Positions 1 through 64,000 of a stretch of DNA of 64,000 nucleotides are shown piece by piece; position 1 is the stretch's first letter; every line of letters starts with the position of its first letter. The stretch covers positions 57,890 through 121,889 of the forward strand of contig CAUPTB010000001.1 in NCBI GenBank assembly GCA_963514625.1, written 5' to 3'. The position numbers were made by a program, and so were the translations under genes. A model generated the notes under the pieces. That model ran no database searches. It was given only the letters and a program-made list of their open reading frames with translations, and was not told the origin of the DNA. Source of the DNA: an uncultured Candidatus Saccharibacteria bacterium (GTDB lineage: Bacteria; Patescibacteriota; Saccharimonadia; Saccharimonadales; Saccharimonadaceae).

Positions 1-46
1 TGTACTACTCGTACAGAGAAGAGCTATATATAGAGGGAAATTACAG
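1..46. repeat. Edge copy of a dispersed repeat module: TGTACTACTCGTAC-N17-AGAGGGAAATTACAG
   Basis: TGTACTACTCGTAC at 1-14, then AGAGGGAAATTACAG at 32-46 after exactly 17 nt. The same module with the same 17-nt spacing recurs at 29134-29179 (+) and 34897-34942 (-). Confidence 0.7.
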
Positions 47-1498
47 ACTTTGCCCTGAGCTCAGGCTGGTGCCGAGGAGTCCGGCTAGTGATCCTTGCAG
101 CTTATCTAGCGTTATAGGATCGCTGGGGATGGTAACATTGGGTCGCTTGTCCAGCCGCTCAACAGTCAGATCAAGCTGATAGTCGGCAGTGATGTTCTTC
201 TGCTTATCAAACAGCTTAGTCTTGATATTATATTTAGTGATCCGGTGCTTACCGATCAGTGAACCCTTAACCCATAACTTGGCACTAAAGCCACTTTGCT
301 TGATTGATTGTTTGGCGCTGCTAATTGCCTTATCGCTACTGACCTTCTCGATCTCGTTCGTCGATGCTCCGCCGCCACTAGTTACATTATTACTACTGAC
401 CTTCTCGATCTCGTTCGTCGATGCTCCGCCGCCACACTTAGTGCCCGCTGGTCCGTTGATACACTTTTTAGCTGGCGTTTCGTCGGAATACTTACTATCT
501 GTCTGTGCTTCACCGAGACACTTATGCAGGTCTTTGTATGTAGCCGTACCTTCCAGTTTCTTGGCAATCTTCGCCCAGGCGTCGGCATTCAGTGTCACCT
601 GATAGATAGTGCTATCACCCTCGGTGCCGGCGTTTCTGATATTGAGGAACTTGCTCTCCATGAGAATCTTGATCATCTCCAGCTTAGCCTCACGCTTGCT
701 GAGGTTGGATATGAGCTTGTCGGAACATTGAACGGATCGGTCAACTGAGATATTGTCAAGCTTGCTCAGATCCAGCTCAATCCACCGATTAACCAGGACA
801 TCCGCTATGGTCTTGATCAGACCTTGGAGCTGACCGGACTGATCATTTGGCGTGTTGACTTTGACGTCAGGGCTATCCTCACTGATGCTTTGTTCGGTAG
901 ATTGACTAGCCAGGTTCATATTGCCGGAGATGGCTTGGAAGTAACTATGGACGAGGGTGTTGTCAAACTTGACGTAGAGTTTGCCTTGGTTGGCGGCTAG
1001 ATCAACTTCGCCCAGCTTCATGGTTTTACCCTTGCCGGTGATGCTAATATTCGCCGTACCGCTACCCTGTTTCTTCTGCCCCAGCCAACCGGCTTCGCCT
1101 TGTAGCTTGATGCTGTTCCAATCAAGCTCACCGGACGCAGTGCTTGGCTGAGATGACTTGACCTCTACTGTGTATTTGACGGCACGATCAGACTGATCTG
1201 CATCAGCTTCCAGTGCCTCCCTGACGATCCGATCCGGGTTAGTCAAATGAAGAAAGGCTAAAGTCCCGCCGACTATCAGGATGAGAGCCAGGCTGATGGC
1301 GATGATAATCTTGACGGGCAATTTCTTGGATCGGCCGGCTGAGGGCTGAGCCGCCTGACCAAAAGGCGACGGCGCTGGACTGCTCGTTTCCTTGGTCGTA
1401 TTATCTGATGGCATGAGTTGGCTGATCTGATCTTGCCGGTGGGCTGAGTCACCAGCCGACGCCGAGACGGCGCCCTGATCCTGCTTATCGTTATTCAT
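41..1498 (-). CDS. Membrane-anchored (single N-terminal TM) secreted/surface protein, paralog of 1638..2972
   Basis: Long ORF. The likely start is MNNDKQDQ (ATG at 1498), matching the paralog's MDNDKQDQ. It has a disordered N-terminus, the TM helix IIIAISLALILIVGGTLAFL, and shared blocks (IVREALE, LDWN/GQKKQGSG, IKILMESKFLNI, YQVTLNADAWAK). Confidence 0.75.
   Translation of the reverse strand: MNNDKQDQGAVSASAGDSAHRQDQISQLMPSDNTTKETSSPAPSPFGQAAQPSAGRSKKLPVKIIIAISLALILIVGGTLAFLHLTNPDRIVREALEADADQSDRAVKYTVEVKSSQPSTASGELDWNSIKLQGEAGWLGQKKQGSGTANISITGKGKTMKLGEVDLAANQGKLYVKFDNTLVHSYFQAISGNMNLASQSTEQSISEDSPDVKVNTPNDQSGQLQGLIKTIADVLVNRWIELDLSKLDNISVDRSVQCSDKLISNLSKREAKLEMIKILMESKFLNIRNAGTEGDSTIYQVTLNADAWAKIAKKLEGTATYKDLHKCLGEAQTDSKYSDETPAKKCINGPAGTKCGGGASTNEIEKVSSNNVTSGGGASTNEIEKVSSDKAISSAKQSIKQSGFSAKLWVKGSLIGKHRITKYNIKTKLFDKQKNITADYQLDLTVERLDKRPNVTIPSDPITLDKLQGSLAGLLGTSLSSGQSL
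336..435. repeat. In-frame tandem duplication (57-nt period) inside the CDS
   Basis: A 43-nt perfect copy CTACTGACCTTCTCGATCTCGTTCGTCGATGCTCCGCCGCCAC lies at 336-378 and 393-435. It encodes GGGASTNEIEKVSS twice. Confidence 0.9.
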
Positions 1499-1637
1499 GG
1501 TTTTAGTATAACATGAGTCTTCTCGTGTAGCATTCCTGTCCGGCACCTAGATGACGTTGGTGGCAATTTTTGGCGGGCAACCCCTCGCAATATCTAGGCG
1601 AGAACGAATAACGAGGGTTTGACGGCAGAAACCGGGG

Positions 1638-2972
1638 CTATTTGAGCCGGGCGGCTTGATTTACCCGCTTCTCGGCTTGCTCCAGTGTCATTGATTTGGT
1701 CGGAGTGACGATTTCAGGCTTCTTCTCCAGCGGTTTAATGGTTAGATCGATTGCCCCCAACCCCTTATTGCCCGGCAATCTAAATGGTTTTGTGGTGATG
1801 TTATACTCGGTGACCTGATATTTTAATAGCGACGATTTCTTAATGCGCAGTTTGATGGTGGGGTCGCTCCAGCTAAGGAGCTTCTTCATATCCTTTCCCT
1901 GCGTACACTCATGAAGACCTCGGAGTGAATCAAGCTTAGCTAGCTGTTTGGCGACATCGGCCCAGGCATCGGGATTAAGCTTGATCTGATAAGTGGTGAT
2001 GCCTTTATCCTCTGTCCCAACTACCTTGATATCTAGGAGCTTACTCTCCATAATAATCTTGATCAGCTTTGAGTCGGTCTCGGGCTGAATCAGGTCGGCT
2101 ATGAGTCTGCCGGTACATTTGTCGTCAAACTTAAGCTTGTCCGAATCGAGCTTGATCCATTGATTGGGTATGACATCAATTACGGCCAGCAACTTCTTGC
2201 GGAGCCGAATAATATTGGCTAAGGCTCTTGCCTTGATATCAGAATCGGCACTACCGAACCTCTCCTTTATCCGGTCGTCCTGCATGACAAAGCCTTTGGT
2301 CAATCGGAAGTAGTTTTCAAGTAAGTTGTCGCCCGCTTTGACGTAGATTTCATTCCGATCATTGCTGACCAGGTCAACCTTACCTAGTTTTGTCGCTATA
2401 TCGACGCCTTGCAGTCCACTGATCTGACGTGCCCGTCCGAGGGGAGTTGGTTCTTTGCCGTCAAGCCTGGCGTCGTCTTCGTAGATTATGATAATGTCGG
2501 TTGTGCCGCCGCCTTGCTTCTTTTGCCCGGATCGGCTGATCTCGCCCTCTAATATGGCGCTGTGTACGTGCACTATAGTGTCATATGCGGTCACGAAGTC
2601 ATTCTGGTATTTTTCGCTACTCGGCTTGGGATTGATTGTTGCACGATACTTGAGGACTCGGTCAGTTTGTGCGACGCTATCCTCAAGGGCTTTTCTGACG
2701 ATTCGGCGAGGGTTGTTCAAGTAAAGCCAGGCTACCATGCCACTGACCACTAGAACCAGAATTAGGCTGATAGCGATGATAATTTTACGGGGCGATTTCT
2801 TAGGCTTGTCGATAGACGGTGGGGCGAATCGTGGTGGTGTCGGATTAACCGGATTAGTTATTGTGCCGGCGGTCCCGTCCGGCTGAAATGGCTGAGGTTG
2901 GGCGTTCAAGCTATTGCCGAATCGGTCAGGAGATGCCGGATCTACCTCCTGATCCTGCTTATCGTTATCCAT
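1638..2972 (-). CDS. Membrane-anchored surface protein, paralog of 41..1498
   Basis: ORF of 444 aa with MDNDKQDQ, a P-rich disordered N-terminus, the TM helix IIIAISLILVLVVSGMVAWL and blocks conserved with the neighbouring gene. Confidence 0.75.
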   Translation of the reverse strand: MDNDKQDQEVDPASPDRFGNSLNAQPQPFQPDGTAGTITNPVNPTPPRFAPPSIDKPKKSPRKIIIAISLILVLVVSGMVAWLYLNNPRRIVRKALEDSVAQTDRVLKYRATINPKPSSEKYQNDFVTAYDTIVHVHSAILEGEISRSGQKKQGGGTTDIIIIYEDDARLDGKEPTPLGRARQISGLQGVDIATKLGKVDLVSNDRNEIYVKAGDNLLENYFRLTKGFVMQDDRIKERFGSADSDIKARALANIIRLRKKLLAVIDVIPNQWIKLDSDKLKFDDKCTGRLIADLIQPETDSKLIKIIMESKLLDIKVVGTEDKGITTYQIKLNPDAWADVAKQLAKLDSLRGLHECTQGKDMKKLLSWSDPTIKLRIKKSSLLKYQVTEYNITTKPFRLPGNKGLGAIDLTIKPLEKKPEIVTPTKSMTLEQAEKRVNQAARLK

Positions 2973-3036
2973 GATCTTAGTATAGCATGATCCTTGGACA
3001 CAGAGTTGTCCAATTAGAGAAAAGAAGCTAAAATAG

Positions 3037-3354
3037 ATGATGTTAAATCATTGCAGTAGAGATATGGAGACTGACGACGAGATAAATGAACAGCCGGATG
3101 CGGCGGAAATCCGACGTCGCTTGATGGCGGCAGATGAAGCTGAGGCGCAGCGGATCATTCAATATATGATTGACTGCCCGGCGGAGGACTGGTTTGAGGT
3201 CGGCTTTGCTATCGATGACGATATGAATTATCCACATCGAGAGCTGATCAAGAAGTATCGGAATGATATTTTCGGCTCAGCCGCCATAGCCGTGGCTGAC
3301 AATGATGGGCTGACTCGGTCGCCTGACGATGATGAAGATATGATGGATAAATAG
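3037..3354 (+). CDS. Small acidic hypothetical protein
   Basis: ORF of 105 aa followed 5 nt later by a stem-loop. No recognisable motif. Confidence 0.45.
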   Translation: MMLNHCSRDMETDDEINEQPDAAEIRRRLMAADEAEAQRIIQYMIDCPAEDWFEVGFAIDDDMNYPHRELIKKYRNDIFGSAAIAVADNDGLTRSPDDDEDMMDK

Positions 3355-3358
3355 AAAG

Positions 3359-3382
3359 CCCCGCCTTTCGTAAAAGGCGGGG
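3359..3382. terminator. Stem-loop between convergent genes (bidirectional terminator candidate)
   Basis: CCCCGCCTT-TCGTAA-AAGGCGGGG. The U-rich tail is present only on the minus-strand reading (CUUUCUAUUU). Confidence 0.6.
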
Positions 3383-3444
3383 TGCAGTAGGCTTGACGAG
3401 TGTAGATTACTGTACTTGACTACTTCAACAAAGAAGCGTCGTTG

Positions 3445-3672
3445 TTATTTCTTCTTCCTGTTGGAAGACCTTCTAGACTCAAAGATTGTTTCTCCGTACT
3501 CATCTAGACCTATGTGGATGTGTTCGCCGCTCACTTTGTCCTCGATTAGAAAATCCGATGCCACCATCTTTCCTGTTTTGTGATCTATTTCTCCAGATCT
3601 AACTCCGACCCAGACACCTTTATTCGGCTCGTCGTCTGAATCGACCTGTGTTTCAAACGGATTCTTTGACAT
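3445..3672 (-). CDS. Small hypothetical protein
   Basis: ORF. The internal ATG at 3672 (MSKNPFETQ) is preceded by AAGGAGA. The longer ORF-track N-terminus has no RBS. Confidence 0.5.
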   Translation of the reverse strand: MSKNPFETQVDSDDEPNKGVWVGVRSGEIDHKTGKMVASDFLIEDKVSGEHIHIGLDEYGETIFESRRSSNRKKK

Positions 3673-3751
3673 TAGAGACCCCCGTCTCCTTTGTGGCCTA
3701 CTGCCCCACCATCTTAACACATAAGTGAAGTGTAGATGCTATAATCTGCTT

Positions 3752-4141
3752 ATGGATAAAGAGATCTTACGTCACCGGGAATTCATGCAGACTAAGCTGG
3801 AGAGGCTGGCTAGCGAACGTCGGGGTAAGCAACAAACCGAGCAGCTTTGGCTGCTGTGGCGCTACCATCACTACCAAGTGCAGAACTTTCAGCACGAGCG
3901 CCAGATCCATCTGCTGGTCACGATTACCTTTGGCCTGATCATGCTGGGCGGCTGGGCGGGTCTGCTGGGCTGGCTGGTGGTCACCGGCGGCTCGTTTGAT
4001 ACGGTGACTTGGCTGATCATTGCCCTAGTGACCATTCTGACGATCTTAGAGGGGGCATACCTGGGCTACTACTATCGGCTGGAAAATCGAATCCAGCTAC
4101 TCTATCAGCTAGACGATCAGATCTACCGAGCTTTGTCGTGA
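3752..4141 (+). CDS. Small membrane protein (2-3 TM)
   Basis: The ATG at 3752 (MDKEILRH) lies 6 nt after TGCTATAAT (3737-3745). Hydrophobic stretches: LVTITFGLIMLGGWAGLLGWLVV and WLIIALVTILTILEGAYLGYYY. Confidence 0.6.
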   Translation: MDKEILRHREFMQTKLERLASERRGKQQTEQLWLLWRYHHYQVQNFQHERQIHLLVTITFGLIMLGGWAGLLGWLVVTGGSFDTVTWLIIALVTILTILEGAYLGYYYRLENRIQLLYQLDDQIYRALS

Positions 4142-4172
4142 CGATGTGCTAAGATGAAAGCTAGGGTAAGTT

Positions 4173-4901
4173 ATGATATTCCGAGTAGCTGACGACAGAC
4201 TAAGTACAGCCAACCGACCTCGGCCTCGTCTGATCAGGCTAATCGAGACTGACTATAGCGATGACTGGCACCGGCTGATTTTCTGGCGCAATACTTTCCT
4301 GATCTACTGGATATTCTCGCTGATCGGTCATGTCCTGGAGCTGATCTGGGTTAATCTGCCCTTGCTGACCAATCAGCCGCCGATCAATGTACTGCCGACC
4401 TTTGTCTTAGCGGCACCTTACGGCTTCGGAGCGTTGGCGCTAATCTGGGTGATCTATCCCTTGATCAAAGAGAACCGAATCAATGCTCCGACCGTATTTG
4501 TCTTGAGCTGCATCCTGGGCGGAGTGATCGAATTTATCTGTGCGGCGACCATCGTGGCGGTGACGCCGGATCATACCAACTACTACTGGGATTATAGCGA
4601 TCAGCCCTTTAACCTATTTGGCTTTATCTGCCTCAAGAACTGCCTGGCTTTCGGCGTGGCATCAGTGCCGGGAGTTTATTGGGGCTTTCCCTTGGTCAAT
4701 AATCTGATCAACTGGCTGGATAAGCATTGGCGTCAGGTACTGAATGTCGGTACGGTGGGGCTATTTACCGTCTATATGGCTATCCAAGTGATGGTGATGA
4801 GCGGTCACCCGCCGGCCAAAGTCTTTCACCTGCCTCGTCCGTATTTTGACATAGCCGGTGTCTGTAAGAATCAGCCGACTTGCCCGCCACCCCGCAAATA
4901 G
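4173..4901 (+). CDS. Polytopic membrane protein, function unknown
   Basis: ORF of 242 aa with at least 5 hydrophobic helices. Confidence 0.6.
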   Translation: MIFRVADDRLSTANRPRPRLIRLIETDYSDDWHRLIFWRNTFLIYWIFSLIGHVLELIWVNLPLLTNQPPINVLPTFVLAAPYGFGALALIWVIYPLIKENRINAPTVFVLSCILGGVIEFICAATIVAVTPDHTNYYWDYSDQPFNLFGFICLKNCLAFGVASVPGVYWGFPLVNNLINWLDKHWRQVLNVGTVGLFTVYMAIQVMVMSGHPPAKVFHLPRPYFDIAGVCKNQPTCPPPRK

Positions 4902-4937
4902 GTGGTATTTTAGCCGGCTTTGGTGCATAGTAATGGT

Positions 4938-5528
4938 ATGAAGAACGATGCTAAGCCTCTACTATATGAGCAGATCATGGCTGATCCGATGAATGCCGAC
5001 TATACTGACCGGGGATGGCAGCCGGTCTACTCGGCTTCGCCCCATTCACGGATAGTCATAGTCGGGCAAGCGCCGGGGCGAGTCGCCCAAGAGACGGGCA
5101 AGCCCTGGAATGATATCAGCGGACAAAATCTCCGCCAGTGGCTGAATGTGACGGAAGAGCAATTTTACAACCCTAGACTGTTCGCTCTAATGCCGATGGA
5201 CTTTTACTACCCGGGCAAGGGCAAGCACGGTGACTTGCCGCCTCGACGGGAGTTTGCCGAGAAGTGGCACTCTCGCCTGCTCGACCGGATGACCGAGGTG
5301 AAGCTGACAATCTTAGTCGGAGCGTATGCTCAGAAGTTCTACCTGGCAGGACAAGCCAAGCGAGATCTGACTGAGACGGTAGCGAGCTACGGGGAGTATC
5401 TGCCCAAGTATTTTCCGCTGGTTCACCCCTCACCACTTAACTTTCGTTGGCGCAAGCGCAATCCTTGGTTTGCCGGTGAGGTAATCCCGGCTCTGCAACG
5501 GGTGGTGCAGGAAGTACTGGCTGACTAA
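4938..5528 (+). CDS. Uracil-DNA glycosylase superfamily protein
   Basis: Motifs IVGQAPG...G.PWND and HPSPLN, typical of the UDG superfamily. The start is ambiguous (TTG at 4920 or ATG at 4938). Confidence 0.7.
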   Translation: MKNDAKPLLYEQIMADPMNADYTDRGWQPVYSASPHSRIVIVGQAPGRVAQETGKPWNDISGQNLRQWLNVTEEQFYNPRLFALMPMDFYYPGKGKHGDLPPRREFAEKWHSRLLDRMTEVKLTILVGAYAQKFYLAGQAKRDLTETVASYGEYLPKYFPLVHPSPLNFRWRKRNPWFAGEVIPALQRVVQEVLAD

Positions 5529-5614
5529 ATATCTGCTTATCTTTAGGGGTAGGTCAACCTCCGCCCTTTTGAACAAGCCACCCATCGACGGAGGCTTGTT
5601 GCTTGGGGTTTTAT

Positions 5615-6367
5615 TTACATTAGTCCGTCACTCAGCCCGGTGACCGGCGGTGGTAACTTGACCGGTGAAGCATAAGCTCTGGGTAGCATCATCCACGGTC
5701 GCCAAGCCCGCTTGACGGCAGCCAGGTCATCGCTGATATTCGACTGATAATTACCGGACGCTCGAGCATACTCGGTAGCGACCGGGCCGGTGACGCTAAA
5801 GACTATCTGGGCTATGCGATAGCCGATCGGTAGGACGACATAGCTGTACTCATTTAGATTATGAATCTCCATCGTCCAGCGGTTGATGTAGCCCGGGTCA
5901 CCCCAACCGGCGCAATAGCAGGCGCTGATGCCGATGCGTCCGGTGGTACTGCGAGCTTGCATACTGGTGGTACCCGGCGGCAAGATGCCGATGAACTCGT
6001 GGGTGTGTGCCAAGATTCGCTCATTGGGGTGAAGGACGATGACCGGATGATCGTCGTCGATGCCGGCGAGTGTGTCAATATTAGCTACTTCCGGTCGGCT
6101 AATCTTGCGTCGAGCCTCACGCCATGGTCTGGCGGTCAAATAATCGCCAAAGTACTGCCGGGTGCTAGCTTGGTCAAAGGGGTTGAACAGCTCGTCTTGC
6201 CGGCTGCCACCAGCTCGGTAAAAATAATATCCCAGAGTGACGTCGATACTACTGCCGTTGATCTGAGCCGGCGCCGGGTCGCAGACGATATGACCCTGCT
6301 TCAGTCCGGCAATAATCTCGGTGTCACTGTAGACACCGGTCGGTTGATGTTGGGACTGATTAGTCAT
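5615..6367 (-). CDS. dcd: dCTP deaminase / dUTPase-fold protein
   Basis: INGSSIDVTLG, HPNERILAHTHEFIGILP, ARSTTGRIGIS, GDPGY..RWTMEIHN and RIAQIVF match the Dcd family layout. At 250 aa it is longer than classical Dcd. Confidence 0.7.
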   Translation of the reverse strand: MTNQSQHQPTGVYSDTEIIAGLKQGHIVCDPAPAQINGSSIDVTLGYYFYRAGGSRQDELFNPFDQASTRQYFGDYLTARPWREARRKISRPEVANIDTLAGIDDDHPVIVLHPNERILAHTHEFIGILPPGTTSMQARSTTGRIGISACYCAGWGDPGYINRWTMEIHNLNEYSYVVLPIGYRIAQIVFSVTGPVATEYARASGNYQSNISDDLAAVKRAWRPWMMLPRAYASPVKLPPPVTGLSDGLM

Positions 6368-6396
6368 GGTCGGGCTATTATAGTAGAGACGACTAC

Positions 6397-7002
6397 TTAC
6401 AGACTTAGAATCTTGTGTTCATAAACGTACTCAATTCTGGTACCGTTATACTCGGTAACGGTTTGATCGCCAACGGGATAAGTATGGCCGTGTAGCCAGA
6501 CCTTTGGGTGATAAAGGTCAAGATATTGGCGCAAAGCGTTGAAACCCTGGTGGTCTATCGCTTCCTCGTCATTAATTCCCCTTGGTGGACAGTGCGATAG
6601 AAAGACATCTACCGGAGGAAATCCCTGCATTAGCTTAGTGGCTTCTGCTTGTGTGTACATGATGGCTTGGGGATTATCCTTGTAACGGACGCAACCCTGA
6701 AAGCCACCAAAGGTCAGTCCTCTGTACTGCCAAATCTTGCAGTGCATATCAGCGATGCCCACCTCTTGCATATATTCCCCGCTATCATGATTACCGTAAA
6801 CTCCAATCTTGGGGATATCGGTGATATAGGCTAGCGCCAATAAATCGCTTCGGTCAAAGTCGCCCAGAGTAATAATCAAGTCAATTTGCCGGTCTCTGAC
6901 CGTCTGAATAATATCTATCTTAGGGCGACGATCGGCTAAGGCTAGTACTCGTAGAGGTGTCCTTGCCGTAGCTGACTGATCGTTATATGGAGATTGAATC
7001 AT
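6397..7002 (-). CDS. Metallophosphoesterase (calcineurin-like)
   Basis: Motifs GDFD, GNHD and HGHTY in canonical order. Confidence 0.7.
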   Translation of the reverse strand: MIQSPYNDQSATARTPLRVLALADRRPKIDIIQTVRDRQIDLIITLGDFDRSDLLALAYITDIPKIGVYGNHDSGEYMQEVGIADMHCKIWQYRGLTFGGFQGCVRYKDNPQAIMYTQAEATKLMQGFPPVDVFLSHCPPRGINDEEAIDHQGFNALRQYLDLYHPKVWLHGHTYPVGDQTVTEYNGTRIEYVYEHKILSL

Positions 7003-7162
7003 TAGTTTTCCATCCTACTGTCTACCAATAATGCTCATTCTATCATAAATATGTTTTTTAAGAAGCAGTCAGATTCGGACCAGGTTAATGTAACGGGTGT
7101 GATTACACTGTATTCTACCTGTGGTATGGTGTCATGTGTCATGTCGGGATATAATGTAGCTA

Positions 7163-7825
7163 ATGTCTAAGCAAGGGCAATATATCGTCATCGAGGGTAA
7201 TGACGGTACTGGTAAAACAACTCAGCTGGAGCTATTGGCGAAGTATCTTAGTTCGCTCGGTCGCCGGGTAGAGGTAATTGAAGAACCGGGTAGTGACGAC
7301 CCGGCTAAGTCTACCCCGGTAGCGAATTACTTGCGGCAACTGATCAAAGACAGTCAGCTGGAGCGTTCTGCTGAGATCAACCTGGCTCTGTTTAGTGCGG
7401 CTCGGCGGGAACTGTGGCAGCACAAGATATCTCCCGCTTTAGATAGCGGCGCTACGGTATTGTCGTCACGCAACTTTATCTCTACTCTAGCCTATCAGGG
7501 GTATGGCGAGGGGCTGGACATAGCTCACATCAGGCAGGTGACTGAGCTATTCACTAGCGAGCGATACATGAGTCCGGACCATACAATCATCCTAACTTTA
7601 GATGACGAAACGGAGCGGATCAAACGGATTAGTCAGCGAGGTGAGTTGGAGTGCCCTGATACTTTCGAGTCGAGAGACGGTGCTTTTCAATGTCGGGTTA
7701 ATTCAGGCTACCGGAAGATTGCCCGGCGGTATCACTTCCCTGTCATTGATTGTCTGGCGTCGGATGGTCGGCGCAAGACCATTGACGAAGTTCAGACCGA
7801 GATCAAACGGATCGTCAGAGCTTAG
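7163..7825 (+). CDS. tmk: Thymidylate kinase
   Basis: P-loop IVIEGNDGTGKTTQ, a DR(F/Y)-type segment (SSRNFISTLAYQG), and family-typical length. Confidence 0.85.
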   Translation: MSKQGQYIVIEGNDGTGKTTQLELLAKYLSSLGRRVEVIEEPGSDDPAKSTPVANYLRQLIKDSQLERSAEINLALFSAARRELWQHKISPALDSGATVLSSRNFISTLAYQGYGEGLDIAHIRQVTELFTSERYMSPDHTIILTLDDETERIKRISQRGELECPDTFESRDGAFQCRVNSGYRKIARRYHFPVIDCLASDGRRKTIDEVQTEIKRIVRA

Positions 7826-7860
7826 CGCAGGGCTTTATCGATTTCGCCTTTACTAAAGCC

Positions 7861-8058
7861 CTATTCCAGCAGAGCCTTGTAGATACAAGTACTGATCGTC
7901 TTGTGAGTGTGGTACGGTATGGTGATGGGGTGCATCTTGTCATTTGGGCTGTATACTCGTATGTGGCTGCCCTTACCGCTGTGCTTATCGATGCGAAGCC
8001 CTAGCTTACGACATGCCTTAACCCAACGTTTTTGGGTTAGGTCGGTTAGCGAGGTCAT
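7861..8058 (-). CDS. hicA: HicA-like mRNA interferase toxin
   Basis: 65 aa with a K..CRKLG...GKGSHIRVY.....P.TIPYH pattern typical of HicA/YcfA. Confidence 0.65.
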   Translation of the reverse strand: MTSLTDLTQKRWVKACRKLGLRIDKHSGKGSHIRVYSPNDKMHPITIPYHTHKTISTCIYKALLE

Positions 8059-8073
8059 ATGATGGCGTTATGA

Positions 8074-8424
8074 TTAGGCTGAAACGAGTGTCTTATGCTT
8101 CTTGACCTTTGGCTCACCGGCTACTCTCAGTAGTGCAGAGTCACAATACCGAGCCGGCACGCCGAAATAAGTATATGTAGCGTCTTTGAGCATGTCGCCT
8201 ACGTCATCTTGAGCTGACCCACCGGTGATGATGCCGGCCGGATCAATCGACCCAGCGCACCAATCACCATTGTCGTCATGATTAATCACGAAGCGAATAT
8301 GCTTGCCCGGCAAAGCATTGACGGAGCGTTGCATCTCGTCAATAGCCTGACATTTGGTCGGGTCAGCTTCGAAACCTAACTTGCGTAAGGCTAGGGATAA
8401 CCTGTACTCAGCACTATATTTCAT
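8074..8424 (-). CDS. hicB: HicB-like antitoxin candidate
   Basis: 116 aa immediately upstream of hicA (15-nt gap). The segment IRFVINHDDNGDWCAGSIDPAGIITGGSAQDDVGDMLKDA resembles the HicB N-domain. No obvious DNA-binding C-domain. Confidence 0.45.
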   Translation of the reverse strand: MKYSAEYRLSLALRKLGFEADPTKCQAIDEMQRSVNALPGKHIRFVINHDDNGDWCAGSIDPAGIITGGSAQDDVGDMLKDATYTYFGVPARYCDSALLRVAGEPKVKKHKTLVSA

Positions 8425-8500
8425 ATGTCGTCCTTCCGGTGCCTATAGTATAACGCATCTCGCATACGTTTGTACACGAGTCAGAGGTGGATCGTTAAGC

Positions 8501-9649
8501 TTAGCTAGTGTAAATCTGTCTGATTAGCCGGCGGTAGACCTGGTAGGTGTCCTTAATTCTAGCCAGTGAGACGGATTCATTGATGGCGTGGGCTTGGTCG
8601 AAATCACCCGGACCATAGATAACAGTCTGAGCGCCAATAGCCTGAAAGAAAGCTTGATCGGTGGCTCCGTAGCTGACGGCTGTTGACGCCTCAGGCAAGA
8701 TGTGCTGCATCGCTCGTAAGATCGATGCATTCTCGTCGCACAGGGCGGACGGCACAGGATCGGCGGCATAGCGCCAGGAGAAATGATACTTGCTAGCTAG
8801 TTGATCCAGCCAACTGTCGAAAGCCTGATCCAGCTCGGGTGTGGTGCGAATATCGACGGCGATGTAGCTGGCGCTGGCGGTCTTGTTACTGGAATACACT
8901 CCGGCCGGCTCAATACGGGTCGGAGTAAAAGTCGGCTCCCCTAGAGCGGGATGGTAATAAGTACGATGTAGCTCAAGTCGCACCCTGATCAGATCATTCA
9001 TGAAGGTGATTAAAGGTGGCAAGGAGCTGGTACTATAAGCACTCTCCTGGGAGGCGTGACCGGACTTGCCCTCAAATAGTAGCTGAACGAAGCGATTGCC
9101 TCTATGCCCCAGCTCGATGCGCTGATCAGTCGGCTCAGCGATGATGCAGCTAGCTTGGTCGTAAGAGGTATTTTGAGCGAAGTACTTGGCGAAGTCAGCT
9201 GAGCCGGCTCCGTCTACCTCCTCGTGAGCTACGGCAACACACCATAGATCCAGGTCGTCTCGGCGCTCAGTCAGATAGGACTGAGCGGCGATCATCTGAA
9301 TAGCGACGCCGGATTTCATATCACTGGCACCAAGCCCGTAGAGGCGATCATCCTTTGTACGAGGTTGCCAAGGACTACCCTGCCAGGCCGACTCGTCGCC
9401 GGCGGGTACGGTATCAATGTGTCCACAGAGGAGCAGTGCCTTACCGGCGGGTTGACTAGCTTTGGACTTACCTCGGATAAGACCGGCGGTGAAACGCTCC
9501 TTGGTGATAACTTGGTCAAAGCCGGCTTGATCCATCCACTTAGCGACGAAGCTAAGGATCTCCGCCTCGTCATCCGACACTGAGGGGATGGTGATAAGCT
9601 GCTTAGTTAATGCGATGGCGTCTTGGGCGCTCGGTTGGTGCTGTTCCAT
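8501..9649 (-). CDS. M20-family metallopeptidase/deacylase (ArgE/DapE-like)
   Basis: LCGHIDTVPAGD, GLGASDMKSG, AHEEVDG and a GH..NE tail, the classic M20 pattern. Confidence 0.8.
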   Translation of the reverse strand: MEQHQPSAQDAIALTKQLITIPSVSDDEAEILSFVAKWMDQAGFDQVITKERFTAGLIRGKSKASQPAGKALLLCGHIDTVPAGDESAWQGSPWQPRTKDDRLYGLGASDMKSGVAIQMIAAQSYLTERRDDLDLWCVAVAHEEVDGAGSADFAKYFAQNTSYDQASCIIAEPTDQRIELGHRGNRFVQLLFEGKSGHASQESAYSTSSLPPLITFMNDLIRVRLELHRTYYHPALGEPTFTPTRIEPAGVYSSNKTASASYIAVDIRTTPELDQAFDSWLDQLASKYHFSWRYAADPVPSALCDENASILRAMQHILPEASTAVSYGATDQAFFQAIGAQTVIYGPGDFDQAHAINESVSLARIKDTYQVYRRLIRQIYTS

Positions 9650-10296
9650 ACCATTACAGTATCACAACAGCCATAACTTTTGTCAGTGGCTTGGCCGTAG
9701 AGAGGGCAGGTCTTGCACAGCTCCAGCGCCTCAGGTGGGATTTCGGTGGCGTAGGTAATTTCTCGTCCGGCTAGGCTTTCGGCGATTGGTAGGCTGTCGG
9801 CATTACAAAATGCATACGGCGTCAGCCCCTCTGCTTCAGTAGCTTGCAGAATCTTGCCAAATAGTACCGTGCCGATGCCGTGACCTCGGAGTCTGCGACT
9901 GACCTTGAGCGAGCCGACCTCAGTCATCCGACGAGTGGTGCCGGCGCAAGTGTGTTCTATCGGTGTCATCGCTCCGACATAACCAACCAGTCGGTCGGCA
10001 AAGTTGGCTACCCCATCTCCTTCGGTGGATGCGGTAGCGAGGCTAGACTCGGTAGAGGCAGGCTGAGGCGGCTCCAGGGCGATGACAGCGGCATGACGCT
10101 CGGCGATTGCCTCGGGTGTGACGGATAGCATCTGCTTGTCGTCTGCTTCTTGACGATTAACGAAGTCAGCGATAGCGACAGTAGCTAGTCGGATCTGCCG
10201 ATTATTCATGACGGAAGTAAGCTCGTTAAACTTGACAATCTCCAGCTGGACGCTATGGTCAGCGGACTGTGGCGTGGTGGTAATTAACTCGGACAT
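9607..10296 (-). CDS. GNAT-family acetyltransferase with Cys-rich C-terminus
   Basis: Acetyl-CoA motif RRLRGHGIGTVLF. The C-terminal CKTCPLYGQ...CCD is a possible metal site. The 3' end overlaps the next gene by 43 nt. Confidence 0.6.
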   Translation of the reverse strand: MSELITTTPQSADHSVQLEIVKFNELTSVMNNRQIRLATVAIADFVNRQEADDKQMLSVTPEAIAERHAAVIALEPPQPASTESSLATASTEGDGVANFADRLVGYVGAMTPIEHTCAGTTRRMTEVGSLKVSRRLRGHGIGTVLFGKILQATEAEGLTPYAFCNADSLPIAESLAGREITYATEIPPEALELCKTCPLYGQATDKSYGCCDTVMVWNSTNRAPKTPSH

Positions 10297-10564
10297 ATCT
10301 GCTCTAGTATGCCATAACCATGATATAAATGCAAGTAGCTGTCAAGGGGCATTGACGGATAAGGCATTCTAGTGTAAGCTATGTAATAGCGTAAGCCATA
10401 TGGTGAGCTACAGCTAGTAAGTGTCGTTTTTCCGGCATCGATCCATACGCAGCCATAAGGCACTCTACGGGGTGCTTTTGTCTTTGTGCTTCTAGTATCA
10501 TACTTTTAGGACTATTTCTAGCAAAATGCTAGTGTCTGGGCGGTAAACCTGTATAATATCTAGT

Positions 10565-11170
10565 ATGGGAAACGGTCAACAAGACAGGTCATCTTGGTCT
10601 GAGTTGATTATCTTTAGTGTCGCTATAGTGCTGATCTTGGTGGGTGTGTGCCTGTACATTAGCACTACCCTGCGCCGACCGGAGTCGCTAAGCATGGTTG
10701 ATCGGGGTAGCTTTCCTGACCTCCCGACTAAGGAATTGTCTCCACTCAGGGCGAAAGTGGTCGGCATCTTGCGCCAGCAATTTGCCAAGCCTCAGCCCGG
10801 CACTTACTATAGCCAGGGAGAAAAACAGAGCTGGTGTGTCAATTTCGTTAGCTGGGTGGCGCACGAGGCCGGGGCGTCACTGACCAACCCACATAATGGC
10901 GGCTGGCGGATCTCGGGCGTACGTAGCCTAGAGGCGTACTATCGGGCAGCCGGTAGATTCCACGATCGGGGTGATAACTATCACCTGCAGCCGGGAGACC
11001 TGATCTTTTATGATAAAGGTAGTCAGCGAGACGAGCATGTCAACTTCTTCCTGAAATACGACAAGGGTAAGGCCGTCACTATCGGCGGCGACGAAGGCGA
11101 TACCATTATGGTGCAACGGTTTGACTTCGGTAATGACGGCCCGATCAAAGGCTTTGCAGCGCTTGAATAA
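10565..11170 (+). CDS. Membrane-anchored CHAP/NlpC-type cell-wall hydrolase candidate
   Basis: N-terminal TM (LIIFSVAIVLILVGVCLYI), the Cys motif QSWCVNFVSWV, and a downstream DEHVNFF His motif. Confidence 0.55.
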   Translation: MGNGQQDRSSWSELIIFSVAIVLILVGVCLYISTTLRRPESLSMVDRGSFPDLPTKELSPLRAKVVGILRQQFAKPQPGTYYSQGEKQSWCVNFVSWVAHEAGASLTNPHNGGWRISGVRSLEAYYRAAGRFHDRGDNYHLQPGDLIFYDKGSQRDEHVNFFLKYDKGKAVTIGGDEGDTIMVQRFDFGNDGPIKGFAALE

Positions 11171-11411
11171 GCTTGGCACTTGTGGATTGGAATGTAGAAA
11201 ACGGAGTCATGTATTTATTGAAAGAAGCAAACTTATCAAAGAAAGTTCTATACTGGAGAAGTATAAGCTGTTTATCCCAAAAGCTTGGGGCAATATGGAT
11301 GAAAGAAGCGGGTATATCGGCGGATCTTTCTCGGAGATATTGGTAGCAAATATGGACTTGATGACAGAGAAATCCGCTTCATTGAGGAGAAAGTGAAAGA
11401 GATGGAGTAAA

Positions 11412-11906
11412 ATGACTAAGACCATCATTTGTAAAGACGTTTACGGTAATCAATACACCGTTCCCGTTGACGAGCTGAATATTCGTGTGGGCGTGTACGC
11501 AGTTATTATTGAGGATAATAAGATTCTTTTGACTCGGCAATGGGACGGCTATAGCTTGATTGGCGGCGGTGTCGAAAAAGGCGAAACGATTGAGGAGTCA
11601 ATTGTCCGCGAAGTCAAGGAAGAAACTGGGCTAACCATCATGCCGGATAAAATCATTCATCAGGCAACCACTTTCTTCAAGCGCAATGCCGAGGCGAAAG
11701 CTAATCAGTCAATTCAGCTGTACTTCACCCACAGCCAGCTGTACGGGCAAGTCAATAACGATAACATAACCGACAGCGAGAAGACCTACACCAGCGGCAT
11801 ACCGGAGTGGGTTGATCTGGATAAGATTGACGGCATAAACTTTCGGCATAGCGTGAGCCTAGAGACAATCATGAGGGCGTATCGCAAGGCTAAAAATTGC
11901 CAATAA
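11412..11906 (+). CDS. NUDIX hydrolase
   Basis: Nudix box GGGVEKGETIEESIVREVKEETGL. Confidence 0.8.
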   Translation: MTKTIICKDVYGNQYTVPVDELNIRVGVYAVIIEDNKILLTRQWDGYSLIGGGVEKGETIEESIVREVKEETGLTIMPDKIIHQATTFFKRNAEAKANQSIQLYFTHSQLYGQVNNDNITDSEKTYTSGIPEWVDLDKIDGINFRHSVSLETIMRAYRKAKNCQ

Positions 11907-12094
11907 AAGAAGCGATGGGTTTGTGACATTAGTTCTAGAGTGCGTTATCTTGCTGTAATCCGGGCATGGAATCAGTGGAATGACACTCTCCTGCCTGCCC
12001 TTGTGCTACAATCAAAGTCATGAAAGCTGCTAGACCGATAGGTGGATGTCATTTTGATCGTGAGCGATGACGGAGTCGGAGTTTCTTAGAACAG

Positions 12095-12343
12095 ATGGCT
12101 AACATTGCGGCGGAGGTGGGGCGAACTTTCTCGGCTAAGCGTCGTGGCGACGAGGAAGCGATGACCGGGGCGCTGTGCCGTGGTCTGGACCTGATCGACG
12201 CTACTGCTGAGATATTAGCCGAGCAAAAGTCGCCTCGGCTACGTGAACTCTTGCGAGCTCGGGAGATTTTTGCCGGTCTAGAGGACGAGTCGATCGAGGA
12301 CTACTTCATGCAGTATGCTCTGACCCTGCGTAAAGACAGGTAG
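12095..12343 (+). CDS. Small hypothetical protein (possibly a truncated helical protein)
   Basis: ORF only, with no clear RBS. Confidence 0.3.
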   Translation: MANIAAEVGRTFSAKRRGDEEAMTGALCRGLDLIDATAEILAEQKSPRLRELLRAREIFAGLEDESIEDYFMQYALTLRKDR

Positions 12344-12422
12344 GTGATACCGCCCCCTACTATTTTTCGGTATTTACGGCCAGTTTTCTTGGCCCAAGAG
12401 ATAAAGACAGACAAACCAAATC

Positions 12423-12441
12423 TGCGCCCTGCTAGGGCGCA
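12423..12441 (-). terminator. Intrinsic terminator after the 12471..13061 gene
   Basis: TGCGCCC-TGCTA-GGGCGCA, followed on the minus strand by GAUUUGGUUUGUCUGUCUUU. Confidence 0.65.
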
Positions 12442-12470
12442 AATATTGATCGTTAGCTAATCTAGTCTGA

Positions 12471-13061
12471 CTATTCGGTCAGCGTTTCTTTGACTCGCTT
12501 GGAGACGCAGAAGTAGAGGCAGAGCAAGCCGGAAACGATTACTTGACTGGTGAGGCTACTGATAGCATTCACTATGTCAGTGGTCGTATCAAACCCATTG
12601 CCGGGTGCGCCAACAGTAGTAACTATAATATTTATTACCGAGTGCAATAGCGTGACGAGGTAGGTGGCGATGGCCAGCCGTTTACCCAACTTCTTTTGCA
12701 TATTAATCGTCACCACAGCTGAGATGGACAGTGCGACGATGATAGGCGCCATAATAGCCGAGATGACAGAGGTGGCAACAGAGAGATTTAATAGTGAATT
12801 GAAGAAGATACCGACATAGATCAGGGCGTCGATGGCTAGAATGACCATGAAGAAAGCTAGCCAGCCCTTGACTCCTTTCAGCGATGGAGCCATCACTACG
12901 TATTGTACCGGCGCAGCCTGAGGCTGAGCGAAGTACTGCTGATTGACGGACTGCTTCTCATAGGGTGTCTCGGCCGGTGCCGGAGCTGGGCCAAATAGCT
13001 GCTGGGCGGCGTTTGGCTTAGGTGCTTTTGGTTGTTTGGGTTGTTCATTTTGTTTATCCAT
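12471..13061 (-). CDS. Small polytopic membrane protein, paralog 1 of 3 (DUF2569-like, tentative)
   Basis: MDKQNEQPKQP, a Q/P-rich N-terminus, GWLAFFMV, 4-5 TM helices, and the C-terminal LYFCVSKRVKETLTE. Confidence 0.7.
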   Translation of the reverse strand: MDKQNEQPKQPKAPKPNAAQQLFGPAPAPAETPYEKQSVNQQYFAQPQAAPVQYVVMAPSLKGVKGWLAFFMVILAIDALIYVGIFFNSLLNLSVATSVISAIMAPIIVALSISAVVTINMQKKLGKRLAIATYLVTLLHSVINIIVTTVGAPGNGFDTTTDIVNAISSLTSQVIVSGLLCLYFCVSKRVKETLTE

Positions 13062-13123
13062 GATGTTCTCCTTTATTCTGGTGACTATTATACCACGAGC
13101 CTAAGCATATCAGTTAAGTGCAC

Positions 13124-13702
13124 TCACCCGACCAGTGTCTCCTTGACTCGCCTGGAGATACGGAAGTACAAACAACACAGAAAGGCGGCAATAGCCTGCA
13201 TAATGGCAATGCAAATGGAGATCATCACTACGCCCGTTCCTAAGCCGTCGATAAGTGCATCGGTGACAGCCATTAATATCGTGTGTAGGAATGATGCGAT
13301 AAGAGTGGCGATGGCTAATTGTCCGCCCAGCCTCTTTCGCCGGCTGACCATGACCGCAGTGGCAATGGCTAGCGTAACGACGATGGGTGCCGTGATGATC
13401 GAGATAATTGCATACGGCTGGCTAATGTCGAGTAGCGAGGTGAAGAACATGGTGGCGGAGACCAGAGCACCAATGGTGACGACAACCATAAAGAAGGCTA
13501 GCCAGCCTGCGACATCCTTAGGCGGTGGCGTCGCTAATGCATACTGCACTGGTGAAATCCGGGGTTGAGCGGAGCTCTGCCGGCTGACGGGTTGCCTCTC
13601 ATGAGGCATTTCAGTTGAGATAGGTGCCGGATCGGATAGTTGCTGAGGAATATCCGGCTCGTGTAACACCGGTTGTTTGGGCTGCTTATTTTGTTCATTC
13701 AT
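13124..13702 (-). CDS. Small polytopic membrane protein, paralog 2 of 3
   Basis: MNEQNKQPKQP...GWLAFFMV...LYFRISRRVKETLVG. It has its own upstream -10 box and RBS. Confidence 0.7.
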   Translation of the reverse strand: MNEQNKQPKQPVLHEPDIPQQLSDPAPISTEMPHERQPVSRQSSAQPRISPVQYALATPPPKDVAGWLAFFMVVVTIGALVSATMFFTSLLDISQPYAIISIITAPIVVTLAIATAVMVSRRKRLGGQLAIATLIASFLHTILMAVTDALIDGLGTGVVMISICIAIMQAIAAFLCCLYFRISRRVKETLVG

Positions 13703-13777
13703 AGTGCTAGTCTCTCCTGCTTCGGTAATGATTATGCTATGAGCCTGGGGGGTGGGTATCAGGCAAAGTGTGTTAGC

Positions 13778-14437
13778 TTACTCGACCAGTGTCTCCTTGA
13801 CTCGCCTGGAGGTGAAGAAATATAAGCAGAGTAGTCCGGCTATGGTCGCTATGATGATGACGAAGCTAACGATATTGATGGTAATGGCGATAGGCTTCAC
13901 ATAATAGCTATGACCAGCCGCACTGAAGGCGACGTATACGCATAGCACCTGGTGGACAAAGTAAGAGATGTAGGTGGTGATAGCCAGATACTTGCCCAAC
14001 TTCTTTCGCTGGCTGATCGCCACTACGGTGGCGATGGCCAGTACTGCTACAACGGGCGCCATAATAGCGGACATCATGTAGGATGATTCGTCGTCGCGTA
14101 TTGGCAAGACGTTATCGGCGAAAGGGAAAAGTAAGTCAGAAGGAAGAAATCGCGGTTTGTTAATCTTGGTCAGTGTGTTAAAGAAGACACCGAGAAAAAG
14201 AAGCGCACCGACGATAAGGACGACCATAAAGAAGGCTAGCCAGCCTGCGATACCATTGAGGTGTGACGAGCTTGTCGCCGTGGGTTGCGCCGGTATAGCC
14301 TGAGACTGAGCTGGGCGCTGTTGACTAGTAAGCTGTTTCTCTTGAGACGACTCGGCTAAGCCCGGTTCAGGCAGATAAGCGGTGTTGCTCGGCTGATGTA
14401 AGCTTGATTGCTGAGATTGCCCATCTTGTTTGTCCAT
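13778..14437 (-). CDS. Small polytopic membrane protein, paralog 3 of 3
   Basis: MDKQDGQSQQ...GWLAFFMV...LYFFTSRRVKETLVE. It carries a roughly 25-aa insertion relative to its paralogs and has an upstream TGGTATAAT. Confidence 0.7.
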   Translation of the reverse strand: MDKQDGQSQQSSLHQPSNTAYLPEPGLAESSQEKQLTSQQRPAQSQAIPAQPTATSSSHLNGIAGWLAFFMVVLIVGALLFLGVFFNTLTKINKPRFLPSDLLFPFADNVLPIRDDESSYMMSAIMAPVVAVLAIATVVAISQRKKLGKYLAITTYISYFVHQVLCVYVAFSAAGHSYYVKPIAITINIVSFVIIIATIAGLLCLYFFTSRRVKETLVE

Positions 14438-14534
14438 ATAGTGTTGTAGACCCCCTTACTCTAGTGGCTATTATACCATGAGTCGGATGCGCTAAGCGGG
14501 GTGCCCGGCTCGTGAGATGGAATGCTAGCTTAGT

Positions 14535-15245
14535 CTACATCGCCTTATTGGCAATGGATTCGGCGACTTTCTCGGTGGGTTTAGTGTGGCTGGTTAGATT
14601 GACTGCCATGGCGGCTACCCCTCGCATGAGAGCCCGCTTCCTGGCTCGCAGGACGTCTTTCTTGGTCAGGCCTTTTTGTTGATTTTTCTCAGATAATGGA
14701 GCTAGGCGAATGGCTCGTCCGGCCAGGACGAAGCCTCGCCCTTTACTGCCGACCAAGCTCTCAATCATGCTCCAGCGACCGGTCATGTTGATCTCGTACT
14801 GATGATATTTGTCGCCGGAAATGCGACCTGCCTCTGCCATGTCCGCTTCTGCTTGATGAACGGCGCCTATCGCCTTCTTGGCCAGCTCAGGATCTTGCCT
14901 CTGCCCGGCCAGGTACGCCTTGGTGGCGAAGATGCCGACGTAAGAGGCTGTAGCCGAACGCTCCCGTAGCGTCTCGGGAGTGCGGTTCTCGGCTACTCGG
15001 TCGTCATGAATCCGGTAGGCTTGCTCCATATAGTCGCAGGCTATGTCGTCTCGCCCGAGGTGGTCATTGGCGGCACCCATATTACGGTAGACAGCCGCTA
15101 AGATTGACTTATTTTCATCGCTATGTAGCTCGTCGGAGGCTATCGCTTCCCTGCCGTGCTCCAACGCCTCGTCGAAATGGCGACGAGAAATCTCATTAGT
15201 CAAACCGTTGAGGTGTTCGTTTAATTTGGGGCTAATTTCGCTCAT
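14535..15245 (-). CDS. Hypothetical helical protein
   Basis: ORF of 236 aa with no recognised motif. Confidence 0.5.
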   Translation of the reverse strand: MSEISPKLNEHLNGLTNEISRRHFDEALEHGREAIASDELHSDENKSILAAVYRNMGAANDHLGRDDIACDYMEQAYRIHDDRVAENRTPETLRERSATASYVGIFATKAYLAGQRQDPELAKKAIGAVHQAEADMAEAGRISGDKYHQYEINMTGRWSMIESLVGSKGRGFVLAGRAIRLAPLSEKNQQKGLTKKDVLRARKRALMRGVAAMAVNLTSHTKPTEKVAESIANKAM

Positions 15246-15435
15246 GATAATCTCCTATAGCTAAATTGATATAATGATAACACGTTATCTCTTATTGTCA
15301 AGAAGAGGCCTACATTAACGCAGCTTGAAGTCTTTAAGGCAAATTGTTGCAGTTAGGGTGTCAACTTAAGATGCGGACGTTGTGGTCTCTATCTCCGTGA
15401 ATAATGGTAGAATTAGATAAATAGGAGTGACAATT

Positions 15436-16038
15436 ATGAGTAAAGGTGTAATTTACATTATGACAACTGCGGTGTCAGGTCTGATCAAGATCAGTAAAAC
15501 GCAGGTAAGACAGTATCAGGAAGAGATGCGCTCTCTAGAGATGAACGGGTATTACAATGTATCTGGCTTGAAGCGCCAATTTGCAATTAAGGTGGATGAT
15601 TATTATGAAAAAGGAGCATTGCTACACGAGATATTTGCGAAACATCGTGTCGGTACTAGCGAGCTCTTTGCCCTTGACTATGACCTAGTTCGGCAGTTAC
15701 TGCTTTCGTTTGAGGGCGAGGTTGTTTATCCGACTCAGACAAACAAAGGAGTAGACTTTAGTGAGATTGCTAAGGCAAGGCAGAGCGACCATAGATTTAG
15801 CTTTTACAGAAAAGGACTTCATGATGGCGATGAGATAACTTTTATTAAGGACGAGACTATCGTGGCTAGAGTCGCAGGTGAACGTAAAGTTGCATATAAC
15901 GGACAGATCTGGTTTTTGTCGCCTCTGACGAGAAAGATTTTTGAGGAAAAGGGGCAAGTTAACAGTAGTGGCGCATATCAAGGGGCGGCTTATTTTTGTT
16001 TCGAAGGTAGAATCTTGAAGGATTTGCCTGATATGTAA
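15436..16038 (+). CDS. T5orf172/GIY-YIG-like domain protein
   Basis: GVIYIMTT..SGLIKISKT......ELF pattern at the N-terminus. The ATG at 15436 lies 8 nt after AGGAG. The gene sits in an AT-rich islet. Confidence 0.55.
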   Translation: MSKGVIYIMTTAVSGLIKISKTQVRQYQEEMRSLEMNGYYNVSGLKRQFAIKVDDYYEKGALLHEIFAKHRVGTSELFALDYDLVRQLLLSFEGEVVYPTQTNKGVDFSEIAKARQSDHRFSFYRKGLHDGDEITFIKDETIVARVAGERKVAYNGQIWFLSPLTRKIFEEKGQVNSSGAYQGAAYFCFEGRILKDLPDM

Positions 16039-16044
16039 CTGCGA

Positions 16045-16380
16045 ATGGGAAGGAAGAAGCTTTCAATGGATCCATCGACTATTAGCTTGACTGAATTGCA
16101 GAAACATCTGGATAAAACGTGCCGAGAGAATGGCTGGGATAAAAACTCAGTGACGCAGGTGTTTTTGCTTTTCCCAGAGGAGATTGGTGAGCTGGCCAAA
16201 GCCATTCGTAAGGAGACGGGCTTTAAGGGCGAAGCCAAGCCGGAGAATCACGACAATCTGCGGGAAGAATTCGCCGATGTCCTGAACTACCTGATGGAAC
16301 TGGCTAATCGGTTCGACGTTAATCTGGCGGAAGCTTATTTCGAGAAGCACGAGATTAATAGTCATCGGGAGTGGAAGTAG
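16045..16380 (+). CDS. MazG-like nucleotide pyrophosphohydrolase
   Basis: EEIGELAKAIRK and EEFADVLNYLMELANRFDVNL (the EEXXE/D metal motifs of the all-alpha NTP-PPase fold). It starts 6 nt after the preceding gene. Confidence 0.7.
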   Translation: MGRKKLSMDPSTISLTELQKHLDKTCRENGWDKNSVTQVFLLFPEEIGELAKAIRKETGFKGEAKPENHDNLREEFADVLNYLMELANRFDVNLAEAYFEKHEINSHREWK

Positions 16381-16506
16381 GGCCGTCTTGGCGCTCAGTT
16401 TCAGCGATGATATACGTAAAAGCATATTACATAGGTGACAAGCAGAGCTATGAGGCGACGACTCGCCTTTTAACCTGGCTAAAGTGGTAGTGTTATAATG
16501 AGCACT

Positions 16507-17490
16507 ATGGCAGAGATGACGAGCGAAACACAGCTATCCCCCGCTGATTTCAAGTATCTGGTGGAGCAGGCTGTCAAGGCGCCGTCAGGGCACAATACCC
16601 AGCCCTGGCTATTCCGGCGGAAGGGTATGGCGGTAGAGATTCACCCGGATTTTAGCCGGGCACTGAAGGTGGTGGATGCATCTCACCGAGAGCTATTCAT
16701 CAGTCTGGGCTGTGCGGCGGAGAATATTTGCCTGGCAGCTCATGCTAATAATTATGAAGTTGACGTTGCGACGAGCGATGCGGGTATCATCACTATCTCG
16801 CTAGCTAGGAGGACATTGGCACCGGATCCGCTCTTTAATCAGATAGATAAGAGACAGACGAACCGCAGTGTCTACAGCGGAGAGATGATCCCACCTGAGA
16901 CACTGACTAAGCTACAGTCTGTCTACATCGATGATGGCGTACTGCTCCACTACTATGCTCGTGGGACGACGCAGTTTAGTGCCATCGAACGACGTGTCCT
17001 AGAGGGCGATGACCGCCAGATGCAAAACGAGGACTTTAAGATTGAGCTAAAGAGCTGGATGAGATTTAATAAAAAGCATCAGGATCAGACGCCGGATGGG
17101 CTGAGCTACGCTGTCTTTGGTGCGCCGAATGTTCCCCGCCGGCTGGCGGAGCTAATTATGTCGGGTGCCATCAATGCTAAGTCGCAGAATAAAGCCGACC
17201 GTCGCAAGCTTGTCTCGGCCTCTCACCTGGTTCTCTTTACTACCAGAGACAATACTCTACGTGAATGGGTCAACTTGGGGAGGACATTACAGCGCTTCTT
17301 GCTGGCTGCTACTAGCCTGGGTGTCGCCCACTCGTACCTCAATCAACCGAACGAGGAGGCGGAAGTAGCGGAGGCCATGGCAAAGGACCTGGGGCTGGAT
17401 GGCGAGTACCCTACCATCCTGCTGCGAATCGGCTACGGCAAACCGCAACCATATTCCAAGCGACGAAGCGTTGAGGAGGTGATGAGGTAG
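16507..17490 (+). CDS. Nitroreductase-fold (Acg-type) FMN oxidoreductase
   Basis: APSGHNTQPW plus a tandem nitroreductase-like layout. The start is probably ATG 16507, 7 nt after TGTTATAAT (16491-16499), rather than 16498. Confidence 0.6.
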   Translation: MAEMTSETQLSPADFKYLVEQAVKAPSGHNTQPWLFRRKGMAVEIHPDFSRALKVVDASHRELFISLGCAAENICLAAHANNYEVDVATSDAGIITISLARRTLAPDPLFNQIDKRQTNRSVYSGEMIPPETLTKLQSVYIDDGVLLHYYARGTTQFSAIERRVLEGDDRQMQNEDFKIELKSWMRFNKKHQDQTPDGLSYAVFGAPNVPRRLAELIMSGAINAKSQNKADRRKLVSASHLVLFTTRDNTLREWVNLGRTLQRFLLAATSLGVAHSYLNQPNEEAEVAEAMAKDLGLDGEYPTILLRIGYGKPQPYSKRRSVEEVMR

Positions 17491-17605
17491 ATGGTCGTAG
17501 GCGCATATTTCTCCGGTGATTCGGATAGCTCGCTGCTCGCTACGCCGTGGCGATAGTACTTTCCTTCTGGCACATGGAGACTTTGCTACCTGGACAGCCT
17601 ACTAG

Positions 17606-18294
17606 CTAGAGCCGGACGCTATGGCTGATCTGATCTTGTGACGGGATGGCTTTGGCATGCTTGGCGACGTACTTGCCGAAGGTGCGACATCTCTTGGCAT
17701 AAAAGTCTGTAAACACAGAGGAAGAGAAGCTGGACTTAAGCTTAATATCTCCTTTTGTGGTATGAAGCACGGCAACTATCTTGCCGCCATTGTCGTAATA
17801 CTCGTAATGCTTCTTGGTCTTGGGCGCCGCCAGGGCAAACAAGCCAAGGACAGCCACTCGAGTGGCTGTGACTCGCTGGGTGGTGGTGACATTAGAAACG
17901 CCAGTGTCGGTAGACTTATCATAACTAAAGCCGCAAACATCTTTCCAATCAAAATGAGCCAGGAGTTTTTCCTCAGGCTGGTCGGACGGTTTATATCCTC
18001 TATTCCTAATCTTAATCCATTCAATGCGCTTGGCATTCTCTTGCGCCGTATGCTTATTGTCGTCCCACACGTCATAACGTTGTCGTCCCACACGTCATAA
18101 CGCCTCATCCAAACGCCATCTTCGTCAGCAATCAAGTGCAAACGCTTTTCTTCGCCATCCGGAGCTCCTTTGTAAGAGTCGTCGCAGTCAAAGGTGATAC
18201 CCACTCTCGGCTTAAGTCGTTCCAACCCCTTACACATCTTCTGGATCTCCCACCAGCCCGGGATATAAACCTTAGCCCTATTGCCGTAGTACAT
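17606..18294 (-). pseudogene. Hypothetical gene interrupted by a 23-bp tandem duplication (frameshift)
   Basis: Two overlapping ORFs (17606..18091 and 17776..18294) both encode RYDVWDDN. Removing one 23-bp copy gives a single 666-nt (222-codon) ORF. Confidence 0.8.
18057..18102. repeat. Perfect 23-bp tandem duplication
   Basis: TTGTCGTCCCACACGTCATAACG at 18057-18079 and again at 18080-18102. Confidence 0.95.
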
Positions 18295-18552
18295 ACTATT
18301 TCTCCTTTCCGAGATTATAGCATGCGTTCAGGTGTGCTGGGGTATGAGCCAATTGACCCGGCTACAGCATGAAACCTGATTATCTCTTTCACACCCACTC
18401 TACTTATTTCTTTCATGATGTAGGATGGGGGGGTAACCGAAATTATGGGCTAACGACTAACAAGTGGGTAACCTTATTTATGAGATAATGCGGCACCCTG
18501 CTTTTTAGCAGGGAGACTGGTATACTAAGAGTAGTAACTAATAGGAGGTATT

Positions 18553-18948
18553 ATGAAGGGTTTTAGTGCAAATATCGAGCAATTGACGCTGGCGAACGAT
18601 AACTTTCGTCAAGTGCTCTACACCGCCAAGCATTGTCAGCTGGTGCTGATGAGCTTGCCGGTCGGCGGTGAGATTGGCTCGGAAGTTCATGATGAGAACG
18701 ATCAATTCTTTCGCTTTGAAGCCGGTCAGGGCAAAGTGCTAATCGATGGCAACGAATATGCCGTGTCTGACGGCGGTGCCATCATCGTGCCTGCGGGTGC
18801 TGAGCATAACGTCATCAATACCGGCGATAAACCGCTAAAACTGTATACCATCTACAGCCCGGCGCACCACAAAGACGGCATCGTCAGGGCGACACGCCAA
18901 GAAGCCGAGGCTAACGAAGAAGACTTTGATGGCGTAACGACTGAGTAA
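18553..18948 (+). CDS. Cupin-domain protein
   Basis: G.EIGSEVHDENDQFF...G..IIVPAGAEHNVIN cupin motifs. RBS AGGAGG lies upstream. Confidence 0.7.
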   Translation: MKGFSANIEQLTLANDNFRQVLYTAKHCQLVLMSLPVGGEIGSEVHDENDQFFRFEAGQGKVLIDGNEYAVSDGGAIIVPAGAEHNVINTGDKPLKLYTIYSPAHHKDGIVRATRQEAEANEEDFDGVTTE

Positions 18949-19203
18949 GGTAATTTTCTCGGCGGTTTTTATGTGGTGGGTTGCGTGAATCAGTGTGGCT
19001 GATATGTCATGCCTCGGGTATGTTGCGTAAGGAGAAAATCTTGGTCACACTTGCACCCTTTATTACATACCGCATTTCCCAATCCAAAGACTGACACTCG
19101 TGTGTGAAACGGGAAATTCGCTATGCGAGGGGATCTTAGAGGGATGCAAATCCGTTAGGATTTGTAACGAAAAGTTGCTCACCCAGCGGTGGGCTGACTT
19201 TTC

Positions 19204-19436
19204 GTTATAGTTCCCTGACAATTTGGATAGTTGTATAATCACACTATTATAGTACCTCACCCCGCCCGTGTTATAGTTCCCTGACAATTTGGATAGTTGT
19301 ATAATCAGTCTTGGGGACGAATACCAGGGCGAGAAGTTATAGTTCCCTGACAATTTGGATAGTTGTATAATCAGCAAAGCTATGCCCGGCCAGCCCGACT
19401 GTTATAGTTCCCTGACAATTTGGATAGTTGTATAAT
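19204..19436 (+). CRISPR. CRISPR array, 4 repeats and 3 spacers (type II-C)
   Basis: The 36-nt repeat GTTATAGTTCCCTGACAATTTGGATAGTTGTATAAT occurs at 19204, 19270, 19336 and 19401. Spacers are 30, 30 and 29 nt. The strand is assigned from the GTT...AAT repeat polarity and from tracrRNA complementarity. Confidence 0.95.
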
Positions 19437-19444
19437 ACTCACTC

Positions 19445-19473
19445 AAAATCCCCTCTGTTACAGAGGGGATTTT
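19445..19473. terminator. Bidirectional intrinsic terminator between the CRISPR array and cas2
   Basis: Perfect palindrome AAAATCCCCTCTG-TTA-CAGAGGGGATTTT with U tracts on both strands. The cas2 stop is at 19477. Confidence 0.8.
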
Positions 19474-19476
19474 AGT

Positions 19477-19806
19477 TTAGAAAAATGATAGTTGGTTGGC
19501 TTTAACGAGTTCTTCTTGGTCAGTTTTCTCGCCTAGGATGATGAACATAGTAGCGAACTGACGCTCGGTGACGAGAAGCGCCCGGATAGAGCCTTTGGTA
19601 TCCGCTGGTGTATTTTTAGTGACTCTGGTGAGATGCTTCATGGCTACGTCTCGATTAGGGCACAGCCTGCTGTAGACGCTGAATTGGAGCATATCAAAGC
19701 CATCCCCAACTAAAAAGTTGCGGAATTGACTAGCTTGCTTGCGCTCAGCTTTCGTTCCTGTGGGCAAATCAAATAGTACCAACACACGCATATAACGGTA
19801 GCTCAT
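19477..19806 (-). CDS. cas2: CRISPR-associated endoribonuclease Cas2
   Basis: MSYRYMRVLVLFDLPT is a typical type II Cas2 N-terminus. The ORF-track N-terminal extension overlaps cas1 and was discarded. Confidence 0.9.
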   Translation of the reverse strand: MSYRYMRVLVLFDLPTGTKAERKQASQFRNFLVGDGFDMLQFSVYSRLCPNRDVAMKHLTRVTKNTPADTKGSIRALLVTERQFATMFIILGEKTDQEELVKANQLSFF

Positions 19807-19819
19807 GATTAAGATTAAC

Positions 19820-20716
19820 TTAGCGATTAAACTTGGGCAATTGAAGCGAGTCGGGTGACTTGTCGCCAATAGCCTGCACTAGGCTGCTGACGGTTAAGTC
19901 TATGGCGTCTCGTACTGTAAACTGCTTATCTTTGATAATAGCATAATCATTGAGAATGTCAAGGGACGACCGCCGATCTTCTTTAGTTAGTCTGCTGTCA
20001 CTCAAGTCTAAGCGCTGGTCGGCCAATTTTGACAAGACAAAGTGGTCAACTATTGCCCTATAGGGTTCAATCAGATCATCGGCTAAGTTAAAGCTATTCA
20101 GCTCGCTATGGTGAAAGAGCCCTAGCGATGGGATGAGTCCTCGACTAGCGATATGTCTGGCAACTAAGCTGCGGACGATAGCATATGAATAGTTAAGTGC
20201 TGAATTATACCAGGTCGGCTGGCGTCTGGTGGCATCCGCCAGTAGAGTGTCGAAATATATACGGGCAGCGATAGACTCTCGATTAGTGGTATCACCACTG
20301 CGAACCTCGGTGGCTAGCTTGATGAGCTGTCCAGCTTGCTCAGTATGTCTAAATGCGGTCAGGACCTGGGCTTGGTTAATGATCTTCTGCTTGACGATAG
20401 CCTGCCATAGATTCTTACGCAGTGGCTGAGACATCTCTAGCTGCATGCGGGATACTTTGGCTTGGCGAGAGTGCTGTGACAATGGTTCAATTACTGAGCA
20501 GGGCGTATGCTGGTGGTCGCAAATGATGGTCGTGACATTATGTGTGGCAAGTTCGCCGAGGAGATTGGCGGTCATGGTCACGGCGTAGCTATCGATAAGT
20601 AGCGTATCGATATCTTCTATCGGTAGCTTAGCACTCTTGTCACCCTTGATGACCAAACTCCCCTGTTCCAGGCTTAGATGAGCCTGGTTCTCTATAGCTA
20701 CAACTCGCCACCCCAT
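19820..20716 (-). CDS. cas1: CRISPR-associated endonuclease Cas1
   Basis: About 298 aa between cas9 and cas2 with type II Cas1-like sequence. The start is set at MGWRVVAIEN (ATG 20716), just after the cas9 stop. Confidence 0.9.
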   Translation of the reverse strand: MGWRVVAIENQAHLSLEQGSLVIKGDKSAKLPIEDIDTLLIDSYAVTMTANLLGELATHNVTTIICDHQHTPCSVIEPLSQHSRQAKVSRMQLEMSQPLRKNLWQAIVKQKIINQAQVLTAFRHTEQAGQLIKLATEVRSGDTTNRESIAARIYFDTLLADATRRQPTWYNSALNYSYAIVRSLVARHIASRGLIPSLGLFHHSELNSFNLADDLIEPYRAIVDHFVLSKLADQRLDLSDSRLTKEDRRSSLDILNDYAIIKDKQFTVRDAIDLTVSSLVQAIGDKSPDSLQLPKFNR

Positions 20717-20726
20717 AGTCTCTAAT

Positions 20727-23700
20727 CTAATCCCACTTATAGTTATCACCTAGGACGTTGATGTCGAGGCGTTCTATGAGAGAAGCGGAGCGAGGTGAGA
20801 TTTGTATTAATGAGTCAGCTTCTTTGCTGGCGGCGTATTGTTTCATAACCTGCATGGCACCATTATTGACGTTAAAGCTCGTATAATATCCCTCTTTGAT
20901 TTTATTGCCAAAATAGCACCTCACATAATCATTCGGATACAGTGAACACACTTTGGTGAATGTTTCGTCGATGTCAGTAAATCCTTTGGGCGCCGGTAAA
21001 ATCTTTGTCGGCGCAGGCTTATTTTTGCCGACTTGATGTGCGTAAACCGGTACAAAGAAGTGCTCGATCTTCCCTTTCTTATTTGGTCTTCGATATACGT
21101 CAAGTCGCACCATAGATCCGTTATTGACGAATGCTTTGCCTTTATTAATGAAGAAGCCGCTTGGTTGTGTTGAGTATACTTTGATGGTTGAGACCGGCGA
21201 TAGTTGTTTGCCGTTTTTGTCGTATTTTTTATCATTCTTGTAAATAGGTTCGGCGAAAGCTTTTTCGGGGTTGTCATCATGGTTATCCAGTCTTTCAAGT
21301 AGTTTATCGTACAGCCATTGATCAGATTCCTTTAGTACAGAATTCTCGACATCCTTTCGCTTTACTTTACTTAGTGGCATCCGTACAGTTCGCTGGTCAC
21401 CGTCTTTAGCCTTTGGTGAGCGGATAGTATCTTTGTGTGCTCGTGCGGTGGCTTTGCGTCGTGGCATGCGTGAAACGAAGATCGGCTTTACGCTCAGCCT
21501 GAACTCATCATCATAATTATCAAGTCCACGCAATTCATTTTGCAGTGTTGCGATATCGGTATTAAGGGTGCGTTTCATCACCTCCTTGCTAAAGTCCGAC
21601 CACGGCTGAGGAAAATGATTCTTAGTCTCTTCATCGCTGCGAAGCTTGAAATATTCAGCCTCAGCCAAGTCCTTTTGAGCTTTTAAGAATGCGTCTTCAT
21701 CGGTAATCTCACCGGTATCTTTATCGGTAGACTGCAATAAGATTTGTCGTTTCTTGTCAATCGTATTTGCGTTGACCAGATACTGCTCCATTTCCTGTTC
21801 TTTGGAGAAGAGATTTGCCTGATAGACAATCCTCATGTCGATCGCCGCTACGACCGCTGCATCTTTGGCGTGATGTAAGACATCGTCGGTGCGATCCTTG
21901 GCAAGCCCCCAACGCTTACGCAAGTATGCAGTGGTCGTACCGTTCGGTGCAACGACGCGCTGTTTCTCTTCGCCCTCGGCAAAATCAACCATCTGACTCA
22001 AGTAATTCTGGACGAATCGTGTGATGTATCGTGTGTCGTTCAAGGCACGCACGTTCCAGCTATCATTCTTGTAGACTTGCAGGAGCAGATTTTGCTTCTT
22101 TCTCATGGCATAGCCGTTATATTTGTAGTTGGCGACATTGGTAGCCTTGTCTGCTGTCTTGACATCACGTGTTTTATAGATTGCCTCGACACGTGCTGCG
22201 TATTCTTTCCATCGTTGATCATCGGCACCGAAGTATTCAAAAGGAGTTTTATTGCTCTTCTTCTGATTTTCTTCTGTCAATACCAGAACCTTATTGGCCA
22301 TGCCGTCGTTATTGGAGCGTGAGAACGGTACGATGTGGTCTATCTGATAGGCATTGTCATCACGGAGCATCGTCTCGAAGTCAATCGGCTTTCCGGAGTA
22401 TAAGCAAACGCCATTTTGTTCGCGGTAGAGCTCAACTTTAATAATCTGCTGACCGGTTGGAGTTATGATATTGTTTTCATTCAGTGTCTGAATAATACTC
22501 TGGTTGTGCGCTTGATTTTCCTTATTTTCATTTTCGATTGCCTTGCGGTCTTTGAAATTCTTTGCTAGGTCACGAGCAGTCTCAACCTTGATAAAGTATG
22601 GCTTGCCGTATTTGCGTTCAATAGCACGAACGACTTTCAATGTCTGAGTGATAGCACGTTTGACGACAGGGTTGGTAATCTGCTCTAGGCTGACGGATTG
22701 CTTTTTGAAGTCGTAGCCAGCTGCCTCGCAGGCTTTGTCGTAAGTCATACCTTCGAGAAGGTTTTTCGTGATTTTCTGCAGAGCCTTAATCGATAGATGA
22801 CCAAATGCTTTGAAGTTAGTCGGCTTGATTCGGATGATAGCCTCCTTAGCTTTGTCGGAGAGTGGTAGTTGATTTAGCTCGGTGCGAATACCTTGATCGG
22901 CTTTTTGTGTAGTTAGAATATAGGCAACTTGGTTGATCATCGTCTCGTTATCAATCTTTGCCCAGTCTTCCGGCAGATCTTTTAGTGCCGATCTGATGTC
23001 GCTATATGCTTTTAGTCCGCCAAAGGTGTTACCTTCACCGAACTCGTCGCCGTCTTTTTTCTTACCACGCACATCCTTCGGCACGTAATCATCGCTAATT
23101 CCTGCTATGCTACGTACCTTTTTATACGTTAGCCCCTTTTGATTCTTGGCTGCATCAATGACCTTTCTGATTTGTTCCGATGATAATTTGATTTCTAAAT
23201 TCTCTCGTTTAGCCTGGCGCTTGCTGGCGTTGCGGGGAATGAAAACTAGGTGTGATAAATCACTTGCCAGGCGAAATACCTCGAAACTGTAGCTGGCTTT
23301 CGGAGCGCGCTTCTCGCCTTTCTCAAACGTACATTCACCGACCATCTTTTCGATCAGTTCCTTGGTCATGAATGGACGTTGGTACATGATAGCGTTCACG
23401 TTGGTAACCTGTCCGTCGTTGATACCGTAGACCAACTCGTTGATAGCCTGCTCCGAGACATCCTTTAGAGCGTAATTCCGCTGAGCCCTGATAATGGCTT
23501 CCAGTTCACGCAGAAAGTCGTTGCGAGCAAAGCTATTAGTATAGTTGTCTCGTTTATTGCGTTTATGCGGGGCAAATTTTTCGTCGTGATTGAGGGCGTC
23601 ACCGACGGTGGCGTAGCCATTCTCAGTCAGGAATTTTTCGTTGGTTTTGAGGGCGCTGGTCACACGACCGTCCTCCTTGTCTGATTCCTCTACCACCTTG

Positions 23701-24101
23701 CGGTTAGACTTGAAACCACGTCGTTTGGCGATCTGATATATGACTTTGAGCAGCTCCTCGGGTGTTAATTCTTCGGTGAGCGCTTTTGATCGTAAAGCAT
23801 AAACGTCCAGCTTATTGTAATCGGATTCAGGATCTAATACTTCTTCAACTTGATCTTTGGTGAGGATGTTTTGGTCGATGAAGAATTGCTTGAGATGATT
23901 GAGGCGTTGACGACGACGCTTCAGTCGACGACGAGCCGATCGTGCATCACGTCGAGGCTTAGCTAGTGAATCGCCATTCTGCGGGTCTTCCGGCCGCTCA
24001 AAGATTCTTACTCCCAGGTCGTGAATCCGTTCCTTTTCTAAGTCAAGCACTGCCCAGCCTACTGAGCTGGTGCCGATATCCAGTCCAAGTGAATATTTCA
24101 T
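20727..24101 (-). CDS. cas9: Cas9 (type II-C size class, 1124 aa)
   Basis: RuvC-I MKYSLGLDIGTSSVGWAVL; Arg-rich bridge helix RRDARSARRRLKRRRQRL; RuvC-II IKVETARDL; HNH YQIDHIVPFSRSNNDGMANKVLVLTEENQKKSNKTP; RuvC-III HHAKDAAVVA. No csn2 or cas4 is present. Confidence 0.95.
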   Translation of the reverse strand: MKYSLGLDIGTSSVGWAVLDLEKERIHDLGVRIFERPEDPQNGDSLAKPRRDARSARRRLKRRRQRLNHLKQFFIDQNILTKDQVEEVLDPESDYNKLDVYALRSKALTEELTPEELLKVIYQIAKRRGFKSNRKVVEESDKEDGRVTSALKTNEKFLTENGYATVGDALNHDEKFAPHKRNKRDNYTNSFARNDFLRELEAIIRAQRNYALKDVSEQAINELVYGINDGQVTNVNAIMYQRPFMTKELIEKMVGECTFEKGEKRAPKASYSFEVFRLASDLSHLVFIPRNASKRQAKRENLEIKLSSEQIRKVIDAAKNQKGLTYKKVRSIAGISDDYVPKDVRGKKKDGDEFGEGNTFGGLKAYSDIRSALKDLPEDWAKIDNETMINQVAYILTTQKADQGIRTELNQLPLSDKAKEAIIRIKPTNFKAFGHLSIKALQKITKNLLEGMTYDKACEAAGYDFKKQSVSLEQITNPVVKRAITQTLKVVRAIERKYGKPYFIKVETARDLAKNFKDRKAIENENKENQAHNQSIIQTLNENNIITPTGQQIIKVELYREQNGVCLYSGKPIDFETMLRDDNAYQIDHIVPFSRSNNDGMANKVLVLTEENQKKSNKTPFEYFGADDQRWKEYAARVEAIYKTRDVKTADKATNVANYKYNGYAMRKKQNLLLQVYKNDSWNVRALNDTRYITRFVQNYLSQMVDFAEGEEKQRVVAPNGTTTAYLRKRWGLAKDRTDDVLHHAKDAAVVAAIDMRIVYQANLFSKEQEMEQYLVNANTIDKKRQILLQSTDKDTGEITDEDAFLKAQKDLAEAEYFKLRSDEETKNHFPQPWSDFSKEVMKRTLNTDIATLQNELRGLDNYDDEFRLSVKPIFVSRMPRRKATARAHKDTIRSPKAKDGDQRTVRMPLSKVKRKDVENSVLKESDQWLYDKLLERLDNHDDNPEKAFAEPIYKNDKKYDKNGKQLSPVSTIKVYSTQPSGFFINKGKAFVNNGSMVRLDVYRRPNKKGKIEHFFVPVYAHQVGKNKPAPTKILPAPKGFTDIDETFTKVCSLYPNDYVRCYFGNKIKEGYYTSFNVNNGAMQVMKQYAASKEADSLIQISPRSASLIERLDINVLGDNYKWD

Positions 24102-24149
24102 AACGTCATTATAACCTTTTCCGGTTATGTGGTACATAGGTGCAAATAG

Positions 24150-24276
24150 ACAAAGACACACAAAGATAATCCGCCTCACGAGGAGACGGAATTACTTTGC
24201 TTTAGTATTTCTACTAAATTATTATAGAAACCTAAGCAATTCAGATAGTTATACAATCATGCTCCCATGAGTGTAC
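24150..24276 (-). ncRNA. Predicted tracrRNA
   Basis: The anti-repeat at 24221-24257 (minus strand) is complementary to the plus-strand repeat transcript. It is followed by the hairpins UUUAGUA-GAAA-UACUAAA and CCGUCUC-CUCGU-GAGGCGG (24171-24189) and a U-rich tail. The promoter lies immediately upstream. The ends are approximate. Confidence 0.7.
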
Positions 24277-24282
24277 ATTCTC

Positions 24283-24310
24283 ATTATAGAGTATCAAGGC
24301 CGGATTGCAA
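24283..24310 (-). promoter_or_regulatory. Sigma70-type promoter for the tracrRNA
   Basis: On the minus strand: TTGCAA (24310-24305), a 16-nt spacer, then TATAAT (24288-24283). Confidence 0.6.
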
Positions 24311-24756
24311 TAGCCGAGTGTCTTCTCGGGTTGGTCGGTGCTTATCGGTATCATGCCGGGCTTGCCCAGCACCCAGCGGGATGCATGATGCTCTGCTGTC
24401 CAGGCGAAAAGGTGCACAGTCATGTTTTGTCATAGTCAGCTAGCTTAGCTAACGCATCAGCTGGGCTGTCGGGCCTGCCCAGCTGATGCTAGTGAAATCA
24501 ACTTGCCATGATAAGTGTGATTACGCAACTTTCTTACTTGAGCGAGCATAGCACTAAGTATCCTGCTGGCTTTACTTTCCTGTCAAATGTGTCATGATAG
24601 TAGTGCTGTAGGTGGGTGCGGTGTACTTTATGATGAAGTGGATGGATGTGTCTGTGGTCTCGCCGGGTGCAGGTCTCTCCTGCTCCCCGTGAGGTCGCAG
24701 ACAGGCTGTGACCAAAACCGATGGCGTCGATAGATGTCATCAGAGAGGAGGCCGAC

Positions 24757-25107
24757 ATGTCGGTCAAAAAGAGTCACGGGGCGCTGAAGGCAAGTGCCAT
24801 TATCGCCCTGGGCAGCGGTTTCCCTCAATATGAGGGGGACGTCGACCTAAACGAAATCGGTCAGTGGATTCTAGAAGAGTCCGATGGTGGTAAGCTCAAA
24901 AATGTCACTTTTTCTCTGGTGCGCCAGACGTGCCAGGGGAAACTGGGTGGCTCCCAGGTCGCATTGCGACTTGAGTATTACCTGTGGGGAGGTAACCCAC
25001 GATTGAGGGGCAAGTTCTTTGACTTCGTGGAAGCCATGATGGGGCGTTTGAATCAGTCTTGCGCTAGTGCGCAGATCGGAGGTGATGTCTATCGTATTGA
25101 GTTGTAG
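24757..25107 (+). CDS. Hypothetical protein divergent from the cas9/tracrRNA locus
   Basis: The ATG at 24757 lies 6 nt after GAGGAGG. A terminator with a UUCG tetraloop follows the gene. No motif recognised. Confidence 0.55.
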   Translation: MSVKKSHGALKASAIIALGSGFPQYEGDVDLNEIGQWILEESDGGKLKNVTFSLVRQTCQGKLGGSQVALRLEYYLWGGNPRLRGKFFDFVEAMMGRLNQSCASAQIGGDVYRIEL

Positions 25108-25130
25108 CCAGTGTCCATTCACTTCTCGGA

Positions 25131-25160
25131 GGGGCGATGTTCGCATCGCCCCGTATTTCT
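25131..25160 (+). terminator. Intrinsic terminator
   Basis: GGGGCGATG-TTCG-CATCGCCCC followed by GUAUUUCUU. Confidence 0.75.
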
Positions 25161-25177
25161 TCCCCAAGACGCTTACG

Positions 25178-25204
25178 CTGGCACTCTTGACGAGGGAGTG
25201 CCAA
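25178..25204. promoter_or_regulatory. CIRCE-like inverted repeat (HrcA operator candidate) overlapping the hsp20 promoter
   Basis: CTGGCACTC-N9-GAGTGCCAA compared with the CIRCE consensus TTAGCACTC-N9-GAGTGCTAA. The N9 contains TTGACG, which sits 17 nt upstream of TATACT (25210-25215). Confidence 0.6.
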
Positions 25205-25256
25205 CTAGCTATACTACTAGCAGATGGTGATACCATCATAATAAAAGGAGGAAGAT

Positions 25257-25688
25257 ATGAGCAGTTTAATCAAGTATGATGACCCGTTTGAGGAGCTAAA
25301 TAGCTTGCAGCGCCGCTTCTTCGGTGACGATCTGCTATTACCGACTATGACCAGCAACATTCCGGTGACTGATGTATACCAGAAGGCGGGTAACCTGGTG
25401 GTCGAGACCCACATGCCCAACTTTGATAAAGAAGATGTCGACATCAGCATCGACAAGGACAATCTGGTGATCAGCGCCGAGCGTCATGATAAGGAAGAAG
25501 ACGAGGATAAGAAGTACTTTGTGCGAGAGAGCTCGAATAGCTTCTATCGCTCCATCACTCTACCTGAGCGGGCTGACCGAGAGGCGATCAAAGCAGATAT
25601 GGTTGATGGCAAGCTAGTGGTCACTATCCCAATGGCCAAGCTACCTGAGCCACACAAGATCGCTATCGGTGACGGCAAGAAGAAATAG
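25257..25688 (+). CDS. Small heat-shock protein (Hsp20/alpha-crystallin)
   Basis: Alpha-crystallin-domain pattern (PVTDVYQ....LVVE..MP.F.KEDVDISID.DNLVISAER...F.RSITLPE......I.A....G.L.V.IP). RBS AAAGGAGG. Confidence 0.85.
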   Translation: MSSLIKYDDPFEELNSLQRRFFGDDLLLPTMTSNIPVTDVYQKAGNLVVETHMPNFDKEDVDISIDKDNLVISAERHDKEEDEDKKYFVRESSNSFYRSITLPERADREAIKADMVDGKLVVTIPMAKLPEPHKIAIGDGKKK

Positions 25689-25742
25689 TTAGCTCGCTAG
25701 CTACCCGTGAACTGCCGTTATCCACCACCGGCAGTTAGCCTA

Positions 25743-25785
25743 CCCGACCTCCAGCCATCAAGGTGAGGGGTCGGGCTTTTCTTTT
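25743..25785 (+). terminator. Intrinsic terminator after hsp20
   Basis: CCCGACC...GGTCGGG stem followed by CUUUUCUUUU. Confidence 0.65.
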
Positions 25786-25795
25786 ATTGCCGGCC

Positions 25796-28726
25796 CTAAT
25801 GAAACCTGATCTCGTGAACTTGGGCGGCGGGTGGTGCTACCGAGGCCGGCTTATCCGGCTTGGCGGGCTGGCTTGGGTGCGGCTGAGGCAAGGGGCGATT
25901 CGGTCTGACGTAGCTGGTCGGTGAGCTTGGCTGGCTAACGGGAGCTGCGGGAGTCGGCTGGCTGGTCTGACCGCCTTTATCCGCCCCACGATTATGTTTG
26001 TTGGTTTTATTCTTATTTTTCTTGGGCTGATTCTTATTGCCTTGATTCTGACCGCCCCGACCACCCTGTCCTGCCTGATTACTACCGGAACGAGCCTTAT
26101 TGCTACCACCGCCACCGTTGCTATTGCCACTACTCTTACTGCTAGTTTCGTGAGTCGGCTCAATCTTCATGCTATCAGGGTCGCCAGCTTGGGCGGTCTG
26201 ACGGATCTGCGCCATCAGGCTGCTGATATTCTTCAGCTGGTTGGCGGTTGACTGAGCGGCGGCTTGCTGCTGCTCTTTTAGTGCTTTCTTCGCCTTGTCT
26301 CGGGCGGTTCTGGACATTAGCCCCATCGGTGGAGTGACCAGCTCGGCAATCTCTACCTCCACCTCCGCTTTGGGACGGGTGTAATTAGCCCTGGAGTGCT
26401 CGATGATTTGGTCGATGTAGCCCTTCCCCGCTTCCGGTAGCTTGAGGGTAGTGCCCGAGAAAGCAGGCATCTTCTCGCCGTTGATCATCATGCCGCAGAC
26501 GAGATGGCGATTATTCATCTGTAAGATGTCCTGCGCTTCGAAATTGGGGGCGAATTGCTGGGCTAAGATTGGTGCATCCTCCGGGCTGACTCGCATTGAG
26601 ACCATAGTGCCGACATTACCAAAGACAGCGTCTCGTACGGTATCTTCCATCTGAGAAATGTATTGGTTGGCGACGGTGAGGTTGAGTCCGTACTTACGAG
26701 CCTCGGACAAGATTACGGCGAAAGAGTCGGTGGCGAAGTTCTGAAACTCGTCGACGTATAGGTAAAAAGGTCGCCGATCTTCTATACGAGGGATATCCGA
26801 GCGACTCATGGCGGCTAACTGGATCTTGGTTACCAAGAAAGAGCCCAGAATGGCGGCGTTGTCTTCACCGATCAATCCCTTGGATAAATTAACGATCAGG
26901 ATCTTACCCTCGTCCATGATCTGGCGGATATTGAAGCTAGACTTGGGCTGTCCGATGATATTGCGGATGACCGGGTTAGCAACGAAAGCACCGACCTTAT
27001 TAAGCACTGGGGCAATCGCCTCTGAGACATAGCGCTCGTTCCAGCCGGCGAATTCGACTCGCCAAAATTGGAGCACCACGGTATCTTTGACTTGAGATAG
27101 CACCCGACTGCGGAAATCCTTATCGGTTAGCATGCGGTTGATATCCAGCATGGTGGTGTCGGGGTACTCCAGTAGAGCGAGCAGGGTGTGACGCAAGATA
27201 TACTCTAGTCGTGGACCCCAGCTCTCGCCGAACATCCGCTTCATCACCCCGATGATCTCTGAGCTGATATTATTGCGTTGATTCGGGTCGTAGACCTCCA
27301 TTGGGTTAAAGCCGATCGGGTGGTCGGTGTCGGCGGGGTTAAAGTAGACTACGTCATTAACTCGTGTCGGCGGGATAAACTTGAGGTTGTCAGTGGCGAA
27401 GTCGCCGTGTGGGTCAATGATGGCGTAGCCTTGGTTGTGGTAGATATCTGATAAGGCTAGTAGCTCAAGCAGACCAGATTTACCTGTACCGGTCTGTCCG
27501 ATGATGTACATATGACGGCTTCGGTCAGCTCGCAAGATGCCGAACTGCTTCTGCATACCTCGGAAGTTAGTCAGCCCGAAAGCACTGATATCTCGGTCGT
27601 GAACCGGGTCGCCATCAAGTACCGGCAGATTAGTCGGCGGCTCGGCGGTCTTAGAATTAGCCCAGACTACGCTAGGCGTCTCGACGTTCATGTGCGGTAG
27701 ATGAAAGACGCTGGCCAGCTCCTCAATATTTAAGATAAAGCCTGTGCCATCCGGGAAAGATCGCTTGGCGCAGAGGTCAAGCGCCGCCCGATCGTAGCGA
27801 GGCTGAGTAGCCAGCTTGAAGCCATTAAGGCTGGTCGAGTTAAACTGCTTAAAGGCACTCGCCACGGCATTCATCTGGATGCGAGCCGAGTCTTGGTCAT
27901 GTCCGAGGTAAGCTAGCCTGATGCAGACCTTGTAGCCCAGCTTCTGCGATTTCTTCTCCATCTCGCTAATCCGGAGCTTGTCACGGTCGGATAGCTCGGT
28001 ATTTTTGTCGTTCCCTTCAGGCGGCTGCCAGAGCGCCTCCAGTGCCTGGAGGACGTAGTAGAAAGCGCCCGAGCGGAGTGACGAGCCAAAGCCGCTACGA
28101 TAACGAGCGACGTACTTGGCACTATCTTTCTGCCAGCTATCCGGTATGGGTCGGACGAGGATCTGCACCCAGATCTCCTCGTCGTTGCTGCCCAGCTTGG
28201 TCAAGGCGGCAGTGATACCGGCTAATGGGTCAACGTCGAACGCCTGGAAAGTTCGGATGGGTAAGAATTCGTTATCGGTCAGGACCAGCTCATCAACTGC
28301 CGTGGCTCGGTGAGCATTGATACCGTCGGCGTAATCTTCCTCAGCCGGCTGGATCTGGACGGTCGGATACTGGGCGTAGATTTGCCCTTCGACGAAGTTC
28401 TGCAGATGCTTAGGGGTGCGGACGTAGAAGCGGATCTGACCGCCCACACTGGCGATCTCAAACGAGAGGTGCTCCTGAACGCCGGTGGCCCGGTGGAGCT
28501 CCTGCTTGTCGCGGAGGATGCCGTGCAAGGAAGCGAAGAGTTGTTCGGCAGAGAGCTCTTTCTTGTCGTTATCTCGAGGGATTTCTAGAGCCAGGAGGAC
28601 GTAGTCGTAAGCATCGCCGGGGTCGTTAAGGCTATGATAGTTGCGCCAGGTCAAGATGCCGAGAATGCCGACGAGAGGCATCCATATGTACCACTGAGTA
28701 AAGAAGGTAAACAGCCACTGTATCAT
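25796..28726 (-). CDS. Type IV secretion coupling-protein-like / HerA-FtsK-type ATPase with a long low-complexity C-terminal tail
   Basis: N-terminal TM. Walker A IIGQTGTGKSG and Walker B FYLYVDEFQNF. The roughly 170-aa C-terminus is G/N/Q/K- then P-rich. ATG at 28726. Confidence 0.7.
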   Translation of the reverse strand: MIQWLFTFFTQWYIWMPLVGILGILTWRNYHSLNDPGDAYDYVLLALEIPRDNDKKELSAEQLFASLHGILRDKQELHRATGVQEHLSFEIASVGGQIRFYVRTPKHLQNFVEGQIYAQYPTVQIQPAEEDYADGINAHRATAVDELVLTDNEFLPIRTFQAFDVDPLAGITAALTKLGSNDEEIWVQILVRPIPDSWQKDSAKYVARYRSGFGSSLRSGAFYYVLQALEALWQPPEGNDKNTELSDRDKLRISEMEKKSQKLGYKVCIRLAYLGHDQDSARIQMNAVASAFKQFNSTSLNGFKLATQPRYDRAALDLCAKRSFPDGTGFILNIEELASVFHLPHMNVETPSVVWANSKTAEPPTNLPVLDGDPVHDRDISAFGLTNFRGMQKQFGILRADRSRHMYIIGQTGTGKSGLLELLALSDIYHNQGYAIIDPHGDFATDNLKFIPPTRVNDVVYFNPADTDHPIGFNPMEVYDPNQRNNISSEIIGVMKRMFGESWGPRLEYILRHTLLALLEYPDTTMLDINRMLTDKDFRSRVLSQVKDTVVLQFWRVEFAGWNERYVSEAIAPVLNKVGAFVANPVIRNIIGQPKSSFNIRQIMDEGKILIVNLSKGLIGEDNAAILGSFLVTKIQLAAMSRSDIPRIEDRRPFYLYVDEFQNFATDSFAVILSEARKYGLNLTVANQYISQMEDTVRDAVFGNVGTMVSMRVSPEDAPILAQQFAPNFEAQDILQMNNRHLVCGMMINGEKMPAFSGTTLKLPEAGKGYIDQIIEHSRANYTRPKAEVEVEIAELVTPPMGLMSRTARDKAKKALKEQQQAAAQSTANQLKNISSLMAQIRQTAQAGDPDSMKIEPTHETSSKSSGNSNGGGGSNKARSGSNQAGQGGRGGQNQGNKNQPKKNKNKTNKHNRGADKGGQTSQPTPAAPVSQPSSPTSYVRPNRPLPQPHPSQPAKPDKPASVAPPAAQVHEIRFH

Positions 28727-28783
28727 CACCAGTTATCTTACCATATTTAGCGGGCGAATGTTTTAGGCTTGTACTAGTTCGCT

Positions 28784-29532
28784 AGAGCCCTCACTCTTCG
28801 CTCTATTATCATTTCCCTCAGACCCGCCTGACTGGCTCGTGCACTGCTGAGCTTCAAGCGCACACAGTCTTCAGGAAATGACGATGTAGATGAAGGACAA
28901 AAAGACACCCTTTATGTGCGCTAATGATTATATATGCCAGAGTAGCTCACCCAAGCTTCCGATGGCTGTTGATATGTCTATAATTTCCGGTCTCATTTCT
29001 TAGTCCAGCTTCAGTCAAAAATAGACTTTCTTAGTACGAGTAGTACAGTGTGGTTGACGAAGGCTGTTGATATATCAGTAAGCTTACCAGTGCACGTGGT
29101 AGTTTATACGGTGCCAAGCCTGAGGAGACCACCTGTACTACTCGTACAAACCTGGACTATACATAGAGGGAAATTATAGAATCTACCCTGATACAGAGCA
29201 TTCATAGTGTACATAGACGGCGTAGTGAGGTGCTAATGTAGGAGCGTGGTTGACGAAGGCTGTTGATATATCAGTAAGCTATCCAGTGCACATGGTAGTT
29301 TATACGGTGCCAACCTGTCCAGCGCCCAGCTGGATGGTAAAACAAAACAATCCGCACCAGATGAAGCTTGGCTTTACATTCGTTCTACACTGAGCAGTAT
29401 ATAGTGGATATCCGGCTGGACAGGCCCAGCAGATGCGTAAGTCTATTCAGATACAATTCAGGCCCATATTACACCCTAGTTCTTCTTACGCAATGCCAGC
29501 TCTATGCATCCTGCTGGGATGCTGGGGTCTGA
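28784..29532. repeat. Composite repeat block A (inverted relative to block B at 34926-35362)
   Basis: Segment-by-segment reverse-complement matches to 34945-35362, for example 28810-28900 vs 35245-35335, 29031-29117 vs 35061-35158, and 29416-29532 vs 34945-35045. It also holds an internal duplication (29050-29117 ~ 29246-29303) and a roughly 100-nt insertion (about 29321-29415). Confidence 0.85.
29031..29148. mobile_element. MITE-like element, internally deleted copy
   Basis: TTAGTACGAGTAGTACAG at 29031-29048 and CTGTACTACTCGTAC at 29133-29147 form terminal inverted repeats. The interior matches part of the 233-bp copy at 34926-35158 in the opposite orientation. Confidence 0.65.
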
Positions 29533-29661
29533 AGGGAATGATGACGAGACGAAGAGTGAGAGGTTGACTGGGTAGTAGAACTGAGGAGGCCATACGGTTT
29601 GCTCTGAGCTGTAGGACAAGATAGTGTTAACTAACCTCAAAGGTGATACTTGTGATGTAGC

Positions 29662-31974
29662 TTACGCTGCTTTCCTTCTGCCTCGTCGTCTGGCCGGGCG
29701 GGCGGGAGCGTCGGCGAGTAGCTGCCTAGCCTGCTCTTCCGTCAGAGATTTCGGGTCGGTATCTTTCGGGATCTTGGCATTCTTAGTACCGTCAGTGACA
29801 TATGGTCCGTAGCGACCATTCAGGACTTCAATCTCGCCCCAGCTGGCGATATGCTTGGCTGCCTCGGCCTCCAGCTTGGTTTGGTATAACTCTCTAGCCT
29901 TGGTTTCGCTGATTTCAAAGGGCGACTCCGGCTTGATGCTGACGAAGAGCTTACCTACCTTGATGTATGGACCGAAGCGTCCGATATTAGCGATGATTTC
30001 TTGTCCGTCAGCCGTCGTGCCGACTTTCCGAGGTAGCTGGAACATCTTGACGGCTTGCTCTAGAGTGACAGTGGCAATGCTTGCCCCCTCGGGCATATTG
30101 GCAAAGGTCACTTTGGCGTCTTCCTGAGAGCTATCACCTTTCTGAAGCATAGCGCCGTATGCCCCCATACGAGCATAGATGGGCTGGCCGTCCTTGGGGT
30201 CGGTGCCGACCAGTCGTTGACCGGCTACACTGGAACGCTCAATCTTATCGCTATCTTTGATCTTGTCGTGGAAGGGGTCGTAGAACCGGCGGAGCATTTT
30301 GACTTTATCCAGCTGATGGTCAGCTATCTGGTCAAGTTCGTTCTCGATGCCGGCAGTGAAGTCGTAGTCAACTATGTCGTTAAAATAGTCGACCAGGAAG
30401 TCGGAGAGGATGATGCCGCTATCGGTTGGTACTAGCTTGCCCTTGGTCGAGCCAGTTTTTTCGTGGACAGTCCGCTCACTCAACTGGTCGCCCTGGAGGA
30501 CTAGCTCGTTAACCGGTCGCTCTACCCCATCGCTGTCACCCTTCTTAGCGTAGCCTCGTAGCTGAATGTTGCTCAGGATGGTGGCGTAGGTGGAGGGGCG
30601 ACCAATCTCCAGTTCTTCCAACTTTTTAACCAGCGAGCCTTCGCTGTAGCGAGCCGGTGGTCGGCTGAAGGTCTGTCGGGCAACGATTTCGTTCGCCGTT
30701 ACGGCTTGACCGGTAGCTAAGTCGGGCAAGATCTCATCCTTGCTACTACCGTAGACCTTTAAGAAGCCGTCAAAAACCAGCACCTCCCCTTTAGCGGTAA
30801 ACTTGGGCTGGTGTCGGCTAATGTCGATGGTGATCGTCGTTCGGTCAATCTTGGCGTCAGCCATCTGAGTAGCCAGAGTGCGCCGACGAATCAGATCATA
30901 AAGCTTCTGGGCTCGGCTATCACCCGGTACGGATTCTCTGGCTATATCGGTCGGGCGGATGGCCTCGTGTGCTTCCTGGGCGCCGGCAGTCTTAGTAGTA
31001 AAGGTGCGGAATTGATGGTATCTATCGCCATAGGTCTTGCTAATATAGTCGGTCATCTGGGCCAGGGCTTGGTTGCTCAAGTTGACCGAGTCCGTTCGCA
31101 TATAGGTGATGTAGCCGCTCTGGTACAGCCCCTGGGCGATGCTCATGGTCGCCTTAGCGCTGTAGCCGAGGCGATTGTTGGCATCCTGCTGTAAGGTGCT
31201 AGTGGTAAAAGGTGGCAAAGGGTGTCTGGTGCCGGTCGTCTTTGCTATGTCGGCTACGGTGTATGTGCTGCCGGGTAGACCGGCCAGGAACTGCTTAGCC
31301 TGCTCTTTGTCGGCAAAGTCAGTGTCGAGAGTCGCCTTGAAGCTCTGACTGTCGGCATTAAACACACCGGTTGTCTTATAAATAGAGGTAGTTTGATAGT
31401 GCTCGATCTCTCGTTCCCGCTCGACCAGCAAGCGAACTGCCGGTGACTGGACTCGCCCGGCTGATTTGCCCCCCGGGACCTTACGCCAGACTACCGGGCT
31501 CAGCTCAAAGCCGACCAGCCTATCTAAGATCTGGCGAGCCTGCTGAGCATAGACCAGGTTCATATCTACTGTATGGGGGTGAGCCAGTGCCTCGGTGATA
31601 GCCTCTTTGGTGATCTCGTGGTAAGTAATGCGGTTAGTTTTAGCCGGGTCAAGCCCCAGCACCTGGCAGAGGTGCCAAGCAATCGCTTCCCCCTCACGGT
31701 CTTCATCTGAGGCCAGCCAAACGGTCTCAGCTTGCTTGACGGCGTCTTTCAGCTCTTTGACCACTTTTCGCTTCTCGGGGTCAATCTCATAAATAGTGGC
31801 GAAGTCGTGCTCGGTATCAATTGGCTTGACGCCGCCATTGGCTTTCTTAGCGATGGAGCGGATATGACCGATGCTGGCCATGACGGTATAGTCGCTGCCG
31901 AGGAAGCTCTCGATCTTCTTGGCTTTGGCGGGAGACTCGACGATAATCAGGTTCTTGATCTTGGTTGTTTTCAT
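29662..31974 (-). CDS. topA: DNA topoisomerase I
   Basis: Toprim LIIVESPAKAKKIE, DEDREGE and the active-site region YITYMRTDS. The start is set at MKTTKIKN (ATG 31974). Confidence 0.95.
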   Translation of the reverse strand: MKTTKIKNLIIVESPAKAKKIESFLGSDYTVMASIGHIRSIAKKANGGVKPIDTEHDFATIYEIDPEKRKVVKELKDAVKQAETVWLASDEDREGEAIAWHLCQVLGLDPAKTNRITYHEITKEAITEALAHPHTVDMNLVYAQQARQILDRLVGFELSPVVWRKVPGGKSAGRVQSPAVRLLVEREREIEHYQTTSIYKTTGVFNADSQSFKATLDTDFADKEQAKQFLAGLPGSTYTVADIAKTTGTRHPLPPFTTSTLQQDANNRLGYSAKATMSIAQGLYQSGYITYMRTDSVNLSNQALAQMTDYISKTYGDRYHQFRTFTTKTAGAQEAHEAIRPTDIARESVPGDSRAQKLYDLIRRRTLATQMADAKIDRTTITIDISRHQPKFTAKGEVLVFDGFLKVYGSSKDEILPDLATGQAVTANEIVARQTFSRPPARYSEGSLVKKLEELEIGRPSTYATILSNIQLRGYAKKGDSDGVERPVNELVLQGDQLSERTVHEKTGSTKGKLVPTDSGIILSDFLVDYFNDIVDYDFTAGIENELDQIADHQLDKVKMLRRFYDPFHDKIKDSDKIERSSVAGQRLVGTDPKDGQPIYARMGAYGAMLQKGDSSQEDAKVTFANMPEGASIATVTLEQAVKMFQLPRKVGTTADGQEIIANIGRFGPYIKVGKLFVSIKPESPFEISETKARELYQTKLEAEAAKHIASWGEIEVLNGRYGPYVTDGTKNAKIPKDTDPKSLTEEQARQLLADAPARPARRRGRRKAA

Positions 31975-32049
31975 TTGGTCAAGTATAGCACAATCAGAAA
32001 TCACCCCGACCGAACGAATCCGGTCGGGGCTTTGAGGGCTGGGGGGTAG

Positions 32050-32409
32050 TTACTCGACAACGACGGCCATTCCATCCAAACGGATGGAAAGATTTATCGC
32101 CTGACCGGTCTCCATGACCTGCCACCCAATTAGCATCACCCCATCGGAGTTGATGCGCAGGGCCCTTTTTCGATCCACCTTGGGTGGCTCAAGGTGGACA
32201 AGTTTAGAGCGGGAGGGTCTGCGTCCGCACTCTCCGTTGCGCCAGTCGAAGCGCACATAACGGTATCGCAGACCCTCGATCAGTTGGTATCCGCTCGTTT
32301 GAGCGAATACCGCCACTAACTCGTTGTGGGTTAGCCCCTCAACGAGTCTGCCATTTACCCGGATATCCACCAAAAGATCTCCGGGCTTAAGAGGTTTGCG
32401 GGGATTCAT
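32050..32409 (-). CDS. Hypothetical protein (119 aa)
   Basis: The ATG at 32409 is preceded by AAGGAGGGG. No motif recognised. Confidence 0.55.
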   Translation of the reverse strand: MNPRKPLKPGDLLVDIRVNGRLVEGLTHNELVAVFAQTSGYQLIEGLRYRYVRFDWRNGECGRRPSRSKLVHLEPPKVDRKRALRINSDGVMLIGWQVMETGQAINLSIRLDGMAVVVE

Positions 32410-32525
32410 TATCCCCTCCTTCCCCTCGATTTGGCTAGCGCATGGCGCTAGATTACCCCACTCTGAGGTAACAATCACTACTGTAATATTGCCTTTGGCA
32501 GTCGTCAAGCTTGAGCGACTTCCGG

Positions 32526-33404
32526 CTAGCGCTTGCCCCAGGTGTTGTTGCCCAGGGCTACGATGTAGCCGTTTAGCTCTAGCATGGTTAAGGCAAGGCT
32601 AAACTGACTGGTGCTGAGACCGCTCTTGCTCAGTAGGCGGTCGCCATCGCTTTCACCCTGAACGATCAGGTCGTAGATGGTCTGACTGTCAGGCGAGTCG
32701 AAGCGAACCTGAGCGACTTCTTTGGTTTGGCGGTCGGGCTGGTCTTCTGTCTTAGCGAGTGGCAGGCGATCTAAGATGTCCTGCGCTGTGAGTACCGGGC
32801 CGGCACCTTGGGCGATCAATCTATTGCAGCCGGTCGATAGCGGCGAGGTAATGTTGCCTGGCACCGCCATCACCTCTTTACCCTGGGTCAAGGCGTGCGA
32901 GGCGGTATTGAGTGTACCGGAGCGCTCGCCCGCCTCGACCACCACTACGATATCGGCGAGAGCGCTGATCAAACGGTTGCGCTCCAAGAACTGATGAGGT
33001 AAGACCGGCGCCTCGGGCGGATACTCACTGATCAAGGCACCACCTGCCTGGACGATGCGCTGAGCTAGAGTGCGATTGGTCTGCGGGTAGATATGAGCCA
33101 GTCCATTACCCAAGACAGCTACGGTCGTGCCGCCGGCGTCGAGACAAGCTCGGTGAGCCAGCCCGTCATGACCAATGGCCAACCCGCTGACGATGACTAC
33201 TCCGTGCCGAGCTAACTCGCCGGTGATCCGGGCGTTGACTGCTCTGCCATAGCTGGTCGGTTTGCGACTACCGACGACGGCGACGGTCGGTGTGAGCGGT
33301 GGGACACTGCCGATGTACCACAGCTTCTTGGCCGGCTTGTCAATGACGGTCGTCCGCTGGAGAAAATCGTTGTCATGAGGGAGTATTTGCTTGATGTTAT
33401 CCAT
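32526..33404 (-). CDS. dprA: DNA processing protein DprA
   Basis: VVGSRKPTSYG, GLAIGHDGLAHRA, VAVLGNGL, the Rossmann-like DprA core and a C-terminal winged-helix-like tail. The start is ATG 33404 or GTG 33431. Confidence 0.9.
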   Translation of the reverse strand: MDNIKQILPHDNDFLQRTTVIDKPAKKLWYIGSVPPLTPTVAVVGSRKPTSYGRAVNARITGELARHGVVIVSGLAIGHDGLAHRACLDAGGTTVAVLGNGLAHIYPQTNRTLAQRIVQAGGALISEYPPEAPVLPHQFLERNRLISALADIVVVVEAGERSGTLNTASHALTQGKEVMAVPGNITSPLSTGCNRLIAQGAGPVLTAQDILDRLPLAKTEDQPDRQTKEVAQVRFDSPDSQTIYDLIVQGESDGDRLLSKSGLSTSQFSLALTMLELNGYIVALGNNTWGKR

Positions 33405-33420
33405 TATCCTGCTAAAGTAG

Positions 33421-33449
33421 TTGACAATCACGACAAAGCGTGCTAATAT
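33421..33449 (+). promoter_or_regulatory. Near-consensus sigma70 promoter (plus strand)
   Basis: TTGACA (33421-33426), a 17-nt spacer, then TGC-TAATAT (extended -10, 33441-33449). Confidence 0.65.
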
Positions 33450-33455
33450 ATCAGC

Positions 33456-33740
33456 GTTATCGGGTGATAGCCACTGCTAACGCCCGACTAGCACATTATA
33501 CCCCCTATCATAACACTAATTAGTGTTAGGCTACGTGCAGACTCGAAGTATTCTACCCTCCACTTTTAGCTATCGCTTCGGCGACAGCTAGTCGGCACGT
33601 ATCTAACCCTCTTGACCGGCGAGCCCCAAGTGTGAGGTGGGTTACGCTTACTGGTTGTCAGTAGCCGGAATGGTGCGTCGAGAGGTCGAATAGCCCGCTA
33701 CAGAAGCGATGCCCACCCTTGCTTCTGGGCGGGCTTTTTG
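33456..33740 (+). ncRNA. Candidate structured ncRNA of unknown class (about 285 nt)
   Basis: Bounded by the promoter at 33421-33449 and a strong terminator, with no ORF of 60 aa or more on either strand. Internal helices: AACACTA-AT-TAGTGTT, a UUCG-capped TCGC/GCGA stem, and a 9-bp long-range pairing CCGACTAGC (33484-92) / GCTAGTCGG (33587-95). Confidence 0.5.
33692..33740 (+). terminator. Strong intrinsic terminator
   Basis: AGCCCGC-UA-CAGAAGC-[13-nt loop]-GCUUCUG-G-GCGGGCU followed by UUUUU. Confidence 0.8.
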
Positions 33741-33757
33741 ATTAGTGATTTAAGAGC

Positions 33758-34831
33758 TTATTCGTCTGCCGGGCGATCTTCCAGTAGTTTCTTGCCTTTG
33801 ATCTCGTACTTTAGCCCAGTTAGGTCGCTGGTCATGTAGTCGTCATTAAGCAAGCCGACGAAGGTCTCGATGTCTCGGCTATCCATAATGATGATAGCGC
33901 CTTCGTCAGTGGTCATCAGATCCAGCCCCATCTCTTCGCCGTAGTCAACCAACTCTTCCTGAGTCTTGGTGCCGAGTTCTAGATTCTGGAGTTTGTTGAT
34001 CAGCTTAGGATGACCCGACACCATGGTATTGAGGTCTTGTCCTTCCGGGAAGTTAAGCCGGTAGCGAGACAAGATCTGCTCAACCTTCTTGTCGGCGATA
34101 GCCTGCTTCTTGTAATTGTAGCCAAACATCGCCTCAAATTTCTTCGGGGCGAAGGCGAAGATTCGTCGGTCGGCGTCATTGTCGCCATTGCCGGCGATCA
34201 GAACCTGGTTGTCGAGCGGGATCTTAAAGGCGCTAGCAGCGCTAAACTGTTGCAGCTTGCCATCCTCGCCGATCTCCCAGGCAGTTCGTTCATTGAGGCT
34301 GCCTGACCCGGCGATCTGTTTACAAACATAGAAAGGGGTAATCTCTGGGTGGGTAAAACGGGCTGTTATTAGCTTGATATTCTTGAGCTCGTGGTCGTAC
34401 TCGTTAAAAGTCTCGACGCTAGTGCGCTCATGCTCGATGACATTTAAGATATGTCCGGCATTACTTACCTGCCCGCAAGTCGAATAGAGTAAGACCCCGG
34501 GCTCACTCTCGGACTGTTCGTAAGCTCGCACTTCTAGCCCTAGCCCGGCGCCTTTCTCGATTTCGCTGAGTAGGTCAACGATGAAGACAGGGGCGACTTG
34601 GGGTTGGAGAGCATTAGCGACGGCTAGATGATAAACGGTATAGTGCTTGTTGATCAGGAAGAGCTCAACCTTCAGGTCGTTCTTAAGGCGAGCTAGTTGA
34701 TTTGCCCAGGCGAAGAGGTCAAAGCTTGACTGGGCGGCGGAGGTTGAGGTCTCAGTGGTCTCGGGTGTGTCGCCGGTTTTGTCGCTGGGTGCCGATGGGG
34801 CTTGGCTAGCTAGATCAGGGTCATTTTCCAT
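33758..34831 (-). CDS. Uncharacterised 357-aa cytoplasmic protein (possibly DUF4868/KwaB-like, unverified)
   Basis: The ATG at 34831 (MENDPDL) lies 7 nt after TATAAT. The longer ORF-track N-terminus runs into the MITE-like repeat and was discarded. C-terminal motif LLNDDYMTSDLTGLKYEIKGKK. Confidence 0.65.
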   Translation of the reverse strand: MENDPDLASQAPSAPSDKTGDTPETTETSTSAAQSSFDLFAWANQLARLKNDLKVELFLINKHYTVYHLAVANALQPQVAPVFIVDLLSEIEKGAGLGLEVRAYEQSESEPGVLLYSTCGQVSNAGHILNVIEHERTSVETFNEYDHELKNIKLITARFTHPEITPFYVCKQIAGSGSLNERTAWEIGEDGKLQQFSAASAFKIPLDNQVLIAGNGDNDADRRIFAFAPKKFEAMFGYNYKKQAIADKKVEQILSRYRLNFPEGQDLNTMVSGHPKLINKLQNLELGTKTQEELVDYGEEMGLDLMTTDEGAIIIMDSRDIETFVGLLNDDYMTSDLTGLKYEIKGKKLLEDRPADE

Positions 34832-34896
34832 GCTGGCAATTATAGCATAATGACTCCCAGGTATGTCTGGTAGACACAAGAGCAATGGAGCATGGC

Positions 34897-35213
34897 CTGT
34901 AATTTCCCTCCACGCATAACTTGAGTTAGTACGAGTAGTACAGGTGGTCTCCTCAGACCCCAGCATCCCAGCAGGATGCATAGAGCTGGTGTTGCGTAAG
35001 AAGAACTAGGGTGTAATATAAGCTCAAATTGTACTTGGATAGACTTACGCATCTGCTGGGTGCTGGACAGGTTGGCACCGTATAAACTACCACGTGCACT
35101 GGATAGCTTACTGATATATCAACAGCCTTCGTCAACCACACTGTACTACTCGTACTAAGAGCGTCTACCTTTGACTGAAGCTTGACTAAGTAATGAGACC
35201 GGGGAAATTATAG
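34897..35213. mobile_element. MITE-like element, full copy (core 34926-35158) with outer GGGAAATTA modules
   Basis: Perfect 18-bp TIRs: TTAGTACGAGTAGTACAG (34926-34943) and CTGTACTACTCGTACTAA (35141-35158). The flanking modules CTGTAATTTCCCTCC (34897-34911) and GGGGAAATTATAG (35201-35213) are also inverted. There is no transposase ORF. Confidence 0.7.
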
Positions 35214-35362
35214 ACAACACCATAAATCACACCAAGGGTGCATATTGTCCTTCATCTACATCGTCATTTCCTGAAGACTGTGTGCGCTTGTAGCACAGCA
35301 GCACACGAGCCAGCCAGGCGGGTCTGAGGGAAATGATGATGTAGATGAAGAATGAGAGCTTT
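34926..35362. repeat. Composite repeat block B (inverted partner of block A)
   Basis: See block A. The outermost module GGGTCTGAGGGAAATGATGATGTAGATGAAGAATGAGAGC (35320-35360) matches the reverse complement of 28784-28826 and the direct copy at 29526-29567. Confidence 0.85.
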
Positions 35363-35455
35363 AGTAATGGGCGGTTCAGTTAGTCAGGTTGCAACAAAGG
35401 AAGCGATAATGTAGATAAAGAATGATGGCTTGGGTAACTTGGTCGTGTGTATTTG

Positions 35456-36097
35456 TTAATCGTTTAATTTCCCCCGGAGATAACTCATTACTTTTCGGGG
35501 TGTGATAGTGATAGTTTCATCCGTCGCAGCGGCAACCGCACGATTGACGCTGTTTGAAAAGCAGATGTAAGTTGTTTTGCATTTGCGCTTTCTAATTTTA
35601 TGATAGCTTGGGCATAAATCCGTGTCGGAGCTGACAGATATAATATTTACATTTTCTACTTCGTACGATAATTCAAGCATACCCAGTGCCATTCGAACGT
35701 CGACGCCTTTCTCTTGTAAAACATCTTGAGTCTTATGGCAGTGGTTGCATTTTTTACCTTCTTTTACTTTCAAATTACCAGCTTTAATGTAATTAATATG
35801 CTGACTCTTTAACATTGCAACCCAGCGACGTGAATTTTCTTTAATTCGGTCTATCCGTTTCCGGATTTTTGGGGATGGAGTATAGCCTTTTGACGTTTTG
35901 ATTTCGGATGCATAGTAGTTGATCTCGACTCCATTAATTCCTAAAGTGTCCTCGATTAGACCACGTACATCCAATGAAAAGTAGATATTCTTGTCTGCGA
36001 TAACCCCCTGATCGTGTAGTAGCTCGGCTACTCTTTGGCGAAAATTTTCGCCGTCAATAAAAACCATTCTTCTATTATCAACTGAATTTTTAGACAT
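35456..36097 (-). CDS. NYN/LabA-like (PIN-fold) domain protein
   Basis: MVFIDGENF, QEKGVDVRMALGML, SSDTDL and a CNHC motif. AT-rich gene. RBS GGAGG. Confidence 0.65.
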   Translation of the reverse strand: MSKNSVDNRRMVFIDGENFRQRVAELLHDQGVIADKNIYFSLDVRGLIEDTLGINGVEINYYASEIKTSKGYTPSPKIRKRIDRIKENSRRWVAMLKSQHINYIKAGNLKVKEGKKCNHCHKTQDVLQEKGVDVRMALGMLELSYEVENVNIISVSSDTDLCPSYHKIRKRKCKTTYICFSNSVNRAVAAATDETITITPRKVMSYLRGKLND

Positions 36098-36199
36098 CAC
36101 GCCTCCCCTTCCATCATAACAAAAGCCCCGCTGAGGATGTTATCCAACACGGGGTGATGCACTATCATACTAGCAAACGTGAACAAAAATGTCAATGCC

Positions 36200-36685
36200 C
36201 TATCGCTTAAGTGTCGGATGTTCAGCTAGCACCGGGTCGGTAAGCTTGAGTTGGCGGGCTCGGTTTGCCCAGCGGTCGGCTAGTTCGTTCAGCTCCGTAC
36301 CAGCATGCCCCCTGGTCCAGACCAGCTCCGCCTGTGACTCCTGATAGAGCCGGTATAGCTCGGTGACCAAGTCGAGATTCTTGATCTCTCCGCCGGGTTT
36401 GCGCCAGCCTTTTGCCTGCCAACCCGGTGCCCACTTGGTCGCCACATTGATCCAGAATTGGCTGTCAGTGACGATCCGGCACGGTTTGCCGTCGGCGTCT
36501 CTCAGAGCGGTGATGATCGCTCTCGCTTCCATGCGAATATTGGTCGTTTGGTCACTCCCAATAGGTGACCCCGTCGCTTCCCCGCCGATTAGGTAAGGCT
36601 GACCGTCTTTGATCACGGCGAAGCCGCCCTGCCCCGGGTTAGGCACGGTGCTACCGTCGGTAAAATAGTTCGTCAGACTAGGCAT
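36200..36685 (-). CDS. rnhA: Ribonuclease HI
   Basis: YFTDGS, NIRMEARAI, IVTDSQ and WTRGHAGTELNELADRWA. The start is set at MPSLTNYF (ATG 36685), 4 nt after the upstream gene's stop. Confidence 0.85.
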   Translation of the reverse strand: MPSLTNYFTDGSTVPNPGQGGFAVIKDGQPYLIGGEATGSPIGSDQTTNIRMEARAIITALRDADGKPCRIVTDSQFWINVATKWAPGWQAKGWRKPGGEIKNLDLVTELYRLYQESQAELVWTRGHAGTELNELADRWANRARQLKLTDPVLAEHPTLKR

Positions 36686-36689
36686 CGTA

Positions 36690-38633
36690 TTACCAGTCAC
36701 TACCGCCACCGCCGCCTGAGCCGCCACCCGAGAAGCCGCCGCCGCCATCGGAACTACCACCCGAGAAGCCACTATCAGAGAAGCCGCCGCTATTAGAATC
36801 AGGTGATGAGGCTATGCTGGCCGACATCTCAGATAGGCCGTCGGTGACGAAGTCTACCATGGTGCTGTAGCTAAATGTCTCGCTCGAGTCATACCAATCA
36901 GCCGGCTGGAGAGATATCCCCTCAAACTTGTCGACCCATTTCTTATGCACCCCTAGGACGTAGGCGTAAGGTATGACGTCATAGAAAAGGGTCGGCGTCT
37001 CAGCTAGGAGTGCCTCCAAGCGAGGCTTATCGACTATCTCGATAAACTCCCTAAAGCCCATGATCTCGCCCTTGACCCGGTAGCCGTCTTTCGTTCTGGG
37101 CTTGATGCTACCGGTGAGGCGGGCGCCAATGGTCAAGATAGTTATCGCTACGGTGGTGACGGCAATGATGGGTTGCTTATGGGCGAACAAACTGATGGCG
37201 AAGACCGGTACCAAGAAGATCAAGATACCGAATCCCTTTGAGATCATAGCACTAATCTGCCAATCGGTTGGCTGAAGCATCAGAGCCATCGGTACGATCA
37301 AGAGTGAGAGACTGCCCAGTAGTAGCATCAGCGCTTTTTCGGGATTGTCTTCTAGAGTGGTGGCAAAGCAAGCGCAAGCCAGGATAATAGCTAGAGCAAC
37401 TACCCGGCCGAGACGTAGCAGTGTCTTGGTGAGGCTCTTCTTAGCGAAGAGATCAGTCTTGAGGTGGCCTCGGCTGATAGTGGAGATAGTAGCAGATACG
37501 GTCTTATAAAACTCCCCTTCCAGCTCCGCCTTAGCTACCTTGCTCGGGTGATCATTATTAAACAACCCATTCATAAAGATCCGCTCCGACTCATTCTGAC
37601 CATCATAATCTTTTAGCTTAGTCAGAGTGAAGTTCTCACCATCAATGTCAATCGTCAGATAGCCCTTATTAGCCAAGTAGACTACCATTGAGGCGGCATT
37701 CTTCCTCTTGATCTCACCCTTGTCGGCGAAGGCGACTTCAAGGCTATTTAGTCCGCCCGGGGCGGTATACTGAACGACCGGAGTGATCTTGTACTTCTCC
37801 TGAGTCACGACAAAGATAGAGGCGATCAGCGTGATAATGCTGATGGCGATCGGTATGACGAAGACATACTTAGCTAAGAAGACCCGGAAAGGATCTTCCT
37901 TAAAGTAGCCCTGTGGCAACTCTAGTCTGATAGTTAATGCTTGCTCGGCAGTCAGTGGAGCGGTGGTATGACCAGTAATCTCCTTGTCTTTGACGCTATA
38001 CTCGACGATATCACTGCCGCTACGCATACCATAAGCACCGGTCGAAAAGCCCGGCTTGCCGTCGAACTCCTGAGGCATGGTGATATGGAAATCAACCTTA
38101 GTGATGCCGGTGTTCCAGCCGGTACCGATGATATTAAAGTAAAACTCGTCAGCCTGGCTTAGCTGGTCGGTACCGAGGTCGTAGTCGTAGCTGAGGCGAT
38201 AAGTCTCGTTGGTCTTAGCATAGGCGTTGGGGTCACCTATCTTGATGTTAGTGAAGTTGCTGCTCTCGCTGGTGGTGAAGCGGTGGCTTAGTACCTTGAG
38301 GTTGCTGATCTTGGCGTTGACGGTTGACTTAGAGCCGTCCATCCTGGCGACGTGGTTGACTTTAGCCAGGCTACGGACGATGCCATGACGCTGTTGGTGA
38401 AAAGTGGCTTTGATCGTCTCTTCGATGTGGAGCTGATTGAACTGATTGACCGTGATATCGACATCGTAGTTATCAATGGTATACGCCGGAGTGGCGGTTG
38501 AAGTCCGGCTGCTACCTGAGCCATTCGTGTCCGGGGTCCCGGTGGCGCCAGCTGGGCTAGCCATGGTCACGATAGAAGCTACCGTGAGAATGATGATTAG
38601 ACTAAATAGCTTGATTCGCTGCAACAATCTCAT
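36690..38633 (-). CDS. DUF2207-like membrane protein, paralog 1 of 3, with a Gly-rich C-terminal tail
   Basis: Signal/TM, a beta-rich ectodomain (YTIDNYDVDITVNQFNQLHIEETI), several TMs, and the C-terminus GGGFSGGGSGGGGGSDW. Confidence 0.75.
   Translation of the reverse strand: MRLLQRIKLFSLIIILTVASIVTMASPAGATGTPDTNGSGSSRTSTATPAYTIDNYDVDITVNQFNQLHIEETIKATFHQQRHGIVRSLAKVNHVARMDGSKSTVNAKISNLKVLSHRFTTSESSNFTNIKIGDPNAYAKTNETYRLSYDYDLGTDQLSQADEFYFNIIGTGWNTGITKVDFHITMPQEFDGKPGFSTGAYGMRSGSDIVEYSVKDKEITGHTTAPLTAEQALTIRLELPQGYFKEDPFRVFLAKYVFVIPIAISIITLIASIFVVTQEKYKITPVVQYTAPGGLNSLEVAFADKGEIKRKNAASMVVYLANKGYLTIDIDGENFTLTKLKDYDGQNESERIFMNGLFNNDHPSKVAKAELEGEFYKTVSATISTISRGHLKTDLFAKKSLTKTLLRLGRVVALAIILACACFATTLEDNPEKALMLLLGSLSLLIVPMALMLQPTDWQISAMISKGFGILIFLVPVFAISLFAHKQPIIAVTTVAITILTIGARLTGSIKPRTKDGYRVKGEIMGFREFIEIVDKPRLEALLAETPTLFYDVIPYAYVLGVHKKWVDKFEGISLQPADWYDSSETFSYSTMVDFVTDGLSEMSASIASSPDSNSGGFSDSGFSGGSSDGGGGFSGGGSGGGGGSDW
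37468..37703. repeat. Gene-conversion tract (copy in paralog 1)
   Basis: 236 nt identical to 39442-39677 except for one A/G difference, while the flanking paralog sequence is clearly diverged. Confidence 0.9.
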
Positions 38634-38678
38634 ACTCTCCTCCTTAAGGTCATTATACGCTTAGCTGGCCGGATCTGC

Positions 38679-40784
38679 CTACCAGTCACTACCGCCACCA
38701 CCGCCTGAGCCGCCACCCAAGAAGCCGCCACCCGAGCCATCGCTCAAGGAGTTTGTCATTAGGTCTATCGCAGAGGAGTAGCCACTGAAGCTGGCCGACA
38801 TTCCGGCTAACCCCTCAGTGACGAAGCTTGCCATGATGCCGTAGCTGAAAGCTTCGCTGGAGCTGTACCAGTCTGCCGGCTGGAGGGCTATACCTTCAAA
38901 CTTGTTGACCCATTTCTTATGTACGTCCAGGACGTAGGCGTAAGGGATAATGTCGTAGAAGAGGGTTGGCGTCTCGACTAGGAGTGCCTCCAGGCGAGGC
39001 TTATCGACCGTCTCGATGAACTCCTTAAAGCCCATGATCTCGCCCTTGATGCGATAGCCGTCCTCGGTTCTGGTGATGACATCTCGGGTGATATAGGCCC
39101 CGATCATGATAAAGATTGATGATATGCCGGTGATTATAGCTGTCGGATAGCGGAAGTATAATGCCTGTAAGACGACAGCAGGGGTGATAGCGACGATGAT
39201 ACATAATATCTTGGTAAATACCGGACTGAACTGCTTGGTAGTTGGCTGTAATACGAAGAATAGGGGGAAGACCGTGAAGGCGATTATAAAAGCCATGCTG
39301 CCCAGCGCTTCGCTGGGGTTTTGCTCTAGCAAGGTGGCTAAGCCGGCGCAAATCAGCAGGATGGCGATGGCAACCCATTGGATCACCTTGAGGATAGTCT
39401 TGACTCGGTTGTGCTTCTCGAAATACTTGGTCTTGAGCCGACCTCGGCTGATAGTGGAGATAGTAGCAGATACGGTCTTATAAAACTCCCCTTCCAGCTC
39501 CGCCTTAGCTACCTTGCTCGGGTGATCATTATTAAACAACCCATTCATAAAGATCCGCTCCGACTCATTCTGACCATCATAATCTTTTAGCTTAGTCAGA
39601 GTGAAGTTCTCACCATCAATGTCAATCGTCAGATAGCCCTTATTGGCCAAGTAGACTACCATTGAGGCGGCATTCTTGTGAGGAATGGTGTTGTCATTAG
39701 CGAAGACAAGCTCAAGGCTATTCAGTCCGTCGGGGGCAGTGTATTGGATGACCGGAGTGGACTTACTCTTTTCCTTTCTCAGGATCGTGATCGAAAGTAC
39801 TAAGGCGATGATGCCGGTGATTACCGGTACGATGAAGACGAACTTGGCTATCGTCGTCTTGATCGGATCCAGCTTGAAATAGCCCTGGGGTAGTTCCAGT
39901 CGGATAGTCAGCGCCTCGCCGGCGAGCAACCTGCCGGTGGTATGACCGGCGATTACCCGACCGTTGACATTGTATTTGACGATGTCGCTACCGCTACGTT
40001 CGCCGTAAGAGCCGGTCGAAAAGCCGGGCTTCCCGCTGAACTCCTCGGGCATAGTGATGCGGAAGGTGACTCTCCCGATATTAGTATTCCAGCCGGTGCC
40101 GATGATATTAAAGTAAAATTCATCGCCACTGCTGAGTGGATCAGTCCCTAGGTCGTAGTCGTAGCTGAGGCGATAGGTCTCGTGACGCTTGGCATAGGTG
40201 AGAGAACTGCCAAGCTTGATGGAGGTACTGTCACTGCCTTCCCGAACGGCAGAGCTGTGGCTAGATACTTTGACATTACTAATGACGGCGTAGACGGTTG
40301 ATTTCGAGCCATTGACTCTGGCTACGTGGTTAACTTTGTTGATAGTGCGAATGATGCCATGGCGATACTTATTGAAGGTGGCCTTGATCGTCTCCTCGAT
40401 ATGAACCTTGTTGTATTTATCTACCGTAGCCTTGACGTCGTAAGCATCAATGACGTAAGGGTCAACATCGCTTGACTCGTCGTCGGATATCTCATCATCG
40501 GACACCTTAGCGTCGTTATGGGTGTTGGTCGGCTGAGCCGGCTCGACTGACGACTGATCGGAAGTCGGGGTGTCGGGAGCAGTCGTACTGGTCGTATGTC
40601 CCGCCTGCGAATAGGATGATGAGCTGGATGGATCAGACGAACCGGGGCTAGTCTGTTGGTGTTGCCCACTAGCGGGTCGGTTCGTTGTGCTATTGGCGCT
40701 AGCCGAGCCTGGTGTGATGACGGTGGTCGCTATCGCCAAAACGAGCGCCAAGATTAGTGTAGTGATTCGTCGTAATAATCTCAT
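38679..40784 (-). CDS. DUF2207-like membrane protein, paralog 2 of 3
   Basis: The start is set at MRLLRRITTL (ATG 40784, GAGGGA 6 nt upstream). It has an S/T/P-rich linker, the same ectodomain blocks, and the C-terminus GGGSGGGGGSDW. Confidence 0.75.
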   Translation of the reverse strand: MRLLRRITTLILALVLAIATTVITPGSASANSTTNRPASGQHQQTSPGSSDPSSSSSYSQAGHTTSTTAPDTPTSDQSSVEPAQPTNTHNDAKVSDDEISDDESSDVDPYVIDAYDVKATVDKYNKVHIEETIKATFNKYRHGIIRTINKVNHVARVNGSKSTVYAVISNVKVSSHSSAVREGSDSTSIKLGSSLTYAKRHETYRLSYDYDLGTDPLSSGDEFYFNIIGTGWNTNIGRVTFRITMPEEFSGKPGFSTGSYGERSGSDIVKYNVNGRVIAGHTTGRLLAGEALTIRLELPQGYFKLDPIKTTIAKFVFIVPVITGIIALVLSITILRKEKSKSTPVIQYTAPDGLNSLELVFANDNTIPHKNAASMVVYLANKGYLTIDIDGENFTLTKLKDYDGQNESERIFMNGLFNNDHPSKVAKAELEGEFYKTVSATISTISRGRLKTKYFEKHNRVKTILKVIQWVAIAILLICAGLATLLEQNPSEALGSMAFIIAFTVFPLFFVLQPTTKQFSPVFTKILCIIVAITPAVVLQALYFRYPTAIITGISSIFIMIGAYITRDVITRTEDGYRIKGEIMGFKEFIETVDKPRLEALLVETPTLFYDIIPYAYVLDVHKKWVNKFEGIALQPADWYSSSEAFSYGIMASFVTEGLAGMSASFSGYSSAIDLMTNSLSDGSGGGFLGGGSGGGGGSDW
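39442..39677. repeat. Gene-conversion tract (copy in paralog 2)
   Basis: See 37468-37703. Confidence 0.9.
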
Positions 40785-40833
40785 CTTCATTCCCTCATAT
40801 TTTATTTTAAGCGTTAGATCGGCCGGAGTGACT

Positions 40834-42894
40834 TTACCAGCTACCACCGCCTCCTCCACCGACGCCACCGCCGGCAAAACCTCCGCCACCGCCGATGGCG
40901 GTGCCACCGGAGGGGGTAGCCCCCATGCTGGTAGCCAGGGCGGGCATACCATGATCCATGAAGCTGACTACGCTGGCGTAATTGTACGCTCCGGCTACAT
41001 CGCACCAGTCGGCAGGCTGGACGGCGATACCTTCGAATTGGCTAACCCAAGCCTTGGAGACACCCAGAGCATAGGCGTACGGCAGGATGTGGTAGAAGAG
41101 CTGCGGATCCTGCTCGACCATCGCTTCGATGCGTGGCTTGTCGACCGTCTCGATGAACTCCTTAAAGCCCATGATCTCGCCTTTCAGCTTGTAGCCTGCC
41201 TCGGTACGATGATAGACCGGGCTAGCAATCGCACTGGCGATAGTGATCAAACTGGCTGAGATAGCGCAGCAGACCATCAGCGGGGTGCTATTGAGGTAGT
41301 CACGCCACAAGAAGATAAAGGAATTGACAAATACGAGCGACAGTATAGTCACCCCGACAGCCGACCACTTCTTGCCGTTATTGACCGTTGCGATGCTGCT
41401 GAAAATAATGGCGGATATGACGAAGAGGCTTGCGTAGAGCATATTCTCCTCGACTAAGCCAACCGCAGCGATCACCCCCAGTAGAATGCCGATGAGAAGG
41501 GCGACGAAAGCGCAGATCTTAACGATCAGCAATTTAGCCCGTAGAGGGTCTTTCTCGCCGAAATAGCGCTTCTTGACCTCGCTGTCCTTACCGGCGCTGA
41601 TAATGGCGTTGACGGTGGTGTAAAACTGATTGGTCAGCTGCTTGCTGGTGACACTGTCGGGATGCTTACTATTAAACAGCCCCGCCATGAACTCTTTCTC
41701 CGCTTCATTTTTACCGTCGTAATCCTTGAGCTTGGTCAGCGTGAAGTCACGCTTCGCCTTCTTGTCCTTGGTGCTGATCTTGATATAGCCTTTGTCGGCT
41801 AGGTAAATCAGGAGCGAGACGACGTCTTGGCTGATGTTGACACCTCGATCGACCAGAGCTACCTCGAGACTATTTAGTCCGGCTGGCGGTTTGTACTGCA
41901 CCACTGGCGTTACCTTGTAGCGCTCTTGGCGGCGCTTGATGATAGCGATGATGAAGTAAGCTGCGCTGACCAATACCATCAGAATCATACCGATGACCCC
42001 TAGGGCGTCTCGGCTATGGTCAATCTCGAAGTAGCCATCCGGCAAAGTCAGTCGGATGGTCAGGGCTTCTCTCGGGTTGAGCGCCTCAGTAGTCTCACCG
42101 ATAATGCTATCACCCGAGATGGCGTACCTGCCGATATTGGTGCCCGAACTACCGTAGTGTCCTGACGAAAAGCCGGGCTTACTGTCAAAACTCTTGGGTA
42201 AGGTGATCTCGAAGGTGACGTGCTGAATCACGGTCTCCCAGTTAGTGCCAATAATATTAAAGTAGAGCTCGTCGGCATTCTCAAGGGTGTCATGACCGAT
42301 ATCATAATCGTAGCTAATCTGATAGGTCTCGTGCTTATCGGCGTTGCGGTGACTATCGCCGAGGCGAATCTTAGTCAGACCGCCCGATCGCTTAGTCTCG
42401 AACTGATGTGTGGGTACTCGGAGGTTGGTAACGATAGCGTTGATTCGGGCGACTGAGCCATCGGATCGCCGTGCGTAGTTGACATTCTGGATACTGCGAA
42501 AGATACCGTGGCGTTGCTGGTTAAAAGTGACCTCGATGGTCTCGTCGATATGATACTTATTATACTTATCGACGCTGACCTTGACGTCGTAGTTATTGAT
42601 GACGTAGGGGTATCTGAGCAGAGTCGGGTCATCTTGGCGGGTGCTGGAGCTGGCGGAGGTGCCGCTATCGGAGCTGAGGTTACTGGAGCGACCACCGGTA
42701 CTAACGGGACTATCACCCTCTTGTCTAGTCGAGACACCGCTTTGGCTGTTCGCCCGCTCAATGACCTGGTTAATCTGGCTATCCAGATTGTCGGCGGGAG
42801 CAGCCTGGGCTGTCAGCCCGGTCGAGGCTAAAACGAGCGTCAAGACGATGACTGACCTGGCTATCGCTCCTAAGATCTTGCGGACTTTGCTCAT
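40834..42894 (-). CDS. DUF2207-like membrane protein, paralog 3 of 3
   Basis: The start is set at MSKVRKILG (ATG 42894, AAGGAGGG upstream). C-terminus GGGGFAGGGVGGGGGGSW. It shares a 41-nt identical stretch with paralog 2 (TCGACCGTCTCGATGAACTCCTTAAAGCCCATGATCTCGCC). Confidence 0.75.
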   Translation of the reverse strand: MSKVRKILGAIARSVIVLTLVLASTGLTAQAAPADNLDSQINQVIERANSQSGVSTRQEGDSPVSTGGRSSNLSSDSGTSASSSTRQDDPTLLRYPYVINNYDVKVSVDKYNKYHIDETIEVTFNQQRHGIFRSIQNVNYARRSDGSVARINAIVTNLRVPTHQFETKRSGGLTKIRLGDSHRNADKHETYQISYDYDIGHDTLENADELYFNIIGTNWETVIQHVTFEITLPKSFDSKPGFSSGHYGSSGTNIGRYAISGDSIIGETTEALNPREALTIRLTLPDGYFEIDHSRDALGVIGMILMVLVSAAYFIIAIIKRRQERYKVTPVVQYKPPAGLNSLEVALVDRGVNISQDVVSLLIYLADKGYIKISTKDKKAKRDFTLTKLKDYDGKNEAEKEFMAGLFNSKHPDSVTSKQLTNQFYTTVNAIISAGKDSEVKKRYFGEKDPLRAKLLIVKICAFVALLIGILLGVIAAVGLVEENMLYASLFVISAIIFSSIATVNNGKKWSAVGVTILSLVFVNSFIFLWRDYLNSTPLMVCCAISASLITIASAIASPVYHRTEAGYKLKGEIMGFKEFIETVDKPRIEAMVEQDPQLFYHILPYAYALGVSKAWVSQFEGIAVQPADWCDVAGAYNYASVVSFMDHGMPALATSMGATPSGGTAIGGGGGFAGGGVGGGGGGSW

Positions 42895-42904
42895 ATTCCC
42901 TCCT

Positions 42905-44305
42905 TCATAGCGCCCTGCGTTTATTGCCGGACTTCTTGTCAATAACCAGTTTACCATTAGCCAGGCGTTCTCGGTTAGCTTTGATCTGCTTCTCATCTCG
43001 GAAGCTGAACTTGATAGCGGTGCCGTTAAAGCCGAAGCTCTCTCGCCAGCAATTCTCTAAGTAACGCTTGTACGACCAGTGAATAAACTTAAGGTTGCTG
43101 CCGTAAATGACAAACCAAGGCGGATTCACGTCGGTTTGGACGGCGTAGCGCAGGCGGGGATGAGTGTTTTTCAGTCCTGCCGGCTTGTGCTTGGCGATGG
43201 CTCGGTGTAGGCAGTCGTTAAGCTGACCGGTCGGGACGGTGCGCCGACGCTCGGCGTCGATAGATAGGATCAGATCGTAGATCTTAGCCACGTTTTGCCC
43301 GGTCGTTGACGAGGTAAAGATGAGCGGTGCCCATGAGGCAAAATCAAAAGTGCGACCGATGCTGGGAGCTAGAGCGTCCCTGGTGTAGGCATCTTTGCCG
43401 ATAACGGAGTCCCATTTACTGACGACTATCACTAAGCCCTTACCGGCGTCGATAATCTGCCCGGCTAACCTGGCGTCAAGCGAGGTGTTGAGCTCATTTA
43501 CATCCATCAATAGCAGGCAAATATCCGCCTCTTCAATGGCGCTGGCAGTGCGGAGGACGCTGAACTGCTCAATCCCCTGCTCCACCCTACCTTTGCGTCG
43601 TACTCCGGCAGTATCAAGCAGCTCAATGGTCTTGCCGTGATAGCGTACTTCGACTCGGTTAATATCCCTCGTGGTGCCGGCGACATTGGCGACGACCGCC
43701 TGCTGTTTACCAGCTAGAGTGTTAAAGAGATATGACTTGCCGGCGTTAGGGCGACCGATCAGGGCAACCTTAATTTGCTCATCGGCTGCTTTAGTGTGGA
43801 CATGAGGAATATGGCTGATGATAAAGCGTTCCAGCCGGTCGATGTGTCGGTTGTGCTCGGCGCTCACCGGGATAATGTCTTTGATGCCGAGGCAGAGATA
43901 ATTCTCCAGAGGAAAATGCTCAGCGATATCAATCTTATTGAGGACTAGCACCACCGGCTTGGTCGAGCGCAGAATCTGCTTGGCTAGCTTACGATCATCA
44001 GCGGTAGCATCCTCGGTCGAGTCCTTGACTAGTAGGATCAGGTCAGCCGAGGTAATAGCATCGGCCACCTGGTCTTGGATACTTGCCTCGAAATCATCAG
44101 TAGGGTCGTCTTTCAGTCCGGCGGTATCGACCAAGACAAAAGACCCCTGCGACCGGTCAATCCGGCGGTAAATTGAGTCACGAGTAGTACCGGCTTCTCT
44201 GGCCACTACAGCATCACGTCGACCAATCAGTCGGTTAAAGAGCGACGACTTGCCGGCATTGGTTCGTCCTACTAGGGCGACGATTGGCAACTTACGACCA
44301 GACAT
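42905..44305 (-). CDS. der: Ribosome-associated GTPase Der (EngA)
   Basis: Two G domains (GRTNAGKSSLFN with DTAG and NKID; GRPNAGKSYLFN with DTAG and SKWD) plus a KH-like C-terminus. Confidence 0.95.
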   Translation of the reverse strand: MSGRKLPIVALVGRTNAGKSSLFNRLIGRRDAVVAREAGTTRDSIYRRIDRSQGSFVLVDTAGLKDDPTDDFEASIQDQVADAITSADLILLVKDSTEDATADDRKLAKQILRSTKPVVLVLNKIDIAEHFPLENYLCLGIKDIIPVSAEHNRHIDRLERFIISHIPHVHTKAADEQIKVALIGRPNAGKSYLFNTLAGKQQAVVANVAGTTRDINRVEVRYHGKTIELLDTAGVRRKGRVEQGIEQFSVLRTASAIEEADICLLLMDVNELNTSLDARLAGQIIDAGKGLVIVVSKWDSVIGKDAYTRDALAPSIGRTFDFASWAPLIFTSSTTGQNVAKIYDLILSIDAERRRTVPTGQLNDCLHRAIAKHKPAGLKNTHPRLRYAVQTDVNPPWFVIYGSNLKFIHWSYKRYLENCWRESFGFNGTAIKFSFRDEKQIKANRERLANGKLVIDKKSGNKRRAL

Positions 44306-44366
44306 ATACTTAATTTTATCACGGGGTGGCTCTTCAGCTAAAGATCAAGCTTGGGCACTCCTACAG

Positions 44367-45782
44367 CTAGAGACTCTTAACGATACTACGGAGCTGGTTG
44401 CTATCCATCATGTCGCTACCGTCGATGGTATAGCGCATATCGCCAGCCAACCAAGTGGCTTTATTGCCATAGAGCAGGACTGTTTTGCCGTTGACGTCCA
44501 TCTCTTGGTAGCTGCCGCCGTTCTGACGAGAGACATTGAGACGCAAGGCGTAGTCGGTGGTTGACTTATCGCTTTCCTGAGTCACTGAATAGCCACCATT
44601 GCCGCTGGCGCTCTTGTAGCTGATGGTTACTTTGCCGGGCTGAGCGGCGATATTGTTATCCAGGCTATAGCCACTCAGAGCGTAGGGGTTCTTAGCGTTG
44701 ATGCCGGCTCGACTGGCTGCCAGCTTGACGGATATGGTCGGCAAGGAGATGTAGACACCCAGCCCGACGATGATTGCCATCGCTCCGGCCGTCGCCATGA
44801 TGGTGGAGAAGCGGAAACGATGCTTCTTTGGCTGACCGAGGCGCCGCTTGGCTGCGGTCCGATCTTGTTGGTCCAGCTCGTTACTAGCCTGGAGAATCTT
44901 GGTTAACTGGTCGATTCGATCATCCATCAGGTCGTCATAGTCGGTTGGAGCTAACTTGCTGAGATTGAGTGCCGATTGGTCGTCGGTAGCATCTTCAACC
45001 TGAGTATCTTTGGGGGTGGTAGTGCTCGGAGTCGGCTGATTACTATGGCTGCTCTTCTTAGCGAGTGCCTTTAGGCTGGTCGCTTGGCTCTTAGTCAAGA
45101 CGGGGGCGAAGTCGCTCTCGGTGGTAGCGATCACTTCGTCAATGGTCTCGTCGGGGATATCGTTGACTGACCTGGCTGACTCAATGATGGCGCTAGCTTT
45201 GACCTGCTTGATGTGTCGTACGGCGATCGACTCGGCGTACTCGCCTGTCTCCCGTAGAGGCTTCCTGACGAAACGACGGTTCAGAGTGCGGGAGGCCTGG
45301 ATAATTCGTCGGGCGGACTTGAGCCGAAGTGGCGAATGTACCACGGTGGGGCTGACGGCGGCAACTACCTGCTCCGCCTTCTCCACCTGCTCTGCCCTGC
45401 TGTCGGTATCTTCGTCGTCAGTCGGCGTGAATAGCTCTACATAATCAGCCAAGCGGTCGCTTGCCTGCTTGGTGCTGTCTGGTTCAGGGGATTTGGCGGG
45501 GCTTGACTGAGCCTTAACCTGGCGAACGGCGATGGTCTCACCGGCGTCACTTTCTGCTTGACTATCTTCACTACCGCCGTCAATGTAACTGCCAACCCAG
45601 ACTGGCGGAGTGTCATCTACCTTAGGCTTAGCTCGACTTGCCCGATCTGCTCTATTAGTCCGATTTATTTGATCTAGCCGGTTAGTCTCGGATGAAGCTA
45701 GCTCTAGCTCGTCTCGCCGATCAGATAGCATCAGCCCCGTAACCGAGTCGTAGCGCTTGCCATTAATAATTACTATCCCCAT
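44367..45782 (-). CDS. Membrane-anchored hypothetical protein
   Basis: The start is set at MGIVIINGKRYDS (ATG 45782, RBS upstream). It has a long disordered region, one TM (IMATAGAMAIIVGLGVYISL) and a small C-terminal ectodomain. Confidence 0.6.
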   Translation of the reverse strand: MGIVIINGKRYDSVTGLMLSDRRDELELASSETNRLDQINRTNRADRASRAKPKVDDTPPVWVGSYIDGGSEDSQAESDAGETIAVRQVKAQSSPAKSPEPDSTKQASDRLADYVELFTPTDDEDTDSRAEQVEKAEQVVAAVSPTVVHSPLRLKSARRIIQASRTLNRRFVRKPLRETGEYAESIAVRHIKQVKASAIIESARSVNDIPDETIDEVIATTESDFAPVLTKSQATSLKALAKKSSHSNQPTPSTTTPKDTQVEDATDDQSALNLSKLAPTDYDDLMDDRIDQLTKILQASNELDQQDRTAAKRRLGQPKKHRFRFSTIMATAGAMAIIVGLGVYISLPTISVKLAASRAGINAKNPYALSGYSLDNNIAAQPGKVTISYKSASGNGGYSVTQESDKSTTDYALRLNVSRQNGGSYQEMDVNGKTVLLYGNKATWLAGDMRYTIDGSDMMDSNQLRSIVKSL

Positions 45783-45879
45783 ATCCCTCTCTTTCCTAAC
45801 ATGTATCTTACCGATTATGGCTATAAAGTTCAAGTGCCTTGTTGACGGGAGTGGGCATAAAGGGTAACTAGTCAGCTAG

Positions 45880-46573
45880 TTATAATACTTTTAGCTTAAA
45901 TCCGGCGTATGTACCATCCTGCTTATATGCTTCCTCGCCAAGAAACGCCGGGATGGCTTGCAGGGTATCGTTATAGACAAAGTTCTTAAGATCGGTAATA
46001 TTTTTCTCTTCCTCGGGCATAATCTTCCCTGCCATTTTGTAGAAAGTTTGTTTGACTTCTGCTGCTTTATCATCCAAGAACCTTGTTATATCGGCACATA
46101 TTTGTCCATATAGGTCGTCGTTCAGATGCGAATTTGGTGCTTCATAAGCCACAAAATTTGGTGCCACTGTAGTGACGTCGTTGAGTGGCTCGACTACCAG
46201 GATGTTCTCTGTGGTGCTGGCGCCGATGAAACTTTGTGCCACTTTATTATCCTTGTCTGCCGTTATCAATATATCCGGCTGCTCGGCGGTAGTTGTGTGA
46301 AAATCCAGTACTAGCTCCGGCTGCAACAAACAGTCGAATGCGCTCCTCAATCATCTTTGCTCGATGTCCTTCGTAGGTATCCAGACCAAGTCCGTAGCTC
46401 CTATTCAAGTCTGATTCGGTATACCGTACATCTTTTATGTAGGCGCGTGGGTTAGCCATAACAAACTCCATGTCCTCCAATAGCTTAGACCGCTTGGTGA
46501 GCATATACGCCAGTAAGTTTGGGCCTAGTAGCTCATTACCGTGAGTGGAGATGATCGCAAGTATCTTTGTCAT
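45880..46573 (-). pseudogene. Succinylglutamate desuccinylase/aspartoacylase-family gene split by a frameshift
   Basis: The N-terminal ORF carries STHGNE and ANPRAY....RY.ESDLNRSY. The family continuation (ELVLDFHTTT) is in another frame. The ORFs overlap at 46247-46350. Confidence 0.6.
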
Positions 46574-46575
46574 AA

Positions 46576-46934
46576 CTAATCAACCTTTGCAGCTAGAACC
46601 AAAGCGCTACCCGGGTCAGAGAGCTTGGAGAACTTCTCTTTCAGGGCGATGTCATCACCTCTTAAGCAACGACTGGCAGGATCATTAGCTCCGTAGAGTC
46701 CATTTTGTCCGTACCGACCGATGTGGTAAGCAACCCCATCTATGAGTTCTGAGCCCTCCATGTCTCCCGCTATCGACTCCAGTTCTTCGCTACTATTGAT
46801 AGGAAACGTTCCGTTTTTGTATCTTGATACATTTTGGCTTCAGTCTGCTCAAACCCCAACGAAGCTAGACGATTTACTTTACCCATTTGAAGCTCGGTCA
46901 AGCTACTTGGTTTGATAGTTAATATTTTCTCCAT
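46576..46934 (-). pseudogene. Hypothetical gene apparently split by a frameshift
   Basis: A 54-codon ORF (46770-46934) and a 61-codon ORF (46576-46761) lie in different frames. The downstream frame stays open upstream to about 46830, near an A-run. Confidence 0.3.
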
Positions 46935-47036
46935 AAGATAACTCTCTTTTCTCTTTACCTAAGCTTATCTTACACCACCTGGCTTTGCCGTGCAATTCCT
47001 GTGCCTTGACCGGCTATCGAGGTACAATGAATGAAT

Positions 47037-47630
47037 CTAAGTCTTTTTACTCGACAGATAATCTCTTAGTAGAACAAAAGCGTCTACATCTTCAATTGCC
47101 GTTAGATACTCTTGCCATTCACTGTCGTTTAGCTCAGCTAGGCTACGTCCCTGGAAACTGGGGTGACCATAGATATACAGCAACTCCGTCCAACCGTGCA
47201 GATTATTGCCACGGGGCTTGTCGGTGATAAAGCCTTCCTCATCAGCAACAAAAATATGGTCTTTTGTACCGTCAAAATAACCGACCGCAAAAGAGAAGAT
47301 GGCACGGCGGTCGGTCTCATCCTGCATTAGTTTGATGACCCCTGGGTAGCTAAAACTATTAAGTAGTAACTTAACAAATGGTCCCGGAAAGCCTTTTAGC
47401 GCCGGGATGAAGAAGCCGCGGTCGTCAACGATTAAATACTTATCAGGGAAAGCTTTCTTGGCCTGAGCCAGCTTGTCTTCGGCGATTGACCGAATGTCCA
47501 GGCTGCGACCCTCGTCAAAGTCGTAGTCAAGTCGCCGAAGGTCAATGTCGAGCGGCTGAAGGAGCTTTTTTAGACTAGCGAACTTACGCCGGTTAGAGGT
47601 AACGAAGTAAATCGTTTTACTTTTTGTCAT
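47037..47630 (-). CDS. Ham1/RdgB-like non-canonical NTP pyrophosphatase
   Basis: IYFVTSNRRKF...DD.GFFIPALKGFPGP layout typical of ITPase-family proteins. Confidence 0.6.
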   Translation of the reverse strand: MTKSKTIYFVTSNRRKFASLKKLLQPLDIDLRRLDYDFDEGRSLDIRSIAEDKLAQAKKAFPDKYLIVDDRGFFIPALKGFPGPFVKLLLNSFSYPGVIKLMQDETDRRAIFSFAVGYFDGTKDHIFVADEEGFITDKPRGNNLHGWTELLYIYGHPSFQGRSLAELNDSEWQEYLTAIEDVDAFVLLRDYLSSKKT

Positions 47631-47797
47631 GGCTTATATTATACAATTTAATTTAATCATTCCGTGTACTAACTCACTACATTCTGGACTGCAGAGTTCC
47701 GCTGGGTGTATTGTAGTAGAAAGCCGGCAGGTGTCATGAAACCCGTGTCTGGCACATCTTATCAAGTCACTTGACCAGCTATCAGGGCTAGCCTATA

Positions 47798-49261
47798 TTG
47801 ATAGCAGTGTCAAAGCAACCTTATTCTAATACACCCAGCACCATGCAGCGCAAGCAGGTGGCGATTCGCTTCTTCACTTACGGTGTGATGGCTATAGCCA
47901 CCGTGGTCGGAGTGATCGTCTGCATCGGCTGGGCGATGGGCTATCGTTTTGACTTGATGTCAGGTCAGCTATCGCAAGTAGCGCTACTGCAATTCAACAC
48001 CTTTCCGACGGGTGCTGTAGTTGACATAAATGGTGCTAGTCTGTCTACCAGGACACCAACTCGCTCAAATATCAAGACCGGGCAAACTAAAGTCTCGATG
48101 TCACTGACCGGCTATCGAGGCTGGTCTAAAACGGTCTCAGCGCTACCTAGCAGCGTGCGCTGGCTGGACTACGCTCGACTGGTGCCGCAGAATGTCAAGA
48201 CTGAATCGGTCAAGACCTTTACCAACGTCGTTGACATGTTACCAACGCCTGATCGCAAATGGGCGGCAGTATTGACAAGCGAGTCGACGGGCGATATTAC
48301 CCTGGTCGACCTGGCTGATCCGAAGCAGATCAGGTTTAGTGCTATCGAGCTTAGTAATCTGCACTTAGCGACTGACGGCGAGAGTAAGTTCAAAATCATC
48401 GAGTGGGACAAAGACTCTCGTTATCTGCTGGTCAAGCATCAGCTGGGCGACCAGGCAGAGTATCTGGAGTACGACCGCCAAGATAAGATAACTCGCAATC
48501 TGTCGAGCGATTTTGGCTTGGAGCTGACCGAGCTACATTTCTCTAACGCCGGGGGCGATGTGATCTACACCCTGACTGGGGCGGATCTACGTAAGATCAA
48601 CTATGCCGATAAATCCATCTCGGCGCCACTGGCTACCGGCGTGACTAGTTATGTTCTGCTAGGTGACAGTGGGCGGATCGTCTACCTAAGCAAGAAGATG
48701 GGTGGTAGTAAGACTAGCCAAGTCATTTCGATTTATGACGATGGCAAGATTACCAAGCTCAAGACTTATGATGACGCTAAGACCACTCTGATTGGCTTCT
48801 TCCGTAATAATGATATTGATTACCTGGCGGTTGGTCGGGGTGAGATGGTCTCAGTCTACCCCGACCCGCTCAAACGTCAGCGCCAGTCACACGATTTTAA
48901 TAAATCGGTAGCTTATCTGAGTAGCCCCGGTGGGATTGATTGGATGAAAATAAATCCGACGGGACGGTTCGTCCTGGCTGGTAAAGGTAATAAGGTCGTC
49001 TGCTACGATGTCGAGACTACCGAGAACTACTCATTTGAGCTGGCTCGTCGAGGCGAGCCGGTCTGGCTGGATGGTTATCACCTGCTGGATGTTAAAAATG
49101 GCGTACTTAATATGGTCGAGTTTGACGGGCAGAACGCCCAACACTTGGTTAGTGGACGCTTGCCTGCTTTCCTGTCGGCTAATGAGAAGTATCTACTGAG
49201 CCTCGATAGCATCTCGGGCGGAGCGGTCTTGCAACGTTCGCAGATGGTTATTGACCAATAG
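47798..49261 (+). CDS. Membrane-anchored PEGA-domain protein with a beta-rich ectodomain
   Basis: TM (FFTYGVMAIATVVGVIVCIGWAMG) and the PEGA-like segment FPTGAVVDINGASLSTRTPT...GQTKVSMSLTGYRGW. The start is uncertain (TTG 47798 or ATG 47843). Confidence 0.6.
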   Translation: MIAVSKQPYSNTPSTMQRKQVAIRFFTYGVMAIATVVGVIVCIGWAMGYRFDLMSGQLSQVALLQFNTFPTGAVVDINGASLSTRTPTRSNIKTGQTKVSMSLTGYRGWSKTVSALPSSVRWLDYARLVPQNVKTESVKTFTNVVDMLPTPDRKWAAVLTSESTGDITLVDLADPKQIRFSAIELSNLHLATDGESKFKIIEWDKDSRYLLVKHQLGDQAEYLEYDRQDKITRNLSSDFGLELTELHFSNAGGDVIYTLTGADLRKINYADKSISAPLATGVTSYVLLGDSGRIVYLSKKMGGSKTSQVISIYDDGKITKLKTYDDAKTTLIGFFRNNDIDYLAVGRGEMVSVYPDPLKRQRQSHDFNKSVAYLSSPGGIDWMKINPTGRFVLAGKGNKVVCYDVETTENYSFELARRGEPVWLDGYHLLDVKNGVLNMVEFDGQNAQHLVSGRLPAFLSANEKYLLSLDSISGGAVLQRSQMVIDQ

Positions 49262-49299
49262 CTGAACCTGAGGAATAGCTCAAGGTGAAGTGGCGGTGC

Positions 49300-50565
49300 T
49301 TACTTACCAAAGATGCTCTCCAGTAGGGTCTTGGGCTTGCCGACGATCTGCTTAGCCGGCTTATTGCTGGTAGTCTCTTGGCTCTCGCCGGTGCGATTTG
49401 GGTCGGGTGAGACCTGCTCACCGATTACCAGTAGGCGTTTAGCGATTGAGCCGGGTGGATCGCAAGTTATCAGGGTGGCATAGGCTTTAGACGAGCCAAG
49501 ATTAACCTGGTCAATCTGATTCGGGTAGATCGATTTGATATCGACCACCTTGTAGGCGTAGCGAGTCTTGCCGTAGTCAAGGTAGAATAAGTCGCCTTGT
49601 GTCAGTCTATTCAGCTGGACGAAGATAAACTTGTAGTCACCCGGAGCGAAGACATCAGCACTACTATGACCCAGGATGACAGTATTTCCCTTCTGCCCCG
49701 GCGTGGCGGTCGCACCGGCCAGCGGGTAATGGACCGGGCCATTGCGTAGGGCGACTTGAACGTTATTCTCGCTGAGGTCAGTCAAGCCATAAACAACCGG
49801 GGCGTTGACGTTAATCTTAGGGATGATCACGTGGGGGCTGGTGCTAATTGGCTGGTTGCTGCCGCTGCCAACGATGATCGTCTGGGTCGATGAATCGCCG
49901 GGACTGATAAAACTGACTACACCGGCCATCACCACGCTGTTGTATTGTAAGAAGAAAAAGACTAGCGCCACTACTACTGCGCTGATCGCCGGCCAGAACC
50001 ACCAGTGTCGCTTTGCCTGTTCGGCAGTCTCTTTAACTTTCTCCAGTACTTCCGACTTGAGTTCGTGCTGAACTTCACTCTGGTCAAGCACCCCGTCTTT
50101 TTGGCGACTATCGGCTACGGCGGCTTGCTGCTTGGCGAAGCGAGCTTGTTGCTCCTGTAGGGCGGCTATGTAGTAATTCTCGTAGTACTTCTGATAATAG
50201 TTCTGCCACGCCTGATGATAACGCTGGCGAGCTAGATCTTGGGCTTGCTTCTCTTGTTGTTTTGCTTGAGCTCGCTGACGCTCAGCGGATAAGATCTGAC
50301 CGGCGGCTAGCTGGGCGTCGTGATAGATGTGATTCTGAAGCCGGGTAGTATTGGTCATTGGCTCGGCGTCGGCAGAATAAGTCACCGTCTGATTATCCTT
50401 CATTCGCTTGGTCGGCTTGATCGGAGCGGGCTGAACGGGATGTGAAGTCGGCTGGTGAGTCCGGTCATATGGATAGTTAACCACCGGCGTTGCTTCGGGT
50501 GGCTGGATGACCTTCTGGCTTGACGATCTAGGAATCAGGTATTCTTCACTATCTTGCTCGTTCAT
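49300..50565 (-). CDS. Sortase-family transpeptidase with a long Q-rich N-terminal region
   Basis: TM followed by the catalytic-domain motifs VILGHSS and ATLITCDPPGS (TLxTC). Confidence 0.75.
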   Translation of the reverse strand: MNEQDSEEYLIPRSSSQKVIQPPEATPVVNYPYDRTHQPTSHPVQPAPIKPTKRMKDNQTVTYSADAEPMTNTTRLQNHIYHDAQLAAGQILSAERQRAQAKQQEKQAQDLARQRYHQAWQNYYQKYYENYYIAALQEQQARFAKQQAAVADSRQKDGVLDQSEVQHELKSEVLEKVKETAEQAKRHWWFWPAISAVVVALVFFFLQYNSVVMAGVVSFISPGDSSTQTIIVGSGSNQPISTSPHVIIPKINVNAPVVYGLTDLSENNVQVALRNGPVHYPLAGATATPGQKGNTVILGHSSADVFAPGDYKFIFVQLNRLTQGDLFYLDYGKTRYAYKVVDIKSIYPNQIDQVNLGSSKAYATLITCDPPGSIAKRLLVIGEQVSPDPNRTGESQETTSNKPAKQIVGKPKTLLESIFGK

Positions 50566-50912
50566 CTGATACTATTCTATACCAAAACGAGCCCGACCGC
50601 TAATATCAGGAGTACTCAAATTAACTACTTTTACTCTGTTGTGTTCTATTGGGCTCTATTATTCGCAAGATCGGTGCTTTAGCGCTGTTAATAGCTTTAC
50701 TGCATAGTGCAAGTGAAGTAGAGTGTAGTAAATGAAAGAGATGTCATGTGTGGGTCTATGGTCTAATATGATATTGTCAGACATATCTCGTAGCTATAGG
50801 GCGACCTATCAAACTATGTTGGACAAATCAAAGCTAAATAGTATTAACACCTTTGCTAAGATTATTGAATGTTCTTCTGGTGACAATATTGTGGCTATCG
50901 AGAAAGAGAAAT

Positions 50913-51674
50913 ATGCCAGAGGCTAGCACTTTTAATGATCCTAGCTACATCATATCGACTGACGATGTGGCAAAGAGGATTTTATCGGGTATTACCCCCA
51001 ATGATCAAGCTGGAGCCACTCTGCTTGACATAGCTAAGGATGTTGCCGATCATTACTCTTTTGTTGATCACCAGACATATCCTCGTCCCGGTCATACACT
51101 AACTAGAAAAAGATTACCGCCGGAGTTTACCTTTGTCTCAATTATTGTTTCTTTACGCTGCACATTGAGTACAGAGCAGGTCGTAACCGACAGACTAATC
51201 ACCGAGACGAATGGCAACGTGGATGCGCTAAAGCAACTGGACATTGATACAATAAGAGAAATCATTAGGCCATCCGGTATGTCCAAGCAGAAAAGTATCT
51301 GGATTACAAATGGCCTAGATCAGTTTAATAATAATCTTGATTATCATATAGATAGACTCTACCGTTCGTGTCTGGAAGATGCCAGGAATAGGTTGCTCAA
51401 GTTAAGTGGTATGGGTGCTAAAGCGACTGATTGTTTCTTGCTGCTGGGGCTTAATCGTCCATCATTTCCGGTGGATGTGAACGTTTTTAAGCTGATATCT
51501 CGCTTATTTCCCGAACAGATCACCAGTGACACAGGGGTTGTCCCCGATTTCTCTAAAAAACTTCATGCTAATGCGGCGAAGTGCCTACTAGAACGCAGTT
51601 TTACCCGGGACACTAAGGCTTATCAGGTATTACATACCTATTTATTGCTCGCCAATAAATACGGCGTTGCTTAG
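50913..51674 (+). CDS. HhH-GPD superfamily DNA glycosylase (endonuclease III-like, no Fe-S Cys cluster seen)
   Basis: Helix-hairpin-helix LLKLSGMGAKATDCFLLLGL followed by PVDVNVFKLISRLF. AT-rich gene. The start is set at MPEASTF. Confidence 0.6.
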   Translation: MPEASTFNDPSYIISTDDVAKRILSGITPNDQAGATLLDIAKDVADHYSFVDHQTYPRPGHTLTRKRLPPEFTFVSIIVSLRCTLSTEQVVTDRLITETNGNVDALKQLDIDTIREIIRPSGMSKQKSIWITNGLDQFNNNLDYHIDRLYRSCLEDARNRLLKLSGMGAKATDCFLLLGLNRPSFPVDVNVFKLISRLFPEQITSDTGVVPDFSKKLHANAAKCLLERSFTRDTKAYQVLHTYLLLANKYGVA

Positions 51675-51703
51675 TGCTATGGTGTGCTAGAATAGAAGCG
51701 TTA

Positions 51704-51790
51704 GGGCGAGTGGCGGAATTGGTAGACGCTGCAGACTTAAAATCTGCTGATAGCAATATCGTGAGGGTTCAAGTCCCTCCCCGCCCACCA
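51704..51790 (+). tRNA. tRNA-Leu (anticodon TAA), CCA encoded
   Basis: Acceptor GGGCGAG/CCCGCCC (one A-C mismatch), anticodon loop CTTAAAA, long variable arm, T-arm GAGGG-TTCAAGT-CCCTC, and 3' ACCA. Confidence 0.9.
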
Positions 51791-52102
51791 GATATTATCC
51801 GGATACATTTAGTTTATCATGCTGCCTTTGATGGCAAAGAATATGGAGACCAGTCTTTGTTTGAGTTTTTGTCGATCATGACACTATATGTCAGATCTAT
51901 GGCACTACCAAACTTACCACTACGTACTAAGCTATCGCCAAAAGAACAGTGTGAGAAGCTTAATCCAGCCAAGCTTTATAATATGATATGAAGTACTACA
52001 AGCAAAAGTAAGTAAATTGCAGTAACAGTTAGGCTACCACTATGACATTAACCTTAGGCCGGATCGGTAACCTTTTATCGTGAGATAATGCGGACTTGCA
52101 AC

Positions 52103-52864
52103 TTACTTTAGAAAAACAAATATATGCTCATGCATTATTAGTAGAAAGTTACTCTCTTTAGACTTCTTCACCCAAAAACCTGTTGCCTTGCAGTTAAATT
52201 GTCGTTTGATAACATCTTCCTTGAGCTGAAAACCTGCTTTAATAAACCTATCCATAACTTTATATGCTATTGGCTGGTACATTTTGTTACGTCGGGTGTC
52301 GCCGATGAGAATCGCACAATATTTACCTTTTCGCAAAACACGATATAGCTCTCTTGCAACCTTTTCCATCTCGTCTACAAATTTGTCGATGTCGTGAATA
52401 TTCGATAAATCATTATTAAGTTTGCCCTCACTATATTTGATAATATCGGCGTATGGTGGGTGGGTTAGTATAAAATCTACACTCTCGTCACCTACGCCGC
52501 TCAAATTACGAGCGTCACACTTTACAACTCTTTGCCAAGAGTTATTTTCTACCTCGAAAGCAAGTGAAGTTCTCGTTCGCTCCAATGCCTTGTCGTTCAC
52601 GTCAGAACAGATGATATGACGATTCAGAATCTTTGCCTCAATTGCAGTTGTACCACCACCAATCATCGGATCGAGCAAAGTATCGCTCTCGCTTGAATAT
52701 CGCAAAATTAGATTGCGCACGACTTCCGGTGCCCAGTTACCGCGCCAGTCAGATTTATGTGTTGCCCAGTTGCCACGTCTCGGAAAAGCCCAAACGGTCG
52801 TACATTCCAATTCAAACTCGTCCGGGTGCAACTTTTTTATTTTTGTCTTATTCGTTGCTACCAT
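52103..52864 (-). CDS. N6-adenine/N4-cytosine DNA methyltransferase (second methylase of the R-M operon)
   Basis: SAM motif LDPMIGGGTT and catalytic ILTHPPY. The start ATG overlaps the endonuclease stop (TCATGGTAG). Confidence 0.8.
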   Translation of the reverse strand: MVATNKTKIKKLHPDEFELECTTVWAFPRRGNWATHKSDWRGNWAPEVVRNLILRYSSESDTLLDPMIGGGTTAIEAKILNRHIICSDVNDKALERTRTSLAFEVENNSWQRVVKCDARNLSGVGDESVDFILTHPPYADIIKYSEGKLNNDLSNIHDIDKFVDEMEKVARELYRVLRKGKYCAILIGDTRRNKMYQPIAYKVMDRFIKAGFQLKEDVIKRQFNCKATGFWVKKSKESNFLLIMHEHIFVFLK

Positions 52865-53715
52865 GATAGTTCGTTCAATGCTCCGTCCTCAAGCATGGAT
52901 AGATTAAAGACATAGTCGTTATGATTGTACGTTTCTTCAAGAGGTCGTTTTGCGGTGTGCCAGCCGAGTCCATCGGTAATCCATATGAATTCGATGTTTT
53001 GTCTTTTCAATTCGTCGTAAAGACTGCGGAACTCACCACAAACAGCTTTTAGCTTTGAGCCGCCACCGTTGTAGAAGTTAGTTTCGAATAACTTAATCTT
53101 ATTGCTTTGTGGATTATAGACGGCGAAATCAAAACTTCGTTCTGATTTATCTACCACGATATCAAAGTTCCATTTTAGCTTAATTTTACTTGGGCTGGCT
53201 TGTGGCATGTATCTAAGGTTGTTCTGCTTGCAAAAGTCTTCTAGAAACAAACCGACAATTTCCTCCATCAGAGTACCACCACGATTTTTACGACCATTGC
53301 TATCGAGTCCGACTTCAACGCCAATAACATAGTCAACAAGATTCTTTATGCCGTCTCGCTGAAATAGTTTGATAAGACCGGATTTATCCAAGAACTCAAA
53401 GTACTTATTGACATCTCCTCCTTCGCCTGAAAAATTATAGAATTCTAATTCTTTTGATGTTTTGTTGTAGATTTCCAGATTGTTCTCTCGTACGGCAAGA
53501 AGCACGGGTAACGCTTTTGCAATGTCTGGGTTTGACTCATAAAGCCCATAGAACTCTCCTTGTAAATCATCTTTGCCGAGCAGATAATTCAACTTGTTTA
53601 GAGCTATTTCGAAGCTAGCACTATTAGTAAAAACTTTGTTCCAATTTACGAAATAATCCCAAGTTTTGATCGAGCTCCTGAATGTTGATACTAAACGGTC
53701 AAAATCCTTTTTCAT
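52858..53715 (-). CDS. Type II restriction endonuclease, DpnII/MboI family (GATC)
   Basis: NLVDYVIGVEVGLDSNGRKNRGG, FYNGGGSKLKA and FIWITDGLGW closely resemble the DpnII endonuclease as I recall it. At 285 aa it is the size typical of that family. Confidence 0.8.
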   Translation of the reverse strand: MKKDFDRLVSTFRSSIKTWDYFVNWNKVFTNSASFEIALNKLNYLLGKDDLQGEFYGLYESNPDIAKALPVLLAVRENNLEIYNKTSKELEFYNFSGEGGDVNKYFEFLDKSGLIKLFQRDGIKNLVDYVIGVEVGLDSNGRKNRGGTLMEEIVGLFLEDFCKQNNLRYMPQASPSKIKLKWNFDIVVDKSERSFDFAVYNPQSNKIKLFETNFYNGGGSKLKAVCGEFRSLYDELKRQNIEFIWITDGLGWHTAKRPLEETYNHNDYVFNLSMLEDGALNELSW

Positions 53716-53718
53716 AAT

Positions 53719-54699
53719 CTAGTAATTTGTTATTAGTACTTCCGTTATTTTGCCTCGTCCTGTGCCTTTTGAGTTTATGGCACGACCAGCGGTTATTTTA
53801 TTGATTGTAATCCCATCAAGCCCTGAGTATAACTTGTTAATAAACGGTGTGTCTGAATTAGAGAGCATAACAAAGCATCCCTTTTCGTGCAGTTTTACGA
53901 ATGTATCGCGAAGTTCTGCTTGTTCTTTTTCTAAAAATCCCTCTGCAGTGTAGGAGGTAAATGACGACGTAGCGCTGATTGGGTAATAAGGAGGATCAAA
54001 ATATATGAAGTCACCACTCCGGGCAGTTTTTAGAACATTTTTGTAATCCTGATGTGTAACAATCGTATCCCGTAAAGCATCTGACACTCGCCGTAAATTG
54101 TCTTCGTCACAGATAATGGGGTTGCTATATCGACCAAAAGGTACATTGAATCGACCGCTTTTGTTTACTCGATAGAGACCGTTAAAACCTGTGCGGTTTA
54201 GAAATATGAATCGAGAGGCAACCTCGATCTCTGACAAATCTTCAACCTTTTCAGCACGAACCTTCAAGTAGTATTCCTTATTATAAATATGTTTTTGCAA
54301 CGACTCTATAAGTTCATCAACGCTACTTTTAATTACATTGTAGGTAATCACGAGTTCACTATTTAAATCTGAAAGCTTGGCATTTTTCGGCAATAGATCG
54401 AAAAAAACAGCACCACCGCCAACAAAAGGTTCGTGATAAGTGCTTGTCATTGGGTTGAACGCCTCTGGTGGATACAGACCAAGCTCACGGAATTGCTTAA
54501 GGAGCTGACGCTTACCGCCGACCCATTTTACGAATGGCTTAGGCTTAGTATCGATGAGTCTCTGTATATCCTCAAGAGTGCTGTCTTCATCGACGGACTG
54601 GCAAAGCTGTCGTGCATAGATAAGATTAACGTCAAAAGCGTTAGCAATTCTTGTAGCAGTAAGACCACCCGTTAACATAGACCCCTCCAACCCTTGCAT
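53719..54699 (-). CDS. Dam-family DNA adenine methyltransferase
   Basis: KPFVKWVGGKRQL, EPFVGGGAVFF and FIYFDPPY. A roughly 55-aa N-terminal extension is present. Confidence 0.85.
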   Translation of the reverse strand: MQGLEGSMLTGGLTATRIANAFDVNLIYARQLCQSVDEDSTLEDIQRLIDTKPKPFVKWVGGKRQLLKQFRELGLYPPEAFNPMTSTYHEPFVGGGAVFFDLLPKNAKLSDLNSELVITYNVIKSSVDELIESLQKHIYNKEYYLKVRAEKVEDLSEIEVASRFIFLNRTGFNGLYRVNKSGRFNVPFGRYSNPIICDEDNLRRVSDALRDTIVTHQDYKNVLKTARSGDFIYFDPPYYPISATSSFTSYTAEGFLEKEQAELRDTFVKLHEKGCFVMLSNSDTPFINKLYSGLDGITINKITAGRAINSKGTGRGKITEVLITNY

Positions 54700-54743
54700 T
54701 CTAGGGAGATTATAGCACGTTTTTACTATTTAACTCAGACAAC

Positions 54744-55820
54744 CTAGTCCAGCTGATAGTCCGGGTTGAAGTCGAAGTCGAGATAGGCGTACCGACTGGG
54801 CTGGTAGGCTAGATAGTCATCTAGACATTGCTTAGCCTTCGCCGAGAGGTTTCCGACTCGTCGTGCCGTGCCGTCACCCGATAGGACGAGCGGATTGATG
54901 TAGCGTCGTTTGGTGACGATGCTCCGGCAGTACTTCCCTGCTACTGGAGTATCACTGTCGTACACCCGCTTTGCTTTCTGGAACTGTTGGAAACGACTCA
55001 CTAAATACTCGTCGCTGCTATTCAGGATCCGGCTAATGATTTCATCCTCGCTGTAACGGTAAAAGTCGCTTGGCTGAAGCAGCCCTTGCTTAACCATCCG
55101 TTTGAGAGCGTCGGCGATGAACTGCATAGTTAACTTGTGACGATTCTCGACCCAGCACGGCCACAGCTGGGAGATGGTGGCGATATACTCTTCGGCTACC
55201 GGCAGGTGCTGAAAACCCAGTTCGTCAGCCCCCTCTTCATTCTGTAGCACGATAACGTCGCCGTAAGTCCGCTTGATCTGATCTATCTCCCAGACACGGT
55301 TAAGCACCAGTCCGGCTGAGTAGGAATATTCGAAACGGTCAGCCGAAAGCTTCGGCGTATCGTTATCGGCGATAGGATAAAGCTTATAATCATCAACCTG
55401 GCTCAACTTGATGTGGTCACGCTTGAGCAGATGTATGATCTCGGGAGAGTCACTAATCATCTGCGAGGTCTCGACTTCGGTGGCTTCTTGCTTCAGATAA
55501 TCACCCCGGAAGAAATCGATGCAGTGCTTGAATGTCGGCGTAGCGATGTCGTGGAATAGCCCGGCTAGGGTTTGCTTACGATCCCCGGTATAGTGCCAGA
55601 CAATCAGCGCCACGCCTATGCTATGGGTAAGGTTGGAGTACCAATATTTATTGTGGTAGAGATCGGTATGGTCTGACCCCCAGTTCATGCCGGTTCCTTC
55701 GAGGCGTCTCATAGCCTGGGTGTCAATATATTCGGTCAACCAACCGGGAAATTCGGGGCTAAGCACCCGGTAATACGCCTTAACCTCGTCGTTCAACCCC
55801 TTGATATAGTCACTTGTCAT
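54744..55820 (-). CDS. HD-domain phosphohydrolase
   Basis: THSIGVA....LAGLFHDIATP (H..HD). ATG 55820 lies after GGAGGAGGGGG. Confidence 0.7.
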   Translation of the reverse strand: MTSDYIKGLNDEVKAYYRVLSPEFPGWLTEYIDTQAMRRLEGTGMNWGSDHTDLYHNKYWYSNLTHSIGVALIVWHYTGDRKQTLAGLFHDIATPTFKHCIDFFRGDYLKQEATEVETSQMISDSPEIIHLLKRDHIKLSQVDDYKLYPIADNDTPKLSADRFEYSYSAGLVLNRVWEIDQIKRTYGDVIVLQNEEGADELGFQHLPVAEEYIATISQLWPCWVENRHKLTMQFIADALKRMVKQGLLQPSDFYRYSEDEIISRILNSSDEYLVSRFQQFQKAKRVYDSDTPVAGKYCRSIVTKRRYINPLVLSGDGTARRVGNLSAKAKQCLDDYLAYQPSRYAYLDFDFNPDYQLD

Positions 55821-55915
55821 TACCCCCTCCTCCAGTGTGGTTATATTATAGCGCAGCCGCAAAGATCGGACTGACTAGCGGAAGCATCATTGAGAAATCT
55901 TTATCTATCAGGGGA

Positions 55916-56392
55916 CTATGCGGTATGCTCAAACTTATCCAAGAAGTCTCGCAAGCGATCCAGGATGATATACTCCTTCTTCATCGGTTCGCTTGACTCC
56001 AGTAGCTTTCGAGCTTCGTCGAACTCCAGCCATTCGACGCCATCGTGCTCGGCGTCATGCTTGCCGGTATTCTCTAGTGGGATCATGGCGAAATAGTGAG
56101 TAGTCTTATTGAGATGTACGCCGTCTTTCATGAAATCATCGGTGAAAGCACCCAGGTAACCCTTTATCTCAGCTCGTATTCCCGACTCTTCCAGTACTTC
56201 TCGTCGAGCGTCGTCTTCCAGTGTCTCGTCGTGGTGTAAAGTGCCTTTCGGCAGATGATAGTGCCGTCCATCCGGCCGATTGCGGTAGAGTACTACCACC
56301 TCTAGCCGTCCTTGCTGATGACGGTAGATTACCCCACCCGCCGAGATATGATAAGGCCAAGTCTCGGTATGACGATATTCTGCTGAGTGCAT
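55916..56392 (-). CDS. NUDIX hydrolase
   Basis: Nudix box LPKGTLHHDETLEDDARREVLEESGI. Confidence 0.8.
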   Translation of the reverse strand: MHSAEYRHTETWPYHISAGGVIYRHQQGRLEVVVLYRNRPDGRHYHLPKGTLHHDETLEDDARREVLEESGIRAEIKGYLGAFTDDFMKDGVHLNKTTHYFAMIPLENTGKHDAEHDGVEWLEFDEARKLLESSEPMKKEYIILDRLRDFLDKFEHTA

Positions 56393-56576
56393 TATATTAC
56401 CCCTCCTTCATTTACTACTATAATCTAAAGCTTCTGCTTACTCCCTCTGATACTTCGTCCGGCGTCACGTCGGATGTGTCTACCACGGTCGCATTTAATG
56501 CCATCATGGCGCCCAGCCTACGATGCCATGCTTACATATTTCATACTACAGGCATAGCGCTACGCATGTCTAGAGA

Positions 56577-57572
56577 TTAGGTTCCATGATGTGACGGCAC
56601 TTCGGCCAGCACTTGCCTGATTTCGTCGGTGGAGGTGCAGGCGTAGAGGCGGGCTCGCAGATCGCTAGCCCCGGCGAAGCCATTGACATATATCTTAAAG
56701 AAGTGCTTGAGCGAGTCGAAATTGCGGACTAGTTCGGGGCGCTCAGCGGGCATGATCTGACGATATTTATCGTACTGGTCTAAGTGATAGAGAAATAGAT
56801 CAAATAGCTCGGACCGGCTGCGCGGTCCGCCGGAACGGTCAAAGCAAAACGGATTAGCGAAGACGCCTCGTCCGATCATGTAGCCATCTACGCCGGGGTA
56901 CTGATGATGGAGTGCCGTGATCCGGGCATAGTCGGCGATATCGCCGTTGATGACCAGCCTGGTCAGCGGTGATAGTCGGTCTCGCAAGCTGACCAGCTCG
57001 GAGATCAGCTCGTAGTGGGCCGGGACTTTGCTCATCTCCTTGCGGGTGCGTAGATGGACTGTTAGGCAGGCTAGCTTCTGACTAAGTAAAAAGGTAATCC
57101 AATCCCGGTACTCCGCTACTTTCGTTCGCCCCAGCCTGGTCTTAACTGATACCGGTAGTCCGCCCTCCTTAGTGGCAGCGATAATCCGCTGAGCCAGCTG
57201 ACAATTACCGATCATACCTGAGCCGGCACCGATCTTAACTACATCTTTAGCGGGGCAGCCCATATTAATGTCTATCCCGTCAAAGCCCTGCTCTCTGAGA
57301 GCGTGACTCATGGTGGCGAAGTGAGCGGGCTCAGTTCCCCAGATCTGAGCCACGATGGGTGCTTCGCCGGCGTCATGCGTCAGACGACCGACGGTGGAGA
57401 AATTACCTTGCTCGCTACAAAAGCTGGCGGTATTGGTAAACTCGGTTACTAAGACGTCGGGGCGAGCCGCCCGAGCGACGACATGACGAAAGACGATATC
57501 GGTTACGTCTTCCATCGGGGCAAGCATACTGAAGGGTGATGGCAACTTGGCCCAGAAGTTAGTCGTGTTCAA
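56577..57572 (-). CDS. dus: tRNA-dihydrouridine synthase
   Basis: LAPMEDVTDIVFR, DINMGCP and a TIM-barrel Dus layout. Confidence 0.8.
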   Translation of the reverse strand: MNTTNFWAKLPSPFSMLAPMEDVTDIVFRHVVARAARPDVLVTEFTNTASFCSEQGNFSTVGRLTHDAGEAPIVAQIWGTEPAHFATMSHALREQGFDGIDINMGCPAKDVVKIGAGSGMIGNCQLAQRIIAATKEGGLPVSVKTRLGRTKVAEYRDWITFLLSQKLACLTVHLRTRKEMSKVPAHYELISELVSLRDRLSPLTRLVINGDIADYARITALHHQYPGVDGYMIGRGVFANPFCFDRSGGPRSRSELFDLFLYHLDQYDKYRQIMPAERPELVRNFDSLKHFFKIYVNGFAGASDLRARLYACTSTDEIRQVLAEVPSHHGT

Positions 57573-60500
57573 TTAGCCACCTTTCGAACTGTTTAGTACC
57601 GGTTAGCGACCGGGCGAACTGACTGACATCCGGGAAGTCAAGGTTGACTATCCGTCTATAGACTGCCTGAACCAGCTTGGTGAATTCGGCCATGTTGGCT
57701 AGTCGGCCGTAGTCAAATACCGGTGCAATCAATTGTCCGGTCTTAGGGTCCGGTACGACGAATTCGATTACCCCTTCGATGACTTGCCAGTCATGATACT
57801 GATTCGAACTTTCGAAGAGCAACTTGTAAAACATTAGCTGGTTAGCATAGGCGTGGATGCTATCTTTATTGATCGAGCTAAAGCTAGGGAAAAACTTGCC
57901 GGTCTTGTAATCGGTGATGATGGCTTGGCGTTTGTGGCTATCTAATTCGACGGCGTCTAGCTTGCCGTTTAGTCTCACGCCGTCAGAGATAGTCGCCTCC
58001 AGTCTGAGCTCGGCTCGTTGATTAGGGCGAAAGCTCTCGGAGCGTTTTTTATAGTAGGCGTCTATTATCGCCCGACCTTTGGCTGACCATTTTCGGGCAG
58101 TGGCTTCATCTAAGCTGGTGGTACGGAAGCTAGTTTGAAAGACTTGATAAGTCTGCTTGATCGGTGGTAGCTTGCCGGGATGGTCTTCGCTACCGGCGTA
58201 GTTGTGTAGGCTCTGCATGACGGCATGGATGGCGGTACCGAATAGCTGATTAACAGTCTGAACTCCGGGTAGGCGCAGGAGCCGGTCGAGCAAGAATCGC
58301 TCGGGACCACCATAAGTCAGGTCAGTAAAGGCGTTCAGGTCGCTGGCTGACAAGGAGTAGCTGCTCAATCGGTCGGCTAGGAGCGACTTTCGGTCGAGAC
58401 TACTGTCTAGGAGGAAGCTAAAAGCACTAGTGGCTAGCTCCTTAGTCGCTTCAGGCGTATCCGGCTCATCTAGGCTAATCGCCGGGATGTAGTCTAGGGC
58501 GTATTCCAGCTGATTCAGCTCCTTGTTGCCCTGGCTGGAGTGTGATGATAGATGAAGCTGGCGCATGGCTCTGGTGATGGCGACGAAGAACAGACGGCGC
58601 TTTTCGTCGTCGGTAGTGCCGACATTATCAAGGGGTAGATTGGGCGGCAGCTTGATCATGGCATTTTTCTCTCTGCACTTACTCCCCCACTCCTCGCTCT
58701 CGGCGTCTATCAGGTATACGGTGTCGAATTCCAGCCCCTTGGCCTTGTGAGCGGTCATTAGCTGGACACCTTCAGTAGTGCCATAAGTGACGACTGAGCT
58801 GAGGCTCTCGTTAAGCGCCTGATATCTGTCGGCAAATTTCAGCAGGTCGCTCAGAGTATTTTTGCGGTCAGGCTGGTACTGCTCCAGGGCTTGGCTCAGG
58901 GTGGTGTAGTCGCCGAGGAAGTTTAAGTAAGCTAGGCTATCTTGGGCTAGCTTATCTGCTCCGAAATAATACCGGTAAATTGGCGAGCGATACTCTTCTC
59001 CGGCTGAAGATACCGGGTCGTCCGGCTGGTCTACTTCTCTATCGTCTTCGTCGCTTGGTAGTCCGGTAATCCCTATCAGCTCGGCGCACATTACTTCTAG
59101 TGGGTTATCCAATGAACGTTGCGCCTGCTCTTTGAGCCAGCTGATTAGGCGGGGCTGGTGCTTAGCGATAGCCTTAAACCAGTTACCCCACTGTGCCTCG
59201 GTGTCCAGGCTGATCTGGTAAAACTCTTCCCCGCTGATGCCGAAAGCCGGGCTGGCAATAATATGTGGCAGATAAGCATTGGCGTCGGTGGCATTATTGT
59301 GAGCGATGCAGACTACCGCTCGGGCTAAGTTAAGCAGCAGCTTGATTAACTCGGAATCAAAGACGTTCTGCTGATGTTGATAGGTAAAGGGAATATCGAG
59401 AGCAGTCAGGAAGTCAGCTAGCTGAACCAGGCTCTTGTGGCGACGAGCGATGACGGCGATCTGGGCCGGCTTCGCCCCCTGATCAATTGCCCGTTTGATG
59501 CTGCCGGCAACATGGCTAAATTCGCCGGCTTGGCTGGTAGCAACCGTCCAATCAATCCGGCACTTGTAGTCGCTATGGTGAGCCACCAGCCGCTTAGGTG
59601 TGCCGTCGGCATTAGTTAGACGCTCGGTGATATCGCCGGCTACCTGCTCTGCCAGCTCGATGATGGCGGTGCCGCTACGATAATTAGTCTGCAGGTTGAC
59701 CTGGCGTAGCTTGGGATAACGTCGAGTAAAGGTCTGAATATTGCCGATGTCTGCCCCCTGGAAGCGATAGATAGCCTGGTCGTCGTCGCCCACCACCATC
59801 AGATTGGGCTGATCATCATAGTCGGTCAGTAGATGAAGCAAGCGCATCTGCGCTTCATTGGTATCCTGAAATTCGTCGACCATGACATATTGGTACTGCT
59901 CCTGCAGAGTGGCTTTTAGCCCGGGGTGTTCGGTGATTGCTTGAATCACCCTGAGAATCATGTCGTTAAAGTCGTACAGCTGGCGCTCATCCATTTTGGC
60001 TAAGTATTGACGATAGATGTCCAGGGCAAGCTTAAGCTTACGACAATGCTCGGTGATCTTTAGTGTCTTGGTGCCGTTGTCGCTATTACCGACCCAGCGA
60101 TTCTTGAAGGCGGTAATCGGCTTGGTGCTGCCGTCGTCGCCAGCTGTGGCATAAGCTTCCGCTAAGTCATTAGCCATGATCTGAGCTAGGGTCGGAGTAA
60201 TGGCCTGGGCTAACGGCGGGGTCTCTGTGGCGAGTTGGCGCAGCTCGACTAGTAGGTCATCGCACTTAGAAATAGTTTTCTTGCTGATGCTCTTAGTAAA
60301 TACTTCGTTGATGGTGGGTTCTATATCGGCACTAAAGTCCAGATCTTGCTTAACCAGCTCTTCCAGCTGGTCGGGGTTCAGCCCCGAGTTCTTAAAGTCG
60401 CCAATGAGCTTCTGTATGGTCTTTAGATAGATTGGCTGACCGTTGGGGTTGAGCGTGGCTAGGGGGTTGTCGTAGCTGAGTCCGGCTATGATTTCAGTCA

Positions 60501-60879
60501 GAATCTCGGCCTGAGTTAGCTGATCGGCTGGCTGATAATTAGCACCGCTGTAAAAATACTCGCCAAAGCTCCCGATAATCGTCGAGCCGAAGCTATGAAA
60601 AGTTTGGATCTCTACCTGATAAGCCGTCGAGCCGATGATCTGGGCCAGGCGTTTCACCATATTAGCCGAGCCGGAGTCGGTGAAGGTCAAGCAGAGGATG
60701 TTTGACGGGTCGGCATCGGTCTGATGTAGGATATTGGCTGCCCGCACGGCGAGAAGCTCAGTCTTGCCGGTGCCCGGTCCGGCCACCACCATCAAGGGGC
60801 CGCTGATGATATCGACAGCTTGCCGCTGCCGGGCATTTAATCCTTTAAGACGCCTACTAAACTCAGCTTCATAATCCAT
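57559..60879 (-). CDS. UvrD/PcrA-type helicase fused to a C-terminal PD-(D/E)XK nuclease (AddA-like)
   Basis: VVAGPGTGKT, VDEFQDTN, YRSG, TAHKAKGLEFD, VAITRA, and the C-terminal GKLDAV...ITDYKTGK nuclease motif. Confidence 0.85.
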   Translation of the reverse strand: MDYEAEFSRRLKGLNARQRQAVDIISGPLMVVAGPGTGKTELLAVRAANILHQTDADPSNILCLTFTDSGSANMVKRLAQIIGSTAYQVEIQTFHSFGSTIIGSFGEYFYSGANYQPADQLTQAEILTEIIAGLSYDNPLATLNPNGQPIYLKTIQKLIGDFKNSGLNPDQLEELVKQDLDFSADIEPTINEVFTKSISKKTISKCDDLLVELRQLATETPPLAQAITPTLAQIMANDLAEAYATAGDDGSTKPITAFKNRWVGNSDNGTKTLKITEHCRKLKLALDIYRQYLAKMDERQLYDFNDMILRVIQAITEHPGLKATLQEQYQYVMVDEFQDTNEAQMRLLHLLTDYDDQPNLMVVGDDDQAIYRFQGADIGNIQTFTRRYPKLRQVNLQTNYRSGTAIIELAEQVAGDITERLTNADGTPKRLVAHHSDYKCRIDWTVATSQAGEFSHVAGSIKRAIDQGAKPAQIAVIARRHKSLVQLADFLTALDIPFTYQHQQNVFDSELIKLLLNLARAVVCIAHNNATDANAYLPHIIASPAFGISGEEFYQISLDTEAQWGNWFKAIAKHQPRLISWLKEQAQRSLDNPLEVMCAELIGITGLPSDEDDREVDQPDDPVSSAGEEYRSPIYRYYFGADKLAQDSLAYLNFLGDYTTLSQALEQYQPDRKNTLSDLLKFADRYQALNESLSSVVTYGTTEGVQLMTAHKAKGLEFDTVYLIDAESEEWGSKCREKNAMIKLPPNLPLDNVGTTDDEKRRLFFVAITRAMRQLHLSSHSSQGNKELNQLEYALDYIPAISLDEPDTPEATKELATSAFSFLLDSSLDRKSLLADRLSSYSLSASDLNAFTDLTYGGPERFLLDRLLRLPGVQTVNQLFGTAIHAVMQSLHNYAGSEDHPGKLPPIKQTYQVFQTSFRTTSLDEATARKWSAKGRAIIDAYYKKRSESFRPNQRAELRLEATISDGVRLNGKLDAVELDSHKRQAIITDYKTGKFFPSFSSINKDSIHAYANQLMFYKLLFESSNQYHDWQVIEGVIEFVVPDPKTGQLIAPVFDYGRLANMAEFTKLVQAVYRRIVNLDFPDVSQFARSLTGTKQFERWLIEHD

Positions 60880-60942
60880 GACTATATTTTACCCTATCTT
60901 GGGTGGTTGCATGTAGGTTACATGAGTGGCTTTTCTGAGCGA

Positions 60943-61602
60943 CTAGCTAGATTGTTTCATGACACGATTAATTTTTTCTTTTAGCTCGTTTATAAATTGC
61001 TTGTCGAATTCTTTTTTCTCGCTATCGGTCATCTCATCCCATGTCTTATTGCGGTTATATGACTCAAAGGCCGCTCCAATAGGATACCCGGAGTTGTTGT
61101 ATGGACGTCGCAATTTGTCCTTATTAAGAAATCCATTATTCACGTTATAAACGATTTCGTAAGCTCCGTTTGGTGCGACTATGGCAACACATTGTTTGAA
61201 GTAGCAATCATAGTTCTTTAGATTCTTGGTCTTTTTCTGCAGGAACTTCCAAAATGCTTCATTACTAGTGCTTTCCGGTAGTTCACCACCCCATCGGCGT
61301 AGCGCTACGCCCGGTTCACCATTCAGCTCTTTAATAAAGAAGCCGGTATCATCACCGATCGACACCTTGCCCGTTGTAACTGCGTATGCCCTGGCTTTGG
61401 CGATGGCATTATCCTCAATGGAATCAATACCTTCCGGAACGTCAATCTTAATGTTGTCTGATTTGGGCGATGTCAGCTTATATTCGTCTCCAAGGTAGAG
61501 TTTGTAGTCGCTGAGCTTCGACATGTTGCCAGTCGCCACAAACACTTCTTTACTGCCTGAGGTGCTTGCGTCGGTAACAATAAACGATGGTCTTTCTGTC
61601 AT
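60943..61602 (-). CDS. Ham1/ITPase-like NTP pyrophosphatase (second copy, AT-rich)
   Basis: VFVATGNMSKL...GDDTGFFIKELNGEPG pattern. Confidence 0.5.
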   Translation of the reverse strand: MTERPSFIVTDASTSGSKEVFVATGNMSKLSDYKLYLGDEYKLTSPKSDNIKIDVPEGIDSIEDNAIAKARAYAVTTGKVSIGDDTGFFIKELNGEPGVALRRWGGELPESTSNEAFWKFLQKKTKNLKNYDCYFKQCVAIVAPNGAYEIVYNVNNGFLNKDKLRRPYNNSGYPIGAAFESYNRNKTWDEMTDSEKKEFDKQFINELKEKINRVMKQSS

Positions 61603-61889
61603 AATGTTCTTTCTTGAGTGGTATTGCTACCATTGATTGTTTAAGACAGATTTATTTATAGCACAAAGCGGCGCGGCTGCAAATACACTCCTACATTAAC
61701 GCCTTAATTGTTCTGAGTTAGTGTGCCTTGGCGGCTTAAGTGTTGCTGGCGCTGACGGGCAATCATACGTTGCAATTGTCTAATAGTATAGGGTTGCTTA
61801 CCTGCTAGCTGCCAGCCAGTTTGGGTCATCTAATAAAGATAGCTGCCCTATGGCGCAAGCTGTTGTATACAAAGAAGATAAAATGGTAG

Positions 61890-62429
61890 CTACATATGCA
61901 GGCGCTGATAACCAAATCTAGCCAGCTCGGGGGCGATATCTTCATAACTCTTGCCGGCCAGCAAGCCGCCGGCGATGAAATCTTCTTGAGTAACGTCTGC
62001 CAAGATAAAGTCGGGCGGAGTAAACGACGCCTTGGCGTCAAGCGAATCAAATTCGAAATCAATTAGCACTAGCCCGGCTAACTTGCCGGTAAAAACGTCA
62101 AGCTCGGCTTTACTACCGTCAATCTGCATCTTATACCGATCCTTAGCAACCCTCTTTTTACTAGCGATAGCAAGTGCCTCGAATTCATCTTTGCTCAGGC
62201 CAATGGTCTGCTCTACCTGAGCCGAGGCGTCGCCATCCTTGATGGGTGTCTTCTTGGTTATCTCGCAATGGTTATCTTGCCGGCGTAAACGCAAATGAGC
62301 ATGACCCGGGGTATCAGGAATGTAGATATCTAGCAGATGGCTGGGTGATACACCGGCAACCTCTTTCGGTATTGATTTAACCAGATAAGTTAGCTCTAGT
62401 TCAGTTTCCACGTAATAGCCCTCCATCAT
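61890..62429 (-). CDS. CYTH-domain protein (triphosphate tunnel metalloenzyme)
   Basis: N-terminal ETELELTYLV (ExExK-like) and family-typical length. Confidence 0.55.
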   Translation of the reverse strand: MMEGYYVETELELTYLVKSIPKEVAGVSPSHLLDIYIPDTPGHAHLRLRRQDNHCEITKKTPIKDGDASAQVEQTIGLSKDEFEALAIASKKRVAKDRYKMQIDGSKAELDVFTGKLAGLVLIDFEFDSLDAKASFTPPDFILADVTQEDFIAGGLLAGKSYEDIAPELARFGYQRLHM

Positions 62430-62623
62430 TTTGTTGAATGTAATTACATACTTTTCGAAATCCAGCGATATATTTATTGGCTTTATCGCATAGCCCTACC
62501 TAATCTCCAAGCAAAATGAGTAGTGCTGTGTTTGTAGTATTATGAAAAACCAAACAGACAGTGCTACTCGTAACCATAATAACACCATATGTCGGCGCCG
62601 GATATGTTAAAATTACGGTAGTT

Positions 62624-63112
62624 ATGAATGATCAGCTGTACGATGAAGTTAGCTTAGAGCGCCGTATCTACGAGGAGTTCAAGCTGGATACTAAGATTCA
62701 GTCGATCATCGTCCGGCAGATACCGGCCGGTCGCAGTGCTGTGGCGACTGTCTTTCTAAGTGAAAAGCACCAGCTATACTGCTTTATTGATTCGCCGATG
62801 CGTCTGACTTTGCGAGACGCTCGCAAAATCGTCAGTCGGATGGGCCTAAAAGCACTGAAGTACTTGCCACCCCATGACGACGAAGCGTATTTCGACACTG
62901 TCGCTAGAGACAAGTTTAACGCTATGTTTCCGGGTAGAATGGTGGTGACTAGTGAAGACCTCTTCTACTACAAGACGATGGCGCCCTACTGCCCCGCTCT
63001 GGTACAAATAGGAGAAGTGACCTGCGGTGTGATCAAGCAATACGACCCCACGGCGGTGGGTAGCTGGCGACCTAGCGTCAAGTTTAGCTATCGGCGCTTG
63101 CAGACCAGCTAG
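62624..63112 (+). CDS. Hypothetical protein
   Basis: ORF. The ATG at 62624 (MNDQLYDE) is favoured over the alternative-codon start at 62561. Confidence 0.45.
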   Translation: MNDQLYDEVSLERRIYEEFKLDTKIQSIIVRQIPAGRSAVATVFLSEKHQLYCFIDSPMRLTLRDARKIVSRMGLKALKYLPPHDDEAYFDTVARDKFNAMFPGRMVVTSEDLFYYKTMAPYCPALVQIGEVTCGVIKQYDPTAVGSWRPSVKFSYRRLQTS

Positions 63113-63825
63113 GTGCTTTCCTTCTCGTTTGATTTGCTGCCGGATTTTGGTGTAGTCTTGGCGGTTTTCTTAGCCTTGCCGATCTTCGGCTTAGTAGCTT
63201 CAGTTCCCGTTTGGTCGGTCGGCTTGGCGTCGTGTTCCGTTTGGTTGGTAGTATCTGCTTGCGACTTGGTCTCTTCATCTCCGCCGTGGCCGGTTGAGAT
63301 GCGACTGAGCCAACGCTCTGTATGACGGTGCTTGGCGATGCGTAGCCCGACCATCCCGATAATGATGGGCACGATGCCGGTTGCGGCAATGCTGCCGGAG
63401 GCAAAGATAGTTTGGCGGAGCGTCTTCTTACCCGAGTTCTGGTGGTCGGGCAGATAAGCGTTATTGGCAGGGTGATTCGGGTCGTACTTGATCTTGACTG
63501 ACTGCCCACTATGGAGGCGACATTTATCGGTGGTCGGTTCGCCGCGATAGCCTAGGATGGCGGTATACTCATCGCCTTTGATCCGAAAACGATAATCTAC
63601 CTGGCAGGCCTGATTGTTGCGACCACGTTCGTCGTCGCCGATACCGGTTATCTTATTCACACTGATTACCCGGGCATTTGTCTCCTTAGTGCGTCTGGTC
63701 GAGGCTTGGTATTGCCAGATGGTGACGACGGACAGCAGTAAGGTAGCCAGCCCGATCAAGATTAAGATCTGGCAAGCGGGGCGAAACATTATCCCGATGA
63801 GGCGACGGCTGGTGCTGTGCGTCAC
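63109..63825 (-). CDS. DUF3592-like membrane protein with a Lys-rich C-terminal tail
   Basis: TM, a beta-rich segment (VDYRFRIKGDEYT...GQSVKIKYDPNHP), a second TM, then a K/T-rich tail. Confidence 0.55.
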   Translation of the reverse strand: MTHSTSRRLIGIMFRPACQILILIGLATLLLSVVTIWQYQASTRRTKETNARVISVNKITGIGDDERGRNNQACQVDYRFRIKGDEYTAILGYRGEPTTDKCRLHSGQSVKIKYDPNHPANNAYLPDHQNSGKKTLRQTIFASGSIAATGIVPIIIGMVGLRIAKHRHTERWLSRISTGHGGDEETKSQADTTNQTEHDAKPTDQTGTEATKPKIGKAKKTAKTTPKSGSKSNEKEST

Positions 63826-63828
63826 GGA

Positions 63829-64000
63829 CTAATCCCTCTCTGACTTCGCTTTCGATTTGCGAGCGGCTCGCTGGTCTTCCTCCAGGGCATCCTCTTCGAT
63901 CTCGAGAGCCCGATGGATAGCAACTAGCCCAACGAAGCCGATGCCCAGCGGCAAAGCGCTAATGATGGCTGTGGCAACGGCGATGAAGAGTAGCCACTCT
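63829..64000 (-). CDS. 3' end of a membrane protein gene (partial, runs off the window)
   Basis: The open frame reads ...WLLFIAVATAIISALPLGIGFVGLVAIHRALEIEEDALEEDQRAARKSKAKSERD with a stop at 63829-63831. Confidence 0.4.
   Translation of the reverse strand, partial: EWLLFIAVATAIISALPLGIGFVGLVAIHRALEIEEDALEEDQRAARKSKAKSERD

What the first reader, a model, noticed from the sequence alone, without database searches (positions are those of the whole stretch)
24150..24310. tracrRNA upstream of cas9, with every 3'-half mismatch to the repeat a G:U wobble in one orientation only
The plus-strand sequence at 24221-24257 (ATTATAGAAACCTAAGCAATTCAGATAGTTATACAAT) is a diverged copy of the repeat. Pairing a plus-strand repeat transcript with the minus-strand transcript of this region makes repeat positions 16-36 a continuous 21-bp duplex. 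The four sequence differences in that stretch all become G:U pairs. In the opposite strand assignment they would be A:C mismatches. A 1-nt bulge and a 3-nt internal loop follow, then 7 more pairs. A TTGCAA-16-TATAAT promoter lies upstream. A GAAA-capped hairpin and a terminator-like hairpin with a U-rich tail lie downstream, ending about 50 nt before the cas9 ATG. Together these fix the crRNA strand (plus, convergent with cas) and give a testable sgRNA design.
Basis: seen in the sequence. Interest (0 to 1): 0.7.

Follow-up and report, generated by a model that had tools for sequence, protein, structure and literature searches.

The report
Ordinary tracrRNA of a Saccharibacteria Cas9

Summary
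The window holds a type II-C locus: cas9 (24101-20727, minus), cas1, cas2 and four identical 36-nt repeats (19204-19436, plus).

The stretch 24257-24221 (minus) is an anti-repeat. It pairs with 33 of the 36 repeat nucleotides: 7 bp, a 3x3 internal loop, 5 bp, a 1-nt bulge, then 21 bp. All six substitutions outside the loop are G:U pairs if the crRNA is plus and the tracrRNA minus. They are A:C mismatches on the opposite strands (-35.0 versus -19.7 kcal/mol).

Thirty-seven related Saccharibacteria loci carry the same element upstream of cas9 on the cas9 strand. In 29 distinct repeat/tracrRNA pairs the duplex cells are 833 Watson-Crick, 94 G:U and 1 mismatch. Five duplex pairs and four tail pairs show compensatory changes. 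A TTGnnn-16/17-TAnnnT promoter lies 23-25 nt upstream in all 30 distinct loci examined. The tail is conserved: hairpin, GCAAAG, terminator.

The lower-stem architecture matches the GeoCas9 guide RNA. The antisense array with a -10 box in each repeat matches the Neisseria/Campylobacter precedent.

This is a new member of a known kind. Expression has not been tested. The useful product is an sgRNA design for a candidate-phyla-radiation (CPR) bacterium's Cas9.

The parts
24283..24310 (-). tracrRNA promoter: TTGCAA (24310-24305), 16-nt spacer, TATAAT (24288-24283). An overlapping weaker site, TTGATA-16-TACACT, lies at 24297..24270.
   Evidence: A TTGnnn-16/17-TAnnnT pair sits 23-25 nt upstream of the anti-repeat in all 30 distinct loci, although the spacer sequence is not conserved.
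24150..24276 (-). Predicted primary tracrRNA, about 115-127 nt. The 5' end is inferred about 7 nt after the -10 box. The 3' end is inferred within the U-rich tail.
   Evidence: nhmmer profile hit at 24274-24160, E = 2.4e-29. Fold of the tail has z = -5.9. The ends are inferred, not measured.
24258..24276 (-). 5' leader with a small hairpin (UCAUG-GGAG-CAUGA) directly before the anti-repeat.
   Evidence: Relatives have a different small hairpin (CCUU-AAGU-AAGG) at the same place.
24221..24257 (-). Anti-repeat AUUGUAUAACUAUCUGAAUUGCUUAGGUUUCUAUAAU. It pairs with repeat positions 36-16 (21 bp), has a bulged C (24236), pairs with positions 15-11 (5 bp), forms the internal loop UUU (24230-24228) opposite repeat UUC, and pairs with positions 7-1 (7 bp).
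24201..24218 (-). Tail hairpin 1: UUUAGUA-GAAA-UACUAAA, in the nexus-like position.
   Evidence: The base pair U:A changes to C:G in 7 sequences. Relatives carry structured insertions at its apex.
24195..24200 (-). Invariant single-stranded linker GCAAAG.
   Evidence: Invariant in all 29 aligned sequences. Also kept in L037, whose Cas9 is only 44% identical.
24150..24190 (-). Terminator hairpin UCCGUCUC-CUCGU-GAGGCGGA (24190-24170) and the U-rich tail UUAUCUUUGUGUGUCUUUGU (24169-24150).
   Evidence: Three stem pairs show compensatory changes across loci.
20727..24101 (-). cas9, 1124 aa from ATG 24101 (MKYSLGLDIGTSSVGW...).
   Evidence: TIGR01865 at 712 bits. HNH and RuvC domains. Closest solved structures are type II-C Cas9s: the 1082-1095-residue entries 8uza, 9ar4 and 8jtj at E about 1e-170, then the 6jdq/8ja0 group at E about 1e-145; species names are from memory.
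19820..20749 (-). cas1, type II (NMENI) class.
   Evidence: TIGR03639 at 288.7 bits.
19477..19869 (-). cas2. This is the ORF as listed; the true start is probably the ATG near 19807.
   Evidence: TIGR01573 at 78.6 bits.
19450..19468 (.). Bidirectional terminator-like hairpin between cas2 and the array.
   Evidence: both strands. Conserved in all related loci.
19204..19436 (+). CRISPR array: 4 identical 36-nt repeats and 3 spacers (30, 30 and 29 nt). The crRNA sense is the plus strand. Each repeat ends in TATAAT (19234-39, 19300-05, 19366-71, 19431-36), a candidate internal -10 box.
   Evidence: The strand follows from the G:U asymmetry. Internal promoters are inferred by analogy with Neisseria/Campylobacter.

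Best explanation
The stretch from about 24276 to about 24150 on the minus strand is the tracrRNA gene of a type II-C CRISPR-Cas9 system in a Saccharibacteria (TM7) genome.

**Proposed mechanism.**
1. A sigma-70-type promoter (24310-24283) starts a transcript of about 120 nt.
2. Its anti-repeat (24257-24221) pairs with the repeat part of crRNAs made from the plus strand of the array (19204-19436), which runs antisense to the cas operon.
3. Those crRNAs most likely start from the TATAAT box at the end of each repeat, as in Neisseria and Campylobacter. That would leave about 23-24 nt of guide.
4. The tail (GAAA-capped hairpin, GCAAAG linker, terminator hairpin) is the Cas9-binding scaffold and ends transcription about 50-70 nt before cas9.
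5. The crRNA:tracrRNA duplex loads into Cas9 and guides DNA cleavage.

**Shown here:** sequence complementarity, the strand-specific G:U pattern, covariation, and conserved promoter and terminator positions.

**Inferred:** transcription itself, the RNA ends, the internal crRNA promoters, any RNase III processing, and Cas9 binding.

**Derived sgRNA:** N20-24 + GUUAUAGUUCCCUGACAAUUUGGA + GAAA + UCUGAAUUGCUUAGGUUUCUAUAAUAAUUUAGUAGAAAUACUAAAGCAAAGUAAUUCCGUCUCCUCGUGAGGCGGAUUAUCUUU.
For: - **Locus type.** Cas9, type II Cas1 and Cas2 are present with no csn2 or cas4. The array is at 19204-19436.
- **Duplex in the window.** -35.0 kcal/mol for crRNA(+)/tracrRNA(-) against -19.7 for the reverse assignment. 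All six transitions are G:U.
- **Uniqueness.** It is the best non-array pairing site for a minus-strand RNA in the whole window.
- **Related loci.** There are 39 related Saccharibacteria loci. A profile of the element hits exactly once upstream of cas9, on the cas9 strand, in all 37 loci with upstream DNA. This includes one locus whose Cas9 is 44% identical.
- **Orientation across loci.** The duplex energy favours the same orientation in every locus that has both an array and upstream DNA.
- **Consensus structure.** 45 pairs, 99.3% of cells paired, 9 pairs with compensatory changes, 0 of 500 shuffles as good, slid controls 32-46%.
- **Duplex cells.** 833 Watson-Crick, 94 G:U, 1 mismatch, against 95 mismatches on the opposite strands.
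- **Promoter.** Hexamers keep their position in 30 of 30 distinct loci while the spacer sequence varies.
- **Terminator.**
- **Tail fold.** z = -5.9.
- **Known relative.** The lower stem (7 bp with a G1:U wobble, a UUC/UUN 3x3 loop, then CC(C)UGA) matches the published GeoCas9 sgRNA.
- **Precedent.** Antisense arrays with promoters inside the repeats are documented for type II-C.
Against: - There is no expression data of any kind.
- Rfam has no match here, even at E up to 10.
- Duplex energy alone is within reach of chance: 1 of 13 simulated windows reached -36.5 kcal/mol.
- Similarity between the repeat and the anti-repeat could partly reflect common descent or gene conversion rather than RNA pairing. 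The one-sided G:U pattern argues against this as the sole cause.
- The usual 'degenerate last repeat' rule points to the opposite array orientation. The same rule also fails for Neisseria and Campylobacter.
- No protospacer or PAM was found to give an independent strand check.
- In this lineage the repeat end GTTGTATAAT lacks the TGn of an extended -10 box. Most relatives have it (TGGTATAAT or TGATATAAT).
Confidence: 0.9

Rival explanations
1. Opposite polarity: crRNAs come from the minus strand of the array, the same direction as cas9-cas1-cas2, and the tracrRNA is the plus-strand transcript of 24221-24257.
For: Degenerate repeats lie at the cas2-distal end of the arrays in L011, L023, L028, L032 and L036. 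Under the usual leader-proximal acquisition rule, that would make the cas2-proximal end the leader and the minus strand the crRNA strand.
Against: - All 6 wobble pairs in the window and 94 across loci become A:C mismatches.
- The duplex energy is worse in every locus, for example -19.7 versus -35.0 kcal/mol.
- No plus-strand promoter or terminator flanks the anti-repeat.
- The conserved hairpins and U-tract exist only on the minus strand.
- The degenerate-repeat rule is known to give the wrong answer for type II-C arrays of N. meningitidis and C. jejuni (PMC3737331).
Confidence: 0.03
2. Non-functional relic: a degenerate orphan repeat left upstream of cas9, not transcribed into a functional RNA.
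For: tracrRNA genes are thought to derive from degenerate repeats (PMC3737331). The window has no expression data. The window's array is short (3 spacers), so the system could be decaying.
Against: - The element is kept in 37 of 37 loci, with compensatory changes that track repeat changes.
- Only G:U-compatible substitutions are tolerated.
- The promoter hexamers and the terminator keep their positions while the surrounding sequence diverges.
- Cas9 keeps the RuvC Asp (GLDIGT) and the HNH motif (IDHIVP).
- Relatives have arrays of up to 28 repeats, and none of the 321 distinct spacers is shared between loci, which indicates active acquisition.
Confidence: 0.03
3. The element is a tracrRNA and also the 5' part of the cas9 transcription unit in this lineage. 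Read-through of its interrupted U-tract would supply cas9 mRNA, so the terminator acts as a ratio-setting attenuator. This would be additional to, not instead of, the tracrRNA function.
For: - The scan finds no sigma-70-like promoter between the terminator (24170) and the cas9 ATG (24101) in the window.
- Relative L008 has a promoter-like site after its tracrRNA terminator. Relatives of this group also have a much longer gap before cas9 (about 210-380 nt from the anti-repeat, against about 135-157 nt in the window group) and a cleaner U-tract, UUAUCUUUUUU.
- The window-group tail UUAUCUUUGUGUGUC is interrupted by G.
Against: - A perfect TATAAT (24113-24108) sits 6 nt upstream of the cas9 ATG. 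It could give a leaderless cas9 mRNA without any read-through.
- The terminator hairpin is strong: 8 bp, 5 of them G:C.
- Consensus scans miss many real promoters. The same scan missed the tracrRNA promoter of L008.
Confidence: 0.15

Closest known systems
GeoCas9 / ThermoCas9 crRNA:tracrRNA (type II-C, Geobacillus)
   Same: - The best-scoring solved structures are type II-C Cas9 entries of 1082-1095 residues (8uza, 9ar4, 8jtj), at E about 1e-170 over residues 1-773. From memory these are the Geobacillus Cas9s: GeoCas9 is 1087 aa and ThermoCas9 1082 aa.
- The published GeoCas9 sgRNA (PMC12514136) has the same lower duplex: GUCAUAG:CUAUGAU (7 bp with a G1:U wobble), a 3x3 internal loop UUC/UUA, then CCCUGA:UCAGGG.
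- Here the equivalents are GUUAUAG:CUAUAAU, UUC/UUU and CCUGA:UUAGG.
- In both, the anti-repeat is followed by AA and a hairpin.
   Different: - The tail differs. GeoCas9 has a long GC-rich multi-hairpin tail. This RNA has a short AU-rich GAAA hairpin, a GCAAAG linker and one terminator hairpin.
- The host is a CPR (Saccharibacteria) bacterium.
- The position of the tracrRNA gene in the Geobacillus locus was not checked here.
Neisseria meningitidis and Campylobacter jejuni type II-C CRISPR-Cas9 (Zhang et al. 2013; Dugar et al. 2013; Chylinski et al. 2013)
   Same: - cas9-cas1-cas2 only.
- The array is transcribed antisense to the cas operon.
- Promoters are embedded in each repeat.
- The degenerate-repeat rule mispredicts the orientation.
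- Here the repeats end in TATAAT (TGnTATAAT in most relatives), and degenerate repeats lie at the transcription-upstream end.
- A group of solved type II-C Cas9 chains (6jdq, 8ja0 and related; Nme1/Nme2 Cas9 from memory) matches at E about 1e-145.
   Different: - From memory, the Neisseria tracrRNA gene lies between cas9 and cas1. Here it lies upstream of cas9 on the same strand. That is one of the four usual positions listed by Chylinski et al..
- The internal promoters and independence from RNase III are inferred here, not shown.
Rfam tracrRNA family (from memory, built on type II-A sequences)
   Same: The same functional class of RNA.
   Different: No match at the gathering threshold, nor at E up to 10 on 24050-24400. 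It is not a sequence or structure member of that curated family.

Membership tests
tracrRNA (trans-activating crRNA of type II CRISPR-Cas) | Encoded within or next to a cas9-containing locus that has a CRISPR array | tested here: met
   cas9, cas1 and cas2. Array at 19204-19436. The element lies 50-175 nt upstream of cas9.
tracrRNA (trans-activating crRNA of type II CRISPR-Cas) | An anti-repeat able to form an extended duplex with the CRISPR repeat | tested here: met
   33 of 36 repeat nucleotides pair, including a 21-bp uninterrupted stretch, at -35.0 kcal/mol. It is the best non-array site for a minus-strand RNA in the window.
tracrRNA (trans-activating crRNA of type II CRISPR-Cas) | Co-variation of the anti-repeat with the repeat across orthologous loci | tested here: met
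   Five duplex pairs have changes on both sides. Duplex cells are 833 Watson-Crick, 94 G:U and 1 mismatch. None of 500 shuffles reaches the observed value.
tracrRNA (trans-activating crRNA of type II CRISPR-Cas) | Its own promoter and Rho-independent terminator flanking the anti-repeat, the supportive criterion of Chylinski et al. 2013 | tested here: met
   Promoter at 24310..24283 and terminator at 24190..24170. Positions are conserved in 30 of 30 distinct loci. These are predictions only.
tracrRNA (trans-activating crRNA of type II CRISPR-Cas) | A 3' tail with a hairpin or hairpins that bind Cas9 | tested here: inconclusive
   Two conserved hairpins with compensatory changes and an invariant GCAAAG linker. 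Binding to Cas9 cannot be tested here.
tracrRNA (trans-activating crRNA of type II CRISPR-Cas) | Expressed as a small RNA and required for crRNA function with Cas9 | not testable with these tools
   No transcriptome data are available. This needs RNA-seq, Northern blots and cleavage assays.
Type II-C CRISPR-Cas | cas9, cas1 and cas2 only; no csn2 (II-A) or cas4 (II-B) | tested here: met
   Only three ORFs lie between the array and the tracrRNA, and all three are assigned. Saccharibacteria type II-C1 loci have been reported (PMC10746230).
Type II-C CRISPR-Cas | Cas9 of the compact II-C clade | tested here: met
   1124 aa. The best solved relatives are compact type II-C Cas9 chains (8uza, 9ar4, 8jtj at E about 1e-170; 6jdq group at E about 1e-145). 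The 1368-residue Cas9/Csn1 chains (SpCas9 from memory) match only at about 1e-12.
Type II-C CRISPR-Cas | Array transcribed antisense to cas from promoters inside the repeats (Neisseria/Campylobacter subtype behaviour) | tested here: inconclusive
   The strand is supported by the G:U asymmetry. A plus-strand terminator directly precedes the first repeat. Repeats end in TATAAT or TGnTATAAT. Transcription start sites were not measured.
Rfam tracrRNA covariance model | Score at or above the family's gathering threshold | tested here: not met
   No tracrRNA hit at the gathering threshold or at E up to 10.

The most novel reading that the evidence does not exclude
In this particular lineage (the window plus L001-L004, L007, L022, L024 and L026), the dedicated cas9 promoter and 5' UTR seen in sister lineages have been lost. 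The tracrRNA gene would then be the only canonical promoter upstream of cas9. Under this reading, tracrRNA and cas9-cas1-cas2 form one unit whose interrupted-U terminator sets the tracrRNA:Cas9 ratio. The alternative is that cas9 is made from a leaderless mRNA starting at its ATG, since TATAAT lies 6 nt upstream. A 3-codon mini-ORF (ATGACGTTATGA) overlaps the cas9 ATG in an ATGA arrangement.
Probability: 0.2. Interest if true: 0.45.

Novelty: new member of a known kind. Interest (0 to 1): 0.25.

Why it matters
Type II-C loci in Saccharibacteria are already catalogued (PMC10746230). That paper does not mention a tracrRNA, and no paper in the searchable library contains this repeat sequence.

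Fixing the tracrRNA, its strand and its module boundaries gives a ready sgRNA scaffold for a Cas9 native to oral TM7 bacteria. That could help build genetic tools for these hard-to-manipulate epibionts. It would also allow correct orientation of their spacers for phage-host matching, because default orientation rules would reverse-complement them.

The natural 24-nt and 48-nt insertions at the apex of hairpin 1 in close relatives mark a site that tolerates extra RNA. That is useful for scaffold engineering.

Conceptually it adds nothing new to CRISPR biology.

Tried and rejected
1. **Rfam.** No tracrRNA-family match at the gathering threshold or at E up to 10. The hits that did appear (snoRNA, JA04 and others, E 0.8-8) are noise.

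2. **Independent strand check through protospacers and PAM.**
   - I extracted 321 distinct spacers from the related loci.
   - There was no megablast hit in GenBank phages.
   - The three window spacers (24-nt cores) had no exact hit in IMG/VR.
   - The only matches were three imperfect ones (4-5 mismatches) next to the array in L036. Their 3' flanks (CGGTGGAT, GGGGGAAT, ACGTAAAC) give no clear PAM. This check is inconclusive.

3. **Duplex energy as a stand-alone statistic.** I rejected it. Simulated windows reach -26.7 to -36.5 kcal/mol.

4. **A second strong pairing site at 42776-42802 (+), -33.8 kcal/mol, inside a DUF2207 ORF.** I considered it as a second anti-repeat or a source of non-canonical crRNA. 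I judged it to be chance: it falls within the simulated range, and about 0.2 such 14-mer matches are expected over all repeat sub-words.

5. **A second array in L036 downstream DNA.** None was found.

6. **Literature.** No paper holds this repeat. Zhang et al. 2013 (PMC3694421) is not held in the library, so I cited its content through reviews.

7. **Long-form, self-targeting tracrRNA as in S. pyogenes.** I considered this from memory. It is not supported, because the leader is only about 19 nt and contains no repeat-like segment.

Full report
**What is in the window**

Tandem Repeats Finder and a pattern search show four identical 36-nt repeats, GTTATAGTTCCCTGACAATTTGGATAGTTGTATAAT, on the plus strand at 19204-19436. 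The three spacers are 30, 30 and 29 nt long.

Immediately to the right, on the minus strand, lie three ORFs:
- cas2 (19477-19869; TIGR01573).
- cas1 (19820-20749; TIGR03639, the type II NMENI class).
- a 1124-aa Cas9 (20727-24101; TIGR01865 at 712 bits; HNH and RuvC domains).

There is no csn2 or cas4, so the layout is type II-C.

The best-scoring solved structures are type II-C Cas9 chains. Entries 8uza, 9ar4 and 8jtj (1082-1095 residues; the Geobacillus Cas9s, from memory) match at E about 1e-170. The 6jdq/8ja0 group (Nme1/Nme2 Cas9, from memory) matches at E about 1e-145.

The nearest database proteins, and 39 related genomic loci, come from Saccharibacteria (TM7), mostly human-associated MAGs and single-cell genomes. 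Type II-C1 systems have been reported in this phylum, but that paper does not mention a tracrRNA (PMC10746230).

**Checking the observation**

Pairing a plus-strand repeat RNA with the minus-strand transcript gives, from the repeat's 3' end:
- 21 uninterrupted pairs (repeat positions 36-16).
- a bulged C (24236).
- 5 pairs (positions 15-11).
- a 3x3 internal loop (UUC opposite UUU).
- 7 pairs (positions 7-1).

The energy is -35.0 kcal/mol.

The four differences in the 21-bp stretch, at repeat positions 21, 22, 30 and 33, are all G:U. Two more G:U pairs lie at positions 1 and 14. So all six substitutions outside the loop are wobble-compatible in this orientation and A:C mismatches in the other, where the best duplex is only -19.7 kcal/mol.

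Everything else is accurate:
- TTGCAA-16-TATAAT at 24310..24283.
- a GAAA-capped hairpin at 24218-24201.
- a terminator-like hairpin at 24190-24170 with a U-rich tail ending about 49 nt before the cas9 ATG.

**Is it more than chance?**

Duplex energy alone is weak evidence. Thirteen simulated 64-kb sequences gave best random duplexes from -26.7 to -36.5 kcal/mol. The real window has a second site of -33.8 kcal/mol inside an unrelated ORF.

The weight comes from three things:
- the colinear, nearly full-length match to the repeat;
- the position beside cas9;
- above all, comparison with related loci.

**Comparative evidence**

In every related locus that holds both an array and upstream DNA, the repeat pairs best with a site 135-379 nt upstream of cas9. 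The pairing is always stronger for a crRNA antisense to cas9 and a tracrRNA on the cas9 strand.

A sequence profile of the element hits exactly once, upstream of cas9 on the cas9 strand, in all 37 loci with upstream DNA (E from 1e-24 to 1e-37). This includes loci whose arrays fall outside the fetched DNA. It also hits L037, whose Cas9 is only 44% identical, at E = 3e-7.

I joined each locus's repeat to its own tracrRNA and aligned the 29 distinct pairs. The pair counts are:
- 99.3% of 1305 cells paired.
- 9 of 45 pairs with changes on both sides.
- 0 of 500 shuffles as good.
- only 32-46% paired when partners are slid by 1-3 columns.

As an example of covariation, the repeat segment GTT or TTG at positions 27-29 is matched by AAC or CAA in the anti-repeat.

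Within the duplex there are 833 Watson-Crick cells, 94 G:U cells and 1 mismatch. On the opposite strands the same cells give 95 mismatches. Only G:U-compatible substitutions have survived. This is the signature of selection on an RNA duplex of this polarity, and simple descent from a repeat cannot explain it.

The tail shows the same pattern:
- the base of hairpin 1 changes U:A to C:G in 7 sequences;
- the terminator stem has three compensatory pairs;
- GCAAAG is invariant.

L037 keeps the whole plan with different stem sequences: promoter, leader, anti-repeat, hairpin, GCAAAG, terminator.

A TTGnnn-16/17-TAnnnT pair lies 23-25 nt upstream of the anti-repeat in 30 of 30 distinct loci, although the sequence between the hexamers is not conserved.

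**The crRNA strand**

Several further features fit plus-strand crRNAs:
- A plus-strand terminator (19177-19194) sits directly before the first repeat. No external leader promoter can therefore feed the array from that side.
- Every repeat ends in TATAAT. In most relatives the ending is TGGTATAAT or TGATATAAT, a full extended -10 box.
- A conserved bidirectional terminator follows the array.

This is the arrangement established experimentally for the type II-C systems of N. meningitidis and C. jejuni. There, crRNAs start from promoters inside the repeats and the array is antisense to cas (PMC5965381; PMC3737331).

Degenerate repeats in five related arrays lie at the cas2-distal end, which is the upstream end in crRNA sense. 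The usual rule would read that as the opposite orientation. Chylinski et al. report the same mis-prediction for Neisseria and Campylobacter. So this is a family trait, not a contradiction.

**Comparison with known systems**

The published GeoCas9 sgRNA (PMC12514136) has the same lower duplex. It reads GUCAUAG:CUAUGAU (with a G1:U wobble), then a UUC/UUA loop, then CCCUGA:UCAGGG.

Here the equivalents are GUUAUAG:CUAUAAU, UUC/UUU and CCUGA:UUAGG.

The tail is different and shorter. 'Upstream of cas9' is one of the four usual tracrRNA positions. Rfam's curated models give no match.

The element is therefore a new sequence member of a well-known class, not a new kind of thing.

**What did not work**

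An independent strand check through protospacers and PAM failed:
- The 321 spacers from the related loci have no hit in GenBank phages.
- The window's three spacers have no exact core match in IMG/VR.
- Three imperfect self-matches in L036 give no clear PAM.

No paper in the library contains this repeat or describes a Saccharibacteria tracrRNA.

**Side observations**

- In the window's lineage the gap between the tracrRNA terminator and cas9 is short, and the scan finds no sigma-70-like promoter in it.
- A TATAAT lies 6 nt before the cas9 ATG, and a 3-codon mini-ORF overlaps that ATG.
- Sister lineages have a longer gap and an N-terminal extension. In L008 a promoter-like site follows the tracrRNA terminator.
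- Read-through from the tracrRNA promoter, or a leaderless cas9 mRNA, both remain possible.
- Close relatives carry structured 24-nt and 48-nt insertions at the apex of hairpin 1.
- Many database Cas9 models of this clade (1136-1150 aa) start inside the tracrRNA 3' region and are probably over-extended.

**Verdict**

My confidence is about 0.9 that this is a functional tracrRNA of the stated polarity. It is conventional type II-C biology, with practical value as an sgRNA design for a CPR bacterium's Cas9. Interest is low to moderate.

Noticed in passing
L008:5760-5892, L012:5738-5891 (also L009, L011, L013-L016, L027, L029, L032, L033, L035): Close relatives (Cas9 79-86% identical to the window's) carry insertions at the apex of tracrRNA hairpin 1. 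One is a 24-nt insert that forms two small branches. The other is a 48-nt insert whose inner stem shows compensatory changes (CGAU/AUCG, CGAU/GUCG, CGGU/GCCG). The apex of hairpin 1 is evidently free to accept extra RNA.
   Followed up: partly
window 24098-24170 (minus strand): The scan finds no sigma-70-like promoter between the tracrRNA terminator and cas9. A perfect TATAAT (24113-24108) lies 6 nt upstream of the cas9 ATG, which suggests a leaderless mRNA. A mini-ORF ATGACGTTATGA (24109-24098) ends in a TGA that overlaps the cas9 ATG. Sister lineages instead have a Shine-Dalgarno sequence, a 10-aa N-terminal extension and a longer gap, with a promoter-like site after the terminator in L008.
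   Followed up: partly
window 24102-24179 (minus strand): The longest ORF for cas9 starts at GTG 24179, inside the tracrRNA terminator hairpin. Database Cas9 proteins of this clade are called at 1136-1150 aa. These N-terminal extensions overlap the tracrRNA gene and are probably annotation artefacts, since the conserved MKYSLGLDIG start is at 24101.
   Followed up: partly
window 42776-42802 (+), inside ORF 40834-42996 (-): A stretch complementary to repeat positions 7-29 (-33.8 kcal/mol; CTATCCAGATTGTC is one mismatch from the reverse-complemented repeat) lies inside a DUF2207 membrane-protein gene. The mRNA therefore carries a repeat-like segment. It falls within the range of simulated chance matches, so it is probably coincidental. 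Conservation in relatives was not checked.
   Followed up: partly
L011, L023, L028, L032, L036 arrays (for example L023:10672-11530): Degenerate repeats sit at the cas2-distal end of the arrays, which is the upstream end in crRNA sense. No spacer is shared between any two of the loci (321 distinct spacers). This implies that spacers are acquired at the cas2-proximal end, downstream in transcription, as inferred for Neisseria.
   Followed up: partly
L036:13832-14579: Three spacers from the L036 array match DNA 2-2.5 kb beyond the array on the same contig, with 4-5 mismatches each. This may be a resident mobile element related to past targets. The 3' flanks (CGGTGGAT, GGGGGAAT, ACGTAAAC) give no clear PAM.
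   Followed up: partly
window 19177-19194 (+) and 19450-19468 (both strands): A plus-strand terminator-like hairpin ends 9 nt before the first repeat. A conserved bidirectional terminator hairpin (CCCCTCTG-TTA-CAGAGGGG) separates the array from cas2. Both are conserved in the window's lineage.
   Followed up: partly
window 24270-24297 (minus strand): A second, weaker promoter-like site (TTGATA-16-TACACT) overlaps the main tracrRNA promoter. It would give a transcript starting about 6 nt before the anti-repeat, so two tracrRNA 5' ends are possible.
   Followed up: no
window 24311-24720: About 400 nt of GC-richer intergenic DNA lies upstream of the tracrRNA promoter. It has no ORF of 80 aa or more and no Rfam hit. 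A hairpin CCGAG-AAGACA-CUCGG lies directly before the -35 box. Its function is unknown. Neighbouring genes include an Hsp20 and a TrwB/TraG-like coupling protein (25796-28729).
   Followed up: no

Follow-up and report, generated by a model that had tools for sequence, protein, structure and literature searches.

The BOX elements of Streptococcus pneumoniae (boxA-boxB(n)-boxC) are modular, intergenic, non-coding and present in multiple copies, and they have no known transposase of their own. The repeat family described here, which occurs in a 64-kb window of an uncultured Candidatus Saccharibacteria bacterium (the window being the whole stretch of DNA that was analysed), likewise contains one module of variable copy number, has a stable predicted fold and is found in both orientations. 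However, the Saccharibacteria element is larger (about 430-850 nt for the composite), and it displays a fixed leader-H1-core polarity and an almost invariant junction of 83 nucleotides with covarying closing stems. A sequence relationship to BOX is not expected.

REPINs (see PMC3116915) consist of an inverted REP pair that forms a hairpin of about 70-110 nt and is dispersed by RAYT (Y1/HUH). The H1 hairpin of the Saccharibacteria element is similar in that it comprises about 100 nt with two inverted arms of about 30 nt carrying compensating changes and is dispersed and intergenic; single-strand folding matters for both and target-site duplications are expected for neither. However, each H1 arm is longer than a REP, and H1 rarely occurs without a 200-nt core unit, for which REPINs have no counterpart. 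Moreover, no RAYT or transposase domain was detected among the recurrent neighbours scanned in the DNA surrounding repeat or TopA matches. Palindrome-associated elements derived from IS200/IS605, which employ single-stranded DNA (ssDNA) transposition, share with the present element the strand-specific hairpins, the tolerance of G·T pairs, the lack of target duplication, and an inherent polarity, the left end (H1) being unlike the right end (P1'). However, neither TnpA nor TnpB was seen near the copies, the three mapped sites show no conserved target tetranucleotide, there is no bias with respect to gene direction (a rough proxy of replication direction), and the structures are far larger than end hairpins.

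Miniature inverted-repeat elements (MITEs) such as the Correia elements of Neisseria are small, non-coding and multi-copy, possess terminal inverted repeats, and show presence/absence polymorphism as well as nested and chimeric copies, all of which applies to the Saccharibacteria element. Stem P1 (CTGTAATTTCCCC / GGGGAAATTACAG), which closes the core unit in alignment A1, constitutes such terminal inverted repeats, although the whole composite from leader-H1 to P1' has unlike ends. Unlike in MITEs, target-site duplications are not consistent, no parent insertion sequence was seen in 2.5 Mb of loci, conservation peaks in the interior of the element rather than at its ends, and the folding signal is strand-specific. 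Invertons, finally, in which a site-specific recombinase flips a segment, share the bracketing of DNA by inverted repeats. Here, in contrast, the neighbourhood encodes no recombinase, 26 contigs show no second orientation, the repeats are dispersed, and the bracketed segment carries housekeeping genes.

The initial annotation described two imperfect inverted repeats, blocks A and B, around a 5.4-kb segment. Repeat search and blastn confirmed that the blocks are mutually inverted, with five matched segments of 60-131 nt and 82-97% identity: 28987-29117/35072-35202 (131 nt, 94%), 29425-29537/34948-35060 (113 nt, 89%), 28805-28900/35245-35340 (96 nt, 94%), 29243-29330/35055-35142 (88 nt, 97%) and 29120-29179/34897-34956 (60 nt, 82%). 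These matches greatly exceed the chance expectation for an 8.5-kb region. The blocks themselves thus exist as proposed, but their limits had been drawn too narrowly; block A spans approximately 28771-29615 and block B 34897-35424. The internal duplication reported for block A corresponds to 29047-29117 and 29243-29313 (71 nt, 94%). The insertion of about 100 nt with CCCAGC borders is equally real, with CCCAGC at 29325-29330 and 29425-29430 and an orthologous site without the insertion in locus L134; it is a repeat module in itself, which is present at no fewer than 20 other loci and at some of them in tandem. The proposed terminal inverted repeats of block A, 28790-28825 and 29525-29560 (36 nt, 78%), correspond to the 5′ arm of hairpin H1 and to an isolated arm of the H1 type, respectively. 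As stated in the annotation, convincing ORFs are absent: block A contains none of at least 60 amino acids and block B only two (62 and 70 amino acids), both within repeat sequence. The identities of topA and dprA are supported by Pfam. The bracketed segment holds a KwaB-like gene, dprA, an ORF of 152 amino acids and topA, and all genes around topA-dprA lie on the minus strand. The parts of the repeat family found in the window are listed in Table 1.

Table 1. Members and fragments of the repeat family in the 64-kb window.
Feature	Position	Strand	Evidence and parts
Third family locus: 3′ end of a core unit	1-46	+	Repeat matches; P2 3′ strand, variable segment and P1' (35-46); cut by window start
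Fragment related to expansion-domain sequences (CCCAGCTGATGCTAG...)	24330-24500		k-mers common to up to 22 loci
Block A leader, short, semi-conserved, before H1	28771-28789	+	20-25 nt preceding H1 semi-conserved in 87 distinct H1 copies
Block A hairpin H1	28790-28900	+	5′ arm 28790-28823, 3′ arm 28867-28896, loop with inner hairpin; nhmmer match 28791-28913, E=1.7e-29
Block A truncated type 3 core fragment (CCAGAGTAGCTCACC...CGATGGCTGTTGATATGT), fused to following unit	28937-28977	+	Direct repeat family D2
Block A complete short-form core unit	28978-29179	+	P1 28978-28988/29168-29179; P2 29034-29055/29127-29147; near-invariant junction 29056-29126; covariance model R1 on 29030-29152, 146.9 bits, E=2e-34; included in alignments A1 and A2
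Block A second core copy with expansion domain A	29243-29534	+	Repeat matches; R1, 56 bits; core 29246-29313 without closing stem of its own; expansion domain A 29314-29532, including CCCAGC-bounded 100-nt repeated module 29331-29430
Block A solo H1-type arm, inverted	29525-29560	+	Inverted pair I6
Block A fragment like 3′ half of type 2 core (CTGAGGAGGCCATACGG..CTCTGAGCT)	29581-29615	+	Comparison with type 2 cores of A2 and with orthologous spacers
Block B long-form core unit	34897-35213	-	P1 35201-35213/34897-34908; P2 35134-35155/34929-34949; junction 35072-35133; expansion domain A 34950-35071; R1 match 35040-35159, 64.7 bits, E=2.7e-13
Block B hairpin H1	35245-35356	-	Arms 35322-35356 and 35249-35278; inverted pair I7; nhmmer match 35355-35234, E=4.6e-25
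Block B degenerate solo H1 arm with leader	35357-35424	-	Arm 35391-35424, leader 35357-35390

Blocks A and B are two copies of a dispersed modular repeat and not a dedicated pair. Its modules follow a canonical order with fixed polarity, in which a leader precedes H1, an optional type 2 core and a core unit of about 204 nt; a core lies downstream on the same strand for 99 of 120 H1 copies. H1 has a conserved internal loop, arms of 29-36 nt whose variants are compensated, and a loop of about 43 nt. The core unit, with a length of 202-208 nt in 41 of 42 copies, consists of the outer stem P1 (13-15 bp), hypervariable segments, the stem P2 of about 20 bp and an almost invariant multi-helix junction of about 83 nt. 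Expansion stem-loops and the 100-nt module, the latter in variable copy number, are optional additions.

Parts of both blocks recur elsewhere. H1 k-mers of block A are common to 40-70 of 119 loci, the 5′ context of its type 3 fragment is found in about 20 other core matches, and the succession of first unit, spacer and second core is likewise present in L090 (95%) and at the orthologous locus L134 (93%). The solo arm, which meets the core at a motif common to both, GGGTCTGA(G/A)GGA, differs by one base from the outer H1 arm of L132. Correspondingly, the arm-leader-H1 arrangement of block B is found in L068, L042, L128 and L148. At the window start, the copy lies directly against the stop codon that ends ORF 41-1546, and the fragment at 24330-24500 is located in the non-coding region upstream of cas9. 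In total, the family occupies about 2% of the window, with at least three loci in 64 kb.

In the 2.5 Mb of fetched DNA, that is, in loci around repeat or TopA matches, nhmmer yielded 447 core and 280 H1 matches. A 32-mer of the core has at least 119 exact matches in genome contigs, all from Candidatus Saccharibacteria and including Nanoperiomorbus periodonticus HOT_356, and more than 120 in metagenome contigs; a single metagenome-assembled genome, sampled in truncated form, can harbour at least 10 cores. The carriers are oral Saccharibacteria (TM7) with a TopA 97-98% identical to that of the window (Nanoperiomorbus/G5-like). In contrast, nhmmer and covariance model R1 revealed no member in 590 kb of DNA from the TopA loci of 52 Saccharibacteria whose TopA is at most 76% identical, and none was present in the viral contigs, phage records and plasmid records searched. 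The family thus occurs in only one narrow clade of oral Saccharibacteria. Rfam returned only a tRNA-Leu for the whole window at the gathering threshold; at E<=10 the two blocks gave only chance matches of the miRNA and snoRNA type, and none to ribozymes, introns, riboswitches or omega/bridge-type RNAs.

Several observations indicate that the element is conserved as a fold. In alignment A2, 91.7% of the cells pair, as compared to 34-40% with the partners slid, and double changes occur at nine pairs (89 cells), a level reached by 0 of 500 shuffles; these statistics overstate the number of evolutionary events because the copies are not independent samples. Stem P2 exists in three sequence types, with partner strands that are fully compensated in types 1 and 2, while compensation in type 3 was read by eye in a single full copy. 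G·U pairs by far outnumber A·C pairs (292 versus 35 in the core, 99 versus 8 in H1), which argues that one strand folds; ssDNA would yield the same compensation and wobble signal as RNA. When folded as RNA, the entire block B reaches -182.9 kcal/mol (z=-8.1). The columns of the 83-nt junction are almost invariant, whereas the flanking segments of the same copies differ by about 30% (estimated by reading A1); for comparison, orthologous coding DNA differs by about 6%. Upon inspection of the sequence, tandem sheared G·A pairs seem possible between the junction strands GACGA/GAGGA. The hypervariable segments on the 5′ and 3′ sides sort into a small number of shuffled classes and do not co-vary with each other (-7.5 kcal/mol for duplexes of own pairs versus -7.1 kcal/mol for cross pairs).

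The copies are strictly intergenic, often situated at gene ends, and neighboured by housekeeping genes; the copy at locus X follows an intrinsic terminator. The four possible arrangements of flanking genes were found 28, 34, 29 and 17 times, hence without orientation bias relative to the neighbours. Close relatives differ in presence, orientation and module content of copies. Among genomes with 97-98% identical TopA the gap between the TopA and T4CP genes ranges from about 555 to 877 nt, as compared to 933 nt in the window, and the element at the site of block A is reversed relative to the window in L121, L131, L132 and L141. At three sites that are conserved in other respects, a whole composite of 383-693 nt is found in some genomes and missing from others. 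The three filled/empty pairs show possibly a TA duplication in one case, which would resemble MITEs, none in another and possibly CAG in the third, thus no fixed length; the remaining polymorphisms are replacements and not clean insertions. Many copies are truncated, chimeric or nested. In the fetched loci, no transposase, recombinase or reverse transcriptase was found beside the copies or among the recurrent neighbours scanned. Likewise, no autonomous parent was seen, since no H1...core pair in the 2.5 Mb of loci encloses an ORF and all distant H1...core pairs are contig-end truncations.

Inversion of the 5.4-kb segment had been suggested as one possibility in the initial annotation, and inverted stretches of 60-131 nt with 82-97% identity would in principle suffice for a RecA-dependent event. 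Nevertheless, all 26 contigs that span either block (17 independent contigs across TopA-T4CP and 9 across RNaseH/NYN-KwaB-like) retain the gene order of the window, and the order DprA-TopA-T4CP is kept in distant Saccharibacteria without the repeats. Moreover, the cores at the two sites are inverted in L122, L125, L128, L129, L132 and L148 but direct in L127, L131 and L121, where recombination would lead to loss of topA and dprA and not to their inversion. Pfam analysis of the ORFs between 19.4 and 44.3 kb identified Cas9/Cas1/Cas2, Hsp20, T4CP, TopA, DprA, NYN, RNase H, DUF2207 and EngA, but no recombinase or invertase. Since the genes from 25.8 to 47 kb are all on the same strand, an inversion would turn those of the segment against their neighbours. 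We therefore consider inversion, whether programmed or driven by recombination, highly improbable; the opposite orientation of the two copies around topA-dprA is incidental. That the blocks are collapsed or chimeric repeats in the window contig is extremely improbable. The repeats do break short-read assemblies, as anticipated in the annotation: about 10 genomes contain contigs of 4.8-6.2 kb that run from block to block, many other copies lie at contig ends, and the window itself begins inside a copy. However, the layout of block B and every unusual junction of block A recur independently, including at the orthologous loci L134, L135 and L125, which argues against an artefact, and the flanking genes are intact and syntenic. 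The remaining suggestion, a lineage-specific structured intergenic repeat, is supported and describes what the blocks are.

Taken together, the family is a new lineage-specific structured repeat and probably a non-autonomous mobile or recombining element. On balance, we favour the view that the copies are independent members of a lineage-specific, non-coding modular repeat that is selfish, non-autonomous, and either mobile or recombining, and that acts via the fold of one strand. This strand could be an RNA transcript or ssDNA, and the invariant junction would most likely be the recognition site of a trans-acting factor; mobilisation would accordingly occur in trans. Copies may spread to and vanish from intergenic sites, and recombination, both among copies and at short motifs that they share, may reshuffle them all the time. 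The practical outcome is broken assemblies and locally hypervariable spacers rather than a programmed inversion. An invariant inner junction combined with covarying stems would sooner be expected of a functional RNA than of a cut-and-paste MITE, where conservation is needed only at the ends; this speaks against the mobile reading, as do the negative searches of the fetched loci for a transposase, recombinase or reverse transcriptase and for an autonomous parent, and the lack of a consistent target-site duplication. The element is possibly an RNA. Multi-copy genes for a structured non-coding RNA with a function in the cell, a transcript of about 200-470 nt made from the element's own strand with H1 and core domains, are an alternative that we judge unlikely, albeit one that would account for the strand-specific fold, the element-intrinsic polarity, the tightly fixed unit length, the possible sheared pairs, and an orientation independent of the neighbours, as expected for stand-alone RNA genes. 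An invariant junction between covarying stems with optional expansion stem-loops is likewise found in many large RNAs; such a junction would serve in protein binding or catalysis, while each copy would owe properties of its own to the hypervariable segments. However, consensus scans in and beside the element revealed no convincing or conserved promoter or terminator, and the abundance of truncated, chimeric and nested copies, the hypervariable segments without mutual covariation, the restriction to one narrow clade and the absence of an Rfam relative do not fit well. Variation in presence and orientation between near-identical genomes would be unusual for needed genes.

Cis-acting structures of the REP/BIME or BOX type, whose hairpins would terminate or stabilise transcripts, insulate adjacent genes, or serve as binding sites for proteins of the nucleoid or of DNA topology, appear quite improbable. 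Such a role would agree with the strictly intergenic location, often right at gene ends as for the copy at the window start and locus X, with the modular build and variable module number, and with the very stable folding of both strands (z=-8.1 and -8.4). For these purposes, however, a stable hairpin would suffice, and neither an invariant 83-nt junction nor a preferred strand would be required; furthermore, the copies show no orientation preference relative to flanking genes, and sister Saccharibacteria with the same gene order lack them. More speculatively, and with considerable doubt, the H1-core composite might represent a previously undescribed class of structured nucleic acid, either an RNA of about 200-470 nt with tens of copies per reduced genome of less than 1 Mb, or a new mobile element that is recognised by the multi-helix fold of a single strand and moves by retro- or ssDNA transposition. 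In both cases the functional centre would be the invariant 83-nt junction, in which tandem G·A pairs may occur.

As ultra-small episymbionts, Saccharibacteria have streamlined genomes, and a repeat that makes up about 2% of the window and is present in at least 10 copies per genome is therefore unexpected baggage. With regard to the original claim, the result is a useful negative, in that topA and dprA do not reside within an invertible cassette. The repeat family accounts for the fragmented assemblies of this oral clade, in which many contigs have their end sequences in common. Element-bearing spacers differ between otherwise near-identical strains and are thus useful as strain markers and as sites of rearrangement. 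Moreover, the invariant, strand-specifically folded junction with its covarying stems is a tangible candidate, either for a new RNA or for a new mechanism of mobilisation, within the candidate phyla radiation.

A repeat search of positions 28000-36500 recovered five inverted pairs between block A and block B, the two repeat copies that bracket topA and dprA, with lengths of 60-131 nt and 82-97% complementarity. The blastn search confirmed these pairs and revealed a further partial copy of the family at positions 1-58 of the window. The inverted repeats described in the initial annotation are thus real, and its finer details held as well: the internal duplication of block A comprises 71 nt (94%, 29047-29117 and 29243-29313), the inverted ends of block A comprise 36 nt (28790-28825 and 29525-29560), and the insertion of 100 nt bounded by CCCAGC corresponds to positions 29331-29430. 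As likewise proposed, the blocks lack a convincing gene, since block A holds no ORF of at least 60 aa and block B just two short ORFs, both within repeat sequence. The G+C content falls from ~54% to ~45% across both blocks.

Features of the window around the two repeat blocks
Feature	Position	Strand	Remark
Type II CRISPR-Cas locus	19204-24179	minus	
Short CRISPR array	19204-19439		66-nt period
cas2	19477-19869	minus	
cas1	19820-20749	minus	
cas9	20727-24179	minus	HNH and RuvC domains
TrwB/TraG-type coupling protein (T4CP)	25796-28729	minus	adjoins block A
Block A	28771-29615	plus	
TopA	29662-32004	minus	
152-aa ORF	32050-32508	minus	between dprA and topA
DprA	32526-33431	minus	
Candidate ncRNA	33432-33757	minus	326-nt gap between the KwaB-like gene and dprA
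KwaB-like gene	33758-34981	minus	weak match
Block B	34897-35424	minus	
NYN-domain gene	35456-36100	minus	
RNase H gene		minus	beyond the NYN-domain gene
Three DUF2207 paralogues	36690-42996	minus	

Between 25.8 and 47 kb, the minus strand holds every gene. Several of these genes deserve mention in their own right. The 407-aa ORF has its first ATG (34981) within the block B repeat, and its true start is therefore probably further downstream. This longest ORF of the KwaB-like gene, whose Pfam match (KwaB-like, Kiwa defence) is sub-threshold (E=2e-4, 21.7 bits with a cut-off of 26.3), more likely starts at an ATG near 34834 that is preceded by TATAAT, in which case the mRNA would be near-leaderless. 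The NYN-domain gene forms a low-G+C island (~38.5% versus ~54%); among the loci fetched from related Saccharibacteria genomes (L-numbers), it is present between the RNase H gene and block B in L128, L148, L318 and L286 and absent from L127, L130, L132 and L137, which looks like a recent gain or loss beside the repeat. The DUF2207 membrane proteins are encoded by tandem paralogues with Gly/Pro-rich C-termini, which appear as direct repeats with a period of ~1974-2150 nt and 64-93% identity. The 152-aa ORF, without a Pfam match, shows a median nucleotide identity of 82.8% and a protein identity of 69-96% among related genomes, with ~94% for its neighbours. Upstream of cas9, fragments akin to the expansion domain of the repeat family occur within 540 nt of non-coding sequence.

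The anatomy of the repeat was derived from an anchored alignment of 126 copies and from A1, an alignment of 41 complete short core units. The core unit is very constant in length (202-208 nt in 41 of 42 copies). Outermost lies stem P1 (CTGTAATTTCCCC / GGGGAAATTACAG), enclosing a hypervariable 5′ segment of ~45 nt; the unit further comprises stem P2 of ~20 bp, a junction of ~83 nt with mostly invariant columns, and a 3′ variable segment of ~19 nt. Long-form cores carry an extra stem-loop of ~110 nt that occurs in two sequence variants. P2 falls into three unrelated sequence types, with partner strands fully compensated in types 1 and 2; for type 3, compensation was read by eye in one full copy. 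The second module, H1, is a hairpin of ~100 nt that is preceded by a semi-conserved leader and followed by a core on the same strand in 99 of 120 copies, at two preferred distances. The element is thus a composite of fixed polarity, leader-H1-(type 2 core)-core unit. Block B, read on the minus strand from 35424 to 34897, represents the canonical long-form composite. Block A is a composite of this type that departs from it in three ways: a truncated type 3 fragment has been added, a complete short unit precedes a second core that bears the expansion domain, and a solo H1 arm is attached at the common motif GGGTCTGA(G/A)GGA. The 100-nt module of block A is repeated elsewhere, at times in tandem.

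A 32-mer from the duplicated module yielded at least 119 exact matches in a species-representative genome collection; the matches listed all stem from Saccharibacteria MAGs, many of them from contig ends. A slightly degenerate 23-mer matched more than 120 metagenome contigs, which is a lower bound. A search for the modules with nhmmer revealed 447 core and 280 H1 matches in 2.5 Mb of fetched DNA, with at least ten cores in single MAGs among the fetched loci. The closest TopA proteins (97-98% identity) derive from ~30 Candidatus Saccharibacteria genomes, including Candidatus Nanoperiomorbus periodonticus HOT_356 (G5), and neither nhmmer nor the covariance model detected the family in 52 TopA loci (590 kb) of Saccharibacteria with TopA of at most 76% identity. 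No matching Rfam family was obtained at the gathering threshold or at E<=10, and full-text literature searches yielded no account of such repeats in Saccharibacteria.

When the structure comprising P2, P3 and P5 was evaluated in A2, an alignment of 87 distinct cores, 91.7% of the cells could pair, as compared to 34-40% with the 3′ partners slid by 1-3 columns. Nine pairs, covering 89 cells, carried changes on both sides; in 500 shuffles, the observed values were never reached. Moreover, G·U exceeds A·C by 292 to 35 in the core and by 99 to 8 in H1. As copies occur in both genomic orientations, this excess argues that selection acts on how a single strand, defined by the element itself, folds, either as RNA or as single-stranded DNA. 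The predicted fold of block B is stable (-183 kcal/mol, z=-8.1), but its complement folds equally well, and the strands are therefore not distinguishable from one sequence. Conservation of the junction exceeds that of protein-coding DNA from the same genomes (~94% identical), and the adjoining segments differ by ~30% between copies, as estimated by eye from A1. Judged from their sequence, the junction strands GACGA and GAGGA could align so that two tandem sheared G·A pairs surround a C-G pair. The notion of a lineage-specific structured intergenic repeat family is borne out: blocks A and B belong to a new modular repeat that is restricted to this clade and folds strand-specifically.

The candidate ncRNA noted upstream of dprA is well supported. 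Across 32 related loci it has a median identity of 98.7%, with ~94% for the flanking genes, and ~30 distant Saccharibacteria also carry it, upstream of dprA and on its strand. Compensatory changes keep 12 of 23 predicted pairs (96.9% paired, versus 30-51% in slid controls). The element contains no ORF longer than 33 aa and has no Rfam match at E<=10; the latter result and the lack of a P4 motif nearby led us to reject RNase P. It probably represents an undescribed structured RNA or leader shared across the phylum.

The facing blocks had been thought capable of driving inversion of the enclosed 5.4-kb segment. The copies at the two sites are indeed mutually inverted in most genomes; they are direct in L127, L131 and L121, and since direct copies would delete topA and dprA on recombination, such a direct arrangement cannot serve inversion. 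All 17 contigs spanning TopA-T4CP and all nine spanning RNase H/NYN-KwaB-like show the order and strands of the window, and distant Saccharibacteria without the repeats keep the order DprA-TopA-T4CP. Programmed inversion is thus very unlikely. The suspicion that the repeats are trouble spots for assembly proved correct, as ~ten genomes have contigs of 4.8-6.2 kb that run exactly from block to block, indicating that the repeats break short-read assemblies. Nevertheless, the odd junctions of block A turn up again in independent assemblies, at the orthologous locus among others, and are therefore not artefacts; that the blocks themselves arose by misassembly is the least credible of the readings.

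The selected fold and the conserved junction could also be those of a family of functional structured RNAs, which is the main rival, possible yet doubtful in our view. Several specific roles were dismissed. The junction contains CUGAGGA and CGAA, which resemble hammerhead boxes, but a hammerhead was rejected, as was any other self-cleaving ribozyme: the strand order, inspected by hand, fits no permutation, and no Rfam ribozyme matched at E<=10. Hypervariable loops that act like guides and pair with one another were rejected since the 5′ and 3′ variable segments show no co-variation, and a cis-regulatory leader since the cores have no orientation preference relative to the flanking genes (28, 34, 29 and 17 in the four arrangements). 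A cis-acting structural role like that of REP or BOX sequences ranks after functional RNAs and appears improbable. Pneumococcal BOX elements, REPINs and MITEs are the nearest known kinds, with membership established in none, because a target duplication of fixed length, a parent element and a RAYT gene, which define them, were not observed among the fetched loci; possible target duplications at three sites are inconsistent (TA, none, CAG).

The T4CP gene beside block A prompted us to consider a conjugative plasmid or leading-region single-stranded DNA promoter. This was rejected because the order DprA-TopA-T4CP is a chromosomal synteny shared across Saccharibacteria, because the window bears housekeeping genes, because plasmid records matched topA alone and not the repeat, and because copies sit between housekeeping genes genome-wide; the window itself is chromosomal, as it carries cas9-cas1-cas2 with a repeat array, Hsp20, EngA and a peptidase. 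A phage origin was rejected, as viral contigs and phage records gave no match. Pfam analysis of the ORFs from 19.4 to 44.3 kb and of recurrent neighbours detected no transposase, recombinase or reverse transcriptase near the copies, and ORF clustering yielded ordinary housekeeping genes only (e.g. recJ, holA, clpP, tig, hisS, recO and pilD); an autonomous, ORF-carrying parent element was not found among the fetched loci.

The copies themselves turn over. Among genomes with 97-98% identical TopA, the TopA-T4CP gap ranges from ~555 to 877 nt and measures 933 nt in the window, and in L121, L131, L132 and L141 the whole composite at this site is reversed and is flanked by different filler at either end. 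At three sites, whole composites of 383-693 nt are present or absent between genomes, with junction differences of at most 5 nt; other polymorphisms are replacements that left module remnants. Locus Y, ~45 nt upstream of a tRNA gene and beside the TATAAT-type promoter of the neighbouring gene, is a clean presence/absence site (composite in L218:10182-10763, L237:6989-7508 and L273:1073-1656; empty site L073:4486-4489), and locus X lies directly 3′ of an intrinsic terminator. The repeat is, somewhat more probably than not, a non-autonomous mobile or recombining element of these Saccharibacteria, and we rank this reading first.
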